Under the pieces are notes generated by a model, which was given only the letters and a program-made list of their open reading frames with translations, was not told where the DNA came from and made no database searches. The translations under genes and the position numbers were made by a program. A DNA stretch of 64,000 nucleotides, from positions 249,232 to 313,231 of the forward strand of contig JBJLBP010000001.1 of the NCBI GenBank assembly GCA_045568075.1, written 5' to 3'. Below, one piece after another: positions 1-64,000 of this stretch; positions within the stretch are counted from its first letter, which is position 1; the number at the start of each line of letters is the position of its first letter. Source of the DNA: Candidatus Thalassarchaeaceae archaeon. Its GTDB lineage: Archaea > Thermoplasmatota > Poseidoniia > Poseidoniales > Thalassarchaeaceae.

Positions 1-934
1 CCTCGATGTCTGGGTGGTCAAGGTCGAGAGTAACCATCTTCGCGGCTCGGCGAGTGGTTCCGCCCGACTTGATTGCGCCCGCGGCGCGATCTCCGATTTT
101 GAGGAATGAGAGGAGGCCACTCGAGCTGCCACCGCCTGAGAGCGGCTCGCCAGCTCCACGGATTCTTGAGAAATTGGAGCCCGTTCCGGAGCCATACTTG
201 AAGAGTAAAGCCTCGCGATTCCACAGGCCCATAATCGACTCGGTTCCGCCCACCAATGAGTCGCTAACAGACTGAATGAAACACGCGTGAGGTTGAGGGT
301 GAGTGTAAGCATCCTCTGAGAGGTGTAACTCGCCCGTCGTACCGTCGATGTAGTGATGTCCTTGAGCCGGCCCGGTGATTCCGTAGGCCCAGTTGAGTCC
401 GGTGTTGAACCACTGAGGGCTATTAGGAGCCGAGCGCTGGCTGGCGATGAGGTAATACATCTCGTCGTAGTAAGCCCGAGCATCTGCCTCGCTAGCGAAG
501 TAACCGTATTTCCAACCCCAGTAAGTCCAGGTGCCAGCGAGGCGACGGAACAATTCGCGTCCATCGGTCTCTCCGACGTATCTATCCTCAGCATCGAGAG
601 TCTGCAACTTCTCATGATCGGGCTCACTGCGTTGAAGCCAGACAGGCACTCCATCCTCCGCCACCTTGCGCAGAGCGACTGGAACGCCAGCCTTCCTCAG
701 ATACTTCTGAGCGCAAACCTTCCCAGGGACGCCTGCGAATCCAGATGGAAGCTGTGCATCTTCGATCTCGTGCGCGAGGCTCCCGTCAGGGTTACGAATC
801 TCTACACTCATCTCAATCCAATCGAAGGCATCGAAGGGGTCAGAGCCGGCTGAAGTAAAGCGTCTCTCGATGACCAGACCCTTCTCAGCTTCGCCAACAT
901 CGGAGACTGTCTCATCCTCTGTCCGCGTTTGCAT
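1..934 (-). CDS. nrdJ: Ribonucleotide reductase, class II (adenosylcobalamin-dependent)-like, N-terminal ~310 aa; gene continues beyond window start
   Basis: Manual reverse-strand translation (not in ORF track, no stop in window) gives MQTRTEDETVSDVGEAEKGLVIERRFTSAGSDPFDAFDWIEM...KVCAQKYLRKAGVP...LMGLWNREALLFKYGSGTGSNFSRIRGAGEPLSGGGSSSGLLSFLKIGDRAAGAIKSGGTTRRAAKMVTLDLDHPDIE, the conserved RNR active-site region. In-frame TGA lies upstream of the ATG at 934. Plus-strand ORFs 353..853 and 870..1247 are shadows. Confidence 0.75.
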   Translation of the reverse strand, partial: MQTRTEDETVSDVGEAEKGLVIERRFTSAGSDPFDAFDWIEMSVEIRNPDGSLAHEIEDAQLPSGFAGVPGKVCAQKYLRKAGVPVALRKVAEDGVPVWLQRSEPDHEKLQTLDAEDRYVGETDGRELFRRLAGTWTYWGWKYGYFASEADARAYYDEMYYLIASQRSAPNSPQWFNTGLNWAYGITGPAQGHHYIDGTTGELHLSEDAYTHPQPHACFIQSVSDSLVGGTESIMGLWNREALLFKYGSGTGSNFSRIRGAGEPLSGGGSSSGLLSFLKIGDRAAGAIKSGGTTRRAAKMVTLDLDHPDIE

Positions 935-1108
935 TTCAATCACTTCCGAATCTTTTCCCCGGCTCGATTCTGTCCTTCGCACACGCGAAGGGTTCAGTTG
1001 TGCTCATGGAGGGACTTTAATGATTGAGGATTGGACCTCCACGAAGGAGACGGATTGGTCTTGGGAAATGTATAATCCGCGCCTGCTACCGTGTGAAAGG
1101 TTCGCGAC

Positions 1109-1501
1109 TCAGGGTTGGATATCCAGTGTCCAATCTACACTGGCGCCGGACTGCGAAATCATGATCCCAACCGAGCATTCCTTCTCATGTGAAAGGGAGA
1201 TGAGCCGTCGCACGAGTTTCTCGGGAACATCTCCCTCGATTACGTAGTGCAAACGCACCGCGGTGAAGACACGAGGTTGTTCTTCAGCGCGGTCGCTTTC
1301 GATTTCGATCCTCATAGATCTAACATTTTCCATTCTGTCTTTGAGGCCGACCCGAAGGTCGACCATAGAACAGGCCGCGTGAGCTTGAAGCACTAATTCC
1401 ATCGGACTGGGTGCGGTATCGGAGTAGATCGGTGTGAGTTTACCAGCGGGGGTCTCGCCTTCCATTGTGCGCCCCCCTGTCCACCTGACGACGCCCTTCA
1501 T
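1109..1501 (-). CDS. OsmC/Ohr family peroxiredoxin-like protein
   Basis: 130 aa; AHAACSMVD...LHYVIEGDVPEKLVRRLISLSHEKECSVG resembles the OsmC fold with two conserved Cys. Confidence 0.65.
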   Translation of the reverse strand: MKGVVRWTGGRTMEGETPAGKLTPIYSDTAPSPMELVLQAHAACSMVDLRVGLKDRMENVRSMRIEIESDRAEEQPRVFTAVRLHYVIEGDVPEKLVRRLISLSHEKECSVGIMISQSGASVDWTLDIQP

Positions 1502-1617
1502 GTCGATAGCCTCAGGCCCGACTGTCTTGAGCCTTCGGCTGATTTGTCACCTAGGATGGAAAACCACCTCGATGGGTTGGCTTCATCAAGGGTTGGCGGG
1601 TCGCGCGCCTGAGAGAC

Positions 1618-2847
1618 ATGAGTGAGAGCGGCGCGATTACTATGGAGAACGGCCAACTGAACGTTCCCAACGAGCCCATAGTTCACTACATTGAGGGCGA
1701 TGGGATTGGCGTCGACATCACTCCAGTCATGATCTCTGTTGTCGACGCGGCAGTCAACAAGGCATACGGGGGCACTCGCCACATCCATTGGTCGGAAGTT
1801 CTCGCAGGCGAGAAGGCATTCAACGCAACAGGCGAGTGGCTACCAGAAGCAACCCTCGAAGCCATGCGAACAGGCCTCGTCTCAATCAAGGGTCCCTTGA
1901 CCACACCAGTGGGCGGAGGAATCCGCAGTCTCAACGTCGCACTCCGCCAGCACCTCGACCTCTTCGCTTGCGTTCGGCCAGTTCGTTGGTATTCGGGCAC
2001 ACCGAGTCCGGTGCGCAACCCAGACTACGTCGATATGATCATCTTCCGCGAGAATAGTGAAGACGTCTACGCTGGAATTGAGTGGGAAGCGGGAAGTGAA
2101 GAAGTAGCGAAAGTAATTGATTTCCTTCAAAACGAAATGGGAGTTACCAAAATCCGCTTCCCTAACACATCAGGAATCGGAATCAAACCAATCAGTAGCG
2201 AAGGGACTACGCGTATCGTGCGTGCAGCAATCCAGTATGCAATTGACAATGACAAGGATTCTGTAACATTGGTCCACAAAGGCAACATCATGAAATTTAC
2301 AGAGGGCGGTTTCCGCGACTGGGGATACCAACTCGCAAAGGACGAATTCGGAGCAACCGAACTCGATGGTGGCCCATGGTGCACTCTTACCAACCCCAAT
2401 ACGGGTAACACGATCACGATCAAGGATGTCATTGCGGACGCAATGCTACAACAAGTCCTCACGCGCCCGCGCGAGTACGGAGTCCTAACTACGATGAATC
2501 TCAATGGCGACTACATATCGGACGCACTCGCAGCTCAAGTGGGTGGCATCGGAATCGCACCCGGGGCGAACATAAATTATGATACAGGAATTTCAATTTT
2601 CGAAGCCACGCATGGCACCGCACCAAAGTATGCAGGTCAAGACAAGGTCAATCCAGGAAGTCTGATTTTGTCGGCAGAAATGATGCTGCGTCACATGGGA
2701 TGGGGCGAAGCTGCCGATCTCATCGTCAAGGGTATGGAAGGAGCAATTTCAGCCGGCACTGTGACCTATGACTTCGAACGCCTGATGGACGATGCAACTC
2801 TTCTTTCCTGCTCCGACTTCGGCGCGGCGCTAGTATCCCACATGTGA
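1618..2847 (+). CDS. icd: Isocitrate dehydrogenase (NADP-type)
   Basis: 409 aa; [59 protein letters not shown] are classic IDH motifs. Confidence 0.9.
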
Positions 2848-4278
2848 GTGATTTTGTTGAATTTTGCTTCACTCAATTTGTGCGAGCCTTTGCTCGAGGC
2901 TCTCGATGACATAGGTTACGAGATCCCGACGCCGATTCAGGAGGAAGCAATTCCTTACTTGCTCGAGGGCAGAGATGTGTTGGGCTGTGCCCAAACCGGT
3001 ACCGGAAAAACGGCGGCCTTCTCCCTCCCAATCCTTCACATAATGGCCGAAACACCTCGCAATGGGCCTCGTAAAATTCGCACATTGATGCTCTGCCCAA
3101 CAAGAGAGTTGGCAGCACAAATTCACGAGAATATCGAATTGTACGCGTCCAAACTCGATATTCGTAGCATGGTCATGTTCGGCGGAGTCAGTCAGAAACC
3201 GCAGGAGAGGAATTTGCGCCGAGGAGTCGACATATTGGTGGCAACACCAGGGAGACTCCTCGACCTAATGAGCCAACGTTTGGTAGATCTCTCAAAGGTG
3301 GAATTCCTCGTTTTCGACGAGGCAGACCGAATGCTCGATATGGGATTCATTCGCGATATTCAGAAGATTTTGGCTCACGTACCTAAAAAGCGCCAAAGTC
3401 TACTATTCAGCGCAACAATGCCACACTCAATCGTCTCATTATCCAAGGATATGCTATTCGATCCGAAAAGAATTGATATCACTCCGGAATCGACGACTGT
3501 CGAGGCGATTCAACAATCTCTCATGTTCGTAAAGAAAGCCGATAAGCGCCCACTTCTCAACCATATTCTACTCGAAGAAAGTCCCGAAAAGATGCTTATC
3601 TTCGGCCGCACTAAACACGGCTGCAACAAGATAGTCCGCCTCCTTGAAAGAGATGGCTTCGAAGCTCTCGCCATCCATGGAAACAAGAGTCAGGGCGCAC
3701 GCGAGCGCGCCCTGGGCCGCTTCCGCAACGGTACCCTCCAAATTCTCGTCGCTACAGATGTCGCCAGTCGCGGCATCGATGTCTCTGACATCAGTCATGT
3801 CATCAATTACGACCTACCCAACGTGCCCGAGGTTTACGTTCACCGTATTGGCAGAACGGGCCGAGCAGGCCAAGGGGGCATCGCAATTGCATTCTGTGAT
3901 GAGAATGAGGGCGAGTATCTTCGAGGTATCGAGAAAACAATTCGACAAAGCATTCCAGTCAACGAGGAGCATCCATTCCATTCCACCAAAGCTCAATCGA
4001 AGAAGGGCGATAAGGCACCTAAAAAGAAGCAACGTCGGGGTCGCCCACGCCGCATTGGCGTAGAAGACAGAGTCAGCAGAAAATCATCTAAGAAGGCTGG
4101 AAATAAATTCTCAGGAAGGGGCGGCAGCAGCAGCCGAAAATCATCGAATAGAGGTGGAAATAAATCCCCAGGAAGAGGCGGCCACAAGCGCTCTAGGGGA
4201 GGCGATCGCACAGGCAATCGTAGCGGCGCTGGCAACCGAACCCGAAATCGCTCAGGCGGAGCCAATCGTAAGAGATAG
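2848..4278 (+). CDS. DEAD-box ATP-dependent RNA helicase with C-terminal RGG/arginine-rich low-complexity tail
   Basis: Q-motif F...PTPIQ, Walker A AQTGTGKT, DEAD (VFDEADRM), SAT, HRIGRTGRAG. Last ~90 aa are RGG/RSG repeats. GTG start directly after icd stop. Confidence 0.85.
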   Translation: MILLNFASLNLCEPLLEALDDIGYEIPTPIQEEAIPYLLEGRDVLGCAQTGTGKTAAFSLPILHIMAETPRNGPRKIRTLMLCPTRELAAQIHENIELYASKLDIRSMVMFGGVSQKPQERNLRRGVDILVATPGRLLDLMSQRLVDLSKVEFLVFDEADRMLDMGFIRDIQKILAHVPKKRQSLLFSATMPHSIVSLSKDMLFDPKRIDITPESTTVEAIQQSLMFVKKADKRPLLNHILLEESPEKMLIFGRTKHGCNKIVRLLERDGFEALAIHGNKSQGARERALGRFRNGTLQILVATDVASRGIDVSDISHVINYDLPNVPEVYVHRIGRTGRAGQGGIAIAFCDENEGEYLRGIEKTIRQSIPVNEEHPFHSTKAQSKKGDKAPKKKQRRGRPRRIGVEDRVSRKSSKKAGNKFSGRGGSSSRKSSNRGGNKSPGRGGHKRSRGGDRTGNRSGAGNRTRNRSGGANRKR

Positions 4279-4411
4279 TTTCAGAGAAAGAGGTTCTTGA
4301 TTTCCTTGAGAAATCTATAGAGAAACTCTTCAAAGACCTATATGAAGATTAGTTTCATCCTTACAGTGGCCCGAAACACTCCTTCAATAGTGAATCCAAT
4401 CACGTTCGGCC

Positions 4412-6760
4412 ATGAGTAACAAAAATGCCTCTATTGCCCTGCTAGTGATTGCCAGCCTACTTGTCTCACCGGTCGTAGTCGCCGATGAGAACGAAGACAT
4501 ACCGACCAATGCTTCTGCGACCGGTGTACACGACTCCCTCGTGGCCGCTCTCGACAAAGCAAATCTCGTTGCAACTCTGCAAGGAGACGGTCCGTTCACA
4601 GTCTTCGCGCCAACTGACCAGGCCTTCGCCGATGCCGGCATTGATCTGGACTCGTTCAACACCGACGCGGAGATTGCAGCACTGACTGACATCCTGTTGT
4701 ACCACGTGTACTCAGGAGCTGTCTACGCTGCTGACGTTACCGACGGACTAACCGTCGCTATGGTAAATGGAGACGACCTAACTTTCTCTGTAGTCGATGG
4801 CACCGTCTCTATGGGAGATGGATCGACCGTAACCACGGCTGACGTAGTTGCATCAAACGGTGTAATCCACGTCATCGACAAGGTTCTGATGCCACCAGCG
4901 GATATCTTCGACATACCAACAACTGCACAAGGAACTGGTATTCACGACTCTCTAGTAGCAGCTGTGATTCAGGCAGAACTTCTTACAACTCTGCAGGGCG
5001 ATGGTCCATTCACGGTCTTCGCACCTACTGACCAGGCTTTTGCTGACGCAGGAATCGACCTAGCTGCACTCGACAACGAGGATGGCAAGGCAGCACTGAC
5101 TGACATCTTGCTCTACCACGTTGTATCGGGCAGTGTCGCATCATCAGCTGTAACTGATGGAATGACAGCAGCAGCAGTCAACGGCGATGATCTCACCTTC
5201 TCCGTCGGAGAAGGCGTGATGGTCAACGATGCCAACGTCATCCTCGCGGATGTAATGGCAACCAATGGAATCATCCACGTCATCGACAAGGTTCTGATGC
5301 CAGCACCTGACATAACAGAAGAAGATGGAGACATATGCTACAATATGGCCACCCACACACTCGTGGCCGGAGCATCGTTCGAGGAGTGTATGGCATACAT
5401 GTATGTCGTAGACTACGAAATGAATGGTCAAACATTCACTGGTTGTTACAACACAGTGTCCCACGACCTATCGATGGTTACCCAAGAAGTCTGTGAGTCA
5501 TACATGTGGACTCCTGCGGTAGACATTGGAATGACAGCACAGGCAACCACAATCCACAATTCGTTGGTAGCTGCTGTAGTGCAGGCCGAACTTCTAACCA
5601 CTCTCCAAGGAGACGGTCCGTTCACAGTCTTCGCACCTACCGATGACGCGTTCACCGCTGCAGGTATCGACCTAGCTGCACTCGACAACGAGGAAGGCAA
5701 GGCAGCCTTGACTGACATCCTACTATACCACGTCTACTCGGGATCAGTCGCAGCCGCTGATGTCACTGATGGCATGACTGCAACCATGGTCAATGGAGAT
5801 GATGCAACCTTCACAGTTGGAGACGGTGTCATGATTAACGATGCAAATGTCATACTTGCTGATGTAATGGCATCAAACGGAATCATCCACGTCATCGACA
5901 AGGTTCTGATGCCACCAGCGGATATCTTCGACATCCCAACAACTGCACAAGGAACTGGTATTCACGACTCTCTAGTAGCAGCTGTGATTCAGGCAGAACT
6001 TCTTGCAACTCTGCAAGGAGACGGACCGTTCACGGTCTTTGCACCTACTGACCAGGCCTTTGCTGACGCAGGTATCGACCTAGCTGCCCTCGACAACGAG
6101 GCTGGCAAGGCAGCACTGACTGACATCTTGCTCTACCACGTTGTATCGGGTAGTGTCGCATCATCAGCAGTAACTGATGGAATGACAGCAGCAGCAGTCA
6201 ACGGCTACGATCTCACCTTCTCCGTCGGAGAAGGCGTGATGGTCAACGACGCCAACGTCATCCTCGCGGATGTAATGGCAACCAATGGAATCATCCACGT
6301 CATCGACAAGGTTCTGATGCCACCAGCAAATGCTCCTGACACAACAGGATGCGATGCTGTAATCGGAATCGATGAATCTGGTATGGCATACGACACACCC
6401 TATCTCGAGGTAGATGTCGGAGCTACCGTCTGTTGGGTCTGGACTGATGAGTCAATGGCTCACAATGTCGCACAGATCGCCAAGGAAGGAGATACAACCC
6501 GCTACATGGGTGGAGTATACAGTGGTGAGTCAATGACCACTGTCGACTTCAGGTATACCTTCGATGTCGACCAGACGTTCAACTACATTTGCGAGCCACA
6601 CGCAACTACAGGTATGGAGGGTCAGATTGTAGTCGGCACTGGTAGTATCGATACACCAGACGATGATGATGATGCAAGCCTACCTGGATTCACAGCAGGA
6701 ATCGCAGCCTTGGCTGTATTCGGAGCAGTGATGCTGGTAGCTGGACGTAGACAGAACTGA
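4412..6760 (+). CDS. Secreted surface protein: multiple FAS1 (fasciclin) domains + C-terminal halocyanin-like cupredoxin domain + PGF-CTERM sorting signal
   Basis: Signal peptide. Repeated FAS1 signature (LQGDGPFTVFAPTDQAF...ALTDILLYHV...NGIIHVIDKVLMP). C-terminal domain with Cys-x2-His-x4-Met (YICEPHATTGM) type-1 Cu pattern. Ends DDDDDASLPGFTAGIAALAVFGAVMLVAGRRQN (PGF-CTERM). Confidence 0.85.
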   Translation: MSNKNASIALLVIASLLVSPVVVADENEDIPTNASATGVHDSLVAALDKANLVATLQGDGPFTVFAPTDQAFADAGIDLDSFNTDAEIAALTDILLYHVYSGAVYAADVTDGLTVAMVNGDDLTFSVVDGTVSMGDGSTVTTADVVASNGVIHVIDKVLMPPADIFDIPTTAQGTGIHDSLVAAVIQAELLTTLQGDGPFTVFAPTDQAFADAGIDLAALDNEDGKAALTDILLYHVVSGSVASSAVTDGMTAAAVNGDDLTFSVGEGVMVNDANVILADVMATNGIIHVIDKVLMPAPDITEEDGDICYNMATHTLVAGASFEECMAYMYVVDYEMNGQTFTGCYNTVSHDLSMVTQEVCESYMWTPAVDIGMTAQATTIHNSLVAAVVQAELLTTLQGDGPFTVFAPTDDAFTAAGIDLAALDNEEGKAALTDILLYHVYSGSVAAADVTDGMTATMVNGDDATFTVGDGVMINDANVILADVMASNGIIHVIDKVLMPPADIFDIPTTAQGTGIHDSLVAAVIQAELLATLQGDGPFTVFAPTDQAFADAGIDLAALDNEAGKAALTDILLYHVVSGSVASSAVTDGMTAAAVNGYDLTFSVGEGVMVNDANVILADVMATNGIIHVIDKVLMPPANAPDTTGCDAVIGIDESGMAYDTPYLEVDVGATVCWVWTDESMAHNVAQIAKEGDTTRYMGGVYSGESMTTVDFRYTFDVDQTFNYICEPHATTGMEGQIVVGTGSIDTPDDDDDASLPGFTAGIAALAVFGAVMLVAGRRQN
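4863..5305. repeat. Copy 1 of a ~445 bp near-identical intragenic tandem duplication (period ~1020 bp) inside the FAS1 gene
   Basis: 4863-5305 aligns nearly base-for-base with 5883-6325 (e.g. ccacgtcatcgacaaggttctgatgccaccagcggatatcttcgaca). Confidence 0.85.
5883..6325. repeat. Copy 2 of the intragenic FAS1 tandem duplication
   Basis: See copy 1; only scattered substitutions between copies. Confidence 0.85.
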
Positions 6761-7083
6761 TTGCGCTGTAATGCAATCAACTTGTCCATCCTCCTCTATG
6801 GTTCCTCATAGAGTCTCGATGTTAGATCGAAGACTCCAGAGGGCCTAGAGGAGGGTGGCAACACAGCGATGGAGGAGGTCGGGCCCCCGACGAGGCCCAC
6901 CTCCCACATGTGACAGAAACCGGTCTCGGCTTCATTCGGAAGAATTGCCGAACCGACAGGCCCTAGTTTTGGCCAAGAAATTGAAATTTCCGTTAATCGA
7001 CCTTGCCTTTCGTGTTTTTTCTGTTATTCGTCGAAAAAACCTTTCTTTCCAGTGCAATTCGGCTTATCACGGCGGTGTTGTAT

Positions 7084-7156
7084 AATGCACCGACTGTATT
7101 TTGTTGTAGCCGTTGTGATTATTATCACTCCACGGTTTAATTATTGCACCGAGTGT
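7084..7156 (+). promoter_or_regulatory. Candidate promoter/operator of the beta-oxidation operon: direct repeats AATGCACCGACTGT (7084-7097) and ATTGCACCGAGTGT (7143-7156), palindrome GTGAT-N4-ATCAC (7115-7128), TATA-like TTTAATTA (7136-7143) ~25 bp upstream of the ATG
   Basis: Seen directly in the AT-rich intergenic region upstream of thiolase; geometry fits a leaderless archaeal promoter with a flanking operator. Confidence 0.4.
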
Positions 7157-7167
7157 TGTCTGACTAC

Positions 7168-8301
7168 ATGACAGTCATCGCTGGATACGCACGTTCGCCC
7201 TTCACCCCTGCTCGAAAGGGGGGACTCGCTCGCACTCGCCCCGATGATATCGCTGCAATGGTAGTCGATGGATTGATCGAAAAACTGGGGCTTGACCCCA
7301 CTCTAGTCGAGGACATAATTGTTGGAACCGCCTTCCCAGAAGGTGAGCAAGGATTCAATCTAGCGCGGATGCTGACTTTCTTGACTGATTTACCCGAGTC
7401 GGTTCCGGGAGTTACCATCAATCGATTCTGTGGCTCCAGCATGCAAGCAATCCATGATGCTGCTGGACGAATTGCGATGGGCGCTGGTGAGGCGTTCATC
7501 GCCGGTGGAATTGAATCAATGACGCGGATTCCAATGACTGGTTTCAATCCGATGCCGAATCCACGTATGTCCGATATAGCGCCCGACGCCTTCACCTCGA
7601 TGGGAATTACCGCCGAAAATTTGGCTGTGAAATACGAGATTGACCGCGTGACCCAGGAGGCTTTCGCAATCGAGAGCCACGCGCGTGCGAGCAGCGCGCG
7701 TGAAGCAGGCAATTTAGCTGATGAAATCGTTGGCATAGAGACAGATGATGGCTTAGTGTCCGAGGATGGTTGCATTCGTCCAGGTACTGATGCAGAGACT
7801 CTGGCTGGGTTGAATCCAGCATTCGATGCTTCTGGCTCGGTCACTGCTGGCACCTCTTCTCCTCTTACCGACGGAGCGGCTTTCGTCCTCGTCTGCACAG
7901 AGGAATTTGCCCAGGAAAATGGACTCAAGCCGCTTGCGCGCATCCTTTCGACAGCGGTCAGTGGATGTGCGCCTGAACTCATGGGCATAGGTCCGGTTGA
8001 AGCTAGTAACAAGGCATTAGAGAGAGCCGGTCTGACACTAGACGATATCGACATTGTCGAACTTAACGAGGCCTTCGCAGCTCAATCCCTGGCGGTCATC
8101 CAAGAACTTGGCCTCGATTCATCAAAAGTCAATATCGACGGAGGTGCAATCGCTCTTGGCCACCCATTGGGAGCTAGTGGCGCGCGCATCACCGGCAAGG
8201 CGGCTAGCCTGCTTCAGCGCAATGGAGCAAAGCTCGCGTTGGCCACGATGTGCGTAGGTGGCGGGCAAGGAATCGCCACCGTTCTTGAGAAGTATGAATG
8301 A
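7168..8301 (+). CDS. Acetyl-CoA C-acetyltransferase / 3-ketoacyl-CoA thiolase
   Basis: [13 protein letters not shown] start, [11 protein letters not shown] (active Cys), C-terminal [11 protein letters not shown] and MCVGGGQG thiolase motifs. The ORF-track start at 7144 is a TTG; ATG 7168 preferred. Confidence 0.9.
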
Positions 8302-8310
8302 GGTGAGTGA

Positions 8311-10731
8311 ATGGGTTCGAAATTAGATCGTTCGGAGTCGCAGAGCGCCGCGGCAGAAGTCGATGAGGCGAGCGCGGACGATACGCTTGCCCAATCACTC
8401 CGAATAGAACGCGTCGCCGTCATTGGCAGTGGTGTCATGGGCGCTGGAATTGCTGCACATTGCGCAAATGCCGGCTGCGAAGTAATGCTTCTAGACATCG
8501 TCCCGGAAGGAGTCGAAGATCGTGATTCTTTGGCCAAGGGAGCAATCACCAAGATGCTCAAATCTGACCCGGAGATGTTGATGCATAAATCGTATGTAAA
8601 ACGTATCACTGCGGGTAATATTGAGGACCATCTCGAACTCCTGAAAGGCTACGATTGGGTCGTCGAAGTTATCATTGAAAACCTCGAAATAAAGCGTTCT
8701 CTTTACGAGAGATTGATAGAACATCTGGGCACCAATACAATACTCTCATCCAATACTTCAACACTGCCACGTTCGGCTCTGACACACGGAATGCCGCACG
8801 ATATAGCCAGCCGATTCCTCATCACTCACTTCTTCAATCCGCCACGATATCTTCCTCTTCTGGAAGTCGTGGCGGGGCCAGAAGTCGACGACTCGGTCGT
8901 CGCACGCTTTGCCGAATTCGGTGATATCCAACTTGGCAAGCGTGTCACATTCTGCAACGACACACCCGGATTCATCGGCAACCGCTTGGGCGTGTATTTT
9001 GTCCAACGAGCCATCAAGGCGACACTTGACCATGGATTCACAGTCGAGCAAGCCGATGCTATGCTTGGCCGACCAATCGGCCTGCCAAAAACCGGCGTTT
9101 TCGCATTGATGGATCTCGTCGGCATAGACCTGATTCCCCACGTCATGGAAAGCATGCTAGCCCACTTACACCCAGAGGATGCATTCCACGAAATCGCTGG
9201 CGCCGGAGACGAAATCATCCGTGAAATGCTAGCCGACGGTTACACCGGACGGAAGGGAAAGGGAGGCTTCTACCGACTCAACCGTGAGGGTGGTGGCAAA
9301 GTCAAGGAAGCGCGTAACCTCAACACAGGAGAGTACGTTGTAGCCAACCGCAAGGCAGCATTCCCCTCGGCTAAAATGTCCAAACAAGGACTTGGCCGAC
9401 TTCTCGATCACCACGATGAAGGTGCAGCCTTTGTCAATGAGGTACTGCTAGACACGTTCTGCTACGCAGCGAACCTCGTTCCAGAGGTCACCGAGGACAT
9501 CAGCAACATCGATGGAGCCATGCGTGTGGGTTACAATTGGAAGCTCGGACCGTTTGAGATGATGGATAAAATTGGTGCAGCAAGCATCGTTAAGCGTCTC
9601 GAAGCCGCTGGAAAATCAGTCCCAGAATTCATCGCTCTCGCAGCCGAAAAAGGTGGCTTCTACACAACAGAAGAAGCAGAAATCAATCGCCTTACACCGA
9701 GTAGCACGCGAGCCAAAGTCGTCAGAGGTTCAGACACTCTCACTGTCGCTGACCTCAAGCGCCGTGGCAAGCCTCTCCGACGCAACGCCAGTGCTAGCAT
9801 ATGGGATGCTGGCGATGGCGTACTACTCATCGAATACCATTCGAAGATGAACGCAATGGACCCACTTTCGATGGAGATAATCCTCATGGCGGTCGATATG
9901 GCTGATTTCGGCGATTGGAAAGGCATTCTCATCGCCAATGATGGTAAGAATTTCTGTGCCGGAGCCAATCTCGGGCTCGCCCTATTCGCTGCAAACCTCG
10001 CAGCTTGGAATGAATTAGAGGAGTTCATCGGACTCGGCCAAGAAGCCTATCAGGCACTCAAGTATGCTGAGGTTCCAGTAGTAGCAGCCTCCACTGGGGT
10101 TTGTGTTGGAGGAGGTGCAGAAGTCCTCCTCCATTGCGACGCCGTACAAGCCCACGCCGAGTCATACATTGGACTAGTCGAAGTGGGCGTTGGAATCGTC
10201 CCTGGATGGGGTGGTTGCAAGGAGATGCTCGCCCGCTTACGCGACTTCGGTATAGCAGCCGGCGGGCCGATGGGCCCGGTAATGCAAGCCTTCGAGATGA
10301 TCGGCACAGCCCAAGTAGCCAAATCAGCCGAGCAAGCACGAAGAATGGGCTTTCTGCGCCCGGAAGACCGTATCACAATGAACCGCGATCGACTCATCGC
10401 CGACGCAAAATCGACTCTTCTCGAACTAGCCCAAGATTACACTCCACCAGAACCGCACACGTACAACCTCCCTGGTCCAACCGCGAAGGCCGCACTTGAC
10501 ATGGCGGTTGCCGACCTCGCTCGGTCCGGCCAAGCCACCCCACACGATGTCGTCGTAACCGCTGAGCTCGCTCACATCCTCTCCGGCGGTGACACAGACA
10601 TTCTCGATGATCTCAGCGAGGATGACATCCTAGCGATGGAACTCGCTGCAATAGCAAAACTCTCGCGTGACGAAGCCACTTTGGCAAGGATGGAGCACAT
10701 GGTTTTGAAGGGGAAACCGCTGAGGAATTGA
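8311..10731 (+). CDS. Fused 3-hydroxyacyl-CoA dehydrogenase (N-terminal) / enoyl-CoA hydratase (C-terminal)
   Basis: 806 aa. N-terminal Rossmann VAVIGSGVMGAGIA and HFFNPP (HCDH). C-terminal crotonase fold (FCAGANLG...GGGAEVLLHCD). Confidence 0.9.
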   Translation: MGSKLDRSESQSAAAEVDEASADDTLAQSLRIERVAVIGSGVMGAGIAAHCANAGCEVMLLDIVPEGVEDRDSLAKGAITKMLKSDPEMLMHKSYVKRITAGNIEDHLELLKGYDWVVEVIIENLEIKRSLYERLIEHLGTNTILSSNTSTLPRSALTHGMPHDIASRFLITHFFNPPRYLPLLEVVAGPEVDDSVVARFAEFGDIQLGKRVTFCNDTPGFIGNRLGVYFVQRAIKATLDHGFTVEQADAMLGRPIGLPKTGVFALMDLVGIDLIPHVMESMLAHLHPEDAFHEIAGAGDEIIREMLADGYTGRKGKGGFYRLNREGGGKVKEARNLNTGEYVVANRKAAFPSAKMSKQGLGRLLDHHDEGAAFVNEVLLDTFCYAANLVPEVTEDISNIDGAMRVGYNWKLGPFEMMDKIGAASIVKRLEAAGKSVPEFIALAAEKGGFYTTEEAEINRLTPSSTRAKVVRGSDTLTVADLKRRGKPLRRNASASIWDAGDGVLLIEYHSKMNAMDPLSMEIILMAVDMADFGDWKGILIANDGKNFCAGANLGLALFAANLAAWNELEEFIGLGQEAYQALKYAEVPVVAASTGVCVGGGAEVLLHCDAVQAHAESYIGLVEVGVGIVPGWGGCKEMLARLRDFGIAAGGPMGPVMQAFEMIGTAQVAKSAEQARRMGFLRPEDRITMNRDRLIADAKSTLLELAQDYTPPEPHTYNLPGPTAKAALDMAVADLARSGQATPHDVVVTAELAHILSGGDTDILDDLSEDDILAMELAAIAKLSRDEATLARMEHMVLKGKPLRN

Positions 10732-10740
10732 GGTGAGAAA

Positions 10741-12543
10741 ATGGTAGTTTACAAGGCACCCTACGACGAATATGAATTCCTATTCCACGAAGTTTTTGAC
10801 GTCCTGGACCTAGCAAAACGCCTTGGCCACGAAGATCTCGATCGCGACTTCATCCGTATGGTAATGGAGGGTTGGGGGAACTATTGCACTGAAGTTCTCC
10901 TGCCTCTCAATGAGGTAGGAGACCGTGAGGGATTGGTTTTCGAATCCGGTGAGGTGACGATGCCTAGCGGATTCGTCGATGCTTGGAAGGAAGGTGTCGA
11001 GGCAGGTTGGTTTGCCACTACTTGCAGACCTGAACATGGTGGTATGGCCTTGCCTCAATTCGTTCGCAACGGCGTCGATGAGATTGCGATTTCAGCGAAT
11101 ATGTCGCTTTCGGTTGTGCCTGCTCTTGGACTCGGTGTCTACGAGTTGGTGACTAATCATGGTGTGCAGGAATTAATCGATCATTATGGTGAATACTTGG
11201 CCAATGGACATTGGTGCGGTACTATGTGTTTGACAGAGCCGCACGCTGGCACCGATTTGGGAATTATTCGTACAAAGGCGGTGCCGCAAGATGATGGTTC
11301 TTATCGCGTGACTGGGACGAAGATTTTCATCACCGCTGGTGAGCACGATTTGTCTGAGAACATCGTCCACATGGTGCTCGCTAAGACTCCTGGTGCGCCC
11401 GAGGGTACGAAGGGAATTTCTCTCTTCATCGTTCCGAAATTATTGCCAAAAGACTGGAAGTCTGGTAGCGTTGAGGGGCTTTCTCGCGAGCTGAGTGATG
11501 CCCGAAATGGAGTTACTTGTTCAGGGATTGAAGAGAAGATGGGGCTGCATGCTTCACCAACCTGTGTACTGAATTTTGATGACTCAGTCGGATGGCTTGT
11601 AGGTGAATTGAACTCCGGCATGTCGCTCATGTTTGAGATGATGAATCGCGAGCGATTGGCGACAGGAATGATGGGTCTAGGACTTGGTGAAATCGCTTAC
11701 CAAAACGCTCTCGCTTGGGCACGAGAGCGACGCCAGGGTCGAGACCTCAAGGGAATTCGCGACCCTTCGCAGGCGGCGGACAATATCCTCGTCCACCCAG
11801 ACGTCCGCCGGATGTTACTCACTGCTAAGGTCAACAACGAGGGCTGCCGAGCCCTCGGTGTTTGGGTAGGCACGCTGCTCGATCAATTACATTCTGATGA
11901 AGATGAAACCCGAGAGCGTGCCGAGGCGCTCATCGCACTACTCACACCGGTCGTCAAAGCCCACTTCACCGATCTCGGCTGTGAGACGACCAGCACTTGT
12001 ATGCAGGTCATGGGTGGTGCTGGTTATTGCTCGGAGTATGGCGTCGAGCAGTTCTATCGTGATGTACGAATTTCCAAGATTTGGGAAGGAACCAACGGAA
12101 TCCAAGCACTCGATTTAGCCGGCCGTAAAATCACTCAAGATCTCGGCCGAAACCTGCGATATTTGATGTGGCCTCTCGCCGAATTCATCGAGGAGAACCG
12201 CGATATTCCGGAGATGGCGGAGTTCAACAAACCGCTTCATAAAGGCGTTCGTGGCCTCCAGCAACTCACCTTGCTAATGATTAGTCAAGGAATGGGTAAT
12301 CCCCACTTCCTCGCGGCTGGCGCAACCGATTACTGCCGCTACTTCGGCAATATCATGCTCGCGTACATGTGGGCAAGGATGGCGCGCGTCTGCCTCGAGC
12401 ATCCAGACTCTGATTTCCATCAAGCGAAACTAGCTAGTGCGCGTGTTTTCTTCAGCCGAATCTATCCGGAAACCATCTCATTGGGAGCCAACATCCAGGC
12501 TGGACACAAGGATTTGATGAATTATCCAGAGGCGATGATGTGA
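10741..12543 (+). CDS. Acyl-CoA dehydrogenase (long, 600 aa)
   Basis: CLTEPHAGTDL, FIVPK, CMQVMGGAGYCSEYGVEQFYRDVRISKIWEGTNGIQ are ACAD motifs. Confidence 0.9.
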   Translation: MVVYKAPYDEYEFLFHEVFDVLDLAKRLGHEDLDRDFIRMVMEGWGNYCTEVLLPLNEVGDREGLVFESGEVTMPSGFVDAWKEGVEAGWFATTCRPEHGGMALPQFVRNGVDEIAISANMSLSVVPALGLGVYELVTNHGVQELIDHYGEYLANGHWCGTMCLTEPHAGTDLGIIRTKAVPQDDGSYRVTGTKIFITAGEHDLSENIVHMVLAKTPGAPEGTKGISLFIVPKLLPKDWKSGSVEGLSRELSDARNGVTCSGIEEKMGLHASPTCVLNFDDSVGWLVGELNSGMSLMFEMMNRERLATGMMGLGLGEIAYQNALAWARERRQGRDLKGIRDPSQAADNILVHPDVRRMLLTAKVNNEGCRALGVWVGTLLDQLHSDEDETRERAEALIALLTPVVKAHFTDLGCETTSTCMQVMGGAGYCSEYGVEQFYRDVRISKIWEGTNGIQALDLAGRKITQDLGRNLRYLMWPLAEFIEENRDIPEMAEFNKPLHKGVRGLQQLTLLMISQGMGNPHFLAAGATDYCRYFGNIMLAYMWARMARVCLEHPDSDFHQAKLASARVFFSRIYPETISLGANIQAGHKDLMNYPEAMM

Positions 12544-13598
12544 TTCATGAAGGCCGCCGGCAGAAGTTCCAACGTAAGGCTCGCCGGGCGGCAGCTTATG
12601 CAAAGACTCCAGTTCGATGGACTCCGAGTATCCCAACGATCCTCTCGTTGGTTTTCACCATCGAATTTCTGAGTATCTTGCTCTGGCCGGAACTGAAAGA
12701 TAACCGAGCCTTCGTACTCTTTGTCGGGCTTTCGATTCCAGTTGGAGCATGGCTCTTCGTCTATTGGAAAATCTACCTGTCAGTATTCACCACGCCGACA
12801 CGAAATTATGTCGATGTCACAGATGAGCGCTGGCGCGACATCAGATTCTACGGTTGGGGTGAAGAGGAACTCAAGGCGAAGGTTTTGCCCGGTGCCGACG
12901 ATAATCGTGACCTTATTCTCTATCTTCATGGTTACAGTTCATCCCTCGGTCGTGGGGAGACTCGCTGTCAACATCTGAACGGTCTCGGCCCTCATGTCAT
13001 CGGACTCGACCAACGTGGTTTTGGAAGACAGGACGGTCGCCTAGATTGGACGCTATTGAAGGCGACCGCAGACGCTGAGGCTCTGCTTGAAACCGCTCCT
13101 CAATACCTCGGTTTTGAGCCCAATCGCGTCTGGATTTATGGCCATTCAATGGGGGGCTTCATTACCATCCGTCTGGCCAGTCATCCATCCGGATGGTGGG
13201 AAGGAAAATTACAGGGCATTATTCTCGAATCCCCCGTCACTTCCTTCCCCAAAATCATCGACGAAAAATTACCCGGGCGCATGGTCATGGCAAAACCATG
13301 GGTAAGGCATGTCCTGCGCCGCGAATACGAACGCATTCACCCTGATCTAAACGTCCGCTACGCCAATTCTGAACTACCATATTGGGGTACTCCGAAGGTG
13401 CCCTTTCTGGTGATTCAGTCAGCCGAGGACGAGGTCCTCGGCTTGGACCACTATGACTTGCTAACTGAGCACCTCAATCCCAACGATTCTAATTCCTCCA
13501 TCCACCTCATCGAAGGTATGCCACATACTGCGACTGTTGACCAGCCCGTGCGTGCTGAATTGGTTGAGGGATGGTTGGAAGCAAAATTGGCGGAATGA
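12540..13598 (+). CDS. Membrane-anchored alpha/beta hydrolase
   Basis: Two N-terminal TM helices. HGYSSS and nucleophile elbow GHSMGG. Start overlaps the ACAD stop (ATGA). Confidence 0.6.
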   Translation: MIHEGRRQKFQRKARRAAAYAKTPVRWTPSIPTILSLVFTIEFLSILLWPELKDNRAFVLFVGLSIPVGAWLFVYWKIYLSVFTTPTRNYVDVTDERWRDIRFYGWGEEELKAKVLPGADDNRDLILYLHGYSSSLGRGETRCQHLNGLGPHVIGLDQRGFGRQDGRLDWTLLKATADAEALLETAPQYLGFEPNRVWIYGHSMGGFITIRLASHPSGWWEGKLQGIILESPVTSFPKIIDEKLPGRMVMAKPWVRHVLRREYERIHPDLNVRYANSELPYWGTPKVPFLVIQSAEDEVLGLDHYDLLTEHLNPNDSNSSIHLIEGMPHTATVDQPVRAELVEGWLEAKLAE

Positions 13599-13601
13599 AA
13601 T

Positions 13602-13880
13602 ATGGATTTGAAGAAGCGATTTGAGCGTGCCACGAAGCGAGTTTGGAGACTCAAAGAACGACCTGACGACATGATTCTGTTGGAGCTTTACGCGCTCTAC
13701 AAACAGGTGACTGAAGGAGATGCCCGAAGCCCGCGACCAATCAGAGACGGTTTGGCCGGAATGGCGAAGTGGCGTGCTTGGCGCAAATTGCGCGGAATCA
13801 CCGTCAATGAGGCGATGGAGCGCTATTGCGGCATTGTAGATAGGCTGATGTCTGGCGGTGCAAATCCTGCTGTGAGTTGA
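13602..13880 (+). CDS. Acyl-CoA-binding protein (ACBP)
   Basis: 92 aa; LELYALYKQVTEGD...KWRAWRKLRGITVNEAMERY matches the ACBP fold signature. Confidence 0.7.
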   Translation: MDLKKRFERATKRVWRLKERPDDMILLELYALYKQVTEGDARSPRPIRDGLAGMAKWRAWRKLRGITVNEAMERYCGIVDRLMSGGANPAVS

Positions 13881-14383
13881 GTAGAATGATCGATGAAGCC
13901 CGACTTCAAAGCGAATTGAAGAGGCTTTCAGGCTGGGCGCGCTTCCGCGCTTTCACAGTTCTCTCGATGCCTTCGGCCGCTTTTGTCGGATTGCGTTTTG
14001 TTCGTGCTGATGAAGAAGTCTGTGTGACTTCTATACCCGGCGGTTGGCGCTCGCAAAATCCTTTCAAAACGATGTACTGGGCGGCTCAAGGTATGGCGGC
14101 CGAACTTGCGACAGGCGTCGTTCCATTTGCGATTTCGCGAACTACTAAGCGCGGTATCCGTATGTTTGTTGTTGGTACAGAAGCGACATTCGTCAAGCGC
14201 GCGAAGGGCAAGATTGTATTCACTTGCGAAGATATTGCTGCCGCGCGCGCAGCGATCGAAGAGACCCTTACTACCGGTGAGAAAATCGATCTCGATCTAC
14301 GCGCTGTCGGACGAGACTCGGATGGAGACATTGTCTCAGAGTGGGTGTTCAAGTGGAACTTCCGTGCTCGCGAGAACCAGTAG
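13877..14383 (+). CDS. Hotdog-fold thioesterase-like protein (DUF4442/PaaI-like)
   Basis: 168 aa, translationally coupled within the beta-oxidation operon. Weak family-level resemblance only. Confidence 0.5.
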   Translation: MSRMIDEARLQSELKRLSGWARFRAFTVLSMPSAAFVGLRFVRADEEVCVTSIPGGWRSQNPFKTMYWAAQGMAAELATGVVPFAISRTTKRGIRMFVVGTEATFVKRAKGKIVFTCEDIAAARAAIEETLTTGEKIDLDLRAVGRDSDGDIVSEWVFKWNFRARENQ

Positions 14384-14405
14384 AACCGCAAGGTGGGGGA
14401 GAAAC

Positions 14406-15377
14406 ATGGGAATGAGTACATCTTTCACCGAGCACGCTGGAGTCGAACACCCAATCATCTGCGGAGCAATGTATCCATGTTCGAACCCCGAACTAGTTGC
14501 CGCCGCCGCTAATGGCGGCGGAATGGCAATCCTTCAGCCAGTCTCGCTAACCTACGTTCACGGCTGGGATTTACGAGAAGGAATCCGCTACATTCGAAGC
14601 CTCACGGACCAACCGATCGGCTTCAACGCCCTCATAGAAAAAGGCTCCAAGAAGTACATTGAGCGCATGTCGGAATGGATCGATATCGCTCTTGAGGAAG
14701 ACATCCGCTTCTTCGTCACCTCCCTTGGAAAACCCGATTGGGTTTGTGAGCGCGTACACGCAAAAGGTGGATTCGTCTATCACGATGTGACCACACGCAA
14801 GCACGCGTTGAAAGGAATCGAATGCGGAGTCGACGGCCTAATCTGTGTCAATAACCGAGCCGGCGGACATCTTGGAACCGATTCAGCAGCAGCGATGTAC
14901 GCCGAACTAAGCGATCTTGAAACTCCCCTAATCTGCGCGGGAGGCATCGGTAGTGAGGAGGAATTATCCGAGGTCATGGCAATGGGTTATGCTGGGGTGC
15001 AAATGGGTACTCGATTCATCGCTACGAGTGAATGTAATTCTCCAGATGATTACAAGCAAGCGATCGTCGATGCCAGTGAGGAAGACATCGTCTGGACCAA
15101 CCGACTCACAGGAGTCCCGATATCGGTAATTCGCTCTGAAGGCTACCAGCAAGAAAATAGCTGGGTGATGCGAAAATGGCTTTCAAGCCGTTGGAAACAC
15201 TCTGCTAGAATGTTCCTCAATTTGCTTTCCTTCACCAAACTTCGTCGCCTCGAAAAAGGCAAGGGAAGCACAGCGAAGAAAAAGGAATTTTTCTCGGCGG
15301 GCAAGAGTGTTGAAACGGTTCACAGCGTCGAATCAGCGACCGTAATTATGGCCCGTCTTGGGCAATCTCTTGCTTAG
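14406..15377 (+). CDS. Nitronate monooxygenase / FabK-like FMN-dependent enoyl reductase family protein
   Basis: MGMSTSFTEHAGVEHPIICGAMYP...AGGIGSEEELSEVMAMGYAGVQMGTRFIAT matches NMO/2-nitropropane dioxygenase motifs. The upstream extension of ORF 14106 is rejected (overlaps the preceding gene). Confidence 0.8.
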   Translation: MGMSTSFTEHAGVEHPIICGAMYPCSNPELVAAAANGGGMAILQPVSLTYVHGWDLREGIRYIRSLTDQPIGFNALIEKGSKKYIERMSEWIDIALEEDIRFFVTSLGKPDWVCERVHAKGGFVYHDVTTRKHALKGIECGVDGLICVNNRAGGHLGTDSAAAMYAELSDLETPLICAGGIGSEEELSEVMAMGYAGVQMGTRFIATSECNSPDDYKQAIVDASEEDIVWTNRLTGVPISVIRSEGYQQENSWVMRKWLSSRWKHSARMFLNLLSFTKLRRLEKGKGSTAKKKEFFSAGKSVETVHSVESATVIMARLGQSLA

Positions 15378-15466
15378 AAAATGAGCCACCGATGGCTCCG
15401 AAGTAAACCGTATTTAGCGGCCTGGAAATTAGGATAAACTTCCGGTTAGAGAATCATACGAAACAA

Positions 15467-15490
15467 CCCATCGGCAATGGCATCGATGGG
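15467..15490. terminator. Hairpin CCCATCG-N10-CGATGGG in the convergent intergenic region
   Basis: Perfect 7 bp inverted repeat seen in sequence between the NMO gene (+) and the PIN-domain gene (-). Function unproven. Confidence 0.2.
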
Positions 15491-15566
15491 ATATCTCTCT
15501 CACCCGGCAGGGTCATCATAACAACTCCACAAGTGGTACACATTGAATCTACGATAGCGACGTTGC

Positions 15567-18500
15567 TCATAATACTTGTTTTGGCCGACTAACGTGTCTA
15601 TTCAATTGCTGAGCAGTCCAAATCGCCCCAAATCCGAAGCTATCATGCAACGCGCGCGCTATTAGCATGAAATCAGAATCGCGTGTTGCTACCAGCACGC
15701 AGCCAACATCTGGGATGGTTGAGGCTGCGTGAACAGCAGAATCTCGCATTATATCGAGATCACCCAACTCCGGGTAAATCTCATGGCCATCGATCACACT
15801 GCGAGGAGGCGGATCATCTCGGGCCAATTGCTTAGCCTCAGAGATCTTCTCGTAAATTGCAGAATGCCTAACCAAGAAAGAGTCGAGATCGACGGCGTCC
15901 TTCTCTTCAGCATCAACCTCGGCCCTGAACGATCCGAAGGTCCTCAGAACCGATTGTACCCGCTCCTGTAACAGTTCAGGGCTAACCGTATCATCCCAGG
16001 ATTTGCGATCGACATATACATCGTTGAACAGAGCCAGAGCAACCTTGGGATTTCGAGTACGGTTGAGGAATTCACCTTGTGCCGAGGAAGGGATGCAGAG
16101 GTGAACACGGCCTTCCTTTGCCCTACGCTTGAGCATCCAAACAAAGGCCCTCTCAACAGTCCAGTCGAAAGTACCGAAGCTATCTTGTGAAATTTGACTG
16201 AGCAGGTCATCCTTCAGTGCGTCGATGAGGATATTCGTGTCGACGAGCACCAATGGCCTTAGCGCGAGGTGGTTGAGAGAACTTCTCTGACGTACTGGAA
16301 TCGTGCGACTGTGGCGGCGGAATAGGGCCTTTTGTGAGCGGACAAGAGTCTGAATTTGCCGCAAATCAAAATTGCCTGATTGAATCGCAGTTTCGAACAT
16401 TCTAAGACCGCGAATTGTAGATATTTCAGCAACTTCCTCTGCGATGAGAGTGATCTCGAGAACGTCCTTTCGTTCATTGAGTTCGAGCAAGAATCTACCT
16501 TCCAATTCGCTTCTCCTACTACTCTCCCTTCGGCGCATCATCATCTGCGCTGCGAGCACTCTTCCACGGAATGGGTCTTCCGGTAGTCTATGTTCAGAGG
16601 CATAACGCAGCGCCCGATCGAGAACTTCGAGTCGGCGCTTCACAGCTTCTCTGTCGATACCATCTATCTCTGGGTCCCCTGGTTCTCGCTCGGTGGTGTA
16701 TTCGATGATGCGTTGGGTGGCGACTTCGTTTCTTCCTGCGACCGCGTCGGCACAGGTGCGCAGATACAATTGGAATCTCGAAGTCACCGATGCGATCAAT
16801 TCTGGGTGATGATCGATCAGGTTGACAGCCTCTTTCCATCCTCCCGCATGAGCGAATTCGATGAGTGATTTTCGAAGTAGTAGTGCAGAGCGTTCGAAGT
16901 CGTCCCGAACCTTCATCGCCGCATCGCGGAAGGAACGAGCCGCGTTGATACGATCATCCTTCGAACGGGCGATGGTGGCTCTGACTGTTTGATGCTCGGC
17001 AGAGCCATTGTCGTGCTGTCTGTACCACATCTCAAGCTCAGGTATCGCAGCATCGTGCTCGATTACAAGATCGGTGGCAAAGCGAATGCTACGCATCGCC
17101 ACTTCGTTATCCAAGCATAGCGTACCTAGAGCAGCCAGAGCGGAATCGCTCCGTTCTTCTATTCCACTCTGCAAATCCATCGTCGCTCGATTCAACCGAA
17201 GCGCGTTGACTAGGGCTGTGAATAGGCTGCGCTCAAGATATGTCAGTTGAGCATTCATCACAGTCACTTCTAGAGTTTCGATTCGGTTCTCTCGGACCAA
17301 TCCATCTCCTTCCGCAGAGAGAGCTCGACGGACTTCATTGAGAGCGAGCACGCCGTCGGAATCCAACTTGTCGTGAACAGCATCCATTCCAGATGAAATG
17401 CCGCTCAGTAATGCGATTAGTGAAGATGCCGCGCTGGTCAAAACCTCATCCTCATCAGTATCCGCCAGAGCGAGTATTGCTCGCCTGCGCATGATTTCGA
17501 GATCCTCGAGCACCGTCACAGCTTGTGAAGCAGCGATTAGATGCCAGACGAGAAGAGCTCGGTGAGGGAATTGCGAAGCGAGCTCTGTGTGCGCGAGGAA
17601 TTCTCGGCTGAGGCCACCAACATCGGCTGAGAGTGTGTGAATATCGAGAACCTCTTCCTCGATTCCAAGTTCCTTGGTCGAGAGGATATTTGCGGCTCGT
17701 TTCCTGATGTTCAGAGGAGCTGCGTCATCGCGCATAACAGTGAGAACGACTTCATCGGAGGCCTTCTCCATCGCCTTGACGATTCTATCGACCAATCCAC
17801 CTTCGTCAATCTGATTGATTAGACTCAGAGCAGTGCGCATCTGTGACTCTCCATCGATATCCAAACCATCGAGCATCCCTGATGCTTCGTCGGAACGTCC
17901 GGCTCCAACTAAGCCCTCGATGACGCTCCAACGGAGAGAGTCGGGAGCGGAAAGACCCGCTTCATTGAGTATTTGCAACCCACCCATCAAGAAATCGACC
18001 TCACTGTCCTCATCCACCTCGAATTTCTTCCAAGCTTCAAGGCGAATCGCCGACGAAAGTGCATTTTCACCATCTTTGGTAACGCCATCCCGCCACTCAC
18101 CTCCATCTCCTACTCTCAGTGAGAGAAGTTGAGATTGAGCCGAGGCAATCTCAGCAATATGCTCGGAATCGATTGCCGCGAAGAGCGAAATTGCCTCTGT
18201 ATCTTCACTTGCTGCGAGCAGCATTGCTTCCAAAACCGCCGCATCACCACCCAATCCGCGAAGAGCGGGATCCATCCAAGCCTTCCACTTCCGCGGTCGT
18301 GCTCTACCTGAACGAAGGTCGCGGATGATTTGCTGCATCGCTGAAGCCTGGTGAATATCGAGGTTTAGTGTAGAGGCATCCAACCACTCGAGCAAGGAAT
18401 CACGGTCCATTGGATCGAAGTCAGCACGGATGACCCATTCATGAGAATCGACAGATACAGTATCTTCCTCTGAGATGGGAAATCGGCCTAATTCTGCAAG

Positions 18501-18950
18501 AATAGGGGCTTCTCGAGCCATTCTTTCCCAAACGGGATGAACGCCCGATTCGCATTCGACACGGAGGGTAGTGGCCTCTTCATCCCACTCACTCTTCCAC
18601 GAGTCCCCCATCTTCTGCTTCTGAGCAATCAAGACAGCGAGTCGATAGGCGGGGGATTCCTTCGAACCGATTACCGTTCGAGGAGTTTCTAATCGATCCC
18701 TTGCACTGGTTCCACCACTACGGCCACCTCTTCGTCCAATTCGTCGAGATCCTCTTGCCGGGCGAGTATCAGAAGCATCGGGATCGGCTGATTCAGGAGC
18801 CGTCTTGTCAGCAGCAAGCAAAGCCAAAGCTTTCCATTCTCGGCTCAGAAGACCCCACGCCTTTGGGCGTCTGACCTCCAGTTTTCTCCTACCCGGATCG
18901 TCGCCTGCTCGCTGCAGTTGTTCGACGCAATCGAGCAGGTAATCCTCCAA
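15567..18950 (-). CDS. Large (1127 aa) uncharacterised protein with C-terminal PIN-like nuclease domain
   Basis: C-terminal ~270 aa begin RPLVLVDTNILIDAL and contain later acidic motifs (VLVATRDSDF) typical of PIN domains. N-terminal ~850 aa is helix-rich with no motif I recognise. Confidence 0.6.
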   Translation of the reverse strand: MEDYLLDCVEQLQRAGDDPGRRKLEVRRPKAWGLLSREWKALALLAADKTAPESADPDASDTRPARGSRRIGRRGGRSGGTSARDRLETPRTVIGSKESPAYRLAVLIAQKQKMGDSWKSEWDEEATTLRVECESGVHPVWERMAREAPILAELGRFPISEEDTVSVDSHEWVIRADFDPMDRDSLLEWLDASTLNLDIHQASAMQQIIRDLRSGRARPRKWKAWMDPALRGLGGDAAVLEAMLLAASEDTEAISLFAAIDSEHIAEIASAQSQLLSLRVGDGGEWRDGVTKDGENALSSAIRLEAWKKFEVDEDSEVDFLMGGLQILNEAGLSAPDSLRWSVIEGLVGAGRSDEASGMLDGLDIDGESQMRTALSLINQIDEGGLVDRIVKAMEKASDEVVLTVMRDDAAPLNIRKRAANILSTKELGIEEEVLDIHTLSADVGGLSREFLAHTELASQFPHRALLVWHLIAASQAVTVLEDLEIMRRRAILALADTDEDEVLTSAASSLIALLSGISSGMDAVHDKLDSDGVLALNEVRRALSAEGDGLVRENRIETLEVTVMNAQLTYLERSLFTALVNALRLNRATMDLQSGIEERSDSALAALGTLCLDNEVAMRSIRFATDLVIEHDAAIPELEMWYRQHDNGSAEHQTVRATIARSKDDRINAARSFRDAAMKVRDDFERSALLLRKSLIEFAHAGGWKEAVNLIDHHPELIASVTSRFQLYLRTCADAVAGRNEVATQRIIEYTTEREPGDPEIDGIDREAVKRRLEVLDRALRYASEHRLPEDPFRGRVLAAQMMMRRRESSRRSELEGRFLLELNERKDVLEITLIAEEVAEISTIRGLRMFETAIQSGNFDLRQIQTLVRSQKALFRRHSRTIPVRQRSSLNHLALRPLVLVDTNILIDALKDDLLSQISQDSFGTFDWTVERAFVWMLKRRAKEGRVHLCIPSSAQGEFLNRTRNPKVALALFNDVYVDRKSWDDTVSPELLQERVQSVLRTFGSFRAEVDAEEKDAVDLDSFLVRHSAIYEKISEAKQLARDDPPPRSVIDGHEIYPELGDLDIMRDSAVHAASTIPDVGCVLVATRDSDFMLIARALHDSFGFGAIWTAQQLNRHVSRPKQVL

Positions 18951-19048
18951 TCCAAATCACTCCGGTGAGCCTTTCGCCCCTTCCCTCCATACATCAACAC
19001 ATCGCCTTGCTAAGCAAGGCGTGAAAGAGAGAACTCAAGACCTCCGTA

Positions 19049-19537
19049 ATGCAGCGACGACTCGTGGACCCAACACAGGTGTTCGTTCTACTACTCCACC
19101 CCTTCGCGGCACTGCTCGTCATTCGAGAGTTTGTCCGGCAGCGCGATTGGCGCAAACAGAGCATCGCACTGAAGGGCGCTGAGAGGGCTGCTGCGCTTGA
19201 GCGCCACGAGACTGAGGGGGGGCGACTTTTTCGCCTAGTTATTGCCGTCATCAGCCTCGCCTTCTTGGCTCGTATCGCATCGGATGTTCTGGTTGGTGAA
19301 GAACTTGGAATCGAGACCTTGATCCCTGGCCATTTCCATGGTTGGGGTGGTTTACTTGGGCTTGGGTTGATGACATATTTGTGGAGTCTTGGGCGCAAGA
19401 CCAGCGCGAAGAAGGCTGCTGGTGAATCATTCGCACGTGTGAAGGATTTGCACGGTAGGTTATCGGATGTTATGATGGGGCTAATCCTCATTCACGCCTT
19501 CCTCGGTTTCCTCTACCTGCTACAACTCATCGGATGA
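19049..19537 (+). CDS. Small integral membrane protein (hypothetical)
   Basis: 162 aa with 3-4 hydrophobic segments. Chosen over the antisense ORF 18994..19491, which is S/R-rich and not protein-like. Confidence 0.4.
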   Translation: MQRRLVDPTQVFVLLLHPFAALLVIREFVRQRDWRKQSIALKGAERAAALERHETEGGRLFRLVIAVISLAFLARIASDVLVGEELGIETLIPGHFHGWGGLLGLGLMTYLWSLGRKTSAKKAAGESFARVKDLHGRLSDVMMGLILIHAFLGFLYLLQLIG

Positions 19538-19555
19538 GCCGGTGGGATGGATCGC

Positions 19556-20554
19556 TCATCGCTGAGCCCACATCGACAACCATTCTGTAAGATTCTCTGC
19601 AATGTCTCTGTGCTCTACTCCGCGCTCAACCCTCTCGCCCGAATCGAGTGGTTGGATGCGGCAACCGCAGGCATTTGCATGCCCGCCACCATCAGGGTCG
19701 AATCGGGTTGCGAGGCGGGTCAAATCGTAGATTCCTCCGCCTCGATGTAGGAATGAATTGGTGTAAAAAGAGGCTGAGACAGGATATCGATCTTCCTCGC
19801 CAAAGCTTGCTCCAACATCTCCGTGAACAACAAGACAGGCATCGCAAGCCTCGCCAGCGAGCGCGGTGACGCGGTACCCGTTTGAGCGCACGCCCATATC
19901 TTCCAATCGCACCACTGCGAGCCTATCGATGATTTCCAAGCGCTCGCGTATCAATTCATCCGCACGCGCATAACGCTCCCCCTTAGCCACCATCACGGGG
20001 GCGATTCGTTCCGACGCAAGAATATCCTCAGCCGACTCGCCCCGAGTTAGTGCCTCCAGAATTGCCAGCGCTACCTCATCATCGCCACCGATTACACGGC
20101 CCAACCAGACAACTGGGTGATCTGAGAGGTACTCATCCTTGGTTACAGCACCACCATCCAATTTGTCGACCCATTCCATAAGTGCCGCGAGATCGCTAAC
20201 ATCGGCGACCTCACCGACCAAATCGAAAGCGATCCGCGCCGCAGAAAGCGTCGGTCTCCAAACGATGACCATCTCTTCGTCGATTTCCGTACCATCATCA
20301 GTATTATCCGGAGCATTCGATTGATGATGGTCAATACTCAATCCACATGCCGGATGCCGCGGCAAATCACACACAGCAGTCTGCCGATCGATATGCTCGT
20401 CGAGCATTCCCGCGCGGAGCGCGCCGGGATGTCCAAACACAATCTCCGCTTCGGGCCACCAACGTCGCAAAATGGCTCCTGTTACTACACCGTCAAGGTC
20501 CGAATCCGTCACAATTCGACGGATGTCGAGGGAGAGTGCGCGGTGAGTCATCAT
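19556..20554 (-). CDS. DHH/DHHA1 family phosphoesterase (NrnA-like oligoribonuclease/pAp phosphatase family)
   Basis: TDSDLDG, SIDHHQSN (DHH motif) and C-terminal DGGGHANACG (DHHA1 GGGH). Start uncertain (ORF open to 20617). Confidence 0.75.
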   Translation of the reverse strand: MMTHRALSLDIRRIVTDSDLDGVVTGAILRRWWPEAEIVFGHPGALRAGMLDEHIDRQTAVCDLPRHPACGLSIDHHQSNAPDNTDDGTEIDEEMVIVWRPTLSAARIAFDLVGEVADVSDLAALMEWVDKLDGGAVTKDEYLSDHPVVWLGRVIGGDDEVALAILEALTRGESAEDILASERIAPVMVAKGERYARADELIRERLEIIDRLAVVRLEDMGVRSNGYRVTALAGEACDACLVVHGDVGASFGEEDRYPVSASFYTNSFLHRGGGIYDLTRLATRFDPDGGGHANACGCRIQPLDSGERVERGVEHRDIAENLTEWLSMWAQR

Positions 20555-20688
20555 GCGACTGCGCCGCGCCCCCCCTATCATCTGTTTGCAATCTCCAACT
20601 TCACCACCATGCCCCAAATAATCGATGTTCTAAGGTGGAATTTAGCAATTATACAGTTGACGCGAGAAGGAGAATCGACATATGCAAG

Positions 20689-21117
20689 ATGCCTATCGCA
20701 GACCCTATGGAGACGTCTTGCGGCTTCGTGCTAGTCAATTACGATAGTATTCTATTGCTACAATATCCTCAGGGCCACTGGTCATATCCGAAGGGGCACG
20801 TTGAGGGTGATGAGGATCATCATACAACCGCTCGCCGCGAATTGTTGGAGGAGACCGGAATCAACGATATCGTAATCGACAGCGGTTGGCGCCAACGCAC
20901 TGAATATTCATTCTATCACAAAGGGCGGCAAATCGACAAAGAGGTGTATTGGTACATCGCCACAACGAATCAGTTGAATGTGACTATCTCACATGAGCAT
21001 ACGAACTATCTTTGGTTGAATTTCGATGAGGCCGAGACTCAGCTGACCTTCGATCAAGAGAAGGCTCTACTGCGTGACGCCCGCACATATTTGGCTGCGA
21101 GCGGGGCAACTGTTTGA
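20689..21117 (+). CDS. Nudix hydrolase (Ap4A-hydrolase-like)
   Basis: Nudix box GHWSYPKGHVEGDEDHHTTARRELLEETGI. Internal ATG 20689 used (the ORF-track start at 20347 overlaps the divergent DHH gene). Confidence 0.8.
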   Translation: MPIADPMETSCGFVLVNYDSILLLQYPQGHWSYPKGHVEGDEDHHTTARRELLEETGINDIVIDSGWRQRTEYSFYHKGRQIDKEVYWYIATTNQLNVTISHEHTNYLWLNFDEAETQLTFDQEKALLRDARTYLAASGATV

Positions 21118-21144
21118 GACGTAATCCGCGCGCGAGAACGGTTT

Positions 21145-21762
21145 TCAGTCGCGCTTGCCAAGTGGGGTCCAGAGGGATTCCTCATCGCCCATCTTGGCTG
21201 TAATCCATCGGCCAAGGACGAAGCAATGGTCAGAGAGTCTGTTGAGGTAACTTATGACTTCAGGTCGAACTTCATCGCGCATCGCACAGGCTTCACGTTC
21301 TGCCCTGCGAACAACCGTTCTCGCTATGTGTAAATGTGCCACTGAGGGACTGCCAGTAGGGAGAATGAATGATGATAAAGGCTCGAGATCTTCGAGCATT
21401 GAGTTCATTTCTGCCACAAGCCTCTCGCCCTCTTCGGTGCCGATTATCGACATCTGTTCCGGTATTCCTCCGGGCGGGCAGGCGCACTCAGCACCGACAT
21501 CGAAGAGTTCCTGCTGGATACGTAACAGCATCTCATCCGCTTGAGTGTAGATGGGGACAATTGCAGCCATGAATCCACCATCTGGAGAATGCGTCGGCGC
21601 TCTGTCGAGTTCCATTCGGACTACCCCGATCGCCGCATTCGCTTCATCGATGGCACCGTAGATTGCAACACGGGGGTGTTCCTTACCGACACGCGTACCA
21701 TCGACCAGCGATGTGTCGCCACCATCACCTCCGCCGGTGTGAACCTTGGTTATCCGGACCAT
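21145..21762 (-). CDS. ATP:cob(I)alamin adenosyltransferase, PduO-type
   Basis: MVRITKVHTGGGDGGDTSLVDGTRVGKEHPRVAIYGAIDEANAAIG is the hallmark N-terminus of PduO/MMAB-type ATR. Confidence 0.8.
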   Translation of the reverse strand: MVRITKVHTGGGDGGDTSLVDGTRVGKEHPRVAIYGAIDEANAAIGVVRMELDRAPTHSPDGGFMAAIVPIYTQADEMLLRIQQELFDVGAECACPPGGIPEQMSIIGTEEGERLVAEMNSMLEDLEPLSSFILPTGSPSVAHLHIARTVVRRAEREACAMRDEVRPEVISYLNRLSDHCFVLGRWITAKMGDEESLWTPLGKRD

Positions 21763-21792
21763 GTTCCTAACTCCCGAATGGCCTCACCGTTT

Positions 21793-22548
21793 TCAATCGT
21801 CCCCGCCGGCAATAGGGCTTCTAGAAGATGCGTTAAGATTCTCTAGGGAGGTATTTATCGCATCTGTCCAAGCGCTGTCGACAGACTCCCAGCCGCCGAT
21901 TGCTTTGAGTTCGGCAACATGCTCCTTGTGAGATGGTTGGTCATCGAGATGTTGGTGAATTAATGCAAGTGCGGAGTGACTCATGGCGTTCAACCACTGA
22001 TCATCCATATCCCAAGATCGCTCAAAGTGGGAAATCGCTCCACGCGGTCCGCGCAGAAGTCCTCGTTCGACTTGCCGAAGGCCAGATTTCGACCAAGTGA
22101 TACCTTGCACGCCGACAACCAGTCCTCGGAATGCTAGGTAAATTTCGAGGAGGATTACTATCGAAGCGGCGCCGAACGAGATGATTTGGTATGTTGGATC
22201 CATACCAGCCCACCCTTCGGTCATCAGGCTCATTGTTCCAACGCAAAGCAGAACGCCGCCGAAGGGTGCGACCAACACATCTCGTTCGGTTTCAACCATA
22301 TGCCTAACTCCGTAGACCACCGCTAGCCCTCCAAATACTGCGGCGACAACTGCCGGAGCGAGAATCGTTGTTTCCCTCGGTGCACTCCGGCTGATTAGGA
22401 AGACTAGTCCCAATCCCAAACTGAGCCAGCCGAAGCGGCTACCATACTCGGGAAATGGCTGGTGCCGTGAGTAGTAAATCGATACCGCACCAATCGCTAA
22501 AAAGAGTAAAATCCATGCATCCAGAAGTGGCATATCCGAGCTACTCAT
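21793..22548 (-). CDS. Integral membrane protein (hypothetical, ~6 TM)
   Basis: 251 aa, multiple hydrophobic spans. Confidence 0.5.
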   Translation of the reverse strand: MSSSDMPLLDAWILLFLAIGAVSIYYSRHQPFPEYGSRFGWLSLGLGLVFLISRSAPRETTILAPAVVAAVFGGLAVVYGVRHMVETERDVLVAPFGGVLLCVGTMSLMTEGWAGMDPTYQIISFGAASIVILLEIYLAFRGLVVGVQGITWSKSGLRQVERGLLRGPRGAISHFERSWDMDDQWLNAMSHSALALIHQHLDDQPSHKEHVAELKAIGGWESVDSAWTDAINTSLENLNASSRSPIAGGDD

Positions 22549-22874
22549 TCGACTTCACCTCGCGGCTCGTCGCGCCACCCCGGCTTCCAGAAATTATCGT
22601 CATCGAGCCACTTCAACCACTCGTCATCTGTGGCTCGTAACAGGCGTAGTGCGCGCCTGTCAAGTCCATCACGCAGTGCATCATCGACATCTCCCTCGGA
22701 GTGTGAATCAGTCCATTCGATTTGCATCTGTCGCACGAGCCTGCGTCCTTCCTCAGGATTGTCGAAATTCATCTCACAGGCCTCTCTCAAGTCCTGTAAC
22801 CACACTCGTGTTCCACGGATGTGCAGATCATCCTGCAGTGGCTTCGACTTTCGCTTGAACGGCCACCAACTCAT
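22545..22874 (-). CDS. Small acidic hypothetical protein, translationally coupled to downstream membrane protein
   Basis: 109 aa; stop/start overlap with 21793..22548. No recognisable motif. Confidence 0.35.
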   Translation of the reverse strand: MSWWPFKRKSKPLQDDLHIRGTRVWLQDLREACEMNFDNPEEGRRLVRQMQIEWTDSHSEGDVDDALRDGLDRRALRLLRATDDEWLKWLDDDNFWKPGWRDEPRGEVE

Positions 22875-22954
22875 GGATTCTCAAACGATTCGCGCAAGCC
22901 GTCACCCTTGATGCTTACGAATCAATCAAGTCTTGTCCCGCACAGGCCTACTTC

Positions 22955-23389
22955 ATGGGCCGCATCGTCGTTCACCTACATGGGCGTGCAAAGGACGCGG
23001 CCTTCCGCATGGCAATCTCAGATTACGCCAATCGACTCTCCGGCGATGGAGTCTCACTTTCGGAACATCGTAATCAGACAGACCCGGGTCCTTACCTCGA
23101 ATCGATTGTGGCCAAGGCTGGTGTGAAAAATGTCATCGTGCTTGAAGAAAGAGGTGAGAATCTTGACTCGATGGGCTATGCTGAGAAGCTGAAACAATGG
23201 CGTTTATCGAGTGATGATATCCACCTTGTCGTAGGCCCTCCAGGGGGTTTTGGCGTGCACAGTGACGGTATGTCTTCACTTTCTCTCGGGTTGATTACGC
23301 TACCTCATGAATTAGCCGCAGTGGTCCTTTTGGAGCAACTGTATAGGGCTTCGACAATTGTCAAGGGATTGCCTTATCATCGAGCCTGA
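22955..23389 (+). CDS. rlmH: 23S rRNA (pseudouridine-N3)-methyltransferase RlmH (SPOUT)
   Basis: 144 aa; ...LVVGPPGGF...LSLGLITLPHELAAVVLLEQLYRA matches the RlmH C-terminal signature. Confidence 0.75.
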   Translation: MGRIVVHLHGRAKDAAFRMAISDYANRLSGDGVSLSEHRNQTDPGPYLESIVAKAGVKNVIVLEERGENLDSMGYAEKLKQWRLSSDDIHLVVGPPGGFGVHSDGMSSLSLGLITLPHELAAVVLLEQLYRASTIVKGLPYHRA

Positions 23390-23532
23390 GAGTTTTACCA
23401 AAGTGGCTCGATAGATTTCCTGATTGAGCCAACTTCTCATTTGAACCATGATACTCAGAGCCCTGCTTGATACGCTCGCGCGCGTATGAGGGGTTCCGTT
23501 GATAAGTTGGGCGAAGGTCAGGAGACACTTCG

Positions 23533-26500
23533 GTGGTCGGAATGAACAAAGAGATACAGACTTGGTATGGTCGAGAAAATAGGAAGAAGAGCACGTCAGC
23601 CCTGATGATGGTAGTGCTGATGCTACTGAGCACACAGATGTACAATTTCATCGGTGCTGAAGAGGCTGAAACCAGCCTTGAGGGGCCGGAAGAAACTCCT
23701 GCTCGGACTGCTTACCAGCAGTTCTACCAGAGTGGCGGAGCTAGTGCAGGCGAGACTCAAGGCCAGCCGGCTTCGACCGCTGACTTCCAGCACCCAGCCT
23801 TCTCTGATGCGAATTGGGTCGATCCAGCCTCATACCAAGGCAAGATCTCCGACCCCTCCATTCTCCTGACCGACCCAGGATACGGATTCCACCTTGAGGA
23901 GACCAATACCGAAGACCACGACAATGATGGAATCAATGATCTCGATGACCTCGATGACGACAATGATGGAATCAGCGATCTCATCGAGCGCTTCGACGGA
24001 TGCTATGGAACCGATCCATTCGACCACGATAACGACGGAATCGATGACGAGAGTGATTGGGATGACGATAACGATGGAATCCTAGAGGGCCCTATTGACT
24101 ACTCACAAGGCTCCGATCCTTGGAATGTCAGTGCCGACCGTTACGTCATGCCGAATGTAGTTCATCCATGGACTGGAACTCCGGTTGGCACCGGTTACCG
24201 AATCGATCAGAATCTGATGGATCACGATAACGATGGCGTCACCGATGAAGACATCGATGGCAGTGGGCGTGGCTCCTACGATGAGGACGACGACAACGAC
24301 GCTCGCATCGATCAATTCACTTGGCCATGCGATTTCGATGGTGACGGAGCTCAGGATTACTTCGACGACGACGACGATAACGACGGCGTCGTAGATCTCT
24401 GGGACTCACACCCTTGGGATGCCTCAATTACCACTAACATCACCGCCACAGCACCTCTTTGGGATGATTGGTATCAGTGGGTGTCTGCTGAGACTCATGA
24501 TATCGAAATCAGCCCAGGAAACTTGTTCTCTCCTCGAGCATTAACCATCAATGAGGGCGATACTGTTGTATGGACCAACGCTGATTCTCAAGATCACACA
24601 GTGACATCAGATATCGGCCTCTTCGACAGCGGTACCATCGTTCCTGGCGCAAGCTTCACATTCACCTTTGACAATGCAGGGACATTCAGCTATGTTTGCA
24701 ATATCCATCCGGCTATGACTGGCACAATCACAGTTCAGTCAACGAGTGGTTCCGACAATACTTACTCCGAATATATCGGCGGTGTCGACTATGTTTCGAT
24801 GGAAGCAAATGTGTGGCACCCTAGAAATCAATCCTTTACCGAAGTTGTCGATGGTGATCTCGACGGTGATGGAATCCCGAACTTCCTTGATCCTGACAAC
24901 GATAACGACGGAACACCTGACTCAGCCGATACTGATGATGACAACGATGGCTTACTCGACATGTACGATGTCGACGACGACAATGATGGAATATGGGATG
25001 AATGCATGCAACTCGATACAAACTCGGATGGCGAAGGCGATTATCCAAATTCCTTCGATATCCAAACTCCTGGGCGTGATTGTGAGATTGATTACGACAG
25101 GGACGCGGACGATGATCGATTTCGTCCAATTGATATGGATTACGATTTGGTATGGGATTGGATGGATCCAGACATGGGAGCACTTGAACTCGATGAGCTC
25201 GACAACCCGAATGGCGCTCCTCGGAACGATCCGGATGACGAGCCCTACGATCTAGACAATGATGGCGTCCTAAACGAAGCAGACCCGTACATGCTTGCTA
25301 CAGAGGAGCAAGTCAGTGAGTGGGACTGCGCCACTCAGACTAACCCCAATCCACAGAATTCCGACATGAATTGCACCGTCGCACGTAAGTCGTACACCGG
25401 AAATAATGACTGGGATGGTGACGGTCTGAATAACTGGGAGGACCGTGATGATGATAACGACGGAATCCTCGATTGGCTAGATATTGATCCGAATTGTGAT
25501 TTCGACGATGACAATGATTTGCATCTACTCAATGGTTCCCGCTTCCGTGACGATGGCCCGAATGACATCGATACCGATGTTGACGGGGATGGTTTGGCGA
25601 ACGACGAGGATTGGGACGACGATAACGATGGAATATCAGATTACTACGACCCCGATGACGGAAACTGTGGAGTGGTCGACCAAGACCAGACCGACCCCTT
25701 CGCGACATATTATGGATACTCACACGGTGATGGAGACATAATCGACGGTTCAGACGACAGCGACCTTTGGGCACAATTCGAGAATACGCACTGGAAGATG
25801 TGGTGGCACTTCAATCCGTTCACAGAGGAAAATGGATTCATCTATCCTCACAATGGCTACGACGATTCTACCGTGCCTCTGACAAATGGGCAGATTCCTG
25901 AGATGTATTGGTATGTCCTCATGCATTGGAGCCCTTGGAATGGAGCTAATTATTTCGATATTGACGTAGACGGCGATTCACTTCAGAATGGAATCGACGT
26001 CGATTCGGATGGAGATGGACTTCCCGATTGGTGGGATCAAGATGAAGGGAATGATGGAGTTCTGGATGTTAATGATCCAGGCCAAGGAGGCTCATTCGAC
26101 AATAACGAGTGTGGTTACACATTTTGGTGGCTTCTAATCGCCCAACAAGCCATTGAGCAAGCATGTGGACTGCCGTACGCCTGGCTTTACGGTTACCCTG
26201 TTATTCCGGCCAGTCGGACGAACGGAATGTCATTCACTATTCCCTATTCCAGCCGACCCGATGCAGATATGGACCAAGGGGCTTACAATGGAACCAATTC
26301 ACAAGGTCAGTGGACCTGTGAGACTCAATGTTGGCATTTCGATTTCTTAGGTCAAGGTGATGCTGGACCGAGCGCGGCTGTAAATTACAACCAGATGAAG
26401 GATAATCGGGATTTGTATACCGCTTGGGTCGGAATCACTTTCGGATTCTTCCAATGGACTGCTGACAGTAATGCCAATTTATTCCCCGATGAAGTCGCTG

Positions 26501-29500
26501 ATTTATTGAATAATGATGTTGATCCCGATGACGATTGTGGCGCTCCCATTCCAGGAAATTTAAATCCTCAATGTATGGTGAATGACACAGCAGATTTGGA
26601 TGATGATTTCGACGGAGTCTACGATCATTGGGATGTCGACGACGATAACGATGGAATCTGGGATTATTTCGAAATCGACAGTAATGACGATCTCGACGAC
26701 GACGCCAATATCGATGCCTCGAATTTCTTTACCGGCACAAATTGTGATGACAATGACGACGATGGAACCGACACGGATCCAGACGACGACGGTTGGTACC
26801 AAGCCGTCTGGGACAAAGGTGTGTTAGGACAGGGACTCCTATTCCCTGTGTACTACGATGTCGACAATGATAACGACGGAGTCCCTGATGGAGAAGACCC
26901 GGATGACGATAACAATGGAGTTTCCGACGCATTACAAGAAACTCTTTGCTTCGTCGGTGAAGAACAGAGTGTTTGGGATCATGATAACGACGGTATCCTT
27001 GACTGGGCTGATGACGACTGGGACGCCGATGGATTGGTCAATACTCTTGAGTTGAATACAGCCACACCGTTCATCTCTCCATGGGATCATGATAACGACG
27101 GATTGAGAGATGACATCGATCTCGACGACGATTCGGACGGTATGCTGGATAAGGACGAGATTATGCTATGGCCATCTCGCTTCGGTCAGGAATCAACAAA
27201 CCCGTGGGACCACGACGATTACGGAAATGGAACAGGTCCCGCTAACCCCTCTGATCCATTCACCGGTCCGGACGCGATTGACGAGGATGATGACAACGAC
27301 GAGAGGCCCGATCGCGATTGGGACCATCTCGAAGAGGACTGGTCGAATTCCTCAGATTGGGATAGCGATAACGACGGAATCCTTGACGAGGATGACAAGG
27401 TGCCTACGAGAATCAATCTCACGAGCGCTAACGTCCTCTGGCTCGATGCTGTAAATCCAGCCGTTTTCCGTGGTACTGTGAACTGGCTCGACCCTGATAC
27501 AGGCGTCTTCGAGCCAGCTCCAGACCTGCCGGTTCAGATTTCTATCGAATGGGCTCGAAATGGCACCCTTGCCCTCGAGACCGTCGATGTTCTGACCGAT
27601 GCGGCTGGAGCTTTCGTAGTCGGACAATTCCTCTTGCCAGAGGATCTCATTGTAGGTCCTAACACGACTTACAATGTCTACGCGGAAGTCACAGAAATGT
27701 TCTATCACGACGGTTCACAGACCGAACCGATACCTGTAGAAGTTCGCGCCAATACATCGATTGACTACGTCGCATGGACATACTTCCGCAGCGATGAGCA
27801 ACCACTCTTCACAGATTACAAGGTGCATTATGAGGCTGATTGGGATCGAGGAATCTTCGACAATCGAATTCCTAACGCACCAGTCTCCTTCCGCGTTCAC
27901 GGCGGACCATTCGGCAACCACACCCACCCGACCATCTTCGATGGATACGGCTACGGTTACCGCGCCGATTCAGGTGGATGGGTCTCACTAACCTTCGTCC
28001 AAACCGCCGGCGCACAGGGTCAGTGGAAGCAGGTTCAGTGGAATTCAACCATGGATAATGGCGTTGGCAAGCTACCAGGCGGCTACGAAGAAATCGTCTG
28101 GGATGACAATGCGAAAGATCACTTCGTCCTCGGACGTTATGACTACACAAACACCAGTTTGCCGATTGGTGATTATGCATTCATTGGTTTCGCCCGCCCC
28201 GACTTGGGCGATGAATGGCCATTCCCATACCTTGAGCAGTCCGAGACAGAAGCGTTTGCTATCCGCTCGATGCACCGAATGTACATCGAAGCTGACATGT
28301 TTACGCCATCGACTCGGCCGGTTTACTTCTGGGACACCACACAGTTCACTGGATCGTCCTTCGGAGCGTGGAGGGCTCTCTTCCACCAACCAAGTCTTGA
28401 CACCGCTGGCCTCGCCTACGAAGACGTAAGCCTCGGCAAGCCGTATGCGATGACTTGGGATGGAACTCCTGAGGGACTAACTGGAGAGAGTTCCCGACTA
28501 CGTCCGTTCCTCTCTTCGAACGGAACTCATTGGCGTATCGGCATGCAGAACGGTGGCGACTTCAATGTGCCACCTTGCGGACCAGTCGACCCGGTTGATC
28601 CGAATAGTGACGTTCGCTGCGAGATTATCCCTGAGATGTTTACCGGAGAGACTCTGAGAGTCATCGGAAGCGTTTGGAATCGGACTTTGGTTCCATGGCC
28701 GCATGACCCGATGACGCTACAGGTCGATCTCGATCGTAATGGAATCTTCGCGGGCTCGCAAGAGACTGGATACGCTCGAGCACCACAGATGGTGAACGGT
28801 GTCGCGACTTTCGATTACAACTGGACCTGGTATTCTCAATATGCAGCAGGTCACTACGGAATACGTGCTGACTTCACCAACTCGAACTACTACTTCACAG
28901 GAAACCAGAGTTCGGTCCTCGCTCCTACGGGCGCTTACCTCAATGTCTCAGTCATTGGAACAACCGAGTTCAAGGAATTGCTTGAACCGCGCCTATATCG
29001 TGGCCAAAATCGCACAATCGAGGTTCAGTTGCTTGATAATTCGTTGCAGCCGCTGAAGAATTCTCAGATTAATTATGTTTGGAGTGCGGATGGCACCAAT
29101 GGCATCGCTGAGACTGACGGAACGGGTTGGTTCTCGGTCAATCTAACGATTGAGAAGGATCACAATCTGGGCAACTTCACCCTCTCTTACAACTACCCAG
29201 GTGATCCTCGCCACCAAGGAACCTCTGGAACGATGGATCTCTGGGTTGTCTCACGCACTTACATCACACTGCAAGGTACAACCCCGAACATACGCTCCAA
29301 TGGAGATATCTGGGAATTCTCAGCACAGGTGACAGATGACAATCGCACAGCCATCATCAAGGATTCCGGACAGGCTTTGGACGGATGTGGTGAGAATGGC
29401 GGAGAAGTTCTCCTGATTATGGAAGGAACCGACTTCGACGATCGAACCCATAGACAAATCGTCGAGACCCTATGTCCGAACGCAGGAAACATCCACCACG

Positions 29501-31509
29501 AGATGGTGTTGGATCCACAACTCCTGCGCGACGACCCGCAATCCTTCCTACCGGATGGATTCGGTCCAGTAAACGTCGTATTGCGCTTCGAGGAGAACCT
29601 ACCTCACGAGGGCTGTGAACCACTCGACGCAGATGCGATGAGCACTTCCGGCGCATGGGACCCATGCGCCCAGATGGTGAACAGCGATCACTTCCGCAGA
29701 GTCATGCAGTTCCAAGTCGATGGGTTCAGCCTCATCGGCCGAACAGTTCTCAACGTCGACGATCAGATTGTTTACACTTCTGAAATCGATCCATCGACCG
29801 GACAGCCAATCGAGAAGCCCATGGTCGTCACCGGCCAGCTCGTTGACGAACTCGGATCTAACCTCTCTAACCGCGCTGTGCGCGTAACATACGAGATGGT
29901 CGGCTCTGAGACGGGAATCGTGGGTTGTCTACCAGGAACCTCAAACATGGACGGATTCTTCGAGATCACCTGCCCGCTTTCCGGCGTTCAGGCGGGACAA
30001 GCCCGAGTGAAGGTCGAGTTCAATTCATACGAGAATAACGACCGCTACCGCTACCACAATGCAAGCGTAACACGACTGTTCCCGGTCTTCTCGAACTCGA
30101 CTATGCACCTGCAAGAAATTGGTCCGTTCCGAAATGACATCGATTCGTACACCTTCCAGAATGGCTCGGTTTTCCCGGTGCTGTATCTCAAGGAGTCATT
30201 CCACCTCGATGCTAGGTTAACTCAGACGAATGGTAATCCGATTGGCGGTAAGTGCCTGAACATCTACCTCGATCCTGAGGTTAACACTCGGCCAATCGCC
30301 ACTTCGATTACGCGTGACGGAACTGGTGAAATCGAGTGGTTCAGCGGTGACCCGGAAGACAATCCCAGTCGCCGAGGAGTCGAACCGACATCTGAGATGA
30401 TGGAAGGATTCAGAGTAGTTAGAATCGCATACGAACCGACTAAGGAATTACCTGGCGGATGTCGTGCCGAGACAACTCCGGTTGTCAATGGTTCCTTCAT
30501 CGATATCGAAGTCCTCGTCAGGAGCCGCGTTGACATCCTACTGAAGAACCACTGGTCAAATCCAGATGGATATCAGGAAGGAGATTGGATCAACGGATCG
30601 GTCGCAATTCTGCGCGACCGACTCGACCTCGCGGTCGAGCACCAAACGGTGATCTTCACCTACCAGTATTGGAATGCCGAGGAAGGCATGTGGCTTCCAC
30701 ACAACGTGGTCTACGCTACTACGAACGAATTGGGTGTGGCATCGTTTAGCTTCGAATACTCGGGTGAAAATATACCTGGAGAACTCGAATGTAGCCAGGC
30801 CGGTTATTGTATCGACGAAGGAAGATGGCAAGTCATAATCCACTTCAAGGGCTCACACGAGTTTGAAGAGGAATATCTCAACAATACGCCTGAAATCTAT
30901 CTTGGTGAATTAGTCGCGAAGGGCGATACGAGCTTCTTCACGGTGCAGGTATTGACGATTCTAGGAATCGCAATGGCCTTCGCTCTGATGGTCGGCGCAA
31001 TCATGTATCGCAATTACATTGAGCGCCGACGCATCGAGATTCTGCGCGGAATACTCACCGACTCGCTAATGTCGCTAAAGGCGTCGAACGAATACATCGA
31101 CACCATCTTCAACTGCTACAAGGAATTAGTACGATTCTTCCGCAGTCGAGGCGCGATGAAGAAGGTCTACGAGACCACGCGAGAATTCGAGGATGCTGTG
31201 AGCACAATGCTCAGCGGCATTGCGCCGCCAGAGGATCTCAATGTCTTCTTCTCACTCTTTGAAGAAGCAAGGTACTCTGACCACGAGATTGGTGCAGACC
31301 AGCGAGACCGAGCCATCGGTGCGCTGCAGTCCATCATCAACCACATCAGTGCCTCTTTGGGCGAAGGAATGCTAAACCGAACCACTGCTAATGAGTCCGG
31401 CCTTTACGGCTCAGTCATCAAGGCTGGCTCGTTCGTTGACTCCGAGGGTCAAGAGCGCATCGCCGGAATCGATGACGGTTCAGACGGCGACGGCGGCTTC
31501 CGAATCTGA
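23533..31509 (+). CDS. Giant (2658 aa) cell-surface protein: signal peptide, ~40 thrombospondin-type-3-like Ca-binding repeats (DxDxDGxxDxxD), embedded plastocyanin-like cupredoxin domain, large beta-rich region, C-terminal TM helix and ~170 aa cytoplasmic tail
   Basis: N-terminal hydrophobic signal. Dozens of DHDNDGI.D..D.DDDNDG repeats from ~23900-27400. Cupredoxin segment GDTVVWTNADSQDHTVTS...FSYVCNIHPAMTGTITV (His/Cys/His/Met). TM FTVQVLTILGIAMAFALMVGAIMY near 30930-31010. Tail with ...FEEARYSDHE... motif. Confidence 0.85.
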   Translation: MVGMNKEIQTWYGRENRKKSTSALMMVVLMLLSTQMYNFIGAEEAETSLEGPEETPARTAYQQFYQSGGASAGETQGQPASTADFQHPAFSDANWVDPASYQGKISDPSILLTDPGYGFHLEETNTEDHDNDGINDLDDLDDDNDGISDLIERFDGCYGTDPFDHDNDGIDDESDWDDDNDGILEGPIDYSQGSDPWNVSADRYVMPNVVHPWTGTPVGTGYRIDQNLMDHDNDGVTDEDIDGSGRGSYDEDDDNDARIDQFTWPCDFDGDGAQDYFDDDDDNDGVVDLWDSHPWDASITTNITATAPLWDDWYQWVSAETHDIEISPGNLFSPRALTINEGDTVVWTNADSQDHTVTSDIGLFDSGTIVPGASFTFTFDNAGTFSYVCNIHPAMTGTITVQSTSGSDNTYSEYIGGVDYVSMEANVWHPRNQSFTEVVDGDLDGDGIPNFLDPDNDNDGTPDSADTDDDNDGLLDMYDVDDDNDGIWDECMQLDTNSDGEGDYPNSFDIQTPGRDCEIDYDRDADDDRFRPIDMDYDLVWDWMDPDMGALELDELDNPNGAPRNDPDDEPYDLDNDGVLNEADPYMLATEEQVSEWDCATQTNPNPQNSDMNCTVARKSYTGNNDWDGDGLNNWEDRDDDNDGILDWLDIDPNCDFDDDNDLHLLNGSRFRDDGPNDIDTDVDGDGLANDEDWDDDNDGISDYYDPDDGNCGVVDQDQTDPFATYYGYSHGDGDIIDGSDDSDLWAQFENTHWKMWWHFNPFTEENGFIYPHNGYDDSTVPLTNGQIPEMYWYVLMHWSPWNGANYFDIDVDGDSLQNGIDVDSDGDGLPDWWDQDEGNDGVLDVNDPGQGGSFDNNECGYTFWWLLIAQQAIEQACGLPYAWLYGYPVIPASRTNGMSFTIPYSSRPDADMDQGAYNGTNSQGQWTCETQCWHFDFLGQGDAGPSAAVNYNQMKDNRDLYTAWVGITFGFFQWTADSNANLFPDEVADLLNNDVDPDDDCGAPIPGNLNPQCMVNDTADLDDDFDGVYDHWDVDDDNDGIWDYFEIDSNDDLDDDANIDASNFFTGTNCDDNDDDGTDTDPDDDGWYQAVWDKGVLGQGLLFPVYYDVDNDNDGVPDGEDPDDDNNGVSDALQETLCFVGEEQSVWDHDNDGILDWADDDWDADGLVNTLELNTATPFISPWDHDNDGLRDDIDLDDDSDGMLDKDEIMLWPSRFGQESTNPWDHDDYGNGTGPANPSDPFTGPDAIDEDDDNDERPDRDWDHLEEDWSNSSDWDSDNDGILDEDDKVPTRINLTSANVLWLDAVNPAVFRGTVNWLDPDTGVFEPAPDLPVQISIEWARNGTLALETVDVLTDAAGAFVVGQFLLPEDLIVGPNTTYNVYAEVTEMFYHDGSQTEPIPVEVRANTSIDYVAWTYFRSDEQPLFTDYKVHYEADWDRGIFDNRIPNAPVSFRVHGGPFGNHTHPTIFDGYGYGYRADSGGWVSLTFVQTAGAQGQWKQVQWNSTMDNGVGKLPGGYEEIVWDDNAKDHFVLGRYDYTNTSLPIGDYAFIGFARPDLGDEWPFPYLEQSETEAFAIRSMHRMYIEADMFTPSTRPVYFWDTTQFTGSSFGAWRALFHQPSLDTAGLAYEDVSLGKPYAMTWDGTPEGLTGESSRLRPFLSSNGTHWRIGMQNGGDFNVPPCGPVDPVDPNSDVRCEIIPEMFTGETLRVIGSVWNRTLVPWPHDPMTLQVDLDRNGIFAGSQETGYARAPQMVNGVATFDYNWTWYSQYAAGHYGIRADFTNSNYYFTGNQSSVLAPTGAYLNVSVIGTTEFKELLEPRLYRGQNRTIEVQLLDNSLQPLKNSQINYVWSADGTNGIAETDGTGWFSVNLTIEKDHNLGNFTLSYNYPGDPRHQGTSGTMDLWVVSRTYITLQGTTPNIRSNGDIWEFSAQVTDDNRTAIIKDSGQALDGCGENGGEVLLIMEGTDFDDRTHRQIVETLCPNAGNIHHEMVLDPQLLRDDPQSFLPDGFGPVNVVLRFEENLPHEGCEPLDADAMSTSGAWDPCAQMVNSDHFRRVMQFQVDGFSLIGRTVLNVDDQIVYTSEIDPSTGQPIEKPMVVTGQLVDELGSNLSNRAVRVTYEMVGSETGIVGCLPGTSNMDGFFEITCPLSGVQAGQARVKVEFNSYENNDRYRYHNASVTRLFPVFSNSTMHLQEIGPFRNDIDSYTFQNGSVFPVLYLKESFHLDARLTQTNGNPIGGKCLNIYLDPEVNTRPIATSITRDGTGEIEWFSGDPEDNPSRRGVEPTSEMMEGFRVVRIAYEPTKELPGGCRAETTPVVNGSFIDIEVLVRSRVDILLKNHWSNPDGYQEGDWINGSVAILRDRLDLAVEHQTVIFTYQYWNAEEGMWLPHNVVYATTNELGVASFSFEYSGENIPGELECSQAGYCIDEGRWQVIIHFKGSHEFEEEYLNNTPEIYLGELVAKGDTSFFTVQVLTILGIAMAFALMVGAIMYRNYIERRRIEILRGILTDSLMSLKASNEYIDTIFNCYKELVRFFRSRGAMKKVYETTREFEDAVSTMLSGIAPPEDLNVFFSLFEEARYSDHEIGADQRDRAIGALQSIINHISASLGEGMLNRTTANESGLYGSVIKAGSFVDSEGQERIAGIDDGSDGDGGFRI
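23900..27400 (+). repeat. Low-complexity coding repeat region (GAYAAYGAYGG = DNDG units) inside the giant gene
   Basis: Recurrent gat-aac-gat-gg / gac-gac-gat-aac-gac-gg units seen many times. Confidence 0.7.
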
Positions 31510-31658
31510 TGACGTAGAGTCGAGGAAGAGACCCGGTTCAGACCGGTTCTCTCCTCTTCTCGATGCACTGCGTGGCCATGCCCCGTAGGGGCAACCCGTA
31601 GCATTCATAACAGGTAGTCAGGTGGGCGCGCTACCCAAGCACACGTCGAGGGAGTTAT

Positions 31659-32024
31659 ATGAGCAAGAACATGAGAAAGACCAACCAGGCCCTAATCGCC
31701 CTAATCGGCGATCTCAAGGACCAGAGCAGGTCGACCGGTTCTGCACTGTGGCGAGACGTCGCGCTGAGGCTCGAGAAGAGCCGCAGTAACTGGGCTGAAC
31801 CAAACCTGAGCCGTCTGAGCCGATACGCTGCCGAAGAGGACATAGTCCTCGTTCCAGGCAAGCTTCTCGGCAGCGGTGATGTGTCCGGTAAGCCGAGCGT
31901 CGCCGCATACAGTGTCAGTACTGGCGCCCGCTCGAAGATTGAAGCAGCAGGCGGACGTGTCCTCACGATTCGCCAATTGATGAACGAGAACCCAGATGGC
32001 CGGGGGGTGAGGATCCTTGGCTGA
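31659..32024 (+). CDS. rpl18e: Ribosomal protein L18e (eL18)
   Basis: LWRDVALRLEKSRSNWAEPNLSRLSRY...VLVPGKLLGSGDVSGKPSVAAYSVSTGARSKIEAAGG matches eL18. Confidence 0.85.
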   Translation: MSKNMRKTNQALIALIGDLKDQSRSTGSALWRDVALRLEKSRSNWAEPNLSRLSRYAAEEDIVLVPGKLLGSGDVSGKPSVAAYSVSTGARSKIEAAGGRVLTIRQLMNENPDGRGVRILG

Positions 32025-32505
32025 TGCCAGTACCCTCGTCTTCGACGCCAAGGACAAGGTCCTCGGGCGCCTCGCTAGCCATGTCGCTAGCGAGTTGCTG
32101 ACAGCGCGCAAGGCCGGCGGCCAGAAGCGCGTCATCATCGTGAACGCAGAACGGGCGATCGTTACAGGCGCGAAGACTGCAGTCTTCTCCAAGTACGATC
32201 ACAAGTACAAGTTGAACCACCCTCGAAAGGGTCCGTTCTTCCCTCGCATGCCGGACATGATTCTGAAGCGCACTGTGCGCGGTATGCTGCCCTACCAGAA
32301 GAACAGCAGCGGCCGCAATGCCGTTCGAGACCTACGTGTCATGATCGGAACACCAGCAAACCTTGCTGGAGACGAATTACCAGATGGCCACGCATGGGGC
32401 GACTCAAGCTCATTTGAGCGAGATTTGCCTCAGAAATTCGTGCGACTCGGTGAGATTAGTGCCCACTTAGGTGCTGACTCTAGTAGATGGGGAGGTGACC
32501 AGTGA
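32017..32505 (+). CDS. rpl13: Ribosomal protein L13 (uL13)
   Basis: [18 protein letters not shown]...[12 protein letters not shown] are uL13 motifs. Confidence 0.9.
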
Positions 32506-32942
32506 TGGCTAAGAAGAAGAAGGCAAAGATTGTCCAAATGAGTGGAAAGCGTAAGACCGCAGTCGCACGTGCAACAGTGCGTAAGGGAGCGGGCCGAGTA
32601 CGCGTCAACCACAAACCGATTCACATCATGGAACCGGCCCTCGCTCGCCGTAAGGCGCTCGAGCCGGTTCAGATCGCTGAGGCGATGAACCGCCTATCCG
32701 ACGTCGACGTCGTTGTCGATGTTCAGGGCGGCGGTCAAATGGGACAAGTCGACGCAATCCGCACTGCTATAGCACGCGGCCTCGTACACTACAATGGCGG
32801 CGCTGAGGGAATTGATGAGGAACTACGAGACGAATTCCTCCGATTTGACCGCAGCCTGCTTGTCAATGATCCACGACGCAAGGAGCCAAAGCACCAAATG
32901 GGCCGCGGCGCTCGCAAGAAGTGGCAGAAATCGTATAGGTGA
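32502..32942 (+). CDS. rps9: Ribosomal protein S9 (uS9)
   Basis: [15 protein letters not shown]...[20 protein letters not shown]...[24 protein letters not shown]. Confidence 0.9.
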
Positions 32943-32948
32943 TCCAAG

Positions 32949-33155
32949 ATGTTGATACCAGTTCGTTGTTGGAGTTGCGGTAAAGTCGTAGCTCATTTGT
33001 ATGACCAGTTCAAGACCGCCGTCGATGCCGGAGAGGATCCACAAAAAGTCCTCGACGACATCGGCCTCGAGCGTTATTGCTGCCGAAGGATGTATGTCGG
33101 CCACATCGATTTGATCGATGAGGTCTCTCCTTTCAGCATCGCTCGCGAGGATTGA
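32949..33155 (+). CDS. rpoN: DNA-directed RNA polymerase subunit N (Rpo10/RpoN)
   Basis: MLIPVRCWSCGKVV...RYCCRRM zinc-binding motif. 68 aa. Confidence 0.85.
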   Translation: MLIPVRCWSCGKVVAHLYDQFKTAVDAGEDPQKVLDDIGLERYCCRRMYVGHIDLIDEVSPFSIARED

Positions 33156-33209
33156 TTCCACACGCCGTCAAGGCTTTGTGAGAATCTCATCACGGTGGAA
33201 CCACACACG

Positions 33210-33287
33210 GGGCCTGTAGGTTAGCTTGGCCTATACTTCGCGGCTGGGGGTCGCGCGACCCAGGTTCAAATCCTGGCTGGCCCACCA
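33210..33287 (+). tRNA. tRNA-Pro (anticodon GGG) with encoded CCA; non-canonical D-arm region
   Basis: Acceptor GGGCCUG/CUGGCCC (one U-U mismatch). Anticodon stem CGCGG/UCGCG with loop CUGGGGG. T-arm CCAGG-UUCAAAU-CCUGG. Discriminator A + CCA. The 5' half is ~3 nt longer than canonical. Confidence 0.55.
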
Positions 33288-33374
33288 TTCCTCCTCTTTC
33301 GGCGAGAGCCTTGAATCGAGGCTTAGAAGGCTCGAAATGGGCACCTTTTAGGGGGCTGGCGCTCCTCGGATAAC

Positions 33375-35543
33375 ATGGTCCCGGAGGGCTCGGATGATTG
33401 GGCGAACAGCGCCCGGATTGAGGAGCTGGCAGGACTCCTCGCACACCATTCTAACCTCTACTACAATGAGGCCGCTCCAGAGATTCCCGACGCCGAATAT
33501 GACTTACTCTTCGACGAATTGAAGCAACTATCACCCGATCACCCACAACTAACCAAGGTAGGTTCGGACCCCGCACCAGGATCTGTGAAGGTTGACCACT
33601 TGTTCCCAATGCGCAGTCTCGATAAGGCAACTGAGGCCGAGGAAGTCATCCATTTTGTTGCAGAAACCACTGCTCACGGCCGCCGCTTTGTCTGCCAACC
33701 CAAACTCGACGGTTCAGCCCTATCGCTGGAATACCGTCGAGGCCGTCTAGTCCGTGCGGCCACGCGCGGAAATGGTGAGCGTGGCGAAGATGTCACAGCA
33801 AACGCTCGCCGAATCTCAAACATTCCAGAACAACTTGCTTGGGATGGTGATGCCCACGTACGAGGAGAAGTGGTGATGCCACTCGATATTTTCCGCTCGA
33901 AATACGCAAACATCGCCCCAAATCCGCGCAATCTCGCATCCGGCAGCTTACGGCAGAAGAGTGCCGATGCCGGCAAAGGAGACGCAGCTGACCTCGTATT
34001 CCACGCCTATGATGTGATGTTCCCCGAACTTGCCGACCGACACCCTGACAGCCCCTCTCCACCAGATTTCACCTTCGACTCGCAAGAGATCGATTGGTTG
34101 GTTGCAAACGGTATCGAAGTGGCTGGCAACGATGTGGTCGAAGGCGATGACGATGAGGCCGTTACAAATGGAATTCTCGATGTCACTCAGCGCTGGACTG
34201 AGCACCGAGAAAACGCCTCGTGGGAGATCGACGGAGTCGTCATCAAACTAGATGACCTTGCAAAGCGAAGTCTCCTCGGCCAGACCGCACATCATCCTCG
34301 ATGGGCACTAGCGTGGAAATTCCCTCCCGAGGAGGCATCGACAGTTCTGCTAGGAGTCGATTGGCAGACAGGTCGGACCGGCACGGTCACCCCTGTGGCG
34401 AGAGTCGCACCGGTAACAGTCTCCGGCGTAACTGTCGAAAACACGACACTGCACAACGCCGGAGAGATTGAAAGATTGGGAATCAGCATCGGCGACAGAG
34501 TCCGAATTGTCCGTAGAGGCGATGTGATTCCCAAAATAATCGAGGTTCTCGGGCCCGCAGACCAAACTGACCTCGACAATAGATTCCGTGCGGATGGTAC
34601 TGCCTTCAGCGACCCGCTACCGCTACGCCAAGCCGTCCCAATTCCTCACGAATGCCCACGATGTGGCACACAACTGAAGCAGGACGGTGCCTTCATCCGC
34701 TGCTTCAACCTTGATTGCCCATCGCGCCTAGAGCGTGCAATTCTCTACTGGTGTCGAGCGCTTGAGATGGACGGCATCGGAGAGAAACTCGCAGAACAAC
34801 TCTGTGAGGAAGGCCTCGTCAAGAGCTTGCCCGATCTCTACGCACTGACTCACTCAGATCTCGTAGGCCTCGAGCGCATGGGTGAGAAATCAGCAGCCAA
34901 TGTCGTCACTCAACTAGATTCAACCCGCTCGCTCAACCTCTCATCCTTCCTCTCAGCCCTAGGATTGCCTGGAATAGGCCCAGAATTAGCAAGTGCCTTC
35001 GCACGTGAAGTAGGAGAAGCAACCACTCTGTTTGACTTGTTAGCCGAACCGGAGGAAGCCATCCCACGACTGGTCACAATCGATGGCGTAGGAGAAACAG
35101 TAGCACGCTCATTCCTCGAAGGCTTAGATGAACGCAAGAGCGTCGTCGAAGGATTGGTGGACGTCCTCCTAATCGAAGCAGAACAAGTGATCGAAGAGGC
35201 GGACGGCCCTCTCACTGGTCAGACATTCTGTATCACAGGCACCCTAGGCCGTCCGCGAAAAGAAATCGCTCTGATGATCAAAGCAGCAGGAGGGAAAGTT
35301 GTCTCAACAGTCTCTGGCAAGCTCGACCACCTCGTCGCCGGAAACTCGGCTGGCTCCAAGTTGGACAAGGCGAATAGGCTCTCAGTCAACGTCCTCAGCG
35401 AAATTGACCTTGAAGCCATGCTCGCCGGCGAATCAACTCTAGACGATGGAAGCGTCGACGAAGCGGAAGGAGAAATTGTCGCCGACGCCGGCCCACAGCA
35501 GATGTCCCTCGGCGACTACGGTTCGTCGGAACCAGTAGAATAG
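33375..35543 (+). CDS. ligA: NAD+-dependent DNA ligase (LigA/LigN type) with C-terminal BRCT
   Basis: KxDG adenylation motif (CQPKLDGSALSL), Zn-finger Cys (CPRCGTQL...C...C), HhH region and BRCT (FCITGTLGRPRKEI). Confidence 0.9.
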   Translation: MVPEGSDDWANSARIEELAGLLAHHSNLYYNEAAPEIPDAEYDLLFDELKQLSPDHPQLTKVGSDPAPGSVKVDHLFPMRSLDKATEAEEVIHFVAETTAHGRRFVCQPKLDGSALSLEYRRGRLVRAATRGNGERGEDVTANARRISNIPEQLAWDGDAHVRGEVVMPLDIFRSKYANIAPNPRNLASGSLRQKSADAGKGDAADLVFHAYDVMFPELADRHPDSPSPPDFTFDSQEIDWLVANGIEVAGNDVVEGDDDEAVTNGILDVTQRWTEHRENASWEIDGVVIKLDDLAKRSLLGQTAHHPRWALAWKFPPEEASTVLLGVDWQTGRTGTVTPVARVAPVTVSGVTVENTTLHNAGEIERLGISIGDRVRIVRRGDVIPKIIEVLGPADQTDLDNRFRADGTAFSDPLPLRQAVPIPHECPRCGTQLKQDGAFIRCFNLDCPSRLERAILYWCRALEMDGIGEKLAEQLCEEGLVKSLPDLYALTHSDLVGLERMGEKSAANVVTQLDSTRSLNLSSFLSALGLPGIGPELASAFAREVGEATTLFDLLAEPEEAIPRLVTIDGVGETVARSFLEGLDERKSVVEGLVDVLLIEAEQVIEEADGPLTGQTFCITGTLGRPRKEIALMIKAAGGKVVSTVSGKLDHLVAGNSAGSKLDKANRLSVNVLSEIDLEAMLAGESTLDDGSVDEAEGEIVADAGPQQMSLGDYGSSEPVE

Positions 35544-35565
35544 CCCTAAGTTACAAGGCTCTGAA

Positions 35566-36606
35566 TTACTGTGTCAATATTCGATGGAAGTGATGAACTC
35601 CAGCCTCTTTGGTCGGAGAGTATCGGCCGCGTTCATAGGCGACTGACGAGACGCCTTTTTGGCAACCTTCGACGATAAATTGGTCCTCAGCCTCAACCTT
35701 GTCCAAGTCGCCCCCGGCACCCTTTGCAAGCATGGCTGAATCGCCGACAAACCCATGGTATACGATGCGGGTCTTGTCTACCGATTCAGGGATGACAAGA
35801 TTGACCGAGAGACCCCACGGATAGAAATTCAGCATTAGACCAGGATGTAACCAAAAGTAGTATGCGGCGATGTTCTGGCCAAAGTCAGGATGTTCTTCAG
35901 GTAAATCGAAACAAGGCTCTCCATCATTTGCAATTCCAATCTGTAGTACACCGCCATCGAAAAGCTCGGTACTGTATGCATCATAATCGAGGACGTCATG
36001 CAATCCTCCGTGGACGAATGGAATGTGAAATCCTTCCAGATAATTGTCCACATACAGCGCCCAGTTGGATTCGATTGTATATTCTCGATGGCGATTCAAA
36101 TCATGTGTGAACGCTTCGATAGATAGCCATCCGACTCGTGCCTCAACTTCGGCGATGAAGGAATCAAAATCATCAGCTGAGACTGTGTTGAATAGCAAGC
36201 CTTTCCACTCTGCTAAAGGGAATGTTCGAAGATGATCTGCATCGGTAGGAAAATTCTCCACGGTGTCGAATTCTGGCATACTACGAAACTGTCCATCTAA
36301 ATTGAAGACGCGTCCGTGGTAGGGACATTGCAATCGCTTTGCCTCTGAGGATTCCGTACAGACAAGCATCCCTCGATGTGTACAAACATTGGAGATGCAG
36401 TGTAATTCACCTTCACTCTGTGTAAGCAGCATCGGCTCTTTCAGAGGATTATCAATGGGTTGAGCCGTAGACAATTGGCTACGATGCGCAGCAAAGTGCC
36501 AATTCTGACCGAACGACGAGGTGACTGAATCGAAGGTCTTGGTCTCAGTGTAAAATCTGGAGGGGAGTGTCTCAGCTTTGCGGATGTCTGGGTCGATGAT
36601 GGTCAT
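35566..36606 (-). CDS. Rieske [2Fe-2S] non-heme iron oxygenase, alpha-subunit-like
   Basis: CISNVCTHRGMLVC...LQCPYHGRVF Rieske CxH...CxxH. C-terminal catalytic domain with His residues. Confidence 0.8.
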   Translation of the reverse strand: MTIIDPDIRKAETLPSRFYTETKTFDSVTSSFGQNWHFAAHRSQLSTAQPIDNPLKEPMLLTQSEGELHCISNVCTHRGMLVCTESSEAKRLQCPYHGRVFNLDGQFRSMPEFDTVENFPTDADHLRTFPLAEWKGLLFNTVSADDFDSFIAEVEARVGWLSIEAFTHDLNRHREYTIESNWALYVDNYLEGFHIPFVHGGLHDVLDYDAYSTELFDGGVLQIGIANDGEPCFDLPEEHPDFGQNIAAYYFWLHPGLMLNFYPWGLSVNLVIPESVDKTRIVYHGFVGDSAMLAKGAGGDLDKVEAEDQFIVEGCQKGVSSVAYERGRYSPTKEAGVHHFHRILTQ

Positions 36607-36632
36607 ACAGACTCCTCAGACCGAATCAGAAC

Positions 36633-37442
36633 TCAACCGTACATCGCAGAACTCTCACCGCCAGAGTTCTCATTCTGCATTTGATTCAGTTGGACAGCCA
36701 TCATCTCGCGGATTTGCTCCTCAATTCGCTGAGCCTCCTTGAGTAGCGGCTCAGGATCCAATTTGATTGCCGGCAGCAAGCCATCAAGCCGCCCAATAAT
36801 CCGCGCAGCTGCCCGAGCGTCTGGAATCGCTCCGTTAGCCAAGTCATCACCCGACTCAGCAAGAATTGCCATTGCATCGATACGACGACGTCGACACTCA
36901 CCGAGCATGACACCAGTCATGCCCCCCACAACTCCGTGTTTCAGCATTGGAACTTCCAATTCGCCGAGTTTTTCATGAGCAGAATCAGTCGAACCGATAC
37001 CAAGCATCGACTCGGTCGAATCATCATCATCAAAGATTGAGTGAGCTTGATCAGGGCCATGTGAATATGAGTCAATCATCATCATCTGACTCGCCCCATT
37101 TGCCTCTACCCAATCTAAGATTGAATCAGCAAGAGGCAAACTCAATTCCGAAGCAACTTGAATCTCCGAAGCAATCAGCACAACCTTGTCACATCTATCC
37201 ATGTGGCATATCGGCTCACCCGCATAGAATCGAAGGGGAGGCAGAGGCTTGCCCTCCTGCACCAAACAAACCGGAGGCAGGCCTGCGCCTCTGGCACCGC
37301 CTACGAAGCTTAGCCCCAAACGGTCGACAAGATAGTGAGCAACGATGCTACTAACAAATCCAGCCGACGGAAAACAGGTCACTACAAGTGCATCTTCTAC
37401 GTTCAAACTCTCGTCGACCGCGACCACAGGGGCTCCACTCAT
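36633..37442 (-). CDS. PAC2-family protein (proteasome assembly chaperone/PbaA-PbaB-like) ending in HbYX-type tripeptide
   Basis: COG1938-like N-terminus (VDESLNVEDALVVTCFPSAGFVSSIVAHYLV). C-terminus ...SSAMYG (Met-Tyr-Gly = HbYX). Start taken at internal Met to avoid overlap with the divergent nuclease gene. Confidence 0.55.
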   Translation of the reverse strand: MSGAPVVAVDESLNVEDALVVTCFPSAGFVSSIVAHYLVDRLGLSFVGGARGAGLPPVCLVQEGKPLPPLRFYAGEPICHMDRCDKVVLIASEIQVASELSLPLADSILDWVEANGASQMMMIDSYSHGPDQAHSIFDDDDSTESMLGIGSTDSAHEKLGELEVPMLKHGVVGGMTGVMLGECRRRRIDAMAILAESGDDLANGAIPDARAAARIIGRLDGLLPAIKLDPEPLLKEAQRIEEQIREMMAVQLNQMQNENSGGESSAMYG

Positions 37443-37461
37443 GTGTACGGAACAGACCGAG

Positions 37462-38787
37462 ATGCTGTTAATCATTGGCCCCCACAGACAGCCCGTGTCT
37501 GAGGCAGAGGCAGAGGATTTGGCGGCGCAAGATACTCCATCCGAGGCAAAGCCCGAGGACGGTTTCATCGCTCATCAACTCTCACCATCTTCGTGGAACC
37601 GCTACGAAGAATGCCCCCGCAAATACTGGCTCTCGCGCCAAGGACTCCCGCGCAAGGCGAGTATGCCAGCAGCGATGGGAAATGCAGTGCATAATTCGGT
37701 TGAGGACCTCTGCAATCTAGATCTCACTGGCCGCGATGAAGATGAGTCCGGATGGCTTCCGGCCACTGCCAAGGCCGTCCTCGACCGACACTGGCAGATA
37801 GAGAAGGACAACTTCCTCGAAACCCCTCGCCATCCTCGTTGGAAGGGAGAACAGATTACCAAGGCTCACGATGGATTGATCGGCGCTCTAAACATCCTCT
37901 TCAGTAAATCAAATATCGATGTTCAGAATCTCTCGGAAGTTACAGTTGGGACTTGGAGAGAGGTACAATCGATTGTTTTGGCAAACGAGGGGACTCTTGT
38001 CTCCGAGTGCGGCCGGATGATGGGTCGGCTGGATCTATTAGTTGCCGATTTGGATGAAAACGGGGAATCTCGTGGCTGGATTGTCGCCGACCTCAAAACT
38101 GGCCGCCCACCATCTCCAATGTTGAATGAGAAGGTCAGTAGACAGTTGCGATTCTATCGCGACTTGCTGAAGCAGAACAACCCGAATCATCCCCCTGTGG
38201 TCGCTGAGGGTTGGTATTCGGCCAATCAGACAGTGCATCAAGCCGATGGGCCGGATGTGCTTGAGGCAGCGCTTGAGGCGTGGGAAGGAATGCGCCCCTC
38301 CACCACACCTCTGCCGGCGAATCCCGGTGAGCAGCAATGCGGCTGGTGTGAATGGAAGGCATGGTGTCCAATTTGGTGGGCTGCTCGCCGAGATGGACTT
38401 CTTTCGCCAGGGCACATGTTCCGCGATGAGGTGGTTCAGGTGGTGCGCTTCGACCGTGAGGCAGGAGCCGCGCTTTTCCAGCGTATGCCGCCTGTCGGAG
38501 AGGAGGGTGAATTGGCACCCTCGGACCACAAATTTGGTGCTGTGATTCGTGACCAAGCCCTAACCCAATTATCCGAATTGCTCGACTCTGGTCACGAGGG
38601 TGCCATATTCATTGGTAGCGCACGGATGGATGGCCGCGTGGCTCATCTTGGGGATTGGTGCGAAGTGATTCCTTGGAGTCCAATGAATGAGGGTCACGCG
38701 CGCGATCACTCGCGCTGGCTGCGTAGCAATTCTGACACAGTCTTCGATGGAATCGGCGAAGATGGCGAGGCAAGCCAGTCCAAGTAG
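37462..38787 (+). CDS. Cas4/RecB-like PD-(D/E)XK nuclease with Fe-S Cys cluster plus unknown C-terminal extension
   Basis: N-terminal Cys (YEECPRKYWL), GRLDLLV...VADLKTGR (D...ExK core), QLRFY, three C-terminal Cys CGWCEWKAWC. This is the Cas4-like C-x-C-x5-C pattern. No cas genes nearby. Confidence 0.6.
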   Translation: MLLIIGPHRQPVSEAEAEDLAAQDTPSEAKPEDGFIAHQLSPSSWNRYEECPRKYWLSRQGLPRKASMPAAMGNAVHNSVEDLCNLDLTGRDEDESGWLPATAKAVLDRHWQIEKDNFLETPRHPRWKGEQITKAHDGLIGALNILFSKSNIDVQNLSEVTVGTWREVQSIVLANEGTLVSECGRMMGRLDLLVADLDENGESRGWIVADLKTGRPPSPMLNEKVSRQLRFYRDLLKQNNPNHPPVVAEGWYSANQTVHQADGPDVLEAALEAWEGMRPSTTPLPANPGEQQCGWCEWKAWCPIWWAARRDGLLSPGHMFRDEVVQVVRFDREAGAALFQRMPPVGEEGELAPSDHKFGAVIRDQALTQLSELLDSGHEGAIFIGSARMDGRVAHLGDWCEVIPWSPMNEGHARDHSRWLRSNSDTVFDGIGEDGEASQSK

Positions 38788-39599
38788 CGCTTGTCGATTC
38801 GTTCCAATTCCTCTAATGTACGCCCCTTGTGCTTGCCGAAGGCGATGACTACACCATTTTCTGAGTGGCGCAGTTTACCGTTTGTACCTTCTACAGGCTC
38901 GAGGTCGACCATTCCAGGCCCAAGGCGATCGCTGCTCCCACGGTTACCTGAGAGCATGTCTTGTAATTCGTCGAGGTCACCGCGGAAATCCTTCGGATGA
39001 CTCTGCATCATCGACCAAAGCAGCAAGAGTGTCGCGCCCGCATCTGCATCAGCTGTATGGGCGCGTGTGATGCTGATATCGTAACGCGCGCAAAGCGTCC
39101 CCAGCGCATGCCTCCCAGGAATTCGCAATTTGCGCGCTAGCGTCAGTGTGTCGATGATGGCGCGCGGGACAGGCACTTCGAAGCCCGCGCGCATACACTC
39201 GAGTTCAAGGAATCTCCAATCGAATCGAGTGACATTGTGACCGACTATTACCGCGCCCGAAATCAATCTGCTCAACTCTGGTAGGTGCTCGGAGAATTCC
39301 TTCTCTCCTTTGACATCCGCATCCATGATGCCATGCACACGAGAAGAAGCATCAGGAATTTGTCGACGAGGATTAACTAGTGAAGTTTGATTGATGTGAG
39401 ATCCATCCTCGTCGCTCCCAATCAGCGCATATTGAACAATTCTATCACTACGTGGATCGAGTCCAGTAGTCTCCAAGTCGAAGCCTAGAACGCGGTATCC
39501 AGCGAGCATCCCTCCGACCATGACGGCACGTGCAAGAGGCCCCCCATGAACTTCTGTGGTGACGGGGTTGAACCCGTCATGCCTATTTGCGCGTCTCAT
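38706..39599 (-). CDS. DEDDh 3'-5' exonuclease (DnaQ/epsilon-like) with C-terminal extension
   Basis: Exo I VLGFDLETTGLD, H-x4-D region SRVHGIMDADV. Start at internal Met (39599 or 39521) to avoid overlap with the divergent PKD lipoprotein gene. 3' end overlaps the convergent nuclease gene by ~80 bp. Confidence 0.65.
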   Translation of the reverse strand: MRRANRHDGFNPVTTEVHGGPLARAVMVGGMLAGYRVLGFDLETTGLDPRSDRIVQYALIGSDEDGSHINQTSLVNPRRQIPDASSRVHGIMDADVKGEKEFSEHLPELSRLISGAVIVGHNVTRFDWRFLELECMRAGFEVPVPRAIIDTLTLARKLRIPGRHALGTLCARYDISITRAHTADADAGATLLLLWSMMQSHPKDFRGDLDELQDMLSGNRGSSDRLGPGMVDLEPVEGTNGKLRHSENGVVIAFGKHKGRTLEELERIDKRYLDWLASPSSPIPSKTVSELLRSQRE

Positions 39600-39612
39600 T
39601 ACCAATCCTCTG

Positions 39613-40779
39613 ATGAACAGGACCGAGGCGACTGCAAAGATGCTCTCACTCCTTCTCCTCACCACCGCACTTGCAGGTTGCACTGGGCTCGCCTCGACCA
39701 CTCCGATTGCAGATATTACCGCGGATCGCACAACGGTGAATGTCGGCGAGACCGTCAATTTTGACGCTAGAGGTTCGACTACTCCTTCGCCGACAATAAT
39801 CGACGAATATGTCTGGGATTTCGGCGAAGCTGAGAAGCGCACGACAACTACTGGAATTGCTTTCCACACTTTCACAGAGGCCGGGAACCACGACGTCGAA
39901 GTCGAAGTTTTCAATGATCAGGGTGAGAGCGATCGCGCCTCGATTGCAATTTTCGTTAATTCCCCTCCAATCGTCGTCCTCGATATGCCTGGATATGTGC
40001 GAACCAACGAGACCGCCACCATCGATGCCAGTTCCTCCTATGATCCCGAAGGCGGTGGTGTCGAATACATCTGGGACCTTGACCTCGGCTTCGACCGCAA
40101 CGGCGATGGTGACCCTCGTAACGACGCCGACGCAACCTCATCATCTGTCGAAGTGATGTACGCCGACTCGGGTAATCAGACAGGAATGCTCACTCTCATC
40201 GACGACAATGGTGCGACGACCACTCAGACCTGGAGTCTGATGGTCGTCAATCGTATGTTCAACGTCGTTTGGGAAGAACAGCACGTCAGCTTCGAATGGA
40301 ACGGACACACCGAACAGGGTGAGAGCACAATCCACGAGCACACCCCTGGAGACGGGGCTCGAATCATCCAAGTTAACGCGACGCTGACTTTGGCTCGAGA
40401 CCTACTGCCATTCCAATGGCCAGAGGACAATTTCACTCTGCGAGTCAATGTACCTATGACCGGTTGGACGACGAGCACGCAGACTACTCAGGAAAATGTC
40501 ACACTAAATGCGACTGCTCGCATTGACCGGGGCGGGATGAATCCGTGGCCCGAGAGTGGTTATACCGTAAGTTCGGACTCGTCCGAAAGCCTCGTTGAAA
40601 GCCTGCTCAACGAAGCGGGAGCGAGGTTTGGCCAAGGAGAATGGATTTGGACGGTAACGGCAGACGAGTGCGACCCAGATATCCCAATCGATGGAGTAGA
40701 TCCTGATACTGGCAATGATTGGACTCTGACCATCGATTACATCATTCTGATCCCTAGAGTCAGTGAAGTCGGAGCCTGA
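39613..40779 (+). CDS. PKD-domain-containing secreted lipoprotein
   Basis: Signal + lipobox LLLLTTALAGC. Two PKD-like modules (VNVGETVNFDARGS...YVWDFGEA; ETATIDASSSYDPEGGGVEYIWDLD). Confidence 0.6.
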   Translation: MNRTEATAKMLSLLLLTTALAGCTGLASTTPIADITADRTTVNVGETVNFDARGSTTPSPTIIDEYVWDFGEAEKRTTTTGIAFHTFTEAGNHDVEVEVFNDQGESDRASIAIFVNSPPIVVLDMPGYVRTNETATIDASSSYDPEGGGVEYIWDLDLGFDRNGDGDPRNDADATSSSVEVMYADSGNQTGMLTLIDDNGATTTQTWSLMVVNRMFNVVWEEQHVSFEWNGHTEQGESTIHEHTPGDGARIIQVNATLTLARDLLPFQWPEDNFTLRVNVPMTGWTTSTQTTQENVTLNATARIDRGGMNPWPESGYTVSSDSSESLVESLLNEAGARFGQGEWIWTVTADECDPDIPIDGVDPDTGNDWTLTIDYIILIPRVSEVGA

Positions 40780-40802
40780 TTCCGTCTCTATGGCCCTGCG
40801 TT

Positions 40803-41222
40803 TTGTTTGATTGGGTAAGTCTCCGATGGATGCGCAAAGGCCTTTCAACTCGGAGCCTGTGGAATGCTTCGATGGTGCGCTCAATTGAGATCAAGAAGGC
40901 CTCTGTGCGAGACCGATTGATTGTCGATGTCGACGTTTTCATGAAAGAACCGGACGACTTCGATTTCTCACCACGCGCGAGTATGGATGGTAACAGCCTG
41001 AGTATCACCAACGCCGGCGCTGATGCAGGAGGAAGTATCGACCTCGACGAGGATCAGATGAACGCCGCCGAGCGCGATCGCATGGTCGAGTTGCGCGTCA
41101 AATTCTCAGTTGATGGCATGCACGGCGTACTTACTCACAAGACCAAGAATGTCCAAACTGGCCCTAATGCCAAGAAGCTCGCAGAGCCTCGCTGGAAGAC
41201 CGTCTTGCCGCTTACTCTCTAG
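40803..41222 (+). CDS. Hypothetical protein
   Basis: 139 aa ORF, no motif. True start may be the internal Met at ~40875. Confidence 0.3.
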   Translation: MFDWVSLRWMRKGLSTRSLWNASMVRSIEIKKASVRDRLIVDVDVFMKEPDDFDFSPRASMDGNSLSITNAGADAGGSIDLDEDQMNAAERDRMVELRVKFSVDGMHGVLTHKTKNVQTGPNAKKLAEPRWKTVLPLTL

Positions 41223-41274
41223 TCCCACTGAAACCGTCGGGATTAAACCGAAGTCACAGGTCGAGCGGCTCGCT

Positions 41275-41351
41275 GGACCCATAGTGTAGCCTGGATATCA
41301 CTGGGGCTTGCGGAGCCTCAAACCCGTGTTCGAATCGCGGTGGGTCCGCCA
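41275..41351 (+). tRNA. tRNA-Arg (anticodon GCG) with encoded CCA
   Basis: Acceptor GGACCCA/UGGGUCC perfect. Anticodon stem GGGGC/GCCUC with loop UUGCGGA. T-arm CCGUG-UUCGAAU-CGCGG. Discriminator G + CCA. Confidence 0.8.
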
Positions 41352-41396
41352 ATTTCTCATCGTTGCGTTCAAGCAGAAGCGCCCCGACGGGAGGGT

Positions 41397-41813
41397 ATGG
41401 CATTCACTTCGAGTCGGCGCGTTGACTTCCCGATGGTCGATATTGCAAAGATTGTTTACTACCCTCAATTCTGGGATTTGGCGCACCGATTTTACGAGGA
41501 GTCATGGGAATTTTCGTGCGGGATGCATTACAATGAGATATTAGTCAAGCACAATATAGGATTCCCACTTGTTCATTCAGAAGCAAATTTCCATCATCCG
41601 TTGGCTTACGGTGACACCGTTGATTGCACCATTACTGTGCCACGAATAGGAGATACCTCAATCACTTGGAGAATAGAGTTCAGAAACCAAGATGGTACCC
41701 TTTGTTGGACCGCTGACCAAGTGACTGTTTGTGTCGATATGAGTGATGTCAAACGGAAGATTTCCGTACCAGACTGGATGCGCGAAGGCCTTTCCAAATT
41801 AATGCAGGAATAA
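41397..41813 (+). CDS. Acyl-CoA thioesterase, 4HBT/YbgC hotdog family
   Basis: VDFPMVDIAKIVYYPQFWDLAHRFYEESW...GDTVDCTI matches the 4HBT fold pattern. Start moved to Met 41397 because ORF 41340 overlaps the tRNA. Confidence 0.65.
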   Translation: MAFTSSRRVDFPMVDIAKIVYYPQFWDLAHRFYEESWEFSCGMHYNEILVKHNIGFPLVHSEANFHHPLAYGDTVDCTITVPRIGDTSITWRIEFRNQDGTLCWTADQVTVCVDMSDVKRKISVPDWMREGLSKLMQE

Positions 41814-41818
41814 TCCAA

Positions 41819-42253
41819 TTATTTCTGAGGCCATTTTTTCCCCAGAGCATTCCGCAGACTATCATCCATGGTGGCTTCCCACCAATTAGCATCTCTCCAA
41901 ATGGCATAGCGTCCACGGATTCCACGTAGGTCTGCACCATCTAGGCGACATCTTTGGAAGTTTGACAAGTTCATTCGCGCTTTCACAAAACTCGCGCCTC
42001 GCATATCGGCATCATCGAATGCCGCTTTCATTAGATTAGCTCGCTTGAAGGAGGCCTTTCGAAGATCCGCACCAGACAAATCTGCTCCTTCTAAGTCAGC
42101 CCCATCGAAAACCGCACGGCGTAGATTTGCCCCTGAAAGATCGATTCCACGCAGGTCTGCACCGACGTGAGAAGTGAAAGACCAGTCCTTCGGTCCCTCA
42201 GAATCATCCTCAGATTCGGCCTCTGTTCCGGCCGTTGCACCTTCGTCACTCAC
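41819..42253 (-). CDS. Pentapeptide-repeat protein
   Basis: Tandem A(D/N)LxGADLxGA pentapeptide repeats (ADLRGIDLSGANLRRAVFDGADLEGADLSGADLRKASF...). Confidence 0.7.
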   Translation of the reverse strand: MSDEGATAGTEAESEDDSEGPKDWSFTSHVGADLRGIDLSGANLRRAVFDGADLEGADLSGADLRKASFKRANLMKAAFDDADMRGASFVKARMNLSNFQRCRLDGADLRGIRGRYAIWRDANWWEATMDDSLRNALGKKWPQK

Positions 42254-42879
42254 GAGGATAGCCTCTCGAGATGGTCGCGACCTGCGTCGGTGACAACAAC
42301 GTAGCGATTCTTCTCCTTGCCCGCGGGGTATGCAAGTAATGCTGGGCGACCCCGCGATGAGGAATCATCGAGCATTCGGTTGATGTAGAGCGAGAGATTC
42401 CACTTTTCGAGTTCAGCATCGGTCCATCGACCAGAATCTCCGATTAGTCTCTTGACGGCTCGAGGAGGTGTATCGTCCTCCTTTTCGACTGAGCGCAGAT
42501 AGTGAATAGCAGCGAGAATCACGTCTCCTGTTCGGTAGACGTTGCAATTCTCGAGCAAACGCCTGAATGCCGAGCCGCGCTCTGGAATTCCCGTTTCACT
42601 AATCGATTGCCGAGCCGCTTCTATCGCATCTTGGCGCGCGGTTCGAATCTTTGAGAGAGCAGAAGCCCAAGTGTCCTGTTCCTTCAATTTCAGCCAAGAA
42701 TCGTTGACTTCGCGGGCTGATCCTGTCAAATCGACCTCGGTTGAACCTACACGAATCCAAATTCTTCCGATGTTTCCGTTATCCTCTTCAGACATGCTAA
42801 CGAGACGAGGACAAGCCACCTTCTGATAAAATCGACTCGTGATTTGTATCATTACATTAGGCGCGCGAGGTAAAGCCAC
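42250..42879 (-). CDS. Hypothetical protein, translationally coupled to pentapeptide-repeat gene
   Basis: 209 aa, stop/start overlap (ATGA) with 41819..42253. No recognisable motif. Confidence 0.4.
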   Translation of the reverse strand: MALPRAPNVMIQITSRFYQKVACPRLVSMSEEDNGNIGRIWIRVGSTEVDLTGSAREVNDSWLKLKEQDTWASALSKIRTARQDAIEAARQSISETGIPERGSAFRRLLENCNVYRTGDVILAAIHYLRSVEKEDDTPPRAVKRLIGDSGRWTDAELEKWNLSLYINRMLDDSSSRGRPALLAYPAGKEKNRYVVVTDAGRDHLERLSS

Positions 42880-42934
42880 TATGAATCTCGGGTGACCGTT
42901 TGATTCAAGACACAGCGGTGACGACCAGCATTCA

Positions 42935-43705
42935 ATGGTCGAACACGGCAGCTCAGGTTACCCTCTGGTCCTGCACTCCGCAGCGGACCCCACTAGGCTC
43001 GGTGGTACCGCCATTTGTGGATTCTCTACAGTCGGTTCTGTAGGGGTAATTGCGATGTCGCATATCATCCAAACGATGGGTCTTCACCCGATGGGAACGG
43101 TGCTCCATCCAGAGTTTCCTGCTATCGCACTCATCCACGATTCAGTCCCTAAGCACCCCGTTCGCGTCTACCAAGGCGAAGGAATGGGCGTTTTCATCGC
43201 CGAAATTCAATTTCCGCCACAGAATGATGTGCACTTTGGAGAGACGGTTCTAGAATGGTTCACCAAAGGAGGGTTCGACCGTTTGATTGTCATCGACGGC
43301 GTCGTTAGCAATGATTTGGGAATCAAGGAGGAGAGCGACCTCTGGGGAGTCTCTTCGACTGCGATCGGTCGTGATGCGCTTGACGATTCTGGGATTCGGC
43401 GGATTCAGCAAGGAATTGTCTCAGGAATTTCTGGTTATCTGATTGCAGAAGGTGAGCGGCGCGGGCTCGATGTCACCGCTCTTCTTGCTGAGTGTAATCC
43501 AATGTATCCAGATGCGCGTGCCGCTCTTCTCGCAATCGAAGGCGTTGCCGACTTACTCGACATGGAGATTCCAGTTCAAGGTCTGCTAGAGGATGCTCGG
43601 GCCATCGAGGAACGTGTGCGCGAAGCTTTCGAGCGGGCTCAGGCGAATGCTCTACCAGCACCCGATGATGATCGCGACGACGATGAAGTCAGAATGGTAT
43701 ACTGA
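42935..43705 (+). CDS. PAC2-family protein (second paralog)
   Basis: COG1938-like (IAMSHIIQTMGLHP...GMGVFIAEIQFP...GISGYLIAEGERRGLDV). Acidic tail ending ...RMVY. Confidence 0.6.
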   Translation: MVEHGSSGYPLVLHSAADPTRLGGTAICGFSTVGSVGVIAMSHIIQTMGLHPMGTVLHPEFPAIALIHDSVPKHPVRVYQGEGMGVFIAEIQFPPQNDVHFGETVLEWFTKGGFDRLIVIDGVVSNDLGIKEESDLWGVSSTAIGRDALDDSGIRRIQQGIVSGISGYLIAEGERRGLDVTALLAECNPMYPDARAALLAIEGVADLLDMEIPVQGLLEDARAIEERVREAFERAQANALPAPDDDRDDDEVRMVY

Positions 43706-43733
43706 GCCGTTGAATCGGCTGGATATAGCCGCC

Positions 43734-44303
43734 TCAGTAGAACGGATTTGTTCCGGCGGCGTGGTCGGTAGAATCGATGACCTCTGAGATCTCAGGAACC
43801 TTCTCCTTGATCATCACTTCAACGCCTTGCTTGAGGGTGACATCGGCCATGCCGCAACCTTGACAGCCGCCTCCAAAGGCAATAATCGCCTTGTTTTCGT
43901 CGACGCCGACAAGTTCGACAACGCCGCCGTGGCTTGCTACTGCAGGATTGACTTCATTGTTGATGATCTCAGCGACTTTCTTTGAGAGTTCGTCGACCCA
44001 GAGCGGATTTGGATTGTCAAAGGCGAAACCGCCGCCCATCAGCGTCTCCTTGAAATCGAGAGTTGAACCATCGAGATATTGTGCGCTGCGTGCAGCAACA
44101 CGGACCTTCATGCCCTCGACTTCGACGACGAGGTCATCGGTCGAACCTCCATCGGCCGTGACAAATTGTAAGTCGTATTGGAATCCCTTTGGCCCTCGGC
44201 CAATGATTTCTACACGCAGCGAAAGCTCCCCTCCATCCGCCTGCTCAGCGAAAGAATCGAGCATTTCGCGTGCCTTCGGGGTAATCGATAGCATGGCCAT
44301 CAC
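43734..44303 (-). CDS. NifU/Nfu-type Fe-S cluster assembly protein
   Basis: C-terminal Nfu CxxC motif (GGGCQGCGMADVTLKQGVEVMI). N-terminal degenerate A-type carrier-like domain. Confidence 0.75.
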   Translation of the reverse strand: MMAMLSITPKAREMLDSFAEQADGGELSLRVEIIGRGPKGFQYDLQFVTADGGSTDDLVVEVEGMKVRVAARSAQYLDGSTLDFKETLMGGGFAFDNPNPLWVDELSKKVAEIINNEVNPAVASHGGVVELVGVDENKAIIAFGGGCQGCGMADVTLKQGVEVMIKEKVPEISEVIDSTDHAAGTNPFY

Positions 44304-44413
44304 CCCCCTTCACAAGCCCCTCTCACTTCAATCTGTTCTCGCTCGGACCCCCCGGGACTATCGTAGTCTTGGTCTTCGGTAAACCCATTACCAATAGCAG
44401 ACTAGACTCGGCA

Positions 44414-45424
44414 ATGGCGCCCGAGGAAGTCACCGACCGCCTCGGAAGACCTCTGCGTGATTTACGAATTTCAGTCACCGACCGCTGTAACTTCCGTTGC
44501 CCTTACTGCATGCCGCGCGAGCGCTTTGGGGAGGATCACACATTTCTCCCGCGCCGCGCCTTCCTGACCTTTGATGAAATCGAAAAAGTCGTTCAGGCAA
44601 GCCTCCCTCTTGGTCTTGAAAAGGTCCGCTTAACAGGTGGCGAACCTCTTCTTCGCCCCGACCTCGCCGATCTCGTTTCTCGTCTTTCGAACCTCGGTGT
44701 CGACCTAGCACTCACAACCAACGGCTCCCTACTCCGCCGCAACGCACCTGCACTCGCAGCAGCTGGTCTCTCGAGGGTCACTGTAAGTCTGGATGCCCTC
44801 GACGAAAACGTCCACCGAGTGATGTGTGATGCCGATGTGGGCGTCGCAGATGTCCTCGATGGAATAGACGCGGCACTGGAGGCAGGGTTGTCACCAGTGA
44901 AGGTGAATTGTGTCATCAGGAGAGGGGTCAATGAAGAGCAGGCAGCCAAACTAGTCCACCACTTCCGCGGCACTGACGTCACCGTCCGATTCATTGAATT
45001 CATGGATGTGGGGCGGACAAATGGCTGGACTTTAGGAGAGGTTGTGCCGAGCAGGGATCTTCTCAAACATCTACAGAAAGAATTCGATTTGATTCCGCTT
45101 GAGGCCGAGAACGCCTCCGATGTTGCTGTGCGATGGGGTCATTCGGATGGGTCTGGCGAAATCGGCCTGATTTCTTCTGTAAGCGCGCCTTTCTGTGGAG
45201 ATTGCGTGCGCGCGAGGATTTCTGCTGATGGAAGGCTATTCACTTGCTTATTCGCTTCTGGTGGCCACGACCTTCGAGCTTTGATTCACAACGGTGCAAA
45301 CGGAGGAAATCTAACTGCGGCCATCGCTGCAATCTGGACGCGTCGCGCTGATCGCTACTCTGAATTGCGTTCTGAGGAAACTTCTGCACTTCCACGAATC
45401 GAGATGTCATACATCGGCGGTTGA
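44414..45424 (+). CDS. moaA: GTP 3',8-cyclase MoaA (molybdenum cofactor biosynthesis)
   Basis: Radical-SAM CNFRCPYCMP, LTGGEPLLR, C-terminal Cys cluster CGDCVRARISADGRLFTC. Confidence 0.85.
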   Translation: MAPEEVTDRLGRPLRDLRISVTDRCNFRCPYCMPRERFGEDHTFLPRRAFLTFDEIEKVVQASLPLGLEKVRLTGGEPLLRPDLADLVSRLSNLGVDLALTTNGSLLRRNAPALAAAGLSRVTVSLDALDENVHRVMCDADVGVADVLDGIDAALEAGLSPVKVNCVIRRGVNEEQAAKLVHHFRGTDVTVRFIEFMDVGRTNGWTLGEVVPSRDLLKHLQKEFDLIPLEAENASDVAVRWGHSDGSGEIGLISSVSAPFCGDCVRARISADGRLFTCLFASGGHDLRALIHNGANGGNLTAAIAAIWTRRADRYSELRSEETSALPRIEMSYIGG

Positions 45425-46735
45425 GATCGTATCGATCGCTGCAAGCACCGCCGACCAAGGTGCATCAGTTCTAAACGAAGGCTCAGTATAGTGCGAAACT
45501 GATGCACTGTGACCCTGTTCTTTGAGGTAAGCAACCATCTTTGCAGGGCTCGGCGGCGAGCCTCGCTCAAGCCAACTTGCGAGTTCATCGACTGCAATTA
45601 GATGCGCTGCAGAGATTGATTCCGCTTCCTCTGCAAGATTGCGAACCGACCGCACAACTCGTCTTCGCTCTGCCTCGAAATCTGCTCCACTCCATCCGGC
45701 CGGGTCTTCGCCCGCAGCCTCTGGCCCACACATTTCGAGGGCGCGTTCAGTAGTCATGGACGACATTGCATCTGCATTAGCAATCGGGCCAATCCACATA
45801 GGCCCTGAAACGCGTTTATCTTCACGAGCAACAGGGTGAGAAAGCGGAAGGAAACAACGTATTGGCAGGTCGCTACCGTCGTCAGCAGGGAGCAAACCTG
45901 CTGCAACCGAAGCATCGACTTCGGCTTGATTTGGAGTGTAAACTCTCCAGCCCAGTGATTCCTCGACATCATTCGCACCAGTCATCACACGCCTCACGCT
46001 TACGGATACACGCAGATGGTGCGAATCCCAAATGGATAGCAAAGGCTCGATGCTTCGGTCATGGCGCGCTGCCGCGCGCGCGACTGTTGCCATCAGCACA
46101 CGTAGTCCAGAATCGTGCTTCATTTTGTCCAGCCGAACTCTCGCCCCATAGCGCCGCATCAGTGGATTCTTCGATGATCCAGAGAGTGCGGCAGAATCGG
46201 TGGCGCTGACCTCCAATACACCGCGTCTGGCCAGCGCCTGAATCGCCGTATCGAGAAATGGTACGGGCGAGCCGAAAGGATCGATGTCAATCCAGTGCCA
46301 TCCCTGAGAGAGTATGCTCGACCGTAAATCACCGAGAAGAGAATTGAATTCACCTCGACCGGCAGGAAACTCAGATTCGGTCGCCATTGCCCAATCAAGA
46401 GCATTCTGATTCATATCACCTGCAGTTGCAATCAAACGTTCTCCAATCCCCTCTGGTAATTCATGCAACCAACGCCTCGCGCGCAAGCCAGATGCGCTGA
46501 GCCCATCGATCGCTCGAATTGGCCCATCGCCCAAAATTCCAGACTCGATAACATGCGCCATCAGTAGCACGCTACGTGTGCGCGAGCCGGCCATTGCTGG
46601 ATTATGAAAGACCGCATCGGAGCTCTTTGCAGCAGGGCCTCTTGTTGTCGAATCGGGAGCGCTAGTAACTCGGGTTAGCGTGCGCCCTTCCCTGTGGATG
46701 AGGCCAGGCCAGCCTGGAAGAGTCGGAGTTCCCAC
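45407..46735 (-). CDS. trm1: tRNA (guanine26-N2)-dimethyltransferase Trm1
   Basis: FHNPAMAGSRTRSVLL N-terminus and IDIDPFGSPVPFLDTAI SAM-MTase motif typical of Trm1. Confidence 0.8.
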   Translation of the reverse strand: MGTPTLPGWPGLIHREGRTLTRVTSAPDSTTRGPAAKSSDAVFHNPAMAGSRTRSVLLMAHVIESGILGDGPIRAIDGLSASGLRARRWLHELPEGIGERLIATAGDMNQNALDWAMATESEFPAGRGEFNSLLGDLRSSILSQGWHWIDIDPFGSPVPFLDTAIQALARRGVLEVSATDSAALSGSSKNPLMRRYGARVRLDKMKHDSGLRVLMATVARAAARHDRSIEPLLSIWDSHHLRVSVSVRRVMTGANDVEESLGWRVYTPNQAEVDASVAAGLLPADDGSDLPIRCFLPLSHPVAREDKRVSGPMWIGPIANADAMSSMTTERALEMCGPEAAGEDPAGWSGADFEAERRRVVRSVRNLAEEAESISAAHLIAVDELASWLERGSPPSPAKMVAYLKEQGHSASVSHYTEPSFRTDAPWSAVLAAIDTISTADV

Positions 46736-46807
46736 GACGCGACGGGCGAGCCCTCACACATTGGCTTGACTGCTCGCAAGAGTTAGGCAAATCGATGCGA
46801 TGACGGC

Positions 46808-47911
46808 TCAATAATGCTCGAATAGAACACGCGAATCGGCATGCGTCACTCGGTGCCCATCATCGGTTACAACACCAACTTTTCGACAGCCGGGCAACCT
46901 CTCAGTAAGCCATTTTTCCACTGATTCAGCAACTTCTGTGGAGACCGCGAGACACATACCCATACCCATGTTGAAAACACGGTGCATCTCGAGTGTTTCG
47001 ACAGGTCCGACCTCGGCCATCCAAGTAAACTCGGGTGGAATTGGCAGCGGGTCTGAGATGTGCCAACCGAGGCTCTCGTGGAGTCTCAGAAGATTCGACA
47101 ATCCACCTCCGGTAATGTGCGCGATGGCCTTCAGATCTTTACTAGCACACGGGCCCGATTCATCTCTACAAGCATCGATCAAATCGATAATCGGATTTAC
47201 ATAGATTCGAGTAGGATTCAGTAAGACTTCACCCAAGGTAGCTCCGGATTCATCCGCACCCTCAATTTCACGTCCGGGGTGAGTCGCATCGAACGGCGCG
47301 GGATCCGTCAATTCCAAACCCGATTTCTCAACAACAGCACGAAGCAGCGTGTAACCATTGGAATGGACTCCACTACTTGGCAAGCCGATGATTACGTCTC
47401 CCGCCGCTAATCCCTCTCCGGTAATTGCTGAGCCAGCAGGAAACCATCCAAGGGCAGTACCCGACAAGTCGAGTTCGGTGACAATTCCAGGAAGTGTCGC
47501 TGTTTCGCCACCGGCCAGTGTGATTCGAGCACGACGGCAGGCTTCGGCAAGAGATGCTCCGATGACTGCGTGAACCTCAGGGTTCGTTTCAGGAACTGCG
47601 ATGTAATCGACGAAGGCGAGTGGTTCTGCACCGACGCACAAGAGGTCATTGACATTCATTGCCACACAATCGATACCGACCCCCTCGTAGCGACTGAGTT
47701 GGTTAGCCAATTGTAACTTCGAACCTACTCCATCGGTCGCTAGAGCCAAGCGTGAATCTCCGAATTCAATAATTCCACCGAAGCCACCGGGTAGAGGAAC
47801 AGGAGCACCTCGAGTTCCGGCTTGTCTTACTGAACCACTGAGTGAACCAATTAGGCTGGCAATAGCAGCACCTTCGGCATCGATGTCGACACCGCTGCTG
47901 GCATAGTCCAT
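46808..47911 (-). CDS. purM: Phosphoribosylformylglycinamidine cyclo-ligase (AIR synthetase) PurM
   Basis: DYASSGVDIDAEGAA, GGFGG, DGVGSKL, HSNGYTLLR are PurM motifs. Confidence 0.85.
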   Translation of the reverse strand: MDYASSGVDIDAEGAAIASLIGSLSGSVRQAGTRGAPVPLPGGFGGIIEFGDSRLALATDGVGSKLQLANQLSRYEGVGIDCVAMNVNDLLCVGAEPLAFVDYIAVPETNPEVHAVIGASLAEACRRARITLAGGETATLPGIVTELDLSGTALGWFPAGSAITGEGLAAGDVIIGLPSSGVHSNGYTLLRAVVEKSGLELTDPAPFDATHPGREIEGADESGATLGEVLLNPTRIYVNPIIDLIDACRDESGPCASKDLKAIAHITGGGLSNLLRLHESLGWHISDPLPIPPEFTWMAEVGPVETLEMHRVFNMGMGMCLAVSTEVAESVEKWLTERLPGCRKVGVVTDDGHRVTHADSRVLFEHY

Positions 47912-48102
47912 CGGGGTGTCTACCACGACTGAAACGCAAGGGCGGGACTTCATGATTCAATCGGCGGGAGGAGGTCGGATTTAGAACGAGATTTGTTTTC
48001 TTTCAAATGCTGAAAATCAATCGCATTATTCGGATTACGTTCGATGTGGTAAACTCAATATTTTTTGGTAGTTTCAGTTTAACCGAATTACAACTAAATA
48101 AT

Positions 48103-48115
48103 TCCGAAATTCGGA
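48103..48115. promoter_or_regulatory. Perfect palindrome TCCGAA-A-TTCGGA plus upstream half-site CCGAAT in the AT-rich region upstream of the liv-like operon; TATA-like TTTAAAAA at ~48124
   Basis: Seen directly in sequence. Plausible Lrp/other TF site; untested. Confidence 0.3.
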
Positions 48116-48274
48116 GTTGTTTGTTTTAAAAATCCCCTTAATGTGTAATAAACACCCGCAGTACCCCACTTTTTGGTATCGAAGACTTCCTGTTCCCAAA
48201 CCCCTGAAAACGGTGTGTTTAGAATCAAAATAGCGAACTTCTATAACAAATACGGAATGTGGTAGGCTGCACTA

Positions 48275-51200
48275 ATGAGCGTGAGATACACCATGTTAGA
48301 CAAGAAAATGATTGCAATGCTGATGACTCTCAGTATGCTTGCGGCTGCGTTCGCAGGCTGTCTGGGTGGGGAAGATGAGGACGATGACTGGACTCTGATG
48401 CCAGCTGACGATGTGTCGGCTGACTTCGTGACTTCAGACTGGGACCCAATCATCCCCAATTTGAACGACGGCGAGATGTGCGATGCCATTATCTCGGCGA
48501 TGACGAAGACGGAGGAGCGCGACCAAGTCGTCGACTTCACTCGTGGTTACTACACAAGTAGCCAGGGTGTAATCGGTGCGGCTGGATCCGCAGCTATCTC
48601 GGACGTCTCGGACCTGAATGCGGCTGGTACAACCGTCGCTGTTCAATCCGGAACGACCTCTGACCTCTATGCCCAAGACAATCTTGCGGCCGCGACAATT
48701 GTTGCGTACGGAGATTTCCCCTCGGTCATAGCGGCAGTCGGAAACGGTGAGGCGGACTACGCCATGGGTGATTCACCTGTGCTCGCGCTGTCTGGCGACC
48801 TGATGACGACTTTCTCAGATGAGACCTTCGGACTCGCAGTCCGTGAGGACTCGGGCGAATTGCTCGATGCCCTCAATGTCGCAATCACTGCGATTGTTGA
48901 CTCTGGCGAGTACGATGCCATCTTTGGCGCTTGGTTCGACGGAGCTGTCGTCCTCACGGATGACCGCAATGACGACACCGCGACCTCGTACCCAACCCCA
49001 AGTGAGGGTTCAACCCTCTCTGCGGTTCTCGAGTCCGGTTCGCTCATGTTGTGCTCTGACACTGCTTACCCGCCGTTCGAGAGCCTCGATGAGGACGGTA
49101 ACGCTGTTGGATTCGACGTTGACGTCGCAAACGCGCTTGTCGATGAGATCGCTGCTCACTACATGGGTAACGATAACCCAGTATTCGTAGCTCCAGTATC
49201 AGAATCAATGAAGATTGGTATGCTAAACCCAATGACTGGTCCAATCGCAGTCTATGCACCTCCGTTCACGGTGTCTGCACAGATGGCAATTGACGACCTC
49301 AATGCAATGGGCGGAAACTTCGAGCTTGTAGAGGCTGACTCGGGCTGTGACGGTACTGTCGCAGCAACAGCAGCACAGGCTCTTGTCGACGCTGGTGTTG
49401 TAGGTGTCGCTGGTGCAGCATGTTCCGGTGCTTCAATGGGTGCTAACGCAGTACTCAGTGCAGCAGGAGTTGTACAGGTGTCATACGCAAGTACTAACCC
49501 TGGTCTTTCTGACTCTGCTGCTTACCCACACTTCTACCGTGTGGTTCCAAGCGATGCAATTCAGGGACCCGCCATGTCTGACATGGTGGGCGCTACTGGC
49601 GCGGCCAACCCGGCTCTGCTGCACATGACCAACGACTACGGTTCTGGTCTAGCAGACGCCTTCGCGGACGCTTGGGGTGGGGAGGAATTCCTTTGCACCA
49701 AGATCGGATACGCGGATGACCAAACAGACTTCGCAGCAGAAGTACAGGCCATCGCCGACGCTGGTTGCGACTCGGTGGTCATGGTGACTTACTCTGCAGA
49801 TGGTGCTGCTATCCTTGAGACAATGGCCTACCTCGGCCTAGCTCTGCCAACTTTCGGCGCTGACGGAATTGCAGACGGAGCCTTCTTGGAAGACTTTTCA
49901 GCCCCTGCTGCTGCTAACGGTGTCCAAGCTACTAAGCCTCGAGCAGGCTCTAGTGCTGGAGACTTCGTAGAGCGCTGTGCTGCAGATGCAGACTGTGCTG
50001 GTGGTATCTACACTGCTGAGACATACGACGCAGTAATGATGATTGGAAAGGCCGCTATGATGGAAGACGGCGCTAACATGCCCACACACATGGGAATGGT
50101 CGGCACTGACTACCAAGGAGCATCAGGAGTACACACTTTCGATGCTGCAGGCGACGTCGCAGGTGCAGGTTACGATATTTGCAGCTTCGATGCGCTATCA
50201 AGCACAGATGTCTTCTTCAGCTGCCGAGCTTACTGGACCCGTGACGGTGGAGTCGCTGCAAGCGAGTTCACTGGCGCGACCGTCAAGGTTGGTTTCCTTA
50301 ACCCAATGACAGGTCCAATTGCTGTCTACGCACCGGGCTTCGGAGTTGCGGCAAACGTCGCTCTTGGAATGATGAACATCGCAGGCTGGGGATCCGGCCT
50401 ACAGTTCGAAATGGTCATGGCCGATTCAGGCTGTGATGGAACTGCAGCAGCTGCTGCAGCCCAGACTCTAGTAGATGCTGGAGTTATTGGTGTAGTTGGA
50501 GCAGCATGTTCTGGTGCTACAATGGCCGCTAACGCTGTTCTCAGCGCAGCCGGAATCCCAATGATCTCGTACGCAAGTACTAACCCAGGTCTAAGTGATG
50601 CAACAGCATATCCACACTTCTTCCGTGTGGTTCCAAGCGATGCGATTCAGGGCCCTGCTCTAGCTGATGTAGTCACTGCAGGTGGCTCCAGCAACATCGC
50701 ACTTCTGCACATGACCAACGACTACGGTTCAGGTCTTGCAGATTCGTTCGACGCTGCTTGGACGGATGCAGGTAACACACTCTGCACCAAGATAGGCTAT
50801 GCTGACACCGATACCGACTTTACCTCTCAGGTTCAGTCAGTTGTCGATGGTGGCTGTGACAGTGTAATGTTGATTTCGTACGCTGCAGATGGTGCTGCAA
50901 TCGTTGAGGAGTTATCTGCTCAAGGATTCGCTGGTGCAATCTACGGTGGAGATGGAGTTGCTGAAGAGGGACTTTGTGCCTCTATGGCAGACAACTCAAT
51001 CTGTGACGGAATAGTTGCTACCAAGCCAGCATCTGCTACACCTAACGAGCGCTCGATGGCTTTCGCCGCAATTTGTGGCGATATTCCAGACTGTGCTGGT
51101 GGTATCTACACCGCTGAGGCATTCGATGCTATGATCATCATGGGATACGCGTACTTCGCAGGCGCATCTGCACCTGCTGGTACCTCAATGACCCAGTTGA

Positions 51201-51373
51201 TTGCAGCAACAGGCCAAGGCTTCGTTGGTGCTAGTGGTGTCCACAGCTTCGATGCTGCTGGAGATGTAGCCGGTAACGGATACTGCGTCGGTACGTTCAA
51301 CGTCGACGCGGGCGCTGTGTCGTTCGACTGCGACCGATTCTGGTCGCGCGACGCCGGCGTGCAAAACGCGTGA
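48275..51373 (+). CDS. Fused multi-domain ABC-transporter substrate-binding lipoprotein: N-terminal type-2 PBP-like domain + two tandem LivJ/LivK-like (type-1 PBP) domains
   Basis: Lipobox LAAAFAGC. Two paralogous blocks (MKIGMLNPMTGPIAVYAPPF...ADSGCDG...GAACSGASM...YASTNPGLSD...YPHFYRVVPSDAIQGPA, then VKVGFLNPMTGPIAVYAPGF...ADSGCDG...GAACSGATM...YASTNPGLSD...YPHFFRVVPSDAIQGPA). Confidence 0.8.
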   Translation: MSVRYTMLDKKMIAMLMTLSMLAAAFAGCLGGEDEDDDWTLMPADDVSADFVTSDWDPIIPNLNDGEMCDAIISAMTKTEERDQVVDFTRGYYTSSQGVIGAAGSAAISDVSDLNAAGTTVAVQSGTTSDLYAQDNLAAATIVAYGDFPSVIAAVGNGEADYAMGDSPVLALSGDLMTTFSDETFGLAVREDSGELLDALNVAITAIVDSGEYDAIFGAWFDGAVVLTDDRNDDTATSYPTPSEGSTLSAVLESGSLMLCSDTAYPPFESLDEDGNAVGFDVDVANALVDEIAAHYMGNDNPVFVAPVSESMKIGMLNPMTGPIAVYAPPFTVSAQMAIDDLNAMGGNFELVEADSGCDGTVAATAAQALVDAGVVGVAGAACSGASMGANAVLSAAGVVQVSYASTNPGLSDSAAYPHFYRVVPSDAIQGPAMSDMVGATGAANPALLHMTNDYGSGLADAFADAWGGEEFLCTKIGYADDQTDFAAEVQAIADAGCDSVVMVTYSADGAAILETMAYLGLALPTFGADGIADGAFLEDFSAPAAANGVQATKPRAGSSAGDFVERCAADADCAGGIYTAETYDAVMMIGKAAMMEDGANMPTHMGMVGTDYQGASGVHTFDAAGDVAGAGYDICSFDALSSTDVFFSCRAYWTRDGGVAASEFTGATVKVGFLNPMTGPIAVYAPGFGVAANVALGMMNIAGWGSGLQFEMVMADSGCDGTAAAAAAQTLVDAGVIGVVGAACSGATMAANAVLSAAGIPMISYASTNPGLSDATAYPHFFRVVPSDAIQGPALADVVTAGGSSNIALLHMTNDYGSGLADSFDAAWTDAGNTLCTKIGYADTDTDFTSQVQSVVDGGCDSVMLISYAADGAAIVEELSAQGFAGAIYGGDGVAEEGLCASMADNSICDGIVATKPASATPNERSMAFAAICGDIPDCAGGIYTAEAFDAMIIMGYAYFAGASAPAGTSMTQLIAATGQGFVGASGVHSFDAAGDVAGNGYCVGTFNVDAGAVSFDCDRFWSRDAGVQNA

Positions 51374-51491
51374 ACTCGTAGAGAACACGCACTGGGAACG
51401 TAAAGCTCCCCAGCGGGAAATACCCGCTGGGGGGCCCCCCTAACCCCCTTTTTGAAACTGCAGAGTTGAAACTGAATTCTAATTCCCAACG

Positions 51492-54400
51492 GTGTGCCAG
51501 ATGATGGAATCTGCCAGATCCGCTTGGAATTCCCTCCCTCGTGGCCAGCGACGCCTGATCATCTCACTGGCAATAATGGTCGATGCCTGGGTCGGTCTTC
51601 GCTACGGTTTCGGCTCGCTTAATCTCCTTGACAAGATTCTGAGTGGCGGTATTCCGAATGACATGGTTTGGCTCCTTCAGATTGTCATCGCAATTTCGGG
51701 CGGATTTATGCTCATCAAGATCCTCTTCGACGATGTCCCCGAACATCCCATCCGCTCGATAGGAATCGCTTGTTCACCTCTCTTTCTTCTCTTCATAGTC
51801 TACTTGACTCTAGATATCCTGTTCAAAGGAATGTCTGATGATGCAATCATCACTCTCGATTTGATTTCTATCAGTGTCGGCACACTGACATGGTCAACGA
51901 CTTATCTGGCGATAGCAGTCGGCCTGACGTTGACATACAAGGTCCAGCGATACGGAAATTTCGCACAATCTGAATTCTTCATGATTGGGATGTATCTGTC
52001 CATGGTTATGGTCTGGGTTGACCAATTCTACCCATTAGCCTCAGCACCACGTGATGGCGTTCTGGTCTGGTCATTGCTGCTATGGACTATCATCGGTGCC
52101 TTCGTTCTCACAGGAATCGCTGGAATCGTCATCGACCGTTTGGTCTACCGTGGTTTCCGCCAGAAAAACGCCTCACCTCAAGTGATGATGATTGCCTCAC
52201 TCGGTATCGCTCTAATCCTTCGCGCCTTGGTCTACTTACGATTCGGCGCGGGAAAGAAAATGTTCGAACCAGACGCTGATTGGCGAGTCCCGTCCCTTCG
52301 TTGGGACATTCCCACTACCAAGTTGCGATTTTACCTTGGAGATCGCAGCATCGATGAGGGTTCTACGTACACTCTGAATTCCTGCGATGCTGAGGGCGGA
52401 GAACGAATAGTCGTCGAAGGTAGCAAACCGCTCTTTGAGACATATGATTTGGCGACCAATTGTGTCGATCAAGCGACGACCGGCTATGCTTACTACAAGG
52501 GAGCAATGCCGGCCGTGATTTTCATCTCGGTGATTCTACTTCTGATTCTCCTGAACAAGACAAGGCTCGGTCGCCGCATGCGTGCTGTGGCCGACAACCC
52601 CGACCTAGCCGCCTCTAGCGGCATTAACGTCGAGAACGTGCAGATGACTAGCGCTTTCCTTTCGGCTGGCCTCTCGGGTATGGGTGGAGCTATCTTTGCG
52701 ATGACGCTGCGCTTCACACCAGAGACCGCTTTCAGTCTACTTCTCCCCTCATTCGCCGTCATTGTCCTCGGTACGATAGGATCGATTCCTGGTGCTATCA
52801 TTGGCTCGCTCATCGTCGGTTTCGTCCGAGCCCTCTCATCTCCTGTCCTAATTGGAATAGGACAACCCCTTGGGCGTTCAAATTACACAGCTCTCGACGG
52901 TGTCATGCCCTACATCTTCCTCATCGCCATTCTGATGATTATGCCCGAGGGAATTGGCGATGCCTATGAGAAATGGAAGGTCAACCGACTTCGCAAACGC
53001 GCGGAACAGGTTTCGGCGCCTAGCAAGAAGACCGGCGCGGTCTTGGCCTTCCTTCCAACTGGAATGTTCGGATTGCATAATATGCAGCAGCGCAAGGAGT
53101 CTCGCGGGCAATCGATGATGATTGCAAGCGTAGGGGCCTATGTCTTCCATCGAATCTCAAATTTCATTGGGGCTAATTCCTTCTCTGAAGGTGCTTGCTC
53201 TCAAACCTGCCAGGATAACGAAGGTGTCTCCTCTAACCTCGAATTAGTCACAGGTAGAAGTGATGGAACTCTTGTTATCACCGACTCCCCATTTACAGAG
53301 GCTAATATTGACTCACCACCGAGCGATGTTGCACCTTATCTGCATGAGAGTTGGGCTGCAGAGCATCTCCAATCCATGAATGAGAAATGGTATGATCTGA
53401 TGTCCGGAGAAATGATGCTTCTCGATATCATTTCAACGCTCGGCGATATCATTTGGCCAGCTCTGCCTCTACTCGTATGGCTTGTCGCAATTGTCGAAGG
53501 CGTTTACTTGCTACAAGGCCGCGATGACGACCCTCTCCGCCCAATCATCTCGAAGTTCGAAGACGCTACTTCATCCACAGGCACCGGCTTCTCGGGACTC
53601 ACGATTTCAATGAAGCAATTAGGGACTCACCTTGATTCAATTCCGAAGAAAGTTGGCCCCATAATCGACTCCCTGACTGATAATTTACGTCGCCCCTTCT
53701 CGCGTGGAGAAGTCGATAGAAGTGGAGGAGATCACTTGGCTATTTATGGGCGCGAGAGTCCGAAGGGTTCGTGGATAATGTTCGGTGTTTTTATGTTCAT
53801 TCTTCTCCTATTCTTGGCTTGGCTTCCGGTTGCTGAGCAAGATGGAATGCGCTTCATCAAGGTGCTTCAGGTATCGAATGTACTTGTCACACTCTCAATA
53901 TTTGCCTTGATGGCTTTCTCTCTTAACTTACACACGGGTGTGACAGGAATGGTCAATTTCGGTGTGATTTTCTTTGTAGGAATTGGGTCGATTGTCGTCG
54001 GTATCCTCAGTGCTCCATCGGAACTCCATGGATACGACTGGCCGGTTATTCCCGCGACGATTGTAGCGATTTTGGTAGCGGCGCTGGCGGGATGGATGCT
54101 AGCTTATCCGACAGCCCGTCTTCGAATGGATTACTTCGCAATCGTTACGATTTCGCTTGGCGAGATTGTCAGGGTTCTGCTAGCCGGAGAACCCCTACTT
54201 CGGGCTGGATCGTGGGGTTCCTCAATCGGAATCTCACGCTACACTCTACCTGGTGAATCATGGTGGTTCTGCGGCTCGGATGTGCCGAATAAGGCACCTC
54301 TTGCTGGCCTTGATGCGACACTTGGCACTGCTGATGATATCATTCAGAGGATGGAACCGTCAGATTGCCGCGAAGCGGTCGATTTGTCGAGTCCCGCGGT

Positions 54401-55217
54401 ATCTATTGGTGACTTGATGAATCTCGGTGAGCCGGCGCCTTACATGCTGCTACTCGCAGTCATTGGCATCCTCAGTACCATCTTCGTCTGGTGGTTGCTT
54501 GACACTATACTCGCCTCTCCATGGGGTCGCATTCTGCGCGCTATCCGTGAGGATGAAGAGGTCGCGCAGCACCATGGTCACGACGTTCTCACGCACAAGG
54601 CGGCGAGCCTAGCGCTTGGCGCGGCAATTGCTGGCTTTGCCGGTGCGCTTTGGGCTTGGAAGCTGACAGGATTCCAGCCCAATCACATGATGCCAGCCAG
54701 GTCGACATTCCTCGTCTGGGCAGCATTCATCGTTGGTGGCGCTGCCAATAATCGAGGCATGGTTGTCGGTGCTTTCATCATCGTCTTGATGGAATTCGTC
54801 TTCAACGTCCTCGTCGCTGGCCAAGGATCTTCAGACCTGCCATTGCACACTACGGCGGGACATATCGATAGTCTGTTTGAATGGCTAGTAGTTGACTCGT
54901 GGGAGGTAGTCAACATCTTCCTCGTGCTCGCTCTGCTAGGTTGGCTCACGAATAGAGCCGGACTACGCGAAGTCGGTTTTGCCGGCGCAGTCACATTTAC
55001 TTTCACTGGCTTGATGATGGGTCAGCGATCCATCGATGAAACATTCTCCGGCGGATTACAAGCCGATATGGCCTATGTCAAGGTCCTTCTCATTGGCTTC
55101 CTAATCCTCTTCTCTCTCAAGTTCAACCCGAAGGGTCTGTTGCCAGAGGTTCCGAGCCGCCCGGATCGCCCACAAGCGGCAGAAGCGGGCGGCGAAGGAG
55201 GTGATTCAAGTGAGTGA
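51492..55217 (+). CDS. Fused LivH-LivM-type branched-chain amino acid ABC permease (1241 aa) with large extracytoplasmic/loop insertions
   Basis: N-terminal half LivH-like (ADNPDLAASSGINV...), C-terminal half LivM-like. Many TM segments. Extra non-TM inserts at ~52250-52470 and ~53150-53760. Confidence 0.75.
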   Translation: MCQMMESARSAWNSLPRGQRRLIISLAIMVDAWVGLRYGFGSLNLLDKILSGGIPNDMVWLLQIVIAISGGFMLIKILFDDVPEHPIRSIGIACSPLFLLFIVYLTLDILFKGMSDDAIITLDLISISVGTLTWSTTYLAIAVGLTLTYKVQRYGNFAQSEFFMIGMYLSMVMVWVDQFYPLASAPRDGVLVWSLLLWTIIGAFVLTGIAGIVIDRLVYRGFRQKNASPQVMMIASLGIALILRALVYLRFGAGKKMFEPDADWRVPSLRWDIPTTKLRFYLGDRSIDEGSTYTLNSCDAEGGERIVVEGSKPLFETYDLATNCVDQATTGYAYYKGAMPAVIFISVILLLILLNKTRLGRRMRAVADNPDLAASSGINVENVQMTSAFLSAGLSGMGGAIFAMTLRFTPETAFSLLLPSFAVIVLGTIGSIPGAIIGSLIVGFVRALSSPVLIGIGQPLGRSNYTALDGVMPYIFLIAILMIMPEGIGDAYEKWKVNRLRKRAEQVSAPSKKTGAVLAFLPTGMFGLHNMQQRKESRGQSMMIASVGAYVFHRISNFIGANSFSEGACSQTCQDNEGVSSNLELVTGRSDGTLVITDSPFTEANIDSPPSDVAPYLHESWAAEHLQSMNEKWYDLMSGEMMLLDIISTLGDIIWPALPLLVWLVAIVEGVYLLQGRDDDPLRPIISKFEDATSSTGTGFSGLTISMKQLGTHLDSIPKKVGPIIDSLTDNLRRPFSRGEVDRSGGDHLAIYGRESPKGSWIMFGVFMFILLLFLAWLPVAEQDGMRFIKVLQVSNVLVTLSIFALMAFSLNLHTGVTGMVNFGVIFFVGIGSIVVGILSAPSELHGYDWPVIPATIVAILVAALAGWMLAYPTARLRMDYFAIVTISLGEIVRVLLAGEPLLRAGSWGSSIGISRYTLPGESWWFCGSDVPNKAPLAGLDATLGTADDIIQRMEPSDCREAVDLSSPAVSIGDLMNLGEPAPYMLLLAVIGILSTIFVWWLLDTILASPWGRILRAIREDEEVAQHHGHDVLTHKAASLALGAAIAGFAGALWAWKLTGFQPNHMMPARSTFLVWAAFIVGGAANNRGMVVGAFIIVLMEFVFNVLVAGQGSSDLPLHTTAGHIDSLFEWLVVDSWEVVNIFLVLALLGWLTNRAGLREVGFAGAVTFTFTGLMMGQRSIDETFSGGLQADMAYVKVLLIGFLILFSLKFNPKGLLPEVPSRPDRPQAAEAGGEGGDSSE

Positions 55218-56010
55218 ACCAGTGCTCAAAGTCGAGAATCTAAGAAAGGAATTCGGCGGACTCGTCGCTGTCAAGGATGTCTCGTTTGAGGTCGGACCGG
55301 GTGAGTTCGTTGGATTGATTGGGCCAAATGGATGTGGTAAATCGACGACATTCAATTGCATCAGTGGGCTGCTTCAGCAGACTTCTGGCAAGGTTGCTGT
55401 CTTCGGCGAGGACGCCTCGGAGATGCGCCCTGACGAAATCCAGAACTTGGGCTTCACTCGCACGTTCCAACATACACGTTTGTGGCGGCAAATGACAGTG
55501 ATTGAGAATCTGTTAGTGCCACCACGTCAGCAATTCCAACCGCAACCTCTCAAAGCGATTCTTTGGCCATTCACGCGACCCGCTGAGGAGGCTCGTTTGG
55601 CTCGCGCCTACGAGGTTCTCGACCAGCTTGAGGTTCCTCATATGGCTCATAACCTCGCGAGCGAGCTTTCTGGCGGCCAGTCGAAACTCGTTGATATCGG
55701 CCGCTCGATGATGGGCGACCCGCAGCTCTTACTGCTTGACGAACCGGTTGCTGGGGTCGCCGGCCCTCTCGCTCTCAAGATTTTCAATAATCTGCGAAAG
55801 ATTGTCGATGAGACTGGAATTTCAGTCCTGATTATCGAACACAATATGGATTTCATCCTACGTCAAGGAGTCGACCGAATCGTCGTCATGAAAGAGGGGG
55901 AAATTCTCATGGTCGGCACTCCGGACGAGGTTCGAAGCAATCGTGCGGTTATCGAAGCGTATCTCGGAGCGGTAGGCGATGAATCGGAAGAAGGAGGTGA
56001 AGAAGAATGA
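55201..56010 (+). CDS. livG: Branched-chain amino acid ABC transporter ATP-binding protein LivG-like
   Basis: Walker A GPNGCGKST, signature LSGGQSKLVDIGRS, Walker B LLLLDEP. Confidence 0.9.
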   Translation: MIQVSEPVLKVENLRKEFGGLVAVKDVSFEVGPGEFVGLIGPNGCGKSTTFNCISGLLQQTSGKVAVFGEDASEMRPDEIQNLGFTRTFQHTRLWRQMTVIENLLVPPRQQFQPQPLKAILWPFTRPAEEARLARAYEVLDQLEVPHMAHNLASELSGGQSKLVDIGRSMMGDPQLLLLDEPVAGVAGPLALKIFNNLRKIVDETGISVLIIEHNMDFILRQGVDRIVVMKEGEILMVGTPDEVRSNRAVIEAYLGAVGDESEEGGEEE

Positions 56011-56723
56011 GCGAACGCATTCTCGAGGTCAAGGGCCTCAACGGTGGATACGGCTCTGTGCAGATTCTCTACGATATCGACCTCTACGTCGACAAGGGTG
56101 AATTCGTAACTATCATCGGTCCCAACGGCTGTGGTAAATCGACTCTCATCAAGACGATTTTCGGCATCGCAACGCATTACTCAGGCTCTGTGGTCCACAA
56201 CGGCGACGAGGTTTCTGGATGGCGAACTGACCAATTGGTCAATCGCGGAATTGCCTACGTCCCTCAAGTCAACAACGTCTTCCCTTCACTGACTGTGCAC
56301 GAAAATTTGCAGATGGGTGGCAATAAATTGCCTACCAAGTTGCTGAATGAAAGAATCGAGCGCGCACTGAATATGTTCCCTGATTTGCGCGATCGTACTC
56401 ACGATCTTGCAGCTTCTCTTTCGGGTGGTGAGCGCCAGATGTTAGCTATTTCTCGGGCGCTCATATCCAACCCGACCTTCTTGTTACTGGATGAGCCTAC
56501 TGCTGCTCTTTCTCCGCTTTATCAGCAGCAGATTATCGAGCGCATCGATTCGCTGCGCTCGGAGGGAATTACTGTGCTGATAGTGGAGCAGAACGCACGG
56601 TTGAGTTTGGCTCGCTCAGATCGAGGTTACATCTTGGCGAGCGGAAAGGTAGTCCACACCAGCGATGCTCAGCACATTCTGACCGACCCTGAAATCGGCG
56701 AGTATTTCCTCGGATCTCATTGA
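56007..56723 (+). CDS. livF: Branched-chain amino acid ABC transporter ATP-binding protein LivF-like
   Basis: Walker A GPNGCGKST, LSGGERQMLAISRAL, LLLDEP. Confidence 0.9.
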   Translation: MSERILEVKGLNGGYGSVQILYDIDLYVDKGEFVTIIGPNGCGKSTLIKTIFGIATHYSGSVVHNGDEVSGWRTDQLVNRGIAYVPQVNNVFPSLTVHENLQMGGNKLPTKLLNERIERALNMFPDLRDRTHDLAASLSGGERQMLAISRALISNPTFLLLDEPTAALSPLYQQQIIERIDSLRSEGITVLIVEQNARLSLARSDRGYILASGKVVHTSDAQHILTDPEIGEYFLGSH

Positions 56724-56727
56724 TTGC

Positions 56728-57339
56728 TTAGAGAGCCAGAACTCTCTGCACTGCTAGAGGGATGAAATGCATAGATTCTGCTAACCTATGTCCATCTTCG
56801 ACTTCAATTAGTTCGACGGTCGGATTCGAGTCCGAGACTTTTCGTGAAGATTCGATAGGCACGATATCGTCTTGTGTGCCATGAATGATTACTGCAGGGT
56901 GATGCAGGTTCGGCCACGACATTTCATCGGCGCTGGTGATGAAATCCCAGCCGAACTTGACCTCGTGGCCGAAGCCATGGTGGAAGTAAGCGTGTGAATC
57001 ACTCTCTTCCCATTCGCGCAGGCCGGCCTCGCCGGCTCGAGCACGAAAGTTCTCGGCGAGGCCGAAGGCGGGAGCCATCAAGACTAGTCGAAGGGGGCGA
57101 TCACGAAATCTCGCCGCAGCATTTGCGATTGCAAGCCCGCCGTATGATGACCCCATGATGACATCGAGATCGTCATTCTCCTCAATTGCCCGAACGACGA
57201 CCTCAGTCTGCTCAGCGATGGTCCAACCATTCTCGCTCATCGCTGGAGAAACAACATCCCAGCCGAGATTCTCAATCATCCAGGTCGGCTTCGACCCTTC
57301 GGCAGAACTCTCCAAGCCATGAGCCCAGAGAATCTTCAC
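56728..57339 (-). CDS. Alpha/beta hydrolase (YqiA/esterase-like)
   Basis: GSSYGG nucleophile elbow and HGTQDDIVP. 203 aa. Confidence 0.55.
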   Translation of the reverse strand: MKILWAHGLESSAEGSKPTWMIENLGWDVVSPAMSENGWTIAEQTEVVVRAIEENDDLDVIMGSSYGGLAIANAAARFRDRPLRLVLMAPAFGLAENFRARAGEAGLREWEESDSHAYFHHGFGHEVKFGWDFITSADEMSWPNLHHPAVIIHGTQDDIVPIESSRKVSDSNPTVELIEVEDGHRLAESMHFIPLAVQRVLAL

Positions 57340-57343
57340 CGAA

Positions 57344-57772
57344 TCACTCCGCTCCGCAGAATTTCAAAGCCACGAATTCAGTATTCGTCGGCTCACGATT
57401 CATCGATTCAGCATCCATCACTCGAAGGTGCAGCTCACCGACCACATGAATCGTCGCATGATACAGATGCCCACCATGGACATGGTGACCATTGTCTGAC
57501 ATGATTGTGTGAAGGTGAGTGAATGGACCGTCAGGTCCGGGCATCAGATTCCCTTGAGTCGAGAGTAATTCCATCGGTCCATCGTGGTCGAGAGTCTGGT
57601 AAACTCCGTCTGAGTCTAAGTATCCTATACGAATATCTCTGACTCGGCCAATTCCGCTCGTGATCGCCGCGCACTTGATTCCATGCTCAGCCAAGCTCTG
57701 GATTGATGCGTGAATCTCTTCGCCGGGGTCAAGTCGCAGAATGACGTCATCTCCTTCTCGGATGAACTCCAT
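57344..57772 (-). CDS. PPC/DUF296-domain protein
   Basis: 142 aa; weak resemblance to PPC (DUF296) domain proteins. In operon with the hydrolase. Confidence 0.4.
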   Translation of the reverse strand: MEFIREGDDVILRLDPGEEIHASIQSLAEHGIKCAAITSGIGRVRDIRIGYLDSDGVYQTLDHDGPMELLSTQGNLMPGPDGPFTHLHTIMSDNGHHVHGGHLYHATIHVVGELHLRVMDAESMNREPTNTEFVALKFCGAE

Positions 57773-57898
57773 AGACCGTCCACCGAGAGGGAGTGCTTCA
57801 ATGCCACGTAGGTTGTTTTTCCCTCTCTCAATCGCGATTATCCACTGTCTGAGTAGGCTGTTCTTCCGGTGGGCACGGCGAACCCCAGTCAGAAGTTG

Positions 57899-57967
57899 CA
57901 GTGGAAGGGCTCAGCCCCTCATTTTGGCGACGTCAAGCGATGAAACCCTCCAGTGGAAGCAGAGGGG
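57899..57967 (+). promoter_or_regulatory. Two direct ORB-like elements (CAGTGGAAG at 57899-57907; GAAACCCTCCAGTGGAAGCAGAGGGG at 57942-57967) immediately upstream of mcm
   Basis: Core TCCAGTGGAA followed by a G-string matches the archaeal Orc1/Cdc6 origin-recognition-box consensus as I remember it. The region is non-coding. Confidence 0.4.
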
Positions 57968-58025
57968 TCGAGATTCCCATCCGCTTTGTTCATAGACCAC
58001 GGATTATCACTTCCCGCGCCCGGCG

Positions 58026-60194
58026 GTGAAATCAATGACGATGGCAGCACACGACTCCTCTGCGCGGTGGCGGACTTTCTTCAATGAAGCCAAGGAATCG
58101 GAGATCGTTCTTCTCCTGTCAAAACAGTCTGAAAATGCTGTTCTTCCAATCACTTTCCACGAACTCCAGGCCTTCGACCCAGAGTTCGCCGAAGACGTGC
58201 TCATTGATCCACGCAATATCATCGATAACGGGCGTGACACGCTCACAGAGATCTGTCGTGAGCGCGGGGAGGACATCGATTGTCTGCTACGCGTGGGTGA
58301 ACTGCCCAAGGACAGCAGGCGCGACCTTCGTGATGTGGGTAGCCGTGATATTGGGAAATTACGTAGCGCTGAAGTTATTGTGACAAAAATCAGCGAAATC
58401 AAGCCTCGTATTCACCGTGCTGTCTTCCAATGCGAGGCTTGCGGTCACACAGTAGAGAAGATTCAGGACAACGAGCGCGAACTCAAGGAGCCGCTTCGTT
58501 GTCCCGAGGAAACTGGTTGTGGAGAGATAGCAGGCCGCTCTGGAGGAACCCGTTTCATATTGGTGATGAACGTCTCTCGAATGGTAAACAACCAGTGGAT
58601 AGAGGTGCAAGAGGTTCCCGAGAACGTGCCGAGTGGAGCCCAACCATCTCGCGCTCACGTTCTCGTTGAAGGCGAACTTGTGAACAAGCATCTTCCTGGT
58701 CAGAGGGTCATAATCAACATGATTCCAGTTGTTCATTCTGAGGTCAAGAGGAATAAGAAGACCCCGATGTTCGACATCATCTATCACCTCGTAAGTTCTG
58801 AGCACGAAAGCACTCCATTCACTGAGATCAAAATTTCTGATGAGGACCGCGAAGCAATCATCGATGTTGGCTCGCGCCCGGATCTTTTGCAATTGATGCA
58901 GCGCTCGATAGCGCCATCGATTTACGCCACCGGAGTAGTGCATTACGTCAAGCGCAGCCTCGCTCTCCAGCTCTTTGGAGGCGTATCTCGCATCAATAAG
59001 GACGCGACGCGCTCTCGCGGCGACGTCCACATCCTGCTAATGGGCGACCCTGGAGTCGCTAAATCCCAACTTCTGAACTACATGTCAAAACTCTCACCGC
59101 GAGGCATGTTCGCGACCGGCGGTGGTGTCTCGGGCGCAGGTCTCACTGCCGCCGCTGTTCGCGACGATTTCGGTGGCGGCGGACGCTTCGCCCTCGAAGC
59201 CGGTATTCTTCCACTTTCAGACCGTGGAATGGCGGCGATCGACGAATTCGACAAGATTAGTGAGGAAGATCGCCGCACCATGCACCCCGCTATGGAACAA
59301 CAGCGCCTCGATGTCTCAAAGGGCGGTGTCAAAGCGACTCTGAACACCCGCTGCGCTGTATTGGCAGCAGCTAACCCGATCCGAGGGCGATTCACTAAGC
59401 GAGGTGCGAACGAGAGCGTTATGCATTCATTCAATGAGACAGGTCTTCCTCCAGCCCTCGCCTCTCGTTTCGACATCATCTGGATGTTGCGAGATGAGGT
59501 CCGGGTCGATGATGACGAGCGTATCGGTCGTCACATTCTCGAGATCAGAACTCAGGGAATCAGCGAGTCGAAGATTGACGAAGCGATGGAATTAGACCTC
59601 CGCGAAGCTGACGAGGGTCTGATTTACGACAAAGGAGTCGATGGTTCGGAGCACCTCACTGTAGAGTTTCTTCGCAAGTTCATCGCTTATGCTAAGCGTA
59701 ACATCCACCCCGATCTCAACACCGACGCGAAGGCGCTGATTCTCGATTATTACACCAAGGAGAGACAGTCTTTCGGCCGAGATGAGCAACAGTATGCCGA
59801 GACCGAGGTAATCCCGATTACTCCGCGTGCGCTTGAGGGTCTGATTCGCTTGACTGAAGCTCACGCAAGAATGCATCTTCGCGAGATTGCCACAGCCGAC
59901 GACGCGAAGATGGCGATGGCTATCTTCCGCCACTGGCGCGAGGAAGCAGGAATCGAGGATGAATCGGAACTGATGTCCGGGGTGTCTGTTTCTCAAAGGA
60001 ACGCGGGTAATGTAGTCAGAGCCGTATTACGAGACCTGTGCACAGACAAGGGTGTGGCTGAACTTACCAATATCCTCAACCGCTGCGAAAACCGCGGTGT
60101 CAAGAATTTCCAAGTCGAAGAGGTGCTCTCTAACATGCTTCAGAGTGGCGAACTCTTCAGCCCTCGCATCGAGGAGTATTCTTTCGCCCGCTGA
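58026..60194 (+). CDS. mcm: MCM replicative helicase
   Basis: Zn finger CEACGHTVEK...CPEETGC, Walker A GDPGVAKSQLL, Walker B IDEFDKI, arginine finger SRFD. Confidence 0.9.
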   Translation: MKSMTMAAHDSSARWRTFFNEAKESEIVLLLSKQSENAVLPITFHELQAFDPEFAEDVLIDPRNIIDNGRDTLTEICRERGEDIDCLLRVGELPKDSRRDLRDVGSRDIGKLRSAEVIVTKISEIKPRIHRAVFQCEACGHTVEKIQDNERELKEPLRCPEETGCGEIAGRSGGTRFILVMNVSRMVNNQWIEVQEVPENVPSGAQPSRAHVLVEGELVNKHLPGQRVIINMIPVVHSEVKRNKKTPMFDIIYHLVSSEHESTPFTEIKISDEDREAIIDVGSRPDLLQLMQRSIAPSIYATGVVHYVKRSLALQLFGGVSRINKDATRSRGDVHILLMGDPGVAKSQLLNYMSKLSPRGMFATGGGVSGAGLTAAAVRDDFGGGGRFALEAGILPLSDRGMAAIDEFDKISEEDRRTMHPAMEQQRLDVSKGGVKATLNTRCAVLAAANPIRGRFTKRGANESVMHSFNETGLPPALASRFDIIWMLRDEVRVDDDERIGRHILEIRTQGISESKIDEAMELDLREADEGLIYDKGVDGSEHLTVEFLRKFIAYAKRNIHPDLNTDAKALILDYYTKERQSFGRDEQQYAETEVIPITPRALEGLIRLTEAHARMHLREIATADDAKMAMAIFRHWREEAGIEDESELMSGVSVSQRNAGNVVRAVLRDLCTDKGVAELTNILNRCENRGVKNFQVEEVLSNMLQSGELFSPRIEEYSFAR

Positions 60195-60198
60195 GCCT

Positions 60199-61896
60199 AT
60201 GAGCGATGACCGTTCGCTTACCTTCGTGAGCAGCGGCGAGCCGCGCGGCGATATCTCGAAGCCCTCGGATCTAGATCCACTGGGTCTTGGCTTCATGTGC
60301 GGCCTCGAAATCCATCAGCAACTCAAAACCGGCAAGCTGCATTCGCGCATGCCGAGCACACTCTATGAGGTGGGAATCGATGAGATACCCCCAGATTGGG
60401 AACGGCAGAGCCGCCGCCTTCGAGCTGCTCAGGGTGAGGGCGGCCGTGTCGACGTAGCGGCGCGCTTTGAGGCGCGCCGCAACCGCTCCTTCGTCTATGT
60501 TCAATCGCCTAATTCGGGTTTGATCGAATTAGACGAAGCACCTCCACTATCTCACGACGAAGCAGCCGTTAGCGCTGCTTTGACAATCAGCGCGATGATG
60601 GCTGCGAAGCCAGTTCCATTCTTGCAAGCTATGCGCAAGACGGTAATCGATGGCTCGAATACCAGTGGATTTCAACGTACGACACTGATTGCAACCGACG
60701 GCAAGATTCAGACAGATTTGGGTGCCGTCGGCGTCGATGTAATCTGCCTCGAGGAGGATTCAGCTCGCAAATTAGACACTAAATCCACCGCGGGTGGGGA
60801 GGTAGTCATCTACACTCTCGATAGACTCGGAGTGCCCCTTGTTGAGATTGCAACCGCTCCAGATGTGCAGACTCCTGAGCATGCTAAGGAGACGGCACTC
60901 GCTCTAGGAACAATGCTCCGTGACACCCGTATGGTGCGTCGCGGATTGGGTTCGATTCGTCAGGATCTCAACGTCAGTATCGCTTGTGGTGACCGAGTCG
61001 AAATCAAGGGTTGTCAAGATCTAGATTGGATTCCTCGGATCATCCGACTTGAGATGGCTCGCCAATTACACATGTTCCGTCTCGCGACCGAACTTCGTTC
61101 CGAGGCGAGTCTTCCAGCACTTCCAAGCGACCGACGCGATGATCAAACTCCTGTCGAAAATCGCGTCGCCAAAGCCGCAGCAGCCCGAATTCCGATGCAA
61201 CTCCAAGATGTGACTGGCGCCTTTGTCGACTGCACATCGACAATGATTGAGCGAGCACTGGCCAAGGGAGATAGCGTCAAATCAACAATCCTACCAGGAT
61301 TCGCCGGCCGAATCGGAACCAAGCAATTAGACGAGGAGGGCTCTCAACTACCTCGCCTCGGCCGAGAACTTGCTAGCGCCGCCAAATTAGCTGGTGTCGC
61401 AGGAATTTTCCACTCCGACGAACTACCAGCCTACGGAATCGGTCAGAAAGAGGTCGACACAATCAGAACAGCCCTCGAGCTTGACGAATCAGATGCCTTC
61501 GTCCTCTGTGTAGCACCAGAGTGGCAAGCCGACCTCGCACTCGAATCAGTCATCACCCGAGCCCGCCAAGCCTACCACCGTATTCCGCAAGAAGTCCGCA
61601 ACGTCGTCATTCGCAAGGGAGCGCCTGAAGACGGCACCACTACCGCCATGCGGCCACTTCCCGGTGGAGCGCGGATGTATCCGGAGACCGACATCCCAGT
61701 CGTGCCTCTCGACGAACAGCGCTGGTCGAGCATCAGTGATGATCTACCACTCAACAGAATCCAGAGAAACGAGAGACTGAGCGCCTATGACATATCTAGT
61801 AACCAAGTAGAAGCCCTACTTGGAGCCGAACTTGATGATGTTCTCGTCACTGCTGTTGAAGGTGGACTATACGGCTGCCCGAGGCGTGCCAGCTAA
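60199..61896 (+). CDS. gatE: Glu-tRNA(Gln) amidotransferase subunit E (GatE), N-terminal ~566 aa; reading frame ends prematurely
   Basis: GLEIHQQL...KL start motif of GatE. ATG 60199 chosen (ORF 60052 overlaps mcm). Stop at 61896 precedes the expected C-terminal GatB/YqeY-like domain, which is found in another frame. Confidence 0.75.
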   Translation: MSDDRSLTFVSSGEPRGDISKPSDLDPLGLGFMCGLEIHQQLKTGKLHSRMPSTLYEVGIDEIPPDWERQSRRLRAAQGEGGRVDVAARFEARRNRSFVYVQSPNSGLIELDEAPPLSHDEAAVSAALTISAMMAAKPVPFLQAMRKTVIDGSNTSGFQRTTLIATDGKIQTDLGAVGVDVICLEEDSARKLDTKSTAGGEVVIYTLDRLGVPLVEIATAPDVQTPEHAKETALALGTMLRDTRMVRRGLGSIRQDLNVSIACGDRVEIKGCQDLDWIPRIIRLEMARQLHMFRLATELRSEASLPALPSDRRDDQTPVENRVAKAAAARIPMQLQDVTGAFVDCTSTMIERALAKGDSVKSTILPGFAGRIGTKQLDEEGSQLPRLGRELASAAKLAGVAGIFHSDELPAYGIGQKEVDTIRTALELDESDAFVLCVAPEWQADLALESVITRARQAYHRIPQEVRNVVIRKGAPEDGTTTAMRPLPGGARMYPETDIPVVPLDEQRWSSISDDLPLNRIQRNERLSAYDISSNQVEALLGAELDDVLVTAVEGGLYGCPRRAS

Positions 61897-62341
61897 GGCA
61901 ATGGCATCGGCTATGCTCGACAATACTCGATTGGAGATTGCCGAAGGTACCGATTACGCAACCGAAGAGATTCCTTGGCCCATTCTGACACTAGCCATCT
62001 ACGCGCGCGAAGAAGGTATCATCACTCGCGAAGGTCTCGTATCGATGACTCGAACTCTTCTGCTTGAAGGCCCCTCATTCACTACCACAGAGTTCGAAGA
62101 TCGTCTCAAATGGTTTGCAGCAAGGGCCGAGCAAGACGGCTTCACTCCAGCCGATTCATCAGCAGTCGAGGATGCTGTCAACGCCGTCCTTGCCGACCGT
62201 GTTGATTTCGTAAAAGAACGCGGTTTAGGCGCAATAGGGCCACTAATGGGTATGGTTATGGGTGAATTGGGAGGGGCTGCCGATGGTAAGATCGTTAGCC
62301 AGACCTTGAAGCAGAAAATCAACGAAATCTTGGAAGGTTGA
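61862..62341 (+). pseudogene. gatE: GatE C-terminal (GatB/YqeY-like) domain in +1 frame relative to upstream gatE. Apparent frameshift (genuine or sequencing error)
   Basis: Frame-2 translation ...TAARGVPAKAMASAMLDNTRLEIAEG...LGAIGPLMGMVMGELGGAADGKIVSQTLKQ is the GatE/GatB tail domain. The two frames overlap between 61820 and 61896. Confidence 0.6.
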
Positions 62342-62404
62342 TTGCTTTCAAGCACTGTTCATCCCGAGTAAATTGATAGACTATACACACAGCCATCGGC
62401 CTCC

Positions 62405-62956
62405 ATGGCGACGAATCTCAAACCTGTATCTCTCGTCGTCGTCGTCGTTCTCATCATCCTCACCCCAGCCATCCAGAACGAACTCCGTGACAAGGCTGCA
62501 ACCTACGTCAACGATAGCGAATCCTCTCATGATGGACTACCTGACTCGTGGAATAACCAACAGGTGCTTTGCGTCATGTTCCCAACCGACGCACCTCACT
62601 CCGAGTTTGCAACAGGCGTCACCATGATCGAAACCGACGGAACCACACTCGGCGTTAACACCGACTTCAACGGAACCGGGGCTTGTGTCGGTGGCTTCAC
62701 TGGCTATACTGAGGGCATGCCCTTCTTCCTCGACGCGACGAATGGTACTGATGGCGATCTTGCAGTCGGTTACGACATGGGTGACTGGGGTCCCTATGTT
62801 CACACAATTGGTGGACTGAACGCCAACAATCTCACCGGAGATTTCACTGGAGCCTACTGGGAATTGCACCACAATGGGGAAATTTCGATGGTTGGAATAG
62901 GCGATGTTTTGCTCTCCGAAGGTGATGTTCTGCTCTGGCGCATCGGCACATGGTGA
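62405..62956 (+). CDS. Secreted/membrane-anchored DUF4430-like (transcobalamin-like beta-domain) protein, possible cobalamin-binding
   Basis: N-terminal hydrophobic anchor. C-terminal GAYWELHHNGEISMVGIGDVLLSEGDVLLWRI resembles the DUF4430 signature (YW..vNG......G......L.dGD.i.W.y). Confidence 0.5.
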   Translation: MATNLKPVSLVVVVVLIILTPAIQNELRDKAATYVNDSESSHDGLPDSWNNQQVLCVMFPTDAPHSEFATGVTMIETDGTTLGVNTDFNGTGACVGGFTGYTEGMPFFLDATNGTDGDLAVGYDMGDWGPYVHTIGGLNANNLTGDFTGAYWELHHNGEISMVGIGDVLLSEGDVLLWRIGTW

Positions 62957-63014
62957 GTGTGTAATTCAGCAACCATGAAGTGGGACCTGACATCCAGACA
63001 GACGGGGTTACTCC

Positions 63015-63668
63015 ATGTACGACTTCCACAACATCGCTTTGACACCGACTCAGGCATTCCTACTGAACGCTGGAATCCTCTCCGTGATCGTCCTTGCCTT
63101 ACTTCGAAGTGAGCGTAAATTGGATGATTCTAACCCGCTCGCGATGCTCGCGATTTTGGCTATTTTTGGAATCGGTGGAAGGGTTCTGCTTGAGCCTCTC
63201 CCTAACGTCCAGCCTGTGACTGTAATCGTGTTACTGGCTGGTATTTACTACGGCGCCCCACGTGCGCTTGCTCTCGCAGGTATCATCGCGCTCGTCTCAA
63301 ACGTCGCTGTCCTCGGCCATGGCCCTTGGACGCTATTTCAGGTGGTTGGATGGGGAGCTGTCGGCCTTGCTGGCGCTTTGTTCGCCGACCGACTTCTGAA
63401 GGATGGCGAGCTGCAATTGCACCGAGTTGCAGCGCTCGCCATGATTTCTGGAATTGCTTTCAATTGGATTGTATCTTCGAGCATCTTGTTGAAGACTGAT
63501 GTATCGATGCTCGCGCCTTACTTGTTGAATGGATTACTCTACGATCTCTACCACGCTGTTGGCAACCTCGTCTTCGTCGCGTGGCTCGCAGCCCCGCTGG
63601 GCGAGATAATGCTGCGTCATAGGGTCAAGCCAAGCGCCGAAGCGGTGAGCGAAGTTGTCACAAACTGA
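63015..63668 (+). CDS. Integral membrane protein, possible ECF-transporter S-component-like
   Basis: 217 aa, ~6 TM helices, directly downstream of the DUF4430-like gene. Family assignment tentative. Confidence 0.4.
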   Translation: MYDFHNIALTPTQAFLLNAGILSVIVLALLRSERKLDDSNPLAMLAILAIFGIGGRVLLEPLPNVQPVTVIVLLAGIYYGAPRALALAGIIALVSNVAVLGHGPWTLFQVVGWGAVGLAGALFADRLLKDGELQLHRVAALAMISGIAFNWIVSSSILLKTDVSMLAPYLLNGLLYDLYHAVGNLVFVAWLAAPLGEIMLRHRVKPSAEAVSEVVTN

Positions 63669-63675
63669 GCTCACA

Positions 63676-64000
63676 ATGGTCCTTGTGACCCGAGCCGACC
63701 TCAAGCTATCCAAAGGCAAGTTGGCTGCCCAGTGTGGTCATGCTGTGATGGAATGTGCACTGCGTGCCAAGAAAGAGTCCCCGAGAGAACTCGACCGCTA
63801 CCGGCGCGAGGGGGCTCGGAAAATTGTTTGCAAAGCGGCTGATGAAGAGGCCCTTCGTAAGATTCTAGCTCATGCCAAGTCAGCGGGTGTCATCGCATAT
63901 CTGGTGAAGGATGCGGGCCATACTGAGATACCTCCTGGAACGGTAACAGTTGTAGGACTTGGGCCCGGCCCGCGCGGTGAAATCGACAAGATTACCGGTC
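63676..64000 (+). CDS. pth2: Peptidyl-tRNA hydrolase, archaeal type (Pth2), 3'-truncated by window end
   Basis: LKLSKGKLAAQCGHA...DAGHTEIPPGTVTVVGLGP are Pth2 motifs. Confidence 0.85.
   Translation, partial: MVLVTRADLKLSKGKLAAQCGHAVMECALRAKKESPRELDRYRREGARKIVCKAADEEALRKILAHAKSAGVIAYLVKDAGHTEIPPGTVTVVGLGPGPRGEIDKITG

Follow-up and report, generated by a model that had tools for sequence, protein, structure and literature searches.

The open reading frame at positions 15567 to 18950 of the window, meaning the whole stretch of 64,000 nucleotides that was analysed, is a real and intact single gene under selection, and there is strong support for its product being one cytoplasmic protein in two parts. 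Residues 1-890 are predicted, from the modelled structure, to form a TPR-like alpha-solenoid with a disordered Arg/Gly loop (58-81) and, adjoining the nuclease part, a conserved segment of basic character (681-890). Sequence and model together give strong support to residues ~891-1122 as a putative VapC-type PIN domain carrying the full metal-binding acidic set and a helical module of ~55-100 residues after strand 2. The architecture is new and the enzyme type is familiar; a TPR-like solenoid combined with an insert-bearing PIN domain goes unmentioned in the 2017 survey of the PIN superfamily.

The original prediction of a 1127-aa protein proved exact, and the frame, which lies well outside what chance would produce, was found to have full-length homologs at 28-99% identity.

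15567 to 18950, minus strand: complete gene of 1127 codons, with a TTG start at 18950 and the stop at 15567-15569 (ORF list and translation).

A Shine-Dalgarno-like GGAGTGAT lies 5 nt 5' of the TTG start, at 18956-18963, and the homologs share this N-terminal start, with M-E-D-Y-L-L at the equal position in the alignment. That the frame might turn out to be two genes or a pseudogene, a reservation expressed earlier, does not apply, since the homologs are full length and the split calls are single lesions. The sole split calls came from two assemblies (L087 and L088), in each of which two ORFs were called and one lesion interrupts a collinear gene, in one case an in-frame TAA and in the other a frameshift; the two-gene hypothesis was rejected. 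Scanning the protein sequence revealed neither a Walker A pattern nor a TM segment.

Members of the family are ~1,100-1,170 aa long, occur in at least 209 species genomes and are all annotated as 'hypothetical'. They span both families of the Poseidoniales (Marine Group II), to which every named match belongs, and the gene is present, in single copy, in each Marine Group II genome examined. The 71 cluster representatives show 28-99% identity and are nearly all full length; clustering at 50% leaves ~30 full-length representatives. Identity follows taxonomy, with 40-99% within the Thalassarchaeaceae and ~30% to the Poseidoniaceae. An HMM search of 1.84 billion representatives returned members and fragments of the family, and no relatives beyond it, among the best 150 of 266 matches, and a search with a profile of the PIN core at E<=10 found family fragments only. 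The whole protein had zero matches in Pfam, NCBIfam and PADLOC, the PDB sequence search with full-length and PIN-core profiles gave chance matches only (KRIT1, FIH and a DC-SIGNR repeat artefact), and 2.9 M viral contigs contained no relatives. The archaea of Marine Group II rank with the most abundant ones of the surface ocean, and because they are uncultured, what distinguishes their cell biology has to be read mainly from core genes specific to the lineage; the protein described here is among the largest cytoplasmic proteins that they conserve.

The C-terminal part had been recognised by eye as a PIN domain, a call that routine searches missed and that is now supported by converging evidence from the modelled fold, the acidic residues, and the fold and Pfam matches.

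15585 to 16280, minus strand: C-terminal PIN-like nuclease domain, residues ~891-1122 (AF2 model, Foldseek, Pfam PIN-clan matches).
16233 to 16241, minus strand: D904-T905-N906, where strand 1 ends, with the putative first catalytic Asp (conserved in 45/45 members).
16071 to 16073, minus strand: E960, carried by the helix that follows strand 2, the VapC-type catalytic Glu position (44/45).
15885 to 16049, minus strand: helical insert, approximate core, residues ~968-1022, lying past strand 2 and its Glu helix and ahead of strand 3 (secondary structure in the AF2 model).
15759 to 15770, minus strand: E1061 and D1064, both within YPExGDxDIM past strand 3, the third acidic position (44/45 each).
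15672 to 15680, minus strand: D1091-S-D1093 within ATRDSDF, where strand 4 ends, the fourth acidic position (45/45 each).

The AF2 model of the domain (pLDDT 91.2, pTM 0.89) displays a five-strand alpha/beta/alpha fold in the order b1-a-a-b2-a...b3-a-b4-a-b5-a, with strands at domain residues 14-19, 66-68, 172-175, 198-204 and 223-226, and this predicted fold is the Rossmann-like sandwich of the PIN superfamily (CL0280). The canonical first strand that had been pointed out, VLVDTNILIDAL, was found at residues 900-912. A PIN part was thus correctly predicted at the C-terminus, though not its size: instead of ~270 residues the domain comprises ~230 (~891-1122), and the helical part therefore comprises ~890 rather than ~850.

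The downstream acidic motifs of the original prediction are likewise present and are kept in 44-45 of the 45 aligned members. In the predicted model the acidic residues sit at the C-terminal ends of core strands, and no column of the entire protein is better conserved than the canonical acidic positions among the 45 members, down to 24% identity; P1060 and F1094 are invariant in the same alignment. Absence of these acids on alignment had been named as evidence against a PIN nuclease, and their conservation means that this is not the case. The helix bearing E960 begins 2-3 residues past strand 2 (IPxxAxxE). In the VapC-like group a helical insert that separates strand 2 from the following core helix bears the catalytic Glu, and the position of E960 fits this definition (PMC5499597).

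Foldseek against the PDB placed VapC (7vwo_A) at the top with a probability of 0.89 and a non-significant E of 0.11, and against BFVD the two best matches were phage and Medusavirus PIN proteins (probability 0.85 and 0.75); PIN proteins therefore top both fold libraries, yet with non-significant E values of 0.08-0.15. Pfam PIN-clan matches were obtained for 16 of 29 natural domains, unrelated families appearing as singletons, and the best natural-sequence match, to PF01850, reached an E of 9.5e-4, which is below the gathering cutoff. The helical insert is the least conserved part of the domain, with a dip in conservation at 962-1021, and its excision raised the Pfam PIN scores: the insert-excised cores of two members reached 24.6 and 24.4 bits against the PF01850 cutoff of 23.6 bits (E 4e-5), one of them aligning to positions 1-118 of 120. 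The second most frequent weak match was PF16289 (PIN_12), which in one natural member aligned over model positions 1-172 of 172 with 18.4 bits and an E of 0.0031; the scores for this family, 12-18 bits, do not reach its gathering cutoff of 32 bits. With hhalign against Shigella VapC (query 100% identical to 3tnd_A, run as a single sequence and as a 33-sequence profile), the D-T-N strand alone was aligned, D904-T905-N906 to D7-T-N of 3tnd, at ~1% probability, the VapC profile being too narrow (Neff 2) because the available VapC relatives were all at least 73% identical. None of these lines is significant singly on the unmodified sequence, and jointly they are convincing. PIN domains with large insertions escape standard profile searches, as this family shows.

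With VapC ribonucleases (PF01850; Shigella 3tnd, M. tuberculosis 7vwo) the domain shares the predicted alpha/beta/alpha fold of five parallel strands, the D of D-T-N on strand 1, the E of the helix after strand 2, the D after strand 3 and the D-x-D-F after strand 4; VapC is also the best match of solved structure, and two insert-excised members pass its Pfam cutoff. In contrast to VapC, the solenoid-PIN protein is eight times larger, has an 890-residue solenoid in front and a long helical insertion within its PIN part, lacks an antitoxin gene, is encoded on the chromosome by a single-copy gene universal in one archaeal order, and in its natural sequences stays below the PF01850 cutoff. PF16289, formerly DUF4935, belongs to the VapC-like group, carries a long helical insertion past strand 2 and is usually monocistronic (PMC5499597). 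It resembles our domain as a VapC-group PIN with such an insert, one member covering all 172 model positions, but its proteins are ~350 aa long and mostly bacterial, and in them an N-terminal PIN domain precedes an alpha/beta region.

The substrate of such a domain needs separate consideration: since PIN-like domains include DNA nucleases, RNA is an assumption taken over from the VapC-like group. A structure-specific nuclease acting on DNA in repair, recombination or replication, and recruited to DNA-processing complexes by the solenoid, would agree with the FEN/5'-3' exonucleases of the PIN-like superfamily, which appear among the lower, non-significant BFVD matches, and with faint matches of two members to archaeal ThermoDBP-related ssDNA-binding proteins (E 0.058). 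The latter are at noise level, however, and the domain is of the four-acid VapC type with Glu on the helix after strand 2, not of the FEN type with seven to eight acids; the H3TH module and the helical arch are absent from the model, and the strongest sequence matches, PF01850 and PF16289, both lie in the VapC-like group. A DNA-directed role is therefore unlikely.

The region upstream of the PIN domain had been described as helix-rich, and the predicted model is indeed all-helical there.

16281 to 18950, minus strand: all-helical body (residues 1-890) that is predicted to form a TPR-like alpha-solenoid (AF2 full-length model).
18708 to 18779, minus strand: disordered Arg/Gly-rich loop, residues 58-81, pI 12 (pLDDT <50 in the model).
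18528 to 18545, minus strand: GVHPVW motif, residues 136-141, the top of N-terminal conservation (alignment of 45).
16281 to 16910, minus strand: conserved basic solenoid segment adjoining the PIN domain, residues 681-890, with FAHAGGWKEAV, RFQLYLR and LPxxPFxGRVxAA (conservation and pI).

The full-length AF2 model (pLDDT 84.4, pTM 0.66) comprises ~55 helices of 8-20 residues, and its top Foldseek matches in the PDB are Ski3/TTC37, Ctr9, IFT-A, APC/C and TTC7 (E 4e-5 to 1e-2, probability 0.9-1.0). Almost all of the top 20 are TPR scaffolds, matched at a TM of 0.1-0.2 and an rmsd of >20 A, so that the scaffold assignment derives from a predicted structure and from low-TM matches expected of any long alpha-solenoid. 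At the sequence level, Pfam detected TPR repeats as one TPR_6 match (E 0.09) in one of 23 full-length members, and no Pfam family recurred in the N-terminal bodies of these 23. The earlier guess of a TPR- or HEAT-like N-terminus consequently holds for the fold class, as far as scaffolds matched at this TM indicate it, and not for a TPR signal in the sequence. The best whole-model matches are long superhelical platforms of paired helices used in assembly, which our protein resembles in this respect; their identity to it is 10-13%, and unlike it they carry no nuclease domain.

Contrary to its description as motif-free, the N-terminal part contains five motifs conserved family-wide, RIGRRGGR (70-77), GVHPVW (136-141), FAHAGGWKEAV (699-709), RFQLYLR (725-731) and LPxxPFxGRVxAA (789-801). 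RIGRRGGR, encoded at 18720-18743, has its RRxGR core in 45/45 members and lies in the Arg/Gly loop, which has a net charge of +5 in an otherwise acidic protein. In GVHPVW, at a local conservation peak spanning 122-151, G136 is invariant and H138, P139, V140 and W141 are each found in at least 90% of the 45 members. A zinc site formed by C8, C133 and H138 was considered and dropped, C8 not being conserved in the 45-sequence alignment. Segment 681-890 shows conservation peaks at 692-721 and 782-811 and a pI of 9.3 versus 4.5-5.3 in the remaining solenoid, whose middle (residues 166-470) evolves fastest, with a mean identity of 30%.

For the function, RNA processing or surveillance is the leading idea, and the conserved pI-12 loop and pI-9.3 segment are hints of possible RNA binding. 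We give about an even chance to a housekeeping, metal-dependent endoribonuclease mounted on a solenoid scaffold and serving a lineage-specific step of RNA maturation or turnover. The PIN domain would cut single-stranded RNA as a Mg2+/Mn2+-dependent endoribonuclease, the Arg/Gly loop, together with the basic segment, would help to hold the RNA, and the acidic solenoid may serve as a docking platform that takes the nuclease to a specific particle or partner, for example the ribosome, the pre-ribosome or the RNA-decay machinery. That the gene is universal, single-copy and vertically inherited in the Poseidoniales, and lies in a housekeeping neighbourhood, argues for such a role and not for a toxin or a defence function. 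Eukaryotic proteins of the SMG6/Swt1 type place a helical-repeat platform, which docks onto an RNP, in front of a C-terminal PIN endonuclease. The likeness to them, already suggested earlier, is one of design logic and architecture only; they are absent among the fold matches of the solenoid-PIN protein, and neither a relation in sequence nor a specific one in structure was detected. Nob1 and the Fcf1/Utp24-like PIN_9 proteins are chromosomal, single-copy PIN endonucleases of the VapC group that act in rRNA maturation (PMC5499597). They exemplify the kind of housekeeping role proposed, but are small, have other accessory modules (zinc ribbon) and occur throughout the archaea instead of in one order, and the solenoid-PIN protein matches neither in Pfam or NCBIfam. 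The family in any case gains a testable identity, as an active-looking predicted PIN endonuclease on a helical platform with defined catalytic residues.

PIN domains are common effectors of toxins and defence systems, TPR-like repeats are common sensor modules, and a defence role had been floated earlier. The solenoid would then sense a phage or stress signal and free the PIN domain to degrade cellular or viral RNA, the protein acting as an effector of defence or abortive infection, or as a solitary toxin. The VapC group is cited for PIN toxins and defence effectors (PMC5499597), the closest solved fold match is a VapC toxin, and the fast-evolving middle of the solenoid would suit a sensor of this kind. 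We nevertheless disfavour this role and regard it as quite improbable. VapBC systems have a small toxin of ~130-150 aa downstream of its antitoxin, and here we find 1127 aa, no co-directional small ORF and, upstream, a divergent membrane protein in place of an antitoxin-like gene; STAND-type (Avs-like) and known anti-phage systems are not indicated either, the searches for Walker A or another NTPase module and for PADLOC families both being blank. Moreover, the gene is order-wide, single-copy and of fixed synteny instead of patchy in variable islands, its identity tracks taxonomy, and viral contigs have no copies.

The start of the gene faces that of the membrane protein across a short spacer.

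18951 to 19048, no strand assigned: conserved divergent intergenic region of 98 nt (spacer alignments).
18990 to 19005, minus strand: order-wide core GCGATGTGTTGATGTA, kept across 74 non-identical spacers.
19003 to 19021, in the divergent spacer: clade-specific palindrome CGCCTTGC-TTA-GCAAGGCG.
19029 to 19040, in the divergent spacer: second block TCTTGAGTTCTC.
19049 to 19537, plus strand: membrane protein of 162 aa with weak resemblance to cytochrome b561/DUF4079 (sub-threshold Pfam).

Among loci with 68-78% identity between their proteins the spacer hardly varies, and from its sequence it is probably a bidirectional promoter or operator. An ncRNA or structured leader was rejected in favour of such a DNA-level element: Rfam gave no match at E<=10, the folding z-scores of -1.2 and -2.2 are unremarkable, and no double-sided compensatory changes in the spacer hairpin were seen across 57 alignable spacers.

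The membrane protein matches Ni_hydr_CYTB (E 0.019) and DUF4079 (E 0.14), both below threshold, and its homologs carry weak or faint DUF4079 marks. It lies directly upstream of the nuclease gene and divergent to it in 73 of 76 loci, even where both flanks are rearranged, and the spacer is constrained to 72-133 nt across loci, with motifs conserved order-wide. This pairing would suit a membrane-coupled system, in which the activity or localisation of the nuclease depends on the cytochrome-b561/DUF4079-like partner, for instance through redox state or membrane tethering. Against it, adjacency may simply mean that the two genes share one compact bidirectional promoter, the genomes being streamlined, and in such genomes conserved gene order is no proof of a functional link; three loci (L048, L052 and L080) keep the nuclease gene without the partner, and the family assignment of the latter is sub-threshold, so that we rate such a dependence as rather improbable. 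Similarly speculative, and improbable in our estimation, is a wider picture in which the protein would be the catalytic core of a Poseidoniales-only machine for RNA surveillance or processing, an archaeal functional analogue, with SMG6- or SKI-like logic, of eukaryotic factors that combine a scaffold with a PIN domain, coupled in expression or localisation to the cytochrome-b561-like partner via the bidirectional control region; if true, the most abundant archaea of the surface ocean would have their RNA turnover tied to the membrane or to redox state. Finally, a catalytically dead PIN domain, making the protein a pure scaffold or RNA-binding adaptor like SMG5, is highly improbable, as nothing points there directly, its sole ground is that pseudo-enzymes are known among PIN proteins (SMG5 being one of the eukaryotic ones), and all canonical acidic positions persist across the family.

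Further upstream, a DHH/DHHA1 nanoRNase-like gene (PggH match, E 1.3e-6) is located two genes away in 55 of 71 loci and speaks for a housekeeping role, in a mixed neighbourhood that holds a cobalamin adenosyltransferase and membrane proteins as well. On the downstream side, a hairpin had been predicted between the gene and the neighbouring operon. A 6-bp palindrome (15383-15398) and an imperfect repeat (15460-15497) are present, whereas the terminator signal is weak because the region has 6 terminator-like sites versus 3.7 +/- 1.7 in shuffled sequences, and a terminator hairpin, not being above this expectation, was rejected. The predicted convergence with beta-oxidation genes is seen in this window, where an NMO/beta-oxidation cluster faces the gene, but in only 25 of 80 related loci.

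The open reading frame that the original prediction placed at 15567-18950 was found there on the minus strand, and its 1127-residue product, referred to here as the solenoid-PIN protein, combines a predicted helical N-terminal body with a C-terminal domain that is very probably a PIN.

Features of the solenoid-PIN gene and its upstream side
15567-18950, minus strand: solenoid-PIN gene, 1127 codons with a TTG start (ORF listing and translation)
18951-19048: spacer of 98 nt between two divergent start codons, near-invariant where the proteins are only 68-78% identical
18990-19005: core motif GCGATGTGTTGATGTA, ending 39 nt before the start codon, recognisable order-wide among 74 non-identical spacers
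19003-19021: perfect palindrome CGCCTTGC-NNN-GCAAGGCG, clade-specific and identical in about 25 MGIIb loci
19049-19537, plus strand: divergent gene for a 162-aa membrane protein with sub-threshold cytochrome b561/DUF4079 resemblance
19556-20617, minus strand: gene for a predicted DHH/DHHA1-type phosphoesterase of 353 aa, matching nanoRNase PggH (7d62_A) with an E of 1.3e-6

The TTG start is credible: homologs start at the same residue, sharing the N-terminus M-E-D-Y-L-L, and a Shine-Dalgarno-like site (GGAGTGAT, 5 nt upstream of the start) is conserved too. Among 5.8 billion proteins searched there were 71 cluster representatives with 28-99% identity, nearly all of 1,100-1,160 aa, and an HMM run against 1.84 billion representatives gave 266 matches, about 30 of them full-length and the others fragments from short contigs; no architecture other than solenoid-PIN was seen among the best 150 of these 266. 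When each GTDB species was represented by one genome, at least 209 genomes carried the gene, with one locus contributed per genome. Judging from these homologs, the gene is neither a chance ORF nor a fusion nor a pseudogene, and the suspicion that it might be two genes was not borne out, the homologs being full-length and splits being confined to two assemblies (L087 and L088). Each of these two-ORF calls goes back to a single lesion just before the PIN domain in a collinear gene, namely an in-frame TAA replacing a Glu codon in L087 (4865-5001) and one frameshift in L088 (~4965); the lesions may reflect errors of assembly or knock-outs at strain level.

All named matches belong to Candidatus Poseidoniales (Marine Group II) or to unresolved "Euryarchaeota/Methanobacteriota/Thermoplasmatota archaeon" MAGs with the same synteny. 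Homologs from the Thalassarchaeaceae (MGIIb) are mostly 39-99% identical to the window protein, with a few labelled loci at 30-35%, while those from the Poseidoniaceae (MGIIa) show about 30%, and the window therefore comes from an MGIIb genome. No relatives were detected on 2.9 million viral contigs. There is strong support for purifying selection on the gene, for its vertical inheritance and universality in one order, for its non-mobile nature and for a cytoplasmic product. Two loci carry bacterial labels in an archaeal Poseidoniales neighbourhood, L060 (CAXRJJ010000099.1, a "Yoonia sp." MAG) and L062 (NZVR01000136.1, a "Blastopirellula sp." MAG); their gene order is membrane protein, DHH, NUDIX, adenosyltransferase and solenoid-PIN, and they are probably mis-binned archaeal contigs. 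The protein is labelled "hypothetical" in all sources except for two C-terminal fragments (P0344 and P0350), which the JGI pipeline names "uncharacterized LabA/DUF88 family protein", a family among the NYN/PIN-like nucleases; full-length copies are all "hypothetical", and JGI naming of family members depends on fragment length.

With the full protein, Pfam, NCBIfam and PADLOC gave no significant match, and profile searches of PDB sequences found nothing. In a motif alignment of 45 family members, down to 24% identity, D904-T905-N906 (LVLVDTN), D1091 and D1093 (ATRDSDF) are invariant, and E960 (IPxxAxxE), E1061 and D1064 (YPExGDxDIM) are kept in 44. These are the four canonical VapC-type PIN positions, among them the Glu of the helix that follows strand 2, by which the VapC-like PIN group is defined (PMC5499597). 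AlphaFold2 modelled residues 885-1127 with confidence (pLDDT 91.2, pTM 0.89), as five strands that alternate with helices in the order of a PIN domain, with about 100 residues of helices between strands 2 and 3. The best PDB fold match of this model was the VapC toxin 7vwo_A (probability 0.89, TM 0.55 on target, non-significant E of 0.11), Rrp44 followed at rank 11 with a non-significant E, and the two best matches in BFVD, an independent library, were a phage "PIN like domain" protein (probability 0.85) and a Medusavirus PIN protein (0.75), again with non-significant E.

Searching Pfam with 29 natural domain sequences gave weak matches to PIN (8), PIN_12 (5), NYN (2) and PIN_4 (1), one member aligning the entire PIN_12 model; unrelated families were mostly seen once, WH_Egal in three members, and no natural sequence passes the threshold of any current Pfam family. 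When 55 residues of the insert (84-138 of the modelled piece) were cut out, PIN was matched by 10 of 25 members, two of them reaching 24.6 and 24.4 bits against a curated cutoff of 23.6 bits (E 4-5e-5), and one above-cutoff alignment spanned PIN positions 1-118 of 120. A PIN-core profile search at E<=10 found no relatives outside the family; the PIN core therefore is an isolated sequence cluster. With five lines converging (motifs, fold, fold search, weak profile matches and insert excision), the original prediction of a C-terminal PIN domain holds, and the acidic residues, whose absence would have spoken against it, are retained in 44-45 of the 45 members. We consider it very probable that the domain is a PIN, predicted to belong to the VapC-like group and to carry a helical insert of unusual length.

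The N-terminus, as anticipated, is wholly helical to residue ~890 in the full-length model (pLDDT 84.4, pTM 0.66), residues 58-81 being its sole disordered stretch. Foldseek against the PDB returned long TPR scaffolds, namely Ski3/TTC37, Ctr9, IFT-A subunits, APC/C subunits and TTC7B. Their probabilities lie at 0.9-1.0, but TM-scores are 0.1-0.2 and identities 10-13%, which points to a fold class alone, that of a TPR-like alpha-solenoid in the model; homology to Ski3, read from its top rank, is unwarranted at these values. The earlier suggestion of TPR or HEAT repeats has support at the level of fold class, but no recurrent Pfam signal was present in this region of 23 members. Neither a Walker A motif nor a hydrophobic segment of membrane-helix length was found. 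The N-terminal region had been described as motif-free, which proved incorrect. In the disordered loop (pI 12) the motif RIGRRGGR is conserved, its RRxGR core being present in 45 of 45 members, and GVHPVW (136-141) is nearly invariant. Within the solenoid, residues 681-890, the last 210 before the PIN domain, stand out as the best conserved and as the sole basic part (pI 9.3 versus 4.5-5.3 elsewhere), and contain the conserved motifs FAHAGGWKEAV, RFQLYLR and LPxxPFxGRVxAA. Variability is highest at residues 166-470, with a mean identity of 30%.

By gene order, the conserved flank of the solenoid-PIN gene is the upstream side, not the downstream side. The tightest link is that to the divergent membrane-protein gene, which lies 82-175 bp upstream in 73 of 76 Poseidoniales loci (tblastn match ends) and stays paired where the remaining block has moved or is missing, even with both flanks rearranged. 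In 55 of 71 loci this pair has the DHH gene as its neighbour; the 353-aa product of the DHH gene has DHH-type motifs (DSDLDG, DHH and GGGH) and no Pfam match even at E<=1, and looks like a divergent DHH/DHHA1 phosphoesterase missed by current models. Farther upstream follow a NUDIX hydrolase, a cobalamin adenosyltransferase, two unknown genes and an RlmH-type SPOUT methyltransferase. The neighbourhood is no operon and holds no antitoxin-like partner; an RNA-turnover theme would fit the nanoRNase-like and NUDIX neighbours, which do not prove it.

In the window and in the equivalent spacers of the related loci L001-L086, the spacer DNA is more conserved than the flanking coding sequence, and its length is constrained to 72-133 nt, mostly 82-106, among 74 non-identical spacers. 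Outside the roughly 25 MGIIb loci, the palindrome decays by one-sided changes, and other clades have different palindromes close by. From its position, the spacer is probably a compact bidirectional promoter with an operator. We rejected its reading as an RNA element, as there was no Rfam match, folding energies were unremarkable and the palindrome revealed no compensatory pairs or covariation.

One protein carries, with strong support, both a solenoid and a PIN domain with intact catalytic residues. The modelled protein agrees in structure and catalytic residues with what defines the PIN-like superfamily and would work like VapC-group PIN nucleases; it resembles eukaryotic scaffold-plus-PIN factors in architecture, while membership of those families is unsupported. 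It lacks the defining features of VapBC toxin-antitoxin systems, sequence-defined TPR families and known defence systems, and falls short of PF16289 by score. A survey of the PIN superfamily, which nowhere mentions TPR, does not describe a TPR-like solenoid of ~890 aa combined with a conserved RGG-type loop and a PIN that bears an insert, in a protein confined to one order and universal there (PMC5499597), and we found no literature linking Poseidoniales and PIN domains. The gene belongs to the lineage-specific core of an uncultured group that is abundant worldwide, and offers a clear experimental handle; the kind of protein is itself unsurprising.

By analogy with VapC-group biochemistry, the PIN domain would cleave single-stranded RNA endonucleolytically, dependent on Mg2+/Mn2+. 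The anatomy suggests that the Arg/Gly loop and the basic 681-890 segment may contact RNA near the active site and that the long acidic solenoid may dock the enzyme on a partner or particle, and the distribution points to a Poseidoniales-specific housekeeping role in RNA maturation or decay. This package as a whole has, in our judgement, an even chance of being right, and the housekeeping-RNase role taken by itself is about evenly balanced. Cleavage of DNA instead is unlikely, the VapC-type acidic set speaking against it. A defence or toxin protein is slightly less probable still: PADLOC gave no match, Walker A motifs and viral copies (2.9 million contigs) are lacking, and the gene occurs in at least 209 species genomes with its synteny kept and the divergent partner in 73 of 76 loci. 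A membrane-coupled function with this paired neighbour, for which gene order alone speaks, is just as improbable. A catalytically dead scaffold hardly comes into consideration, with the acidic positions kept in 44-45 of the 45 members.

Downstream, the convergence with the NMO/DUF4442/ACBP/beta-oxidation cluster noted in the original prediction is real in the window but occurs in just 25 of 80 loci. The nitronate-monooxygenase (NMO) ORF of 423 aa (14106-15377, plus strand) overlaps the DUF4442 gene (13877-14383, plus strand) by about 280 nt; its homologs have 325-351 aa, which puts the true start probably near 14400. Of the hairpin proposed between the convergent genes, a 6-bp palindrome (GAGCCA-CCGA-TGGCTC, 15383-15398) is present directly behind the stop codon of the NMO gene, and a T-rich run comes after it on the minus strand. 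The interval holds no other terminator-like feature, and the number of such sites in the region does not exceed shuffle expectation. On the upstream side, two overlapping genes of unknown function without family assignment, for a 251-aa membrane protein (21793-22548, minus strand) and a 109-aa protein (22545-22874, minus strand), are conserved along with the block throughout the order, the latter protein with up to 90% identity. Beyond them, a giant ORF of 2658 aa (23533-31509, plus strand) has extremely abundant Asp/Asn-Asp-Gly repeats, which are calcium-binding-like, and a C-terminal membrane anchor; its homolog in the related locus L005 shows cupredoxin matches, and the product is presumably a secreted or cell-surface protein.

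Follow-up and report, generated by a model that had tools for sequence, protein, structure and literature searches.

Within the window, a stretch of 64,000 nucleotides of Thalassarchaeaceae DNA, an open reading frame of ~8 kb (about 0.4% of a genome of ~2 Mb) encodes a giant type-I membrane glycoprotein that belongs to an envelope protein family of the Poseidoniales (Marine Group II). A protein identical to the 2,658-aa product of this frame is present in public data (P0001). Along the gene and its upstream region, we recognized the following features:

23450..23541, forward strand: upstream region with repeated TGATAC / TTGATAA boxes and GGTGGTCGGA, conserved with locus L002 and partly with locus L001
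23533..31509, forward strand: whole ORF of the giant envelope protein, from GTG at 23533, 2,658 codons plus the stop codon at 31507-31509
23542..23661, forward strand: signal-peptide-like N-terminus, as read from the sequence, with basic RENRKKS, hydrophobic ALMMVVLMLLSTQMYNFIGA and acidic EEAE
23914..27399, forward strand: acidic calcium-motif region, residues 128-1289, with 32 DxDxDG cores amid Cys/Trp-rich modules
24472..24744, forward strand: amicyanin-type cupredoxin insert, residues 314-404, with ligands His355, Cys389, His392 and Met395
27400..30897, forward strand: stalk of macroglobulin/Ig-like beta-sandwiches, residues ~1290-2455, based on AF2, Foldseek and sequons
30934..31008, forward strand: single transmembrane (TM) helix, residues 2468-2492, then basic RNYIERRR on the cytoplasmic side
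31033..31359, forward strand: cytoplasmic helical DUF4129 module, residues ~2501-2609, with the Pfam core at 2528-2598
31360..31506, forward strand: Poseidoniales-specific C-terminal extension, low-confidence/disordered, with a conserved G-F-x-I end

The real start of the protein is likely the ATG at 23542 (residue 4), giving 2,655 residues, rather than the GTG at 23533, which gives 2,658. This ATG is directly preceded by GGTGGTCGGA, and the same element is also kept in one relative. The interval 23450..23541 is possibly a promoter or regulatory region, and the ORFs on the minus strand across the 5' end of the gene look spurious. Rfam searches returned no RNA family in the window, and no paralog of the tail, stalk or cupredoxin was found elsewhere in its 64 kb. 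A PGF-CTERM-type surface protein is encoded in the same window. The fasciclin-cupredoxin protein of the window matched the giant protein at E=0.029 only.

A family search yielded 329 matches, all of ~2,500-2,700 aa and from sources named Thalassarchaeaceae, Poseidoniaceae, Poseidonia or Poseidoniales. Members, drawn from both Poseidoniales families, are 50-82% identical over their whole length, with identity of 60-80% along nearly the entire protein except for residues ~300-450. Wherever genomic context was examined (the window, one 1.96-Mb genome, two further contigs and the SIMO Bin 19-2 MAG), the gene lies just upstream of the L18e-L13-S9 operon. Public annotation lists the family as 'DUF4129 domain-containing protein' or 'plastocyanin', and literature searches on DUF4129 and on Marine Group II surface proteins returned no description of it. 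The sequence-only reading could not match the architecture to a described family; the protein belongs to a large, conserved and already annotated Poseidoniales family, and to a Thermoplasmatota class (beta-sandwich ectodomain, TM helix, DUF4129 tail) whose operon partners were treated by Makarova et al. 2015.

The membrane-distal half of the ectodomain is dominated by short acidic motifs. All D-x-D-x-D-G cores (n = 32; 29 non-overlapping, 36 with Asn allowed) and the 14 full D-x-D-x-D-G-x-x-D-x-x-D units fall within residues 128-1282, and shuffling of the same region gave 1.2 ± 1.1 (maximum 6) compared with the 32 cores and 14 full units observed. The consensus is D-x-D-N-D-G-[ILV]-x-D-x-x-D with a period of 13 residues, and pairs spaced 13 residues apart are frequent. 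This region is 60-80% identical across the order, and AF2 modelled its repeats at low confidence, as coil-like segments without regular secondary structure. Based on their sequence, the motifs are predicted to bind calcium.

The 12-residue D-x-D-x-D-G-x-x-D-x-x-D unit is also that of the thrombospondin type-3/COMP calcium 'wire' and of bacterial TSP3, and the likeness extends to the hydrophobic residue after Gly, the 13-residue period and the coil-like model. However, the giant protein has neither the regular Cys pattern of animal TSP3 repeats nor the DGWE/YGLdP signature of the bacterial type, which is found in a Marine Group III neighbour gene. Pfam TSP_3 (PF02412) and TSP3_bac (PF18884) did not match the whole protein at E<=1 or any of four repeat-region fragments at E<=5, and membership in these Pfam families was therefore rejected. 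Searches of the PDB matched no thrombospondin or COMP chain, and the family profile retrieved a weak match to BamM (E=0.007) and nothing else. Of the ~40 TSP3-like calcium-binding repeats originally proposed, the repeats themselves stand, at about 30-35 (~40 being a mild overcount), and their TSP3 character holds at the level of the motif but not at that of Pfam or PDB profiles. An origin by fusion of a 974-aa Marine Group III TSP3 protein with the neighbouring 1,976-aa DUF4129 protein was considered and is not supported; the 974-aa protein showed no similarity to the giant protein by phmmer or BLAST, and its calcium repeats differ in flavour.

The blue-copper domain described in the sequence-only reading was upheld, together with its four type-1 ligands. 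Over residues 322-402, Pfam scores exceeded the cut-offs for both Cupredoxin_1 (30.3 bits, cut-off 27) and Copper-bind (28.1 bits, cut-off 21.2), and phmmer against the PDB recovered 9cck_A (E=1e-14), 5fc9_A (E=6e-8) and amicyanins (~1e-5), with His355, Cys389, His392 and Met395 in register with the amicyanin copper ligands. Structure prediction likewise gave a confident fold (AF2 pLDDT 79-91), superposing on 5fc9_A with a TM-score of 0.83 and an rmsd of 0.8 Å. Among solved structures of amicyanin/plastocyanin type, 5fc9 from Nitrosopumilus maritimus and the 9cck C-terminal domain are closest, and the insert has the C-x2-H-x2-M ligand loop seen in amicyanin. In the window organism, the domain is predicted to bind type-1 copper, and probably does. 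Typical cupredoxins are small soluble or anchored carriers, whereas this one is lodged, as a lineage-specific insert of ~90 residues, within a variable loop of a protein 2,650 residues long.

Whether copper defines the protein is a separate matter. One interpretation, already raised from the sequence, places the type-1 copper centre at the functional core of the giant protein, which would then serve as an extracellular scaffold for electron transfer or respiration. Several observations would fit such a scaffold: all four ligands are intact here, as they are in 7 further cluster representatives; the predicted fold is confident; the nearest relatives of the domain are free-standing cupredoxins (<=60% identity); and another surface protein of the window carries a cupredoxin as well. 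However, 103 of 120 cluster representatives, among them all Poseidoniaceae, lack the domain, and 9 of the 17 that carry it have lost the Cys-His-Met ligands, a loss in about half of the insert-bearing orthologs that sets them apart from known cupredoxins. On a tree of the protein body, representatives with an intact, a degenerate or no domain are intermingled, there is a single copper site per 2,650 residues with no other redox cofactor motif, and respiratory genes are not adjacent. Because the insert is so rare and so often without its Cys-His-Met ligands, electron transfer is not supported as the function of the family; we consider this interpretation highly improbable, and neither the electron-transfer scaffold nor the copper domain as a defining part survives at the family level. 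The cupredoxin would instead be an accessory cassette in a hypervariable loop, outside the conserved mechanism.

The membrane-proximal ~1,150 residues form a stalk that AF2 modelled as all-beta with pLDDT mostly 80-90, in agreement with the beta-rich region of >1,000 aa noted earlier; its length corresponds to an estimated 10-11 domains, roughly. N-x-S/T sequons are abundant in the stalk (22 compared with 8.8 expected; family mean 26.3 compared with 11.2), and most sites are conserved, an excess that points to an extracellular, glycosylated stalk. With Foldseek, the top structure matches were the MG arrays of alpha-2-macroglobulin, complement C3/C5 and TEP1, together with bacterial ECAM (E~1e-18), and a tandem array of MG-like beta-sandwiches is indeed common to the stalk and these proteins. 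This would suggest a membrane-anchored, alpha-2-macroglobulin-like protease trap, but TM-scores were only ~0.1 and the likeness therefore concerns the repeated domains, not the overall assembly. Pfam gave weak matches to MG2, Big_1 and Invasin_D3, with MG far below threshold. The helical thioester domain is missing from the model, the CGEQ thioester motif is likewise lacking (the CGEN at residue 1952 is unrelated), and the bait region and CUB domain of alpha-2-macroglobulin/complement are absent as well. Given the lack of a thioester domain or motif, an alpha-2-macroglobulin function was rejected, and we assign a protease trap next to no chance.

As the sequence-only reading had proposed, a single C-terminal TM helix (residues 2468-2492) ends the ectodomain. 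It leads into a cytoplasmic tail of 166 residues (2493-2658) that has no PGF motif and matches DUF4129 (PF13559) at 27.6 bits with the whole protein and 32.0 bits with the tail fragment (cut-off 24.8). The signature T.REF(E) ... FEEARYS.H is invariant or nearly so, with E77 and Y81 invariant and A, R, S and H nearly invariant in alignment A4; T.REF...EEARYS.H is conserved in an alignment of 46 tails from the family and its distant relatives, and is common to 40+ distant relatives. Both the score above the Pfam cut-off and the conserved FEEARYS.H confirm the DUF4129 assignment that had been made tentatively from EEARYS. The tail had also been called basic and helical: it is helical, but its net charge is -7 and only the juxtamembrane YRNYIERRR is basic. 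No solved structure matches the DUF4129 tail.

Distant homologs share the TM helix and tail and have beta-sandwich ectodomains. Membrane proteins of the DUF4129/TgpA transglutaminase type likewise carry a C-terminal DUF4129 after a TM helix, and in one relative, P0198, this tail is joined to two transglutaminase cores and TgpA_N. The giant protein differs from the TgpA type in having no Transglut_core match, in the whole protein or in fragments, in its far larger ectodomain with added calcium motifs and cupredoxin, and in the additional Poseidoniales-specific extension of its tail. A cryptic transglutaminase core at residues ~860-980, where ECGYTF...ACGLPYAWLYGY resembles G.C..F...GIPAR..GY by eye, was rejected; compared with the transglutaminase-like region of a Marine Group III relative, these residues gave an hhalign probability of 0.1, and Pfam found nothing in them.

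Gene neighbourhoods in other lineages point to partners for this tail. Three distant homologs are the first gene of operons that continue with DUF4350, MoxR, DUF58 and a polytopic membrane protein, ~40 Marine Group III loci have the same DUF4129-DUF4350-MoxR-DUF58 arrangement, and such operons also occur in other Thermoplasmatota; the link of DUF4129 to MoxR/vWA modules named in the sequence-only reading is thereby substantiated. DUF4350 has a GldG-like ectodomain, a TM helix and a cytoplasmic tail, MoxR is a cytoplasmic AAA+ ATPase, and DUF58 combines two TM helices with a vWA-like domain. According to the searched text of Makarova, Galperin and Koonin 2015 (PMC5898192), which does not mention DUF4129, arCOG01314 (DUF4350), MoxR and vWA proteins make up a predicted archaeal secretion or membrane-remodelling complex, with Ig-like membrane proteins and predicted S-layer proteins among the components or neighbours of the DUF4350 system. 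While distant homologs head the operons of this complex, the Marine Group II giant gene is unlinked and sits beside ribosomal protein genes. We found no MoxR, DUF58 or DUF4350 in the 64-kb window or next to the orthologs in loci L001-L003, and on Poseidoniales contigs a DUF4350-DUF58-membrane protein cluster occupies a locus separate from the giant gene. The complex is itself a prediction. The Marine Group II clusters are seen without an adjacent MoxR; neither MoxR nor a DUF4129 protein lies within 10 kb of them, and the functional link therefore rests on homology with the operons of other lineages.

A bacterial counterpart, compared by description, is the PFNA cluster of Bifidobacterium (PMC8430577), which comprises an FN3-domain membrane protein, a MoxR ATPase, DUF58 and a transglutaminase and has been proposed to act in adhesion and host sensing. 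There too, a membrane-anchored beta-sandwich surface protein is genetically coupled to MoxR and DUF58, but the system is bacterial, its surface protein is much smaller and it includes a kinase partner, of which there is none in the archaeal case. The sensing proposed for this cluster would fit an outside-in or inside-out receptor, in which binding of a ligand or metal (including copper) by the giant ectodomain would be relayed through the single helix to DUF4129 and on to cytoplasmic partners. The cytoplasmic module is conserved as strongly as the ectodomain, and hypervariability is confined to a surface loop into which a binding domain can be inserted, both consistent with a receptor. However, neither the protein nor its neighbourhood contains a recognized signalling domain (kinase, cyclase, HAMP etc.), the operon partners are of a chaperone/assembly type (MoxR, vWA), and an ectodomain of 2,400 residues on a single helix is unlikely to transmit conformational changes. 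A receptor is, in our estimation, quite unlikely.

The protein could also be the S-layer, or principal lattice glycoprotein, of Marine Group II, with calcium-bridged lateral contacts and anchorage by the C-terminal helix. Euryarchaeal S-layer glycoproteins have a signal peptide, an Ig-like chain, a C-terminal anchor and many sequons, and the giant protein presents a putative signal peptide, an Ig-like chain, a C-terminal membrane anchor and many conserved sequons. It is found in both Marine Group II families, syntenic in all contexts examined, and the searched text of Makarova et al. (PMC5898192) places predicted S-layer proteins next to the DUF4350 system. However, haloarchaeal S-layer glycoproteins end in a PGF-CTERM/archaeosortase signal or a simple anchor, whereas here the TM helix is followed by a conserved, folded 166-residue cytoplasmic domain, and the window encodes a surface protein that does have a PGF-CTERM, the haloarchaeal S-layer anchoring type. 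Conservation of 50-80% over 2,650 residues also argues against a lattice protein, as both this conservation and this size are unusually high for S-layer proteins. Transcript values, from one table with unconfirmed units, are approximately ten-fold below those of the adjacent L18e and far below those of proteorhodopsin. On balance, we regard an S-layer role as unlikely.

We hold with moderate confidence that the giant protein is a calcium-stiffened, glycosylated envelope or adhesion protein whose tail couples it to the DUF4350/DUF58 (MoxR) system. As judged from the sequence, the motifs would bind seawater calcium and turn the distal ~1,150 residues into a rigid, highly acidic array that may serve surface organization or attachment, with the beta-sandwich chain acting as a glycosylated spacer. 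The DUF4129 tail would be a cytoplasmic handle for DUF58 and DUF4350 (plus MoxR where present), through which this machinery could assemble, position or remodel the protein. An adhesion role is plausible and outside-in signalling is possible. A bolder version, to which we give only a small chance, is that in these most abundant planktonic archaea the giant protein would be the part of a dispersed DUF4129-DUF4350-DUF58 membrane machine that works outside the cell, and the machine itself a new apparatus for envelope assembly or attachment. In this version, the hypervariable loop would be a site for swappable cassettes (live copper, copper-dead or empty), and diversifying pressure might act on it, contact with viruses or ligands being one example.

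To our knowledge, Marine Group II is uncultured and its cell envelope has not been the subject of experiments. Given its length of ~8 kb, its conservation throughout the order and its in situ transcription, the gene ranks as a prime candidate for surface building or particle attachment. 'Thrombospondin genes' were reported as widespread in Poseidoniales and interpreted as adhesion genes (Rinke et al. 2018), and such 'thrombospondin' counts in comparative genomics of the order may contain this single core gene. In a coastal Thalassarchaeaceae metatranscriptome study, the ortholog appears as gene 515, 'Plastocyanin petE', which was detected and was higher in O1-active samples, as was the oligosaccharyltransferase gene aglB. 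What this differential 'plastocyanin' transcript encodes is an envelope protein rather than a soluble electron carrier, and the redox interpretation of the transcript needs revision. For DUF4350-MoxR-DUF58, a system with a wide distribution among archaea and bacteria, the giant protein provides a concrete candidate substrate or partner.

The giant Marine Group II protein is encoded by an unbroken reading frame of 2658 codons, and a public protein collection contains an identical copy (P0001). Its features are as follows.

Window 23450..23541, upstream intergenic region: repeated TGATAC / TTGATAA boxes, then a GGTGGTCGGA box before an ATG
Window 23533..31509 (+): giant-protein reading frame
N-terminus: signal-peptide-like, in the order basic, hydrophobic, acidic (read from the sequence directly)
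Residues 128-1282: calcium-motif region, 32 D-x-D-x-D-G cores and 14 complete D-x-D-x-D-G-x-x-D-x-x-D units
Residues 314-404: cupredoxin, with Pfam Cupredoxin_1 and Copper-bind both over threshold
Residues ~1290-2455: beta-sandwich stalk, all-beta in a confident predicted model
Residues 2468-2492: transmembrane helix, with RNYIERRR directly after

Translation probably begins not at GTG 23533 but three codons further on, at the ATG at 23542, which has GGTGGTCGGA in front; both this box and the ATG position are kept in a relative with a 79% identical protein. Two minus-strand ORFs across the 5' end have no counterpart in that relative and look spurious. The upstream boxes, kept in the orthologous locus L002 and partly in the Poseidoniaceae locus L001, may mark a regulatory site. 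Missing from 23390..23540 is panD (aspartate decarboxylase), which in L002 separates the giant gene from the SPOUT methyltransferase.

A search of 5.8 billion proteins yielded 329 relatives, named from Thalassarchaeaceae, Poseidoniaceae, Poseidonia and Poseidoniales. The best 120 listed span ~2,500-2,700 residues and share 50-82% identity along practically their full length; in nearly all 50-residue blocks except the N-terminus and residues ~300-450, identity is 60-80%. Such high conservation is unusual in surface proteins. The genes L18e-L13-S9 lie directly downstream in every context examined (the window, a 1.96-Mb genome encoding a 52%-identical relative, two further contigs and one published MAG); the window also encodes PAC2 proteasome-assembly proteins and MCM. 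Its gene content is archaeal, and homolog names assign it to the Marine Group II family Thalassarchaeaceae.

Several neighbors were recorded in passing. A bacterial-type NAD-dependent DNA ligase, LigA (33375..35543, +; OB, HhH and BRCT domains), occurs in this archaeal genome at a position kept in both Marine Group II families (L001, L002). Between it and PAC2 lies a Rieske ring-hydroxylating oxygenase alpha-subunit gene (35566..36606, -), an insertion relative to L002 and a second orthologous contig, L003. A 1127-aa, mostly helical and apparently cytoplasmic protein (15567..18950, -) had no Pfam match and keeps its position in L002/L003 (1566..4943). Two fused ABC-transporter components are unusually large: a 1032-aa protein with SBP_bac_3 and two Peripla_BP_6/ANF_receptor domains (48275..51373, +), and one of 1241 aa carrying two BPD_transp_2 permease units (51492..55217, +), followed by two ATPase genes. 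Another neighborhood surface protein, 407 aa long, secreted and syntenic with L002, carries two PKD domains (39556..40779, +). ARAGORN placed tRNA-Pro(GGG) at 33210..33287 and tRNA-Arg(GCG) at 41275..41351, while an Rfam scan of the window at gathering thresholds returned no family, tRNA included.

The sequence-only reading had described some 40 thrombospondin type-3-like repeats. The motif itself stood: shuffles of residues 128-1282 gave 1.2 ± 1.1 cores against the 32 observed, and the consensus D-x-D-N-D-G-[ILV]-x-D-x-x-D, often paired at 13-residue spacing, follows the thrombospondin type-3 calcium-site pattern. Pfam TSP_3 and TSP3_bac did not match, and PDB searches returned no thrombospondin chain; the likeness is confined to the motif. 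Asp makes up 25-30% of the region, whose net charge is about -295, and AlphaFold models of its stretches had low confidence and no secondary structure.

For the stalk, the best Foldseek matches were the MG-domain arrays of alpha-2-macroglobulin, complement C3/C5, TEP1 and bacterial ECAM (E~1e-18); because TM-scores were only ~0.1, the likeness concerns repeated domains and not the global assembly. A macroglobulin-like protease trap is barely conceivable, given that neither the model nor the sequence contains a thioester domain or motif. The stalk carries 22 N-x-S/T sequons compared to 8.8 expected (mean over 120 family members, 26.3 compared to 11.2), and most sites are conserved. This enrichment and conservation point to an N-glycosylated, extracellular stalk.

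The beta-rich region and single C-terminal membrane helix proposed from sequence were both recovered. Beyond the helix, a helical module of ~110 residues matched DUF4129 over threshold, and its ...T.REFE...FEEARYS.H... signature is invariant or nearly so in the family and in distant relatives, bearing out the tentative DUF4129 link of the sequence-only reading. The tail had also been called basic, which is incorrect overall (net charge -7). Its C-terminal extension is Poseidoniales-specific and ends in a conserved G-F-x-I; no match to the tail was found among the solved structures searched. A receptor role is quite improbable, as the protein contains no signaling domain.

The embedded cupredoxin domain proved genuine. 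The best phmmer match was the C-terminal cupredoxin of a Nitrosopumilus multicopper oxidase (E=1e-14), followed by a Nitrosopumilus cupredoxin and many amicyanins; the C-x2-H-x2-M loop of the domain is of amicyanin type. His355, Cys389, His392 and Met395 align with the copper ligands of solved cupredoxins, and the predicted domain (pLDDT 79-91) superposes on 5fc9_A with TM 0.83 and rmsd 0.8 Å. The copper site probably works in the window organism. Among the 120 cluster representatives, only 17 carry the segment (16 by phmmer, plus the relative P0019 from alignment and tree); in the others the flanks are directly joined, ~90 residues being absent. C-x2-H-x2-M is kept in 8 of the 17 carriers, and the Cys-His-Met loop is gone in 9, most of which also bear a characteristic ...ETSQ.LPDAF... 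extension. On a neighbor-joining tree of the conserved body (residues 460-2650), insert-free, degenerate and intact-copper proteins are interleaved, indicating repeated loss or exchange. Outside the family, the nearest kin of the insert are free-standing cupredoxins of 105-155 residues, at most 60% identical. By this sparse carriage, ligand loss and interleaving, the copper site is an accessory and no part of the family's role. The same distribution contradicts an extracellular electron-transfer scaffold, now a very remote prospect.

This bears on published traces of the gene, although literature searches found no paper describing the protein itself. Gene 515 of SIMO Bin 19-2 is the ortholog: 7.9 kb long and adjoining L18e, it carries the label 'Plastocyanin petE' in supplementary tables from Damashek et al. 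2021. Their main text takes it for a copper redox protein and reports that, like aglB, proteorhodopsin and a 'halocyanin', it was transcribed more strongly in O1-active samples (for gene 515, log2 fold change 1.94, adjusted p 0.08). Separately, 'thrombospondin genes' widespread in Poseidoniales have been read as adhesion genes (Rinke et al. 2018). An S-layer role is unlikely, being weakened by modest transcript values and by the protein's extreme conservation, its size and its folded cytoplasmic domain. The 'halocyanin' corresponds to the window's second copper-domain surface protein (4412..6760, +), which has 782 aa, a signal peptide, four fasciclin domains, a C-terminal plastocyanin-type cupredoxin (HNV...CEPHATTGM) and a PGF-CTERM-like end, ASLPGFTAGIAALAVFGAVMLVAGRRQN. 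As a tethered respiratory electron carrier, it is more plausible than the giant protein.

Run exhaustively with the final 1,200 residues as query, HMMER returned 474 proteins; beyond the close family, matches concentrate on the transmembrane helix and tail. Distant relatives span ~450-2,300 residues, with Big_3_5, CarboxypepD_reg and MG-type beta-sandwich ectodomains; one has two transglutaminase cores and TgpA_N, another a bacterial TSP3 repeat. Three share an identical gene order: DUF4129 protein, DUF4350, MoxR AAA+ ATPase, DUF58 and a 226-281-residue protein. Using DUF4350 as a query against species-representative genomes, we found the DUF4129-DUF4350-MoxR-DUF58 operon, with a bacterial-type TSP3 protein of 974 residues encoded ahead of it, at ~40 loci of Marine Group III. 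Marine Group II contigs contain DUF4350-DUF58-membrane protein clusters, with no MoxR or DUF4129 protein within 10 kb. Hydropathy indicates an ectodomain, one helix and a ~100-residue cytoplasmic tail for DUF4350, two N-terminal helices for DUF58, a polytopic last protein and a soluble MoxR. The association of DUF4129 with MoxR/vWA modules raised in the sequence-only reading holds for the superfamily, in the operons of distant relatives, but not for the giant gene itself, as no MoxR, DUF58 or DUF4350 gene lies near it within the 64-kb window. Makarova, Galperin and Koonin (2015, PMC5898192) predicted that the arCOG01314 (DUF4350)-MoxR-vWA neighborhood, which includes Ig-like membrane or S-layer proteins, encodes a complex for secretion or membrane remodelling, and a Bifidobacterium cluster of FN3 membrane protein, MoxR, DUF58 and transglutaminase (PMC8430577) is a bacterial analogue.

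Two loci deserve separate mention. In the Poseidoniales contig L074 (7234..13640), a Cdc48/VAT-type double AAA+ ATPase precedes the DUF4350-DUF58-membrane protein cluster; in the Marine Group III counterpart, MoxR is part of the operon. The double ATPase may have replaced MoxR, or the arrangement may be coincidental. The Marine Group III relative P0189 (L007 10001..15931) has a transglutaminase-like motif near residue 445, GACRHRSF...PTRYVSNEAHAFVEV, for which Pfam made no transglutaminase call at E<1e-3. If real, it would place this protein among the TgpA-like enzymes, with DUF4129 as its tail.

The initial observation held with minor corrections and its interpretation in part. Architecture, topology, conservation, sequon excess, in situ transcription, the inserted nature of the copper domain and the operon association of homologs are all observed; the functional reading built on them is inferred. 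With moderate confidence, we favor a calcium-stiffened, glycosylated surface or attachment protein with a DUF4129 handle to the DUF58/DUF4350 (and MoxR) machinery. Seawater contains ~10 mM calcium. The distal region would bind many calcium ions to form a rigid acidic array for attachment or surface organization, a glycosylated beta-sandwich chain would act as spacer, and the DUF4129 module would be the cytoplasmic handle by which that machinery assembles or remodels the protein. The giant protein belongs to a known, uncharacterized class, the beta-sandwich-TM-DUF4129 envelope proteins of the DUF4350/MoxR/DUF58 system; what is new is its enlargement by the calcium-motif region and, in one sublineage, a cupredoxin cassette. 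Its importance lies mainly in the ecological weight of its hosts and in the correction of a published functional reading.

Follow-up and report, generated by a model that had tools for sequence, protein, structure and literature searches.

What kind of transporter do the four genes at positions 48275-56723 encode, and are its unusually long proteins genuine? The window analysed here is a 64,000-nucleotide stretch of contig JBJLBP010000001.1 from a Candidatus Thalassarchaeaceae archaeon. The host lineage, Marine Group II (MGII), is among the ocean's most abundant archaeal groups, and MGII amino-acid transporters appear in Atlantic metaproteomes (PMC5776962). Open reading frames and their translations place all four genes on the forward strand in one operon, with ORF calls at 48275-51373, 51492-55217, 55201-56010 and 56007-56723.

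48275..51373, forward strand: three-module substrate-binding lipoprotein, 1032 aa (ORF, translation, Pfam, composition, homologues)
51501..55217, forward strand: fused LivH-LivM permease, 1238 aa from its ATG (two BPD_transp_2 domains; AlphaFold pTM 0.78)
55201..56010, forward strand: LivG-like ATPase, 269 aa (Pfam ABC_tran and BCA_ABC_TP_C; best NCBIfam model LivG, E 3.4e-65)
56007..56723, forward strand: LivF-like ATPase, 238 aa (Pfam ABC_tran; best NCBIfam model LivF, E 1.3e-62)

The LivG-like gene starts 17 nt before the end of the permease gene, and a 4-nt overlap joins the start of the LivF-like gene to the LivG stop. All parts of the operon were assigned by Pfam and NCBIfam, as LivJ-type substrate-binding protein (SBP) modules, LivH/UrtB-like and LivM-like permease halves, LivG and LivF. 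Domain parsing with Pfam recovered the three families expected by the first-pass annotation, with SBP_bac_3 (93 bits) and two Peripla_BP_6/ANF_receptor stretches in the receptor and two BPD_transp_2 stretches (248 bits) in the permease; no BPD_transp_1 permease was detected in the operon by Pfam. These assignments bear out the original reading of a Liv-type (HAAT) ABC importer. The system is a lineage-wide, undescribed variant of a familiar amino-acid ABC importer. It is highly probable that it takes up amino acids supplied by its LivJ-like modules, amino acids being the ligand class that we infer. The suggestion of a saline niche falls away, as the host belongs to the Poseidoniales/Thalassarchaeaceae of the marine water column, which is not hypersaline.

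At least 60 Poseidoniales species genomes, mostly Thalassarchaeaceae, share this architecture, which is therefore not an assembly artefact. A few metagenome-assembled genomes (L002, L004, L021, L069, L012 and L078) do split the receptor or the permease into two ORFs, as would be expected if the fusions arose from assembly, frameshift or gene-calling errors. Against this stand 61 receptors and 60 fused permeases found intact in independent species-representative genomes, some of them single-cell genomes, together with hundreds of near-identical full-length copies on separate metagenomic contigs and conserved junction sequences. The comparative data refute the artefact reading, whose probability we regard as negligible; comparison of orthologous loci thus shows the fusions to be lineage-wide, and the single-chain LivH-LivM permease, with its 60 complete fused orthologues, is a true fusion.

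Relatives were found in 203 species-representative genomes, the best 80 of which nearly all bear Poseidoniales, MGII or wider archaeal names, with one contig labelled 'bacterium'. Synteny was kept in 4/4 loci examined, from two orthologues. At E<=1e-10 the receptor has 762 homologues, of which the top 120 all measure 1015-1085 aa and all carry SBP_bac_3, ANF_receptor and Peripla_BP_6. The full-length arrangement of a permuted type-II domain followed by two type-I modules was found only in the query lineage and in P0242, another cluster at 50% identity. Domain-duplicated SBPs as such had been called rare, which did not hold: of the 150 top representatives at 50% identity, dozens have 2, 3 or 5 type-I modules. 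One cluster (P0281) comprises an 874-aa tandem type-I protein whose members are named Poseidoniaceae (MGIIa), and another (P0373), with a member named Chloroflexota, is a fusion of a non-permuted type-II domain to a type-I module; the type-II domain is in canonical order in both P0373 and P0386. Chaining of binding modules recurs in nature.

The receptor itself is divided as follows.

48275..48361, forward strand: signal peptide with lipobox FAGC (Cys29), then an acidic linker of ~17 aa (sequence reading)
48413..48940, forward strand: type-II domain body (class F, polar amino acid), aa 47-222, SBP_bac_3 profile positions 38-131 of 132
49046..49153, forward strand: displaced N-terminal beta-beta-alpha element of the type-II domain, aa 258-293, SBP_bac_3 profile positions 2-37
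49208..50260, forward strand: type-I module A, aa 312-662 (Peripla_BP_6/ANF_receptor; LivK 1usg, LivJ 1z15; pLDDT mostly 80-95)
50276..51370, forward strand: type-I module B, aa 668-1032 (55% identical to A; pLDDT mostly 80-95)

The protein is very acidic (D+E 12.9%, K+R 2.3%), and its lipobox, [FL]-A-G-C29, is invariant in 62 receptor sequences, suggesting lipid modification at Cys29. The permuted type-II module lies nearest the lipid anchor, followed by A and then B. Across the same 62 sequences it is also the most conserved module, with a mean identity of 76% compared with 66% and 62% for the other two. Canonical amino-acid-contacting residues are near-invariant in all three modules (62 sequences), so three intact binding sites on one receptor are plausible. 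Lipobox, Pfam and self-alignment together support the first-pass description of a lipoprotein whose two paralogous type-I modules follow a domain of the polar-amino-acid type. That front domain is present but not ordinary: the non-colinear SBP_bac_3 profile coordinates show at the profile level that it is circularly permuted.

The displaced element, now C-terminal to the domain body, bears the pocket motif D262-x-x-Y265-P-P-F268-E269, which is invariant in 62 sequences, while S74, T77, R82, T127, T128 and D166 of the body are invariant or nearly so in the same set. Once re-permuted, the construct becomes colinear with solved class-F proteins (E 1e-28 to 1e-30), including residues 13-61 and 62-245 of AncCDT-1 (5t0w). 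AlphaFold, run on a 27-sequence alignment, gave pLDDT <50 over most of residues 43-245 and left the permuted domain unfolded, with the displaced element modelled as strand-strand-helix at modest confidence; the fold is accordingly assigned from homology. No natural circular permutant of the class-F family turned up in a limited search of the literature. A tandem type-II fragment (P0271) aligns colinearly with the permuted module across its own repeat junction, which fits a duplication-and-loss origin. Most likely, the domain would derive from a tandem type-II pair in which copy 1 lost its first strand-helix and copy 2 its body.

The type-I modules are more conventional LivJ/LivK proteins. By sequence, the closest solved relatives of module A are LivK 1usg and LivJ 1z15 (E ~1e-23 to 1e-22), and modules A and B, joined by a linker of only ~5 residues, share 55% identity over 362 residues (E 8e-126); the ~60-70% first reported applies to the best blocks and not to the whole alignment. 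Foldseek searches with the whole receptor model returned LivK TM1135 (3td9) at a TM-score of 0.82 and the Leu-bound SBP 4n0q at 0.81, the aligned module being unspecified in both cases. Together with the pLDDT values, these matches indicate that the paralogous blocks model as intact LivJ/LivK folds. Pocket positions were mapped by combining a HMMER alignment of module A to LivK with the A-B alignment.

LivJ/K position 18: module A Y327, module B Y685
LivJ/K position 77: module A A382, module B A744
LivJ/K position 78: module A C383, module B C745
LivJ/K position 79: module A S384, module B S746
LivJ/K positions 100-102: module A A405-S406-T407, module B A767-S768-T769
LivJ/K position 150: module A Y455, module B Y817
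LivJ/K position 202: module A Y506, module B Y869
LivJ/K position 226: module A D530, module B D893
LivJ/K position 276: module A Y579, module B Y945

At the 11 canonical positions A and B agree in every residue, and these positions are near-invariant across 62 sequences apart from Y/F (and a few L) swaps at positions 18 and 276. This identity disfavours differing substrates for A and B, and leaves the earlier proposal of multi-substrate capture by the LivJ-like pair unsupported; it also leaves the benefit of having two modules unexplained beyond dosage. Any broadening of substrate range would come from the type-II module.

The permease ORF opens at a GTG at 51492, with an ATG three codons inside at 51501; the ATG is taken as the real start because homologues measure 1237-1238 aa. 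More broadly, permease homologues span 1209-1402 aa except for a single one of 1602 aa, and BPD_transp_2 is their sole listed Pfam family. In NCBIfam comparisons the best models are UrtB and LivH for the N half and LivM for the C half. The soluble inserts first described as ~70 and ~200 aa are present but more numerous: the chain carries a three-helix N-terminal extension of ~100 aa, three segments of ~80-90 aa that are probably extracellular, a variable segment of ~80 aa that is probably cytoplasmic, and extra transmembrane helices.

51546..51833, forward strand: N-terminal extension, three long helices before the LivH core (AlphaFold helices 2-21, 39-64 and 78-97, model numbering)
52245..52490, forward strand: beta-rich insert of ~82 aa in the LivH half, with a Cys pair (AlphaFold strands at model residues 253-316)
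52941..53846, forward strand: linker of ~300 aa between the permease halves (AlphaFold secondary structure)
54189..54440, forward strand: insert of ~84 aa in the LivM half, with a Cys pair (AlphaFold low-confidence coil and short helices, model residues 883-966)

The N-terminal extension is found in 60/60 complete orthologues (mean identity 52%), and neither it nor the linker has a Pfam match. The LivH-half insert, 80-212 aa long in orthologues, sits in the loop preceding the helix that runs into the cytoplasmic coupling helices, and the LivM-half insert occupies the equivalent loop. Along the linker, an amphipathic helix, a helical hairpin and a CxxxC segment of ~90 aa (53175-53444; probably extracellular) precede a 60-residue helix that ends as a membrane helix, the variable segment (mean identity 21%, 72-137 aa in orthologues) and another membrane helix; some orthologues add two further hydrophobic helices. 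The three Cys pairs are invariant, C281 and C307 of the LivH-half insert being kept in 60-61/61 sequences, and C552 and C556 of the linker and C910 and C942 of the LivM-half insert each in 60/61; the sole other Cys is not conserved. The permease model is of good confidence overall (pTM 0.78), but structure and fold searches found no solved LivHM-type membrane domain with which to anchor the topology.

Between the receptor and permease genes lies a further element.

51398..51435, forward strand: RNA element with a ACGUAAAGC motif (51398-51406), a 13-bp stem (51405-51417/51423-51435) and an AAAUA loop

The 130-nt intergenic region folds with a z-score of -3.4, and the hairpin was found in 63/63 intergenic regions examined. 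Its pairing is conserved through covariation (98.1% of cells paired; both-side changes in 11/13 pairs; matched by 0/500 shuffles). A covariance model placed one forward-strand copy at each locus in 953 kb, including five loci outside model building, and no Rfam family reached threshold. A TTTTT run (51449-51453) follows the hairpin in this genome only; the run is not conserved, and the hairpin is thus not a uniform terminator. By stabilising or ending the upstream transcript, it would set a high receptor-to-permease ratio.

We propose that the operon encodes an importer built on the LivJ/HMGF (HAAT) plan and re-engineered for a cell without a periplasm. Its receptor would be a lipid-anchored chain of three Venus-flytrap modules, each keeping an intact alpha-amino-acid site, with a class-F domain of the polar or cationic amino-acid type and two rigidly coupled LivJ-like domains. 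The LivJ-like modules, which we infer to be those that dock, would load L-amino acids and then engage the single-chain LivH-LivM translocator, powered by a LivG/LivF heterodimer; the three outside inserts with Cys pairs would form an enlarged surface for docking or guiding so bulky a receptor. Chaining would mainly raise the number of binding sites held beside one translocator, and the type-II module may bring in substrates of a second class. We hold this account as a whole, an MGII high-affinity amino-acid importer with a receptor of permuted type-II, A and B modules, a single-chain permease and a hairpin-set ratio, with moderate confidence.

Delivery of cargo by the type-II module to the same LivH-LivM permease is doubtful. 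Class-F type-II proteins normally serve another permease family, BPD_transp_1, which is absent from the operon, so such delivery has no precedent known to us. It is tentatively possible that the permuted domain does not feed LivH-LivM at all and that only the two LivJ-like modules do, the type-II module acting instead as a tethered antenna for capture or retention, as a transporter-modulating sensor or as an in-trans receptor for an Aap-type (PAAT) L-amino-acid transporter. Besides the missing permease, its position nearest the lipid anchor speaks for this, and SBP-permease docking is, to our knowledge, class-specific in all characterised systems; Thalassarchaeaceae moreover carry a separate aapJ system elsewhere that is highly transcribed (PMC9723583; PMC6336850). 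Yet the module is the receptor's most conserved, its presence as a fusion in 61/61 complete receptors of the species genomes covered points to a function linked to this operon, and the three lineage-specific inserts, being probably extracellular, could supply a new docking surface.

The LivJ-like pair might instead work as a single rigid pseudo-dimer, in the manner of the dimeric type-I domains in class C receptors, with one module docking and the other regulating or stabilising it, reducing the effective delivery sites to one. ANF_receptor-type domains commonly dimerise, the modelled strands run nearly continuously across the short A-B linker, a receptor-model pTM of 0.57 hints at a defined relative orientation, and the two pockets are identical. 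We nevertheless consider this arrangement rather improbable, as every ligand-contacting residue is retained in each module across 51-96% sequence divergence, a sign that both bind ligand, and tandem domains in GlnPQ behave independently. Cargo other than free amino acids, whether urea or short amides (Urt/Fmd-like) or aromatic and other organic acids, is very unlikely. The LivH half does fit the UrtB model better (111 bits) than the LivH model (82 bits), and some LivJ-family proteins bind ligands that are not amino acids, the fold matches including a 3-hydroxybenzoate complex (4q6w) and a pyroglutamate protein (8wch). The receptor, by contrast, scores 206 bits against LivJ/K and only 25 against UrtA, S79, T102, Y202 and the acid at 226, which hold the alpha-amino and alpha-carboxylate groups, are kept in A and B, the type-II module still has its alpha-amino-acid-clamping Arg and Asp, and the ATPases best match LivG and LivF.

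The importer proposed here closely resembles LivJ/LivK-LivHMGF of Escherichia coli, the HAAT family (TC 3.A.1.4), with which it shares type-I modules with the same pocket residues, LivH- and LivM-like BPD_transp_2 domains, a LivG with a BCA_ABC_TP_C tail, LivF and the gene order. It differs in that the E. coli receptor is free and single-module, whereas here a lipoprotein joins two LivJ-like modules to a type-II module; LivH and LivM form one polypeptide, which, relative to the E. coli profiles, has in addition three N-terminal helices, the ~300-aa linker and three Cys-pair inserts. The E. coli ferrichrome importer FhuCDB also has a membrane subunit, FhuB, with two fused halves in one chain. 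FhuB tops the fold matches to the permease model, if only weakly (7lb8_B; E 0.2, probability 0.87), but it belongs to another family (type II importer), shows no significant similarity and has no comparable inserts. HisJ, LAO, GlnH, ArtJ and AncCDT-1 are clear class-F homologues of the permuted module and have its clamping residues (the T-x-x-R Arg, the G-D-x-P Asp, the T-T pair and the D-x-x-Y-P-P-F-E Tyr); here, unlike in those proteins, the strand-strand-helix of the first ~37 profile positions comes after the remainder of the domain, and the operon has no cognate BPD_transp_1 permease.

In the bacterial malE-malF and hisJ-hisQ operons, intergenic REP hairpins protect the upstream mRNA and raise the ratio of binding protein to permease. 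The present stem-loop likewise lies just past the binding-protein gene and before the permease gene, although it is archaeal, occurs as a single copy per locus rather than dispersed, has its own conserved ACGUAAAGC flank and matches no Rfam family. Metagenomic multi-module SBPs (2x, 3x and 5x tandems, P0281 and P0373) chain the same building blocks but are only 25-35% identical to this receptor. Several binding domains per chain near one translocator are likewise found in GlnPQ of Lactococcus lactis (SBD1-SBD2), the nearest precedent for the mechanism, whose tandem (6h30) is the solved structure that the re-permuted type-II domain matches best by sequence (E 4e-30). Both GlnPQ domains are type II with canonical topology, joined by flexible 14-19-aa linkers and covalently attached to a homodimeric PAAT-type permease, whereas here type-II and type-I modules are mixed in a separate lipoprotein with a ~5-residue A-B joint and a HAAT permease. 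The two domains of GlnPQ are largely independent of each other and compete to dock (PMC8025302); by analogy, a high local density of sites combined with docking competition is expected in the MGII importer.

Four closely packed genes, identified by ORF calling and all on the + strand, occupy positions 48275-56723 of the window.

Genes of the importer operon
48275-51373, + strand: receptor gene, encoding a 1032-aa substrate-binding protein
51492-55217, + strand: permease gene, an ORF of 1241 codons from GTG
55201-56010, + strand: ATPase 1, LivG-like, 269 aa, with a BCA_ABC_TP_C tail
56007-56723, + strand: ATPase 2, LivF-like, 238 aa

Because homologues of the permease are 1237-1238 aa long, its start was placed at the ATG at 51501. 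Receptor and permease are separate genes, with 127 nt of structured spacer from the receptor stop to this ATG. A TATA-like TATAACAAA lies 24-32 nt 5' of the receptor ATG (window 48240-48275), a position that suggests a leaderless or short-leader receptor transcript. In L001, a homologous locus of another genome, the LivG-like ATPase (16151-17176) has 341 aa compared with 269 aa in the window, a difference due either to an extension at one end of the protein (N- or C-terminal) or to another choice of start codon.

Pfam and NCBIfam profiles assign the gene set to the Liv-type (HAAT) ABC importers. The receptor matches SBP_bac_3, followed by two stretches that match both Peripla_BP_6 (226 bits) and ANF_receptor (208 bits). 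Two BPD_transp_2 stretches were found in the permease, whose N-terminal half resembles the UrtB and LivH models and whose C-terminal half resembles LivM; the protein supplies the two distinct membrane domains of a HAAT system, and the family definition allows their fusion in a single chain. The ATPases match the LivG (E 3.4e-65) and LivF (E 1.3e-62) models of NCBIfam, both below the equivalog cut-offs, and are therefore regarded as family members rather than orthologues of the E. coli proteins. Judged by all HAAT criteria that sequence can address, the importer belongs to this family, and conservation of the pocket residues is the one line of evidence for hydrophobic or neutral L-amino acids as its predicted cargo.

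The operon is flanked by archaeal housekeeping genes, with PAC2, MoaA, Trm1 and PurM-like genes upstream and a PCC-domain protein, MCM and GatE downstream. The PurM-like neighbour was considered as a receptor relative and rejected, being unrelated to the receptor. Elsewhere on the + strand of the window lie a fatty-acid beta-oxidation cluster (8311-13598; an 806-aa 3-hydroxyacyl-CoA dehydrogenase/enoyl-CoA hydratase fusion, a 600-aa acyl-CoA dehydrogenase and an alpha/beta hydrolase), a giant ORF encoding 2658 aa (23533-31509) and, in this archaeal genome, an NAD-dependent DNA ligase of the bacterial LigA type with OB, HhH and BRCT domains (33375-35543). On the - strand, an ORF of 1127 aa (15567-18950) matches no Pfam family at E<=1e-5. 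A protein of 782 aa (4412-6760, + strand), which combines four fasciclin domains with a copper domain of the plastocyanin/azurin type at its C-terminus, may be related to the Thalassarchaeaceae 'halocyanin' gene, for which high transcription is reported (PMC9723583).

Homologues with names are assigned to Candidatus Poseidoniales, Thalassarchaeaceae or Marine Group II (MGII). When one genome per prokaryotic species was scanned, 203 genomes proved to contain a relative; the best 80 of these are 49-96% identical to the query, and their titles are almost all Poseidoniales, MGII, Thalassarchaeaceae or broader archaeal names, with one contig labelled 'bacterium'. Within the species-genome loci scanned, 61 complete receptors display the same order of permuted type-II domain, type-I module A and type-I module B, and 60 complete single-ORF permeases (1219-1402 codons stop-to-stop) lie directly downstream of the receptor. 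Synteny of the operon surroundings was compared in four loci, from two orthologues, and is conserved; genes are split in a few genomes, as expected of draft assemblies. The first-pass annotation had described the fusions as open to refutation by frameshift or assembly error; the intact orthologues exclude this artefact, and the fusions stand.

Among the 150 best 50%-identity cluster representatives, type-I tandems occur in dozens of other proteins, with two, three or five modules. Members of one tandem cluster (P0281, 874 aa) are named Poseidoniaceae, and a further cluster (P0373) joins a canonical type-II module to one type-I module and has a member named Chloroflexota. These tandem and mixed clusters show that other lineages chain binding modules too, not only that of the query. 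P0241 is a two-module variant (permuted type-II plus one type-I), and the full-length three-module arrangement was found, among the representatives examined, only in the query's lineage and in one more cluster, P0242. P0281 and P0541 (Candidatus Poseidoniaceae, MGIIa) represent a distinct tandem type-I binding protein of 861-874 aa, about 34% identical to the query, with an N-terminal region of about 130 aa and without a type-II domain; according to the literature, 'livK', the name used for the Thalassarchaeaceae receptor gene, is absent from MGIIa. Four distant representatives (P0277, P0282, P0300 and P0318; 2496-3927 aa) each contain 5-10 partial ANF_receptor-like repeats.

The receptor, extremely acidic in composition, begins with KK, a hydrophobic stretch and a lipobox, [FL]-A-G-C29, that does not vary, its G and C included, among 62 sequences (the window and 61 species genomes). 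Its signal peptide ends in the lipobox Cys, as in archaeal lipobox lipoproteins, and lipid modification is accordingly predicted. Type-I modules A (aa 312-662) and B (aa 668-1032) are separated by a linker of about 5 residues and share 55% identity over 362 residues (E 8e-126). AlphaFold modelled both with pLDDT mostly of 80-95. In sequence searches, the best solved matches to module A are LivK and LivJ, and a fold search with the receptor model returned TM-scores of up to 0.82 to ligand-bound LivK/LivJ-type structures, the top one to a LivK; all solved matches have a single binding module of the LivK/LivJ kind. LivK pocket positions were mapped onto module A through a HMMER alignment and then onto B through the A-to-B alignment. 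Both modules share residues at LivK positions 18, 77-79, 100-102, 150, 202, 226 and 276, with Asp rather than Glu at 226, and these are near-invariant across the 61 species genomes and the window, with only Y/F and a few L swaps at 18 and 276. Since their pocket residues match and are conserved, A and B both appear to be functional alpha-amino-acid binders whose pockets are very similar.

The first-pass annotation had also reported an extra type-2 PBP-like domain. Such a domain is present, matching SBP_bac_3 with 93.3 bits against a Pfam cut-off of 26.4, but it is not an ordinary one, as profile coordinates indicate that it is circularly permuted. Residues 47-222 correspond to SBP_bac_3 positions 38-131, and residues 258-293 to positions 2-37, so that the canonical class-F order, with the N-terminal strand-strand-helix first, is lost. 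The missing strand-strand-helix could not be supplied from the N-terminus, where only 17 acidic residues separate the lipobox Cys from position 47. A construct re-joined in canonical order, and this construct only, is colinear with solved class-F proteins (E 1e-28 to 1e-30), aligning with AncCDT-1 residues 13-61 and then 62-245, and with the GlnPQ SBD1-2 tandem. The usual path to circular permutation is duplication followed by loss of the outer ends. Among the representatives, a tandem type-II fragment (P0271) is colinear with the permuted module across its own repeat junction, which fits this path. In the homologous protein P0112 (L001, 9001-12132), an additional Cys-rich motif, GCTDxxAxNYNxxAxxDDGSCTY, lies between the lipobox and the permuted domain; the window protein is without it.

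The displaced piece holds the motif D-x-x-Y-P-P-F-E, whose Tyr lines the ligand pocket in the class-F family. Little or no variation is seen in this motif, in the Arg of T-x-x-R82, in T127/T128 or in D166; R82 (alpha-carboxylate clamp) and D166 (alpha-amino clamp), invariant in all 62 sequences, together preserve the class-F clamp. Conservation is highest in the type-II module, whose mean identity is 76% compared with 66% and 62% for the others. In the AlphaFold model of the whole receptor, built on a shallow alignment of 27 sequences, pLDDT is below 50 over most of aa 43-245, and the displaced piece is modelled as strand-strand-helix at modest confidence; a two-lobed fold of the type-II domain would be expected from homology. 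A PAAT-type (BPD_transp_1) permease was found neither in the operon nor among its neighbours, where all membrane domains are BPD_transp_2.

The permease model is confident (pTM 0.78, mean pLDDT 76.7) and is divided as follows, with model residue 1 being residue 15 of the 1238-aa protein.

Segments of the permease in the AlphaFold model (model residues)
2-97: three long N-terminal helices
107-466: LivH core, with a beta-rich insert at 235-316
470-488: amphipathic helix, rich in Lys/Arg
495-544: helical hairpin
545-634: segment of about 90 residues with CxxxC, running on as a 60-residue helix into the membrane
659-739: helical segment, poorly conserved and of low confidence
740-760: further membrane helix
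769-1194: LivM core, with a second insert at 883-966

Each core insert occupies the loop that precedes the helix running into the coupling helices. When helices are traced from the positively charged N-terminus, on the assumption that the broken helix 495-515 (model numbering) does not cross the membrane, these inserts and the CxxxC segment would lie outside the cell. Six of the seven cysteines form three pairs, one per outside segment, that are conserved in 60-61 of 61 sequences, a pattern consistent with extracellular disulfides; the seventh is not conserved. Sequence searches against solved structures returned nothing at E<=0.01, and Foldseek returned nothing significant, its best hits being weak matches to membrane subunits of type II importers (FhuB, E 0.2); none of the searches made found a solved LivHM-type membrane domain. 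The N-terminal extension and linker had no credible Pfam match, although our impression is that the linker hairpin (G-L-H-x-x-x-x-R) resembles TM2-type domains. Six homologous loci (L006, L039, L044, L045, L053 and L059) have a longer LivH extracellular insert, of up to 212 aa compared with 82 aa in the window, and where this insert is long the permease reaches about 1400 codons stop-to-stop.

The 130-nt intergenic region (folding z-score -3.4) contains a G+C-rich stem of 13 bp just 3' of the receptor stop, in which 51405-51417 pairs with 51423-51435, preceded by ACGUAAAGC. This arrangement is found in all 63 receptor-permease spacers examined. In a 61-sequence alignment, 98.1% of cells are paired and 11 of the 13 pairs have changes on both sides (128 cells), a result reached by none of 500 shuffles; sliding the partner along reduces pairing to 33-55%. 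A covariance model placed a single + strand copy at each locus in the 953 kb scanned, invariably in the receptor-permease spacer and including five loci outside its building set, and an Rfam search of the region found no family near its gathering score. A dispersed repeat was rejected, as the window shows no enrichment of ACGTAAAGC, with one exact copy and, allowing a single mismatch, 13 matches where 7.5 would be expected. A T-run follows the hairpin in some genomes and is absent from most, and the hairpin is therefore not a uniform terminator. Bacterial malE-malF and hisJ-hisQ spacers also carry hairpins. By analogy, the hairpin described here would most probably serve to increase the amount of receptor mRNA compared with that of permease mRNA, making it a candidate archaeal counterpart of the bacterial mRNA elements that set binding-protein-to-permease ratios. 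Such a role fits the report that ranks 'livK' with the most strongly transcribed genes of Thalassarchaeaceae (PMC9723583).

In the mechanism we propose, binding proteins must be tethered in cells that have no periplasm, and one lipid anchor would hold three binding sites beside a one-chain translocator, whose LivH-LivM fusion would guarantee a 1:1 stoichiometry of the permease halves. The LivJ-like modules would load L-amino acids and then dock on LivH-LivM, with import driven by LivG and LivF; the extracellular inserts suggest themselves as the parts that would accommodate a receptor of three times the usual size. The tandem domains of GlnPQ are largely independent and compete for docking (PMC8025302), and modules A and B are expected to behave likewise. 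Less probably, A and B could form a rigid pseudo-dimer, to which their very short linker would lend itself.

The type-II module may also deliver to LivH-LivM, by docking of a new kind. Class-F type-II binding proteins normally serve another permease family, which speaks against such delivery; otherwise, the module could capture or sense ligand, or serve a separate Aap-type system of these archaea. It is nevertheless the best-conserved part of the receptor despite this mismatch of class and permease. Delivery to LivH-LivM can be extended to a reading that we consider rather improbable, in which one HAAT translocator takes cargo from two binding-module classes on one tether, with the permuted type-II module docking on extracellular permease inserts that are peculiar to the lineage and braced by disulfides, and the permutation serving as an orienting adaptation. 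If true, this two-class docking would break the rule that matches binding-protein class to permease class.

Marine Group II archaea rank with the most abundant uncultured microbes in surface ocean waters, and the mechanism of this receptor bears on which organisms consume dissolved amino acids in the sea. The receptor, known simply as 'livK' in the MGII literature (PMC9723583), is most likely the 'livK' gene of that metatranscriptomic work. Public databases already list the genes as 'branched-chain amino acid ABC transporter substrate-binding protein' and 'ABC transporter permease', generic annotation in which the permutation, inserts and hairpin are invisible. Within the limited library searched, the literature yielded no description of the permutation, the mixed-class chain, the permease inserts or the hairpin, and nothing relevant on the three-module architecture, natural permuted binding proteins or fused LivHM. 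The operon offers natural experiments in three designs that are usually engineered, namely a circularly permuted Venus-flytrap domain, a chain mixing type-II and type-I modules, and a single-chain LivH-LivM with added extracellular domains.

GlnPQ is, to our knowledge, the only well-studied tandem system. The receptor resembles GlnPQ-type systems in having at least two binding domains per polypeptide (three here), whereas its binding domains are not fused to the membrane domain; lacking this fusion, the importer is not GlnPQ-type. The type-II module likewise resembles the class-F SBP_bac_3 family in passing the profile threshold and in keeping the Arg and Asp clamp. It differs in its permuted topology and in having no cognate BPD_transp_1 permease alongside, and by its predicted topology it is not a canonical class-F member.
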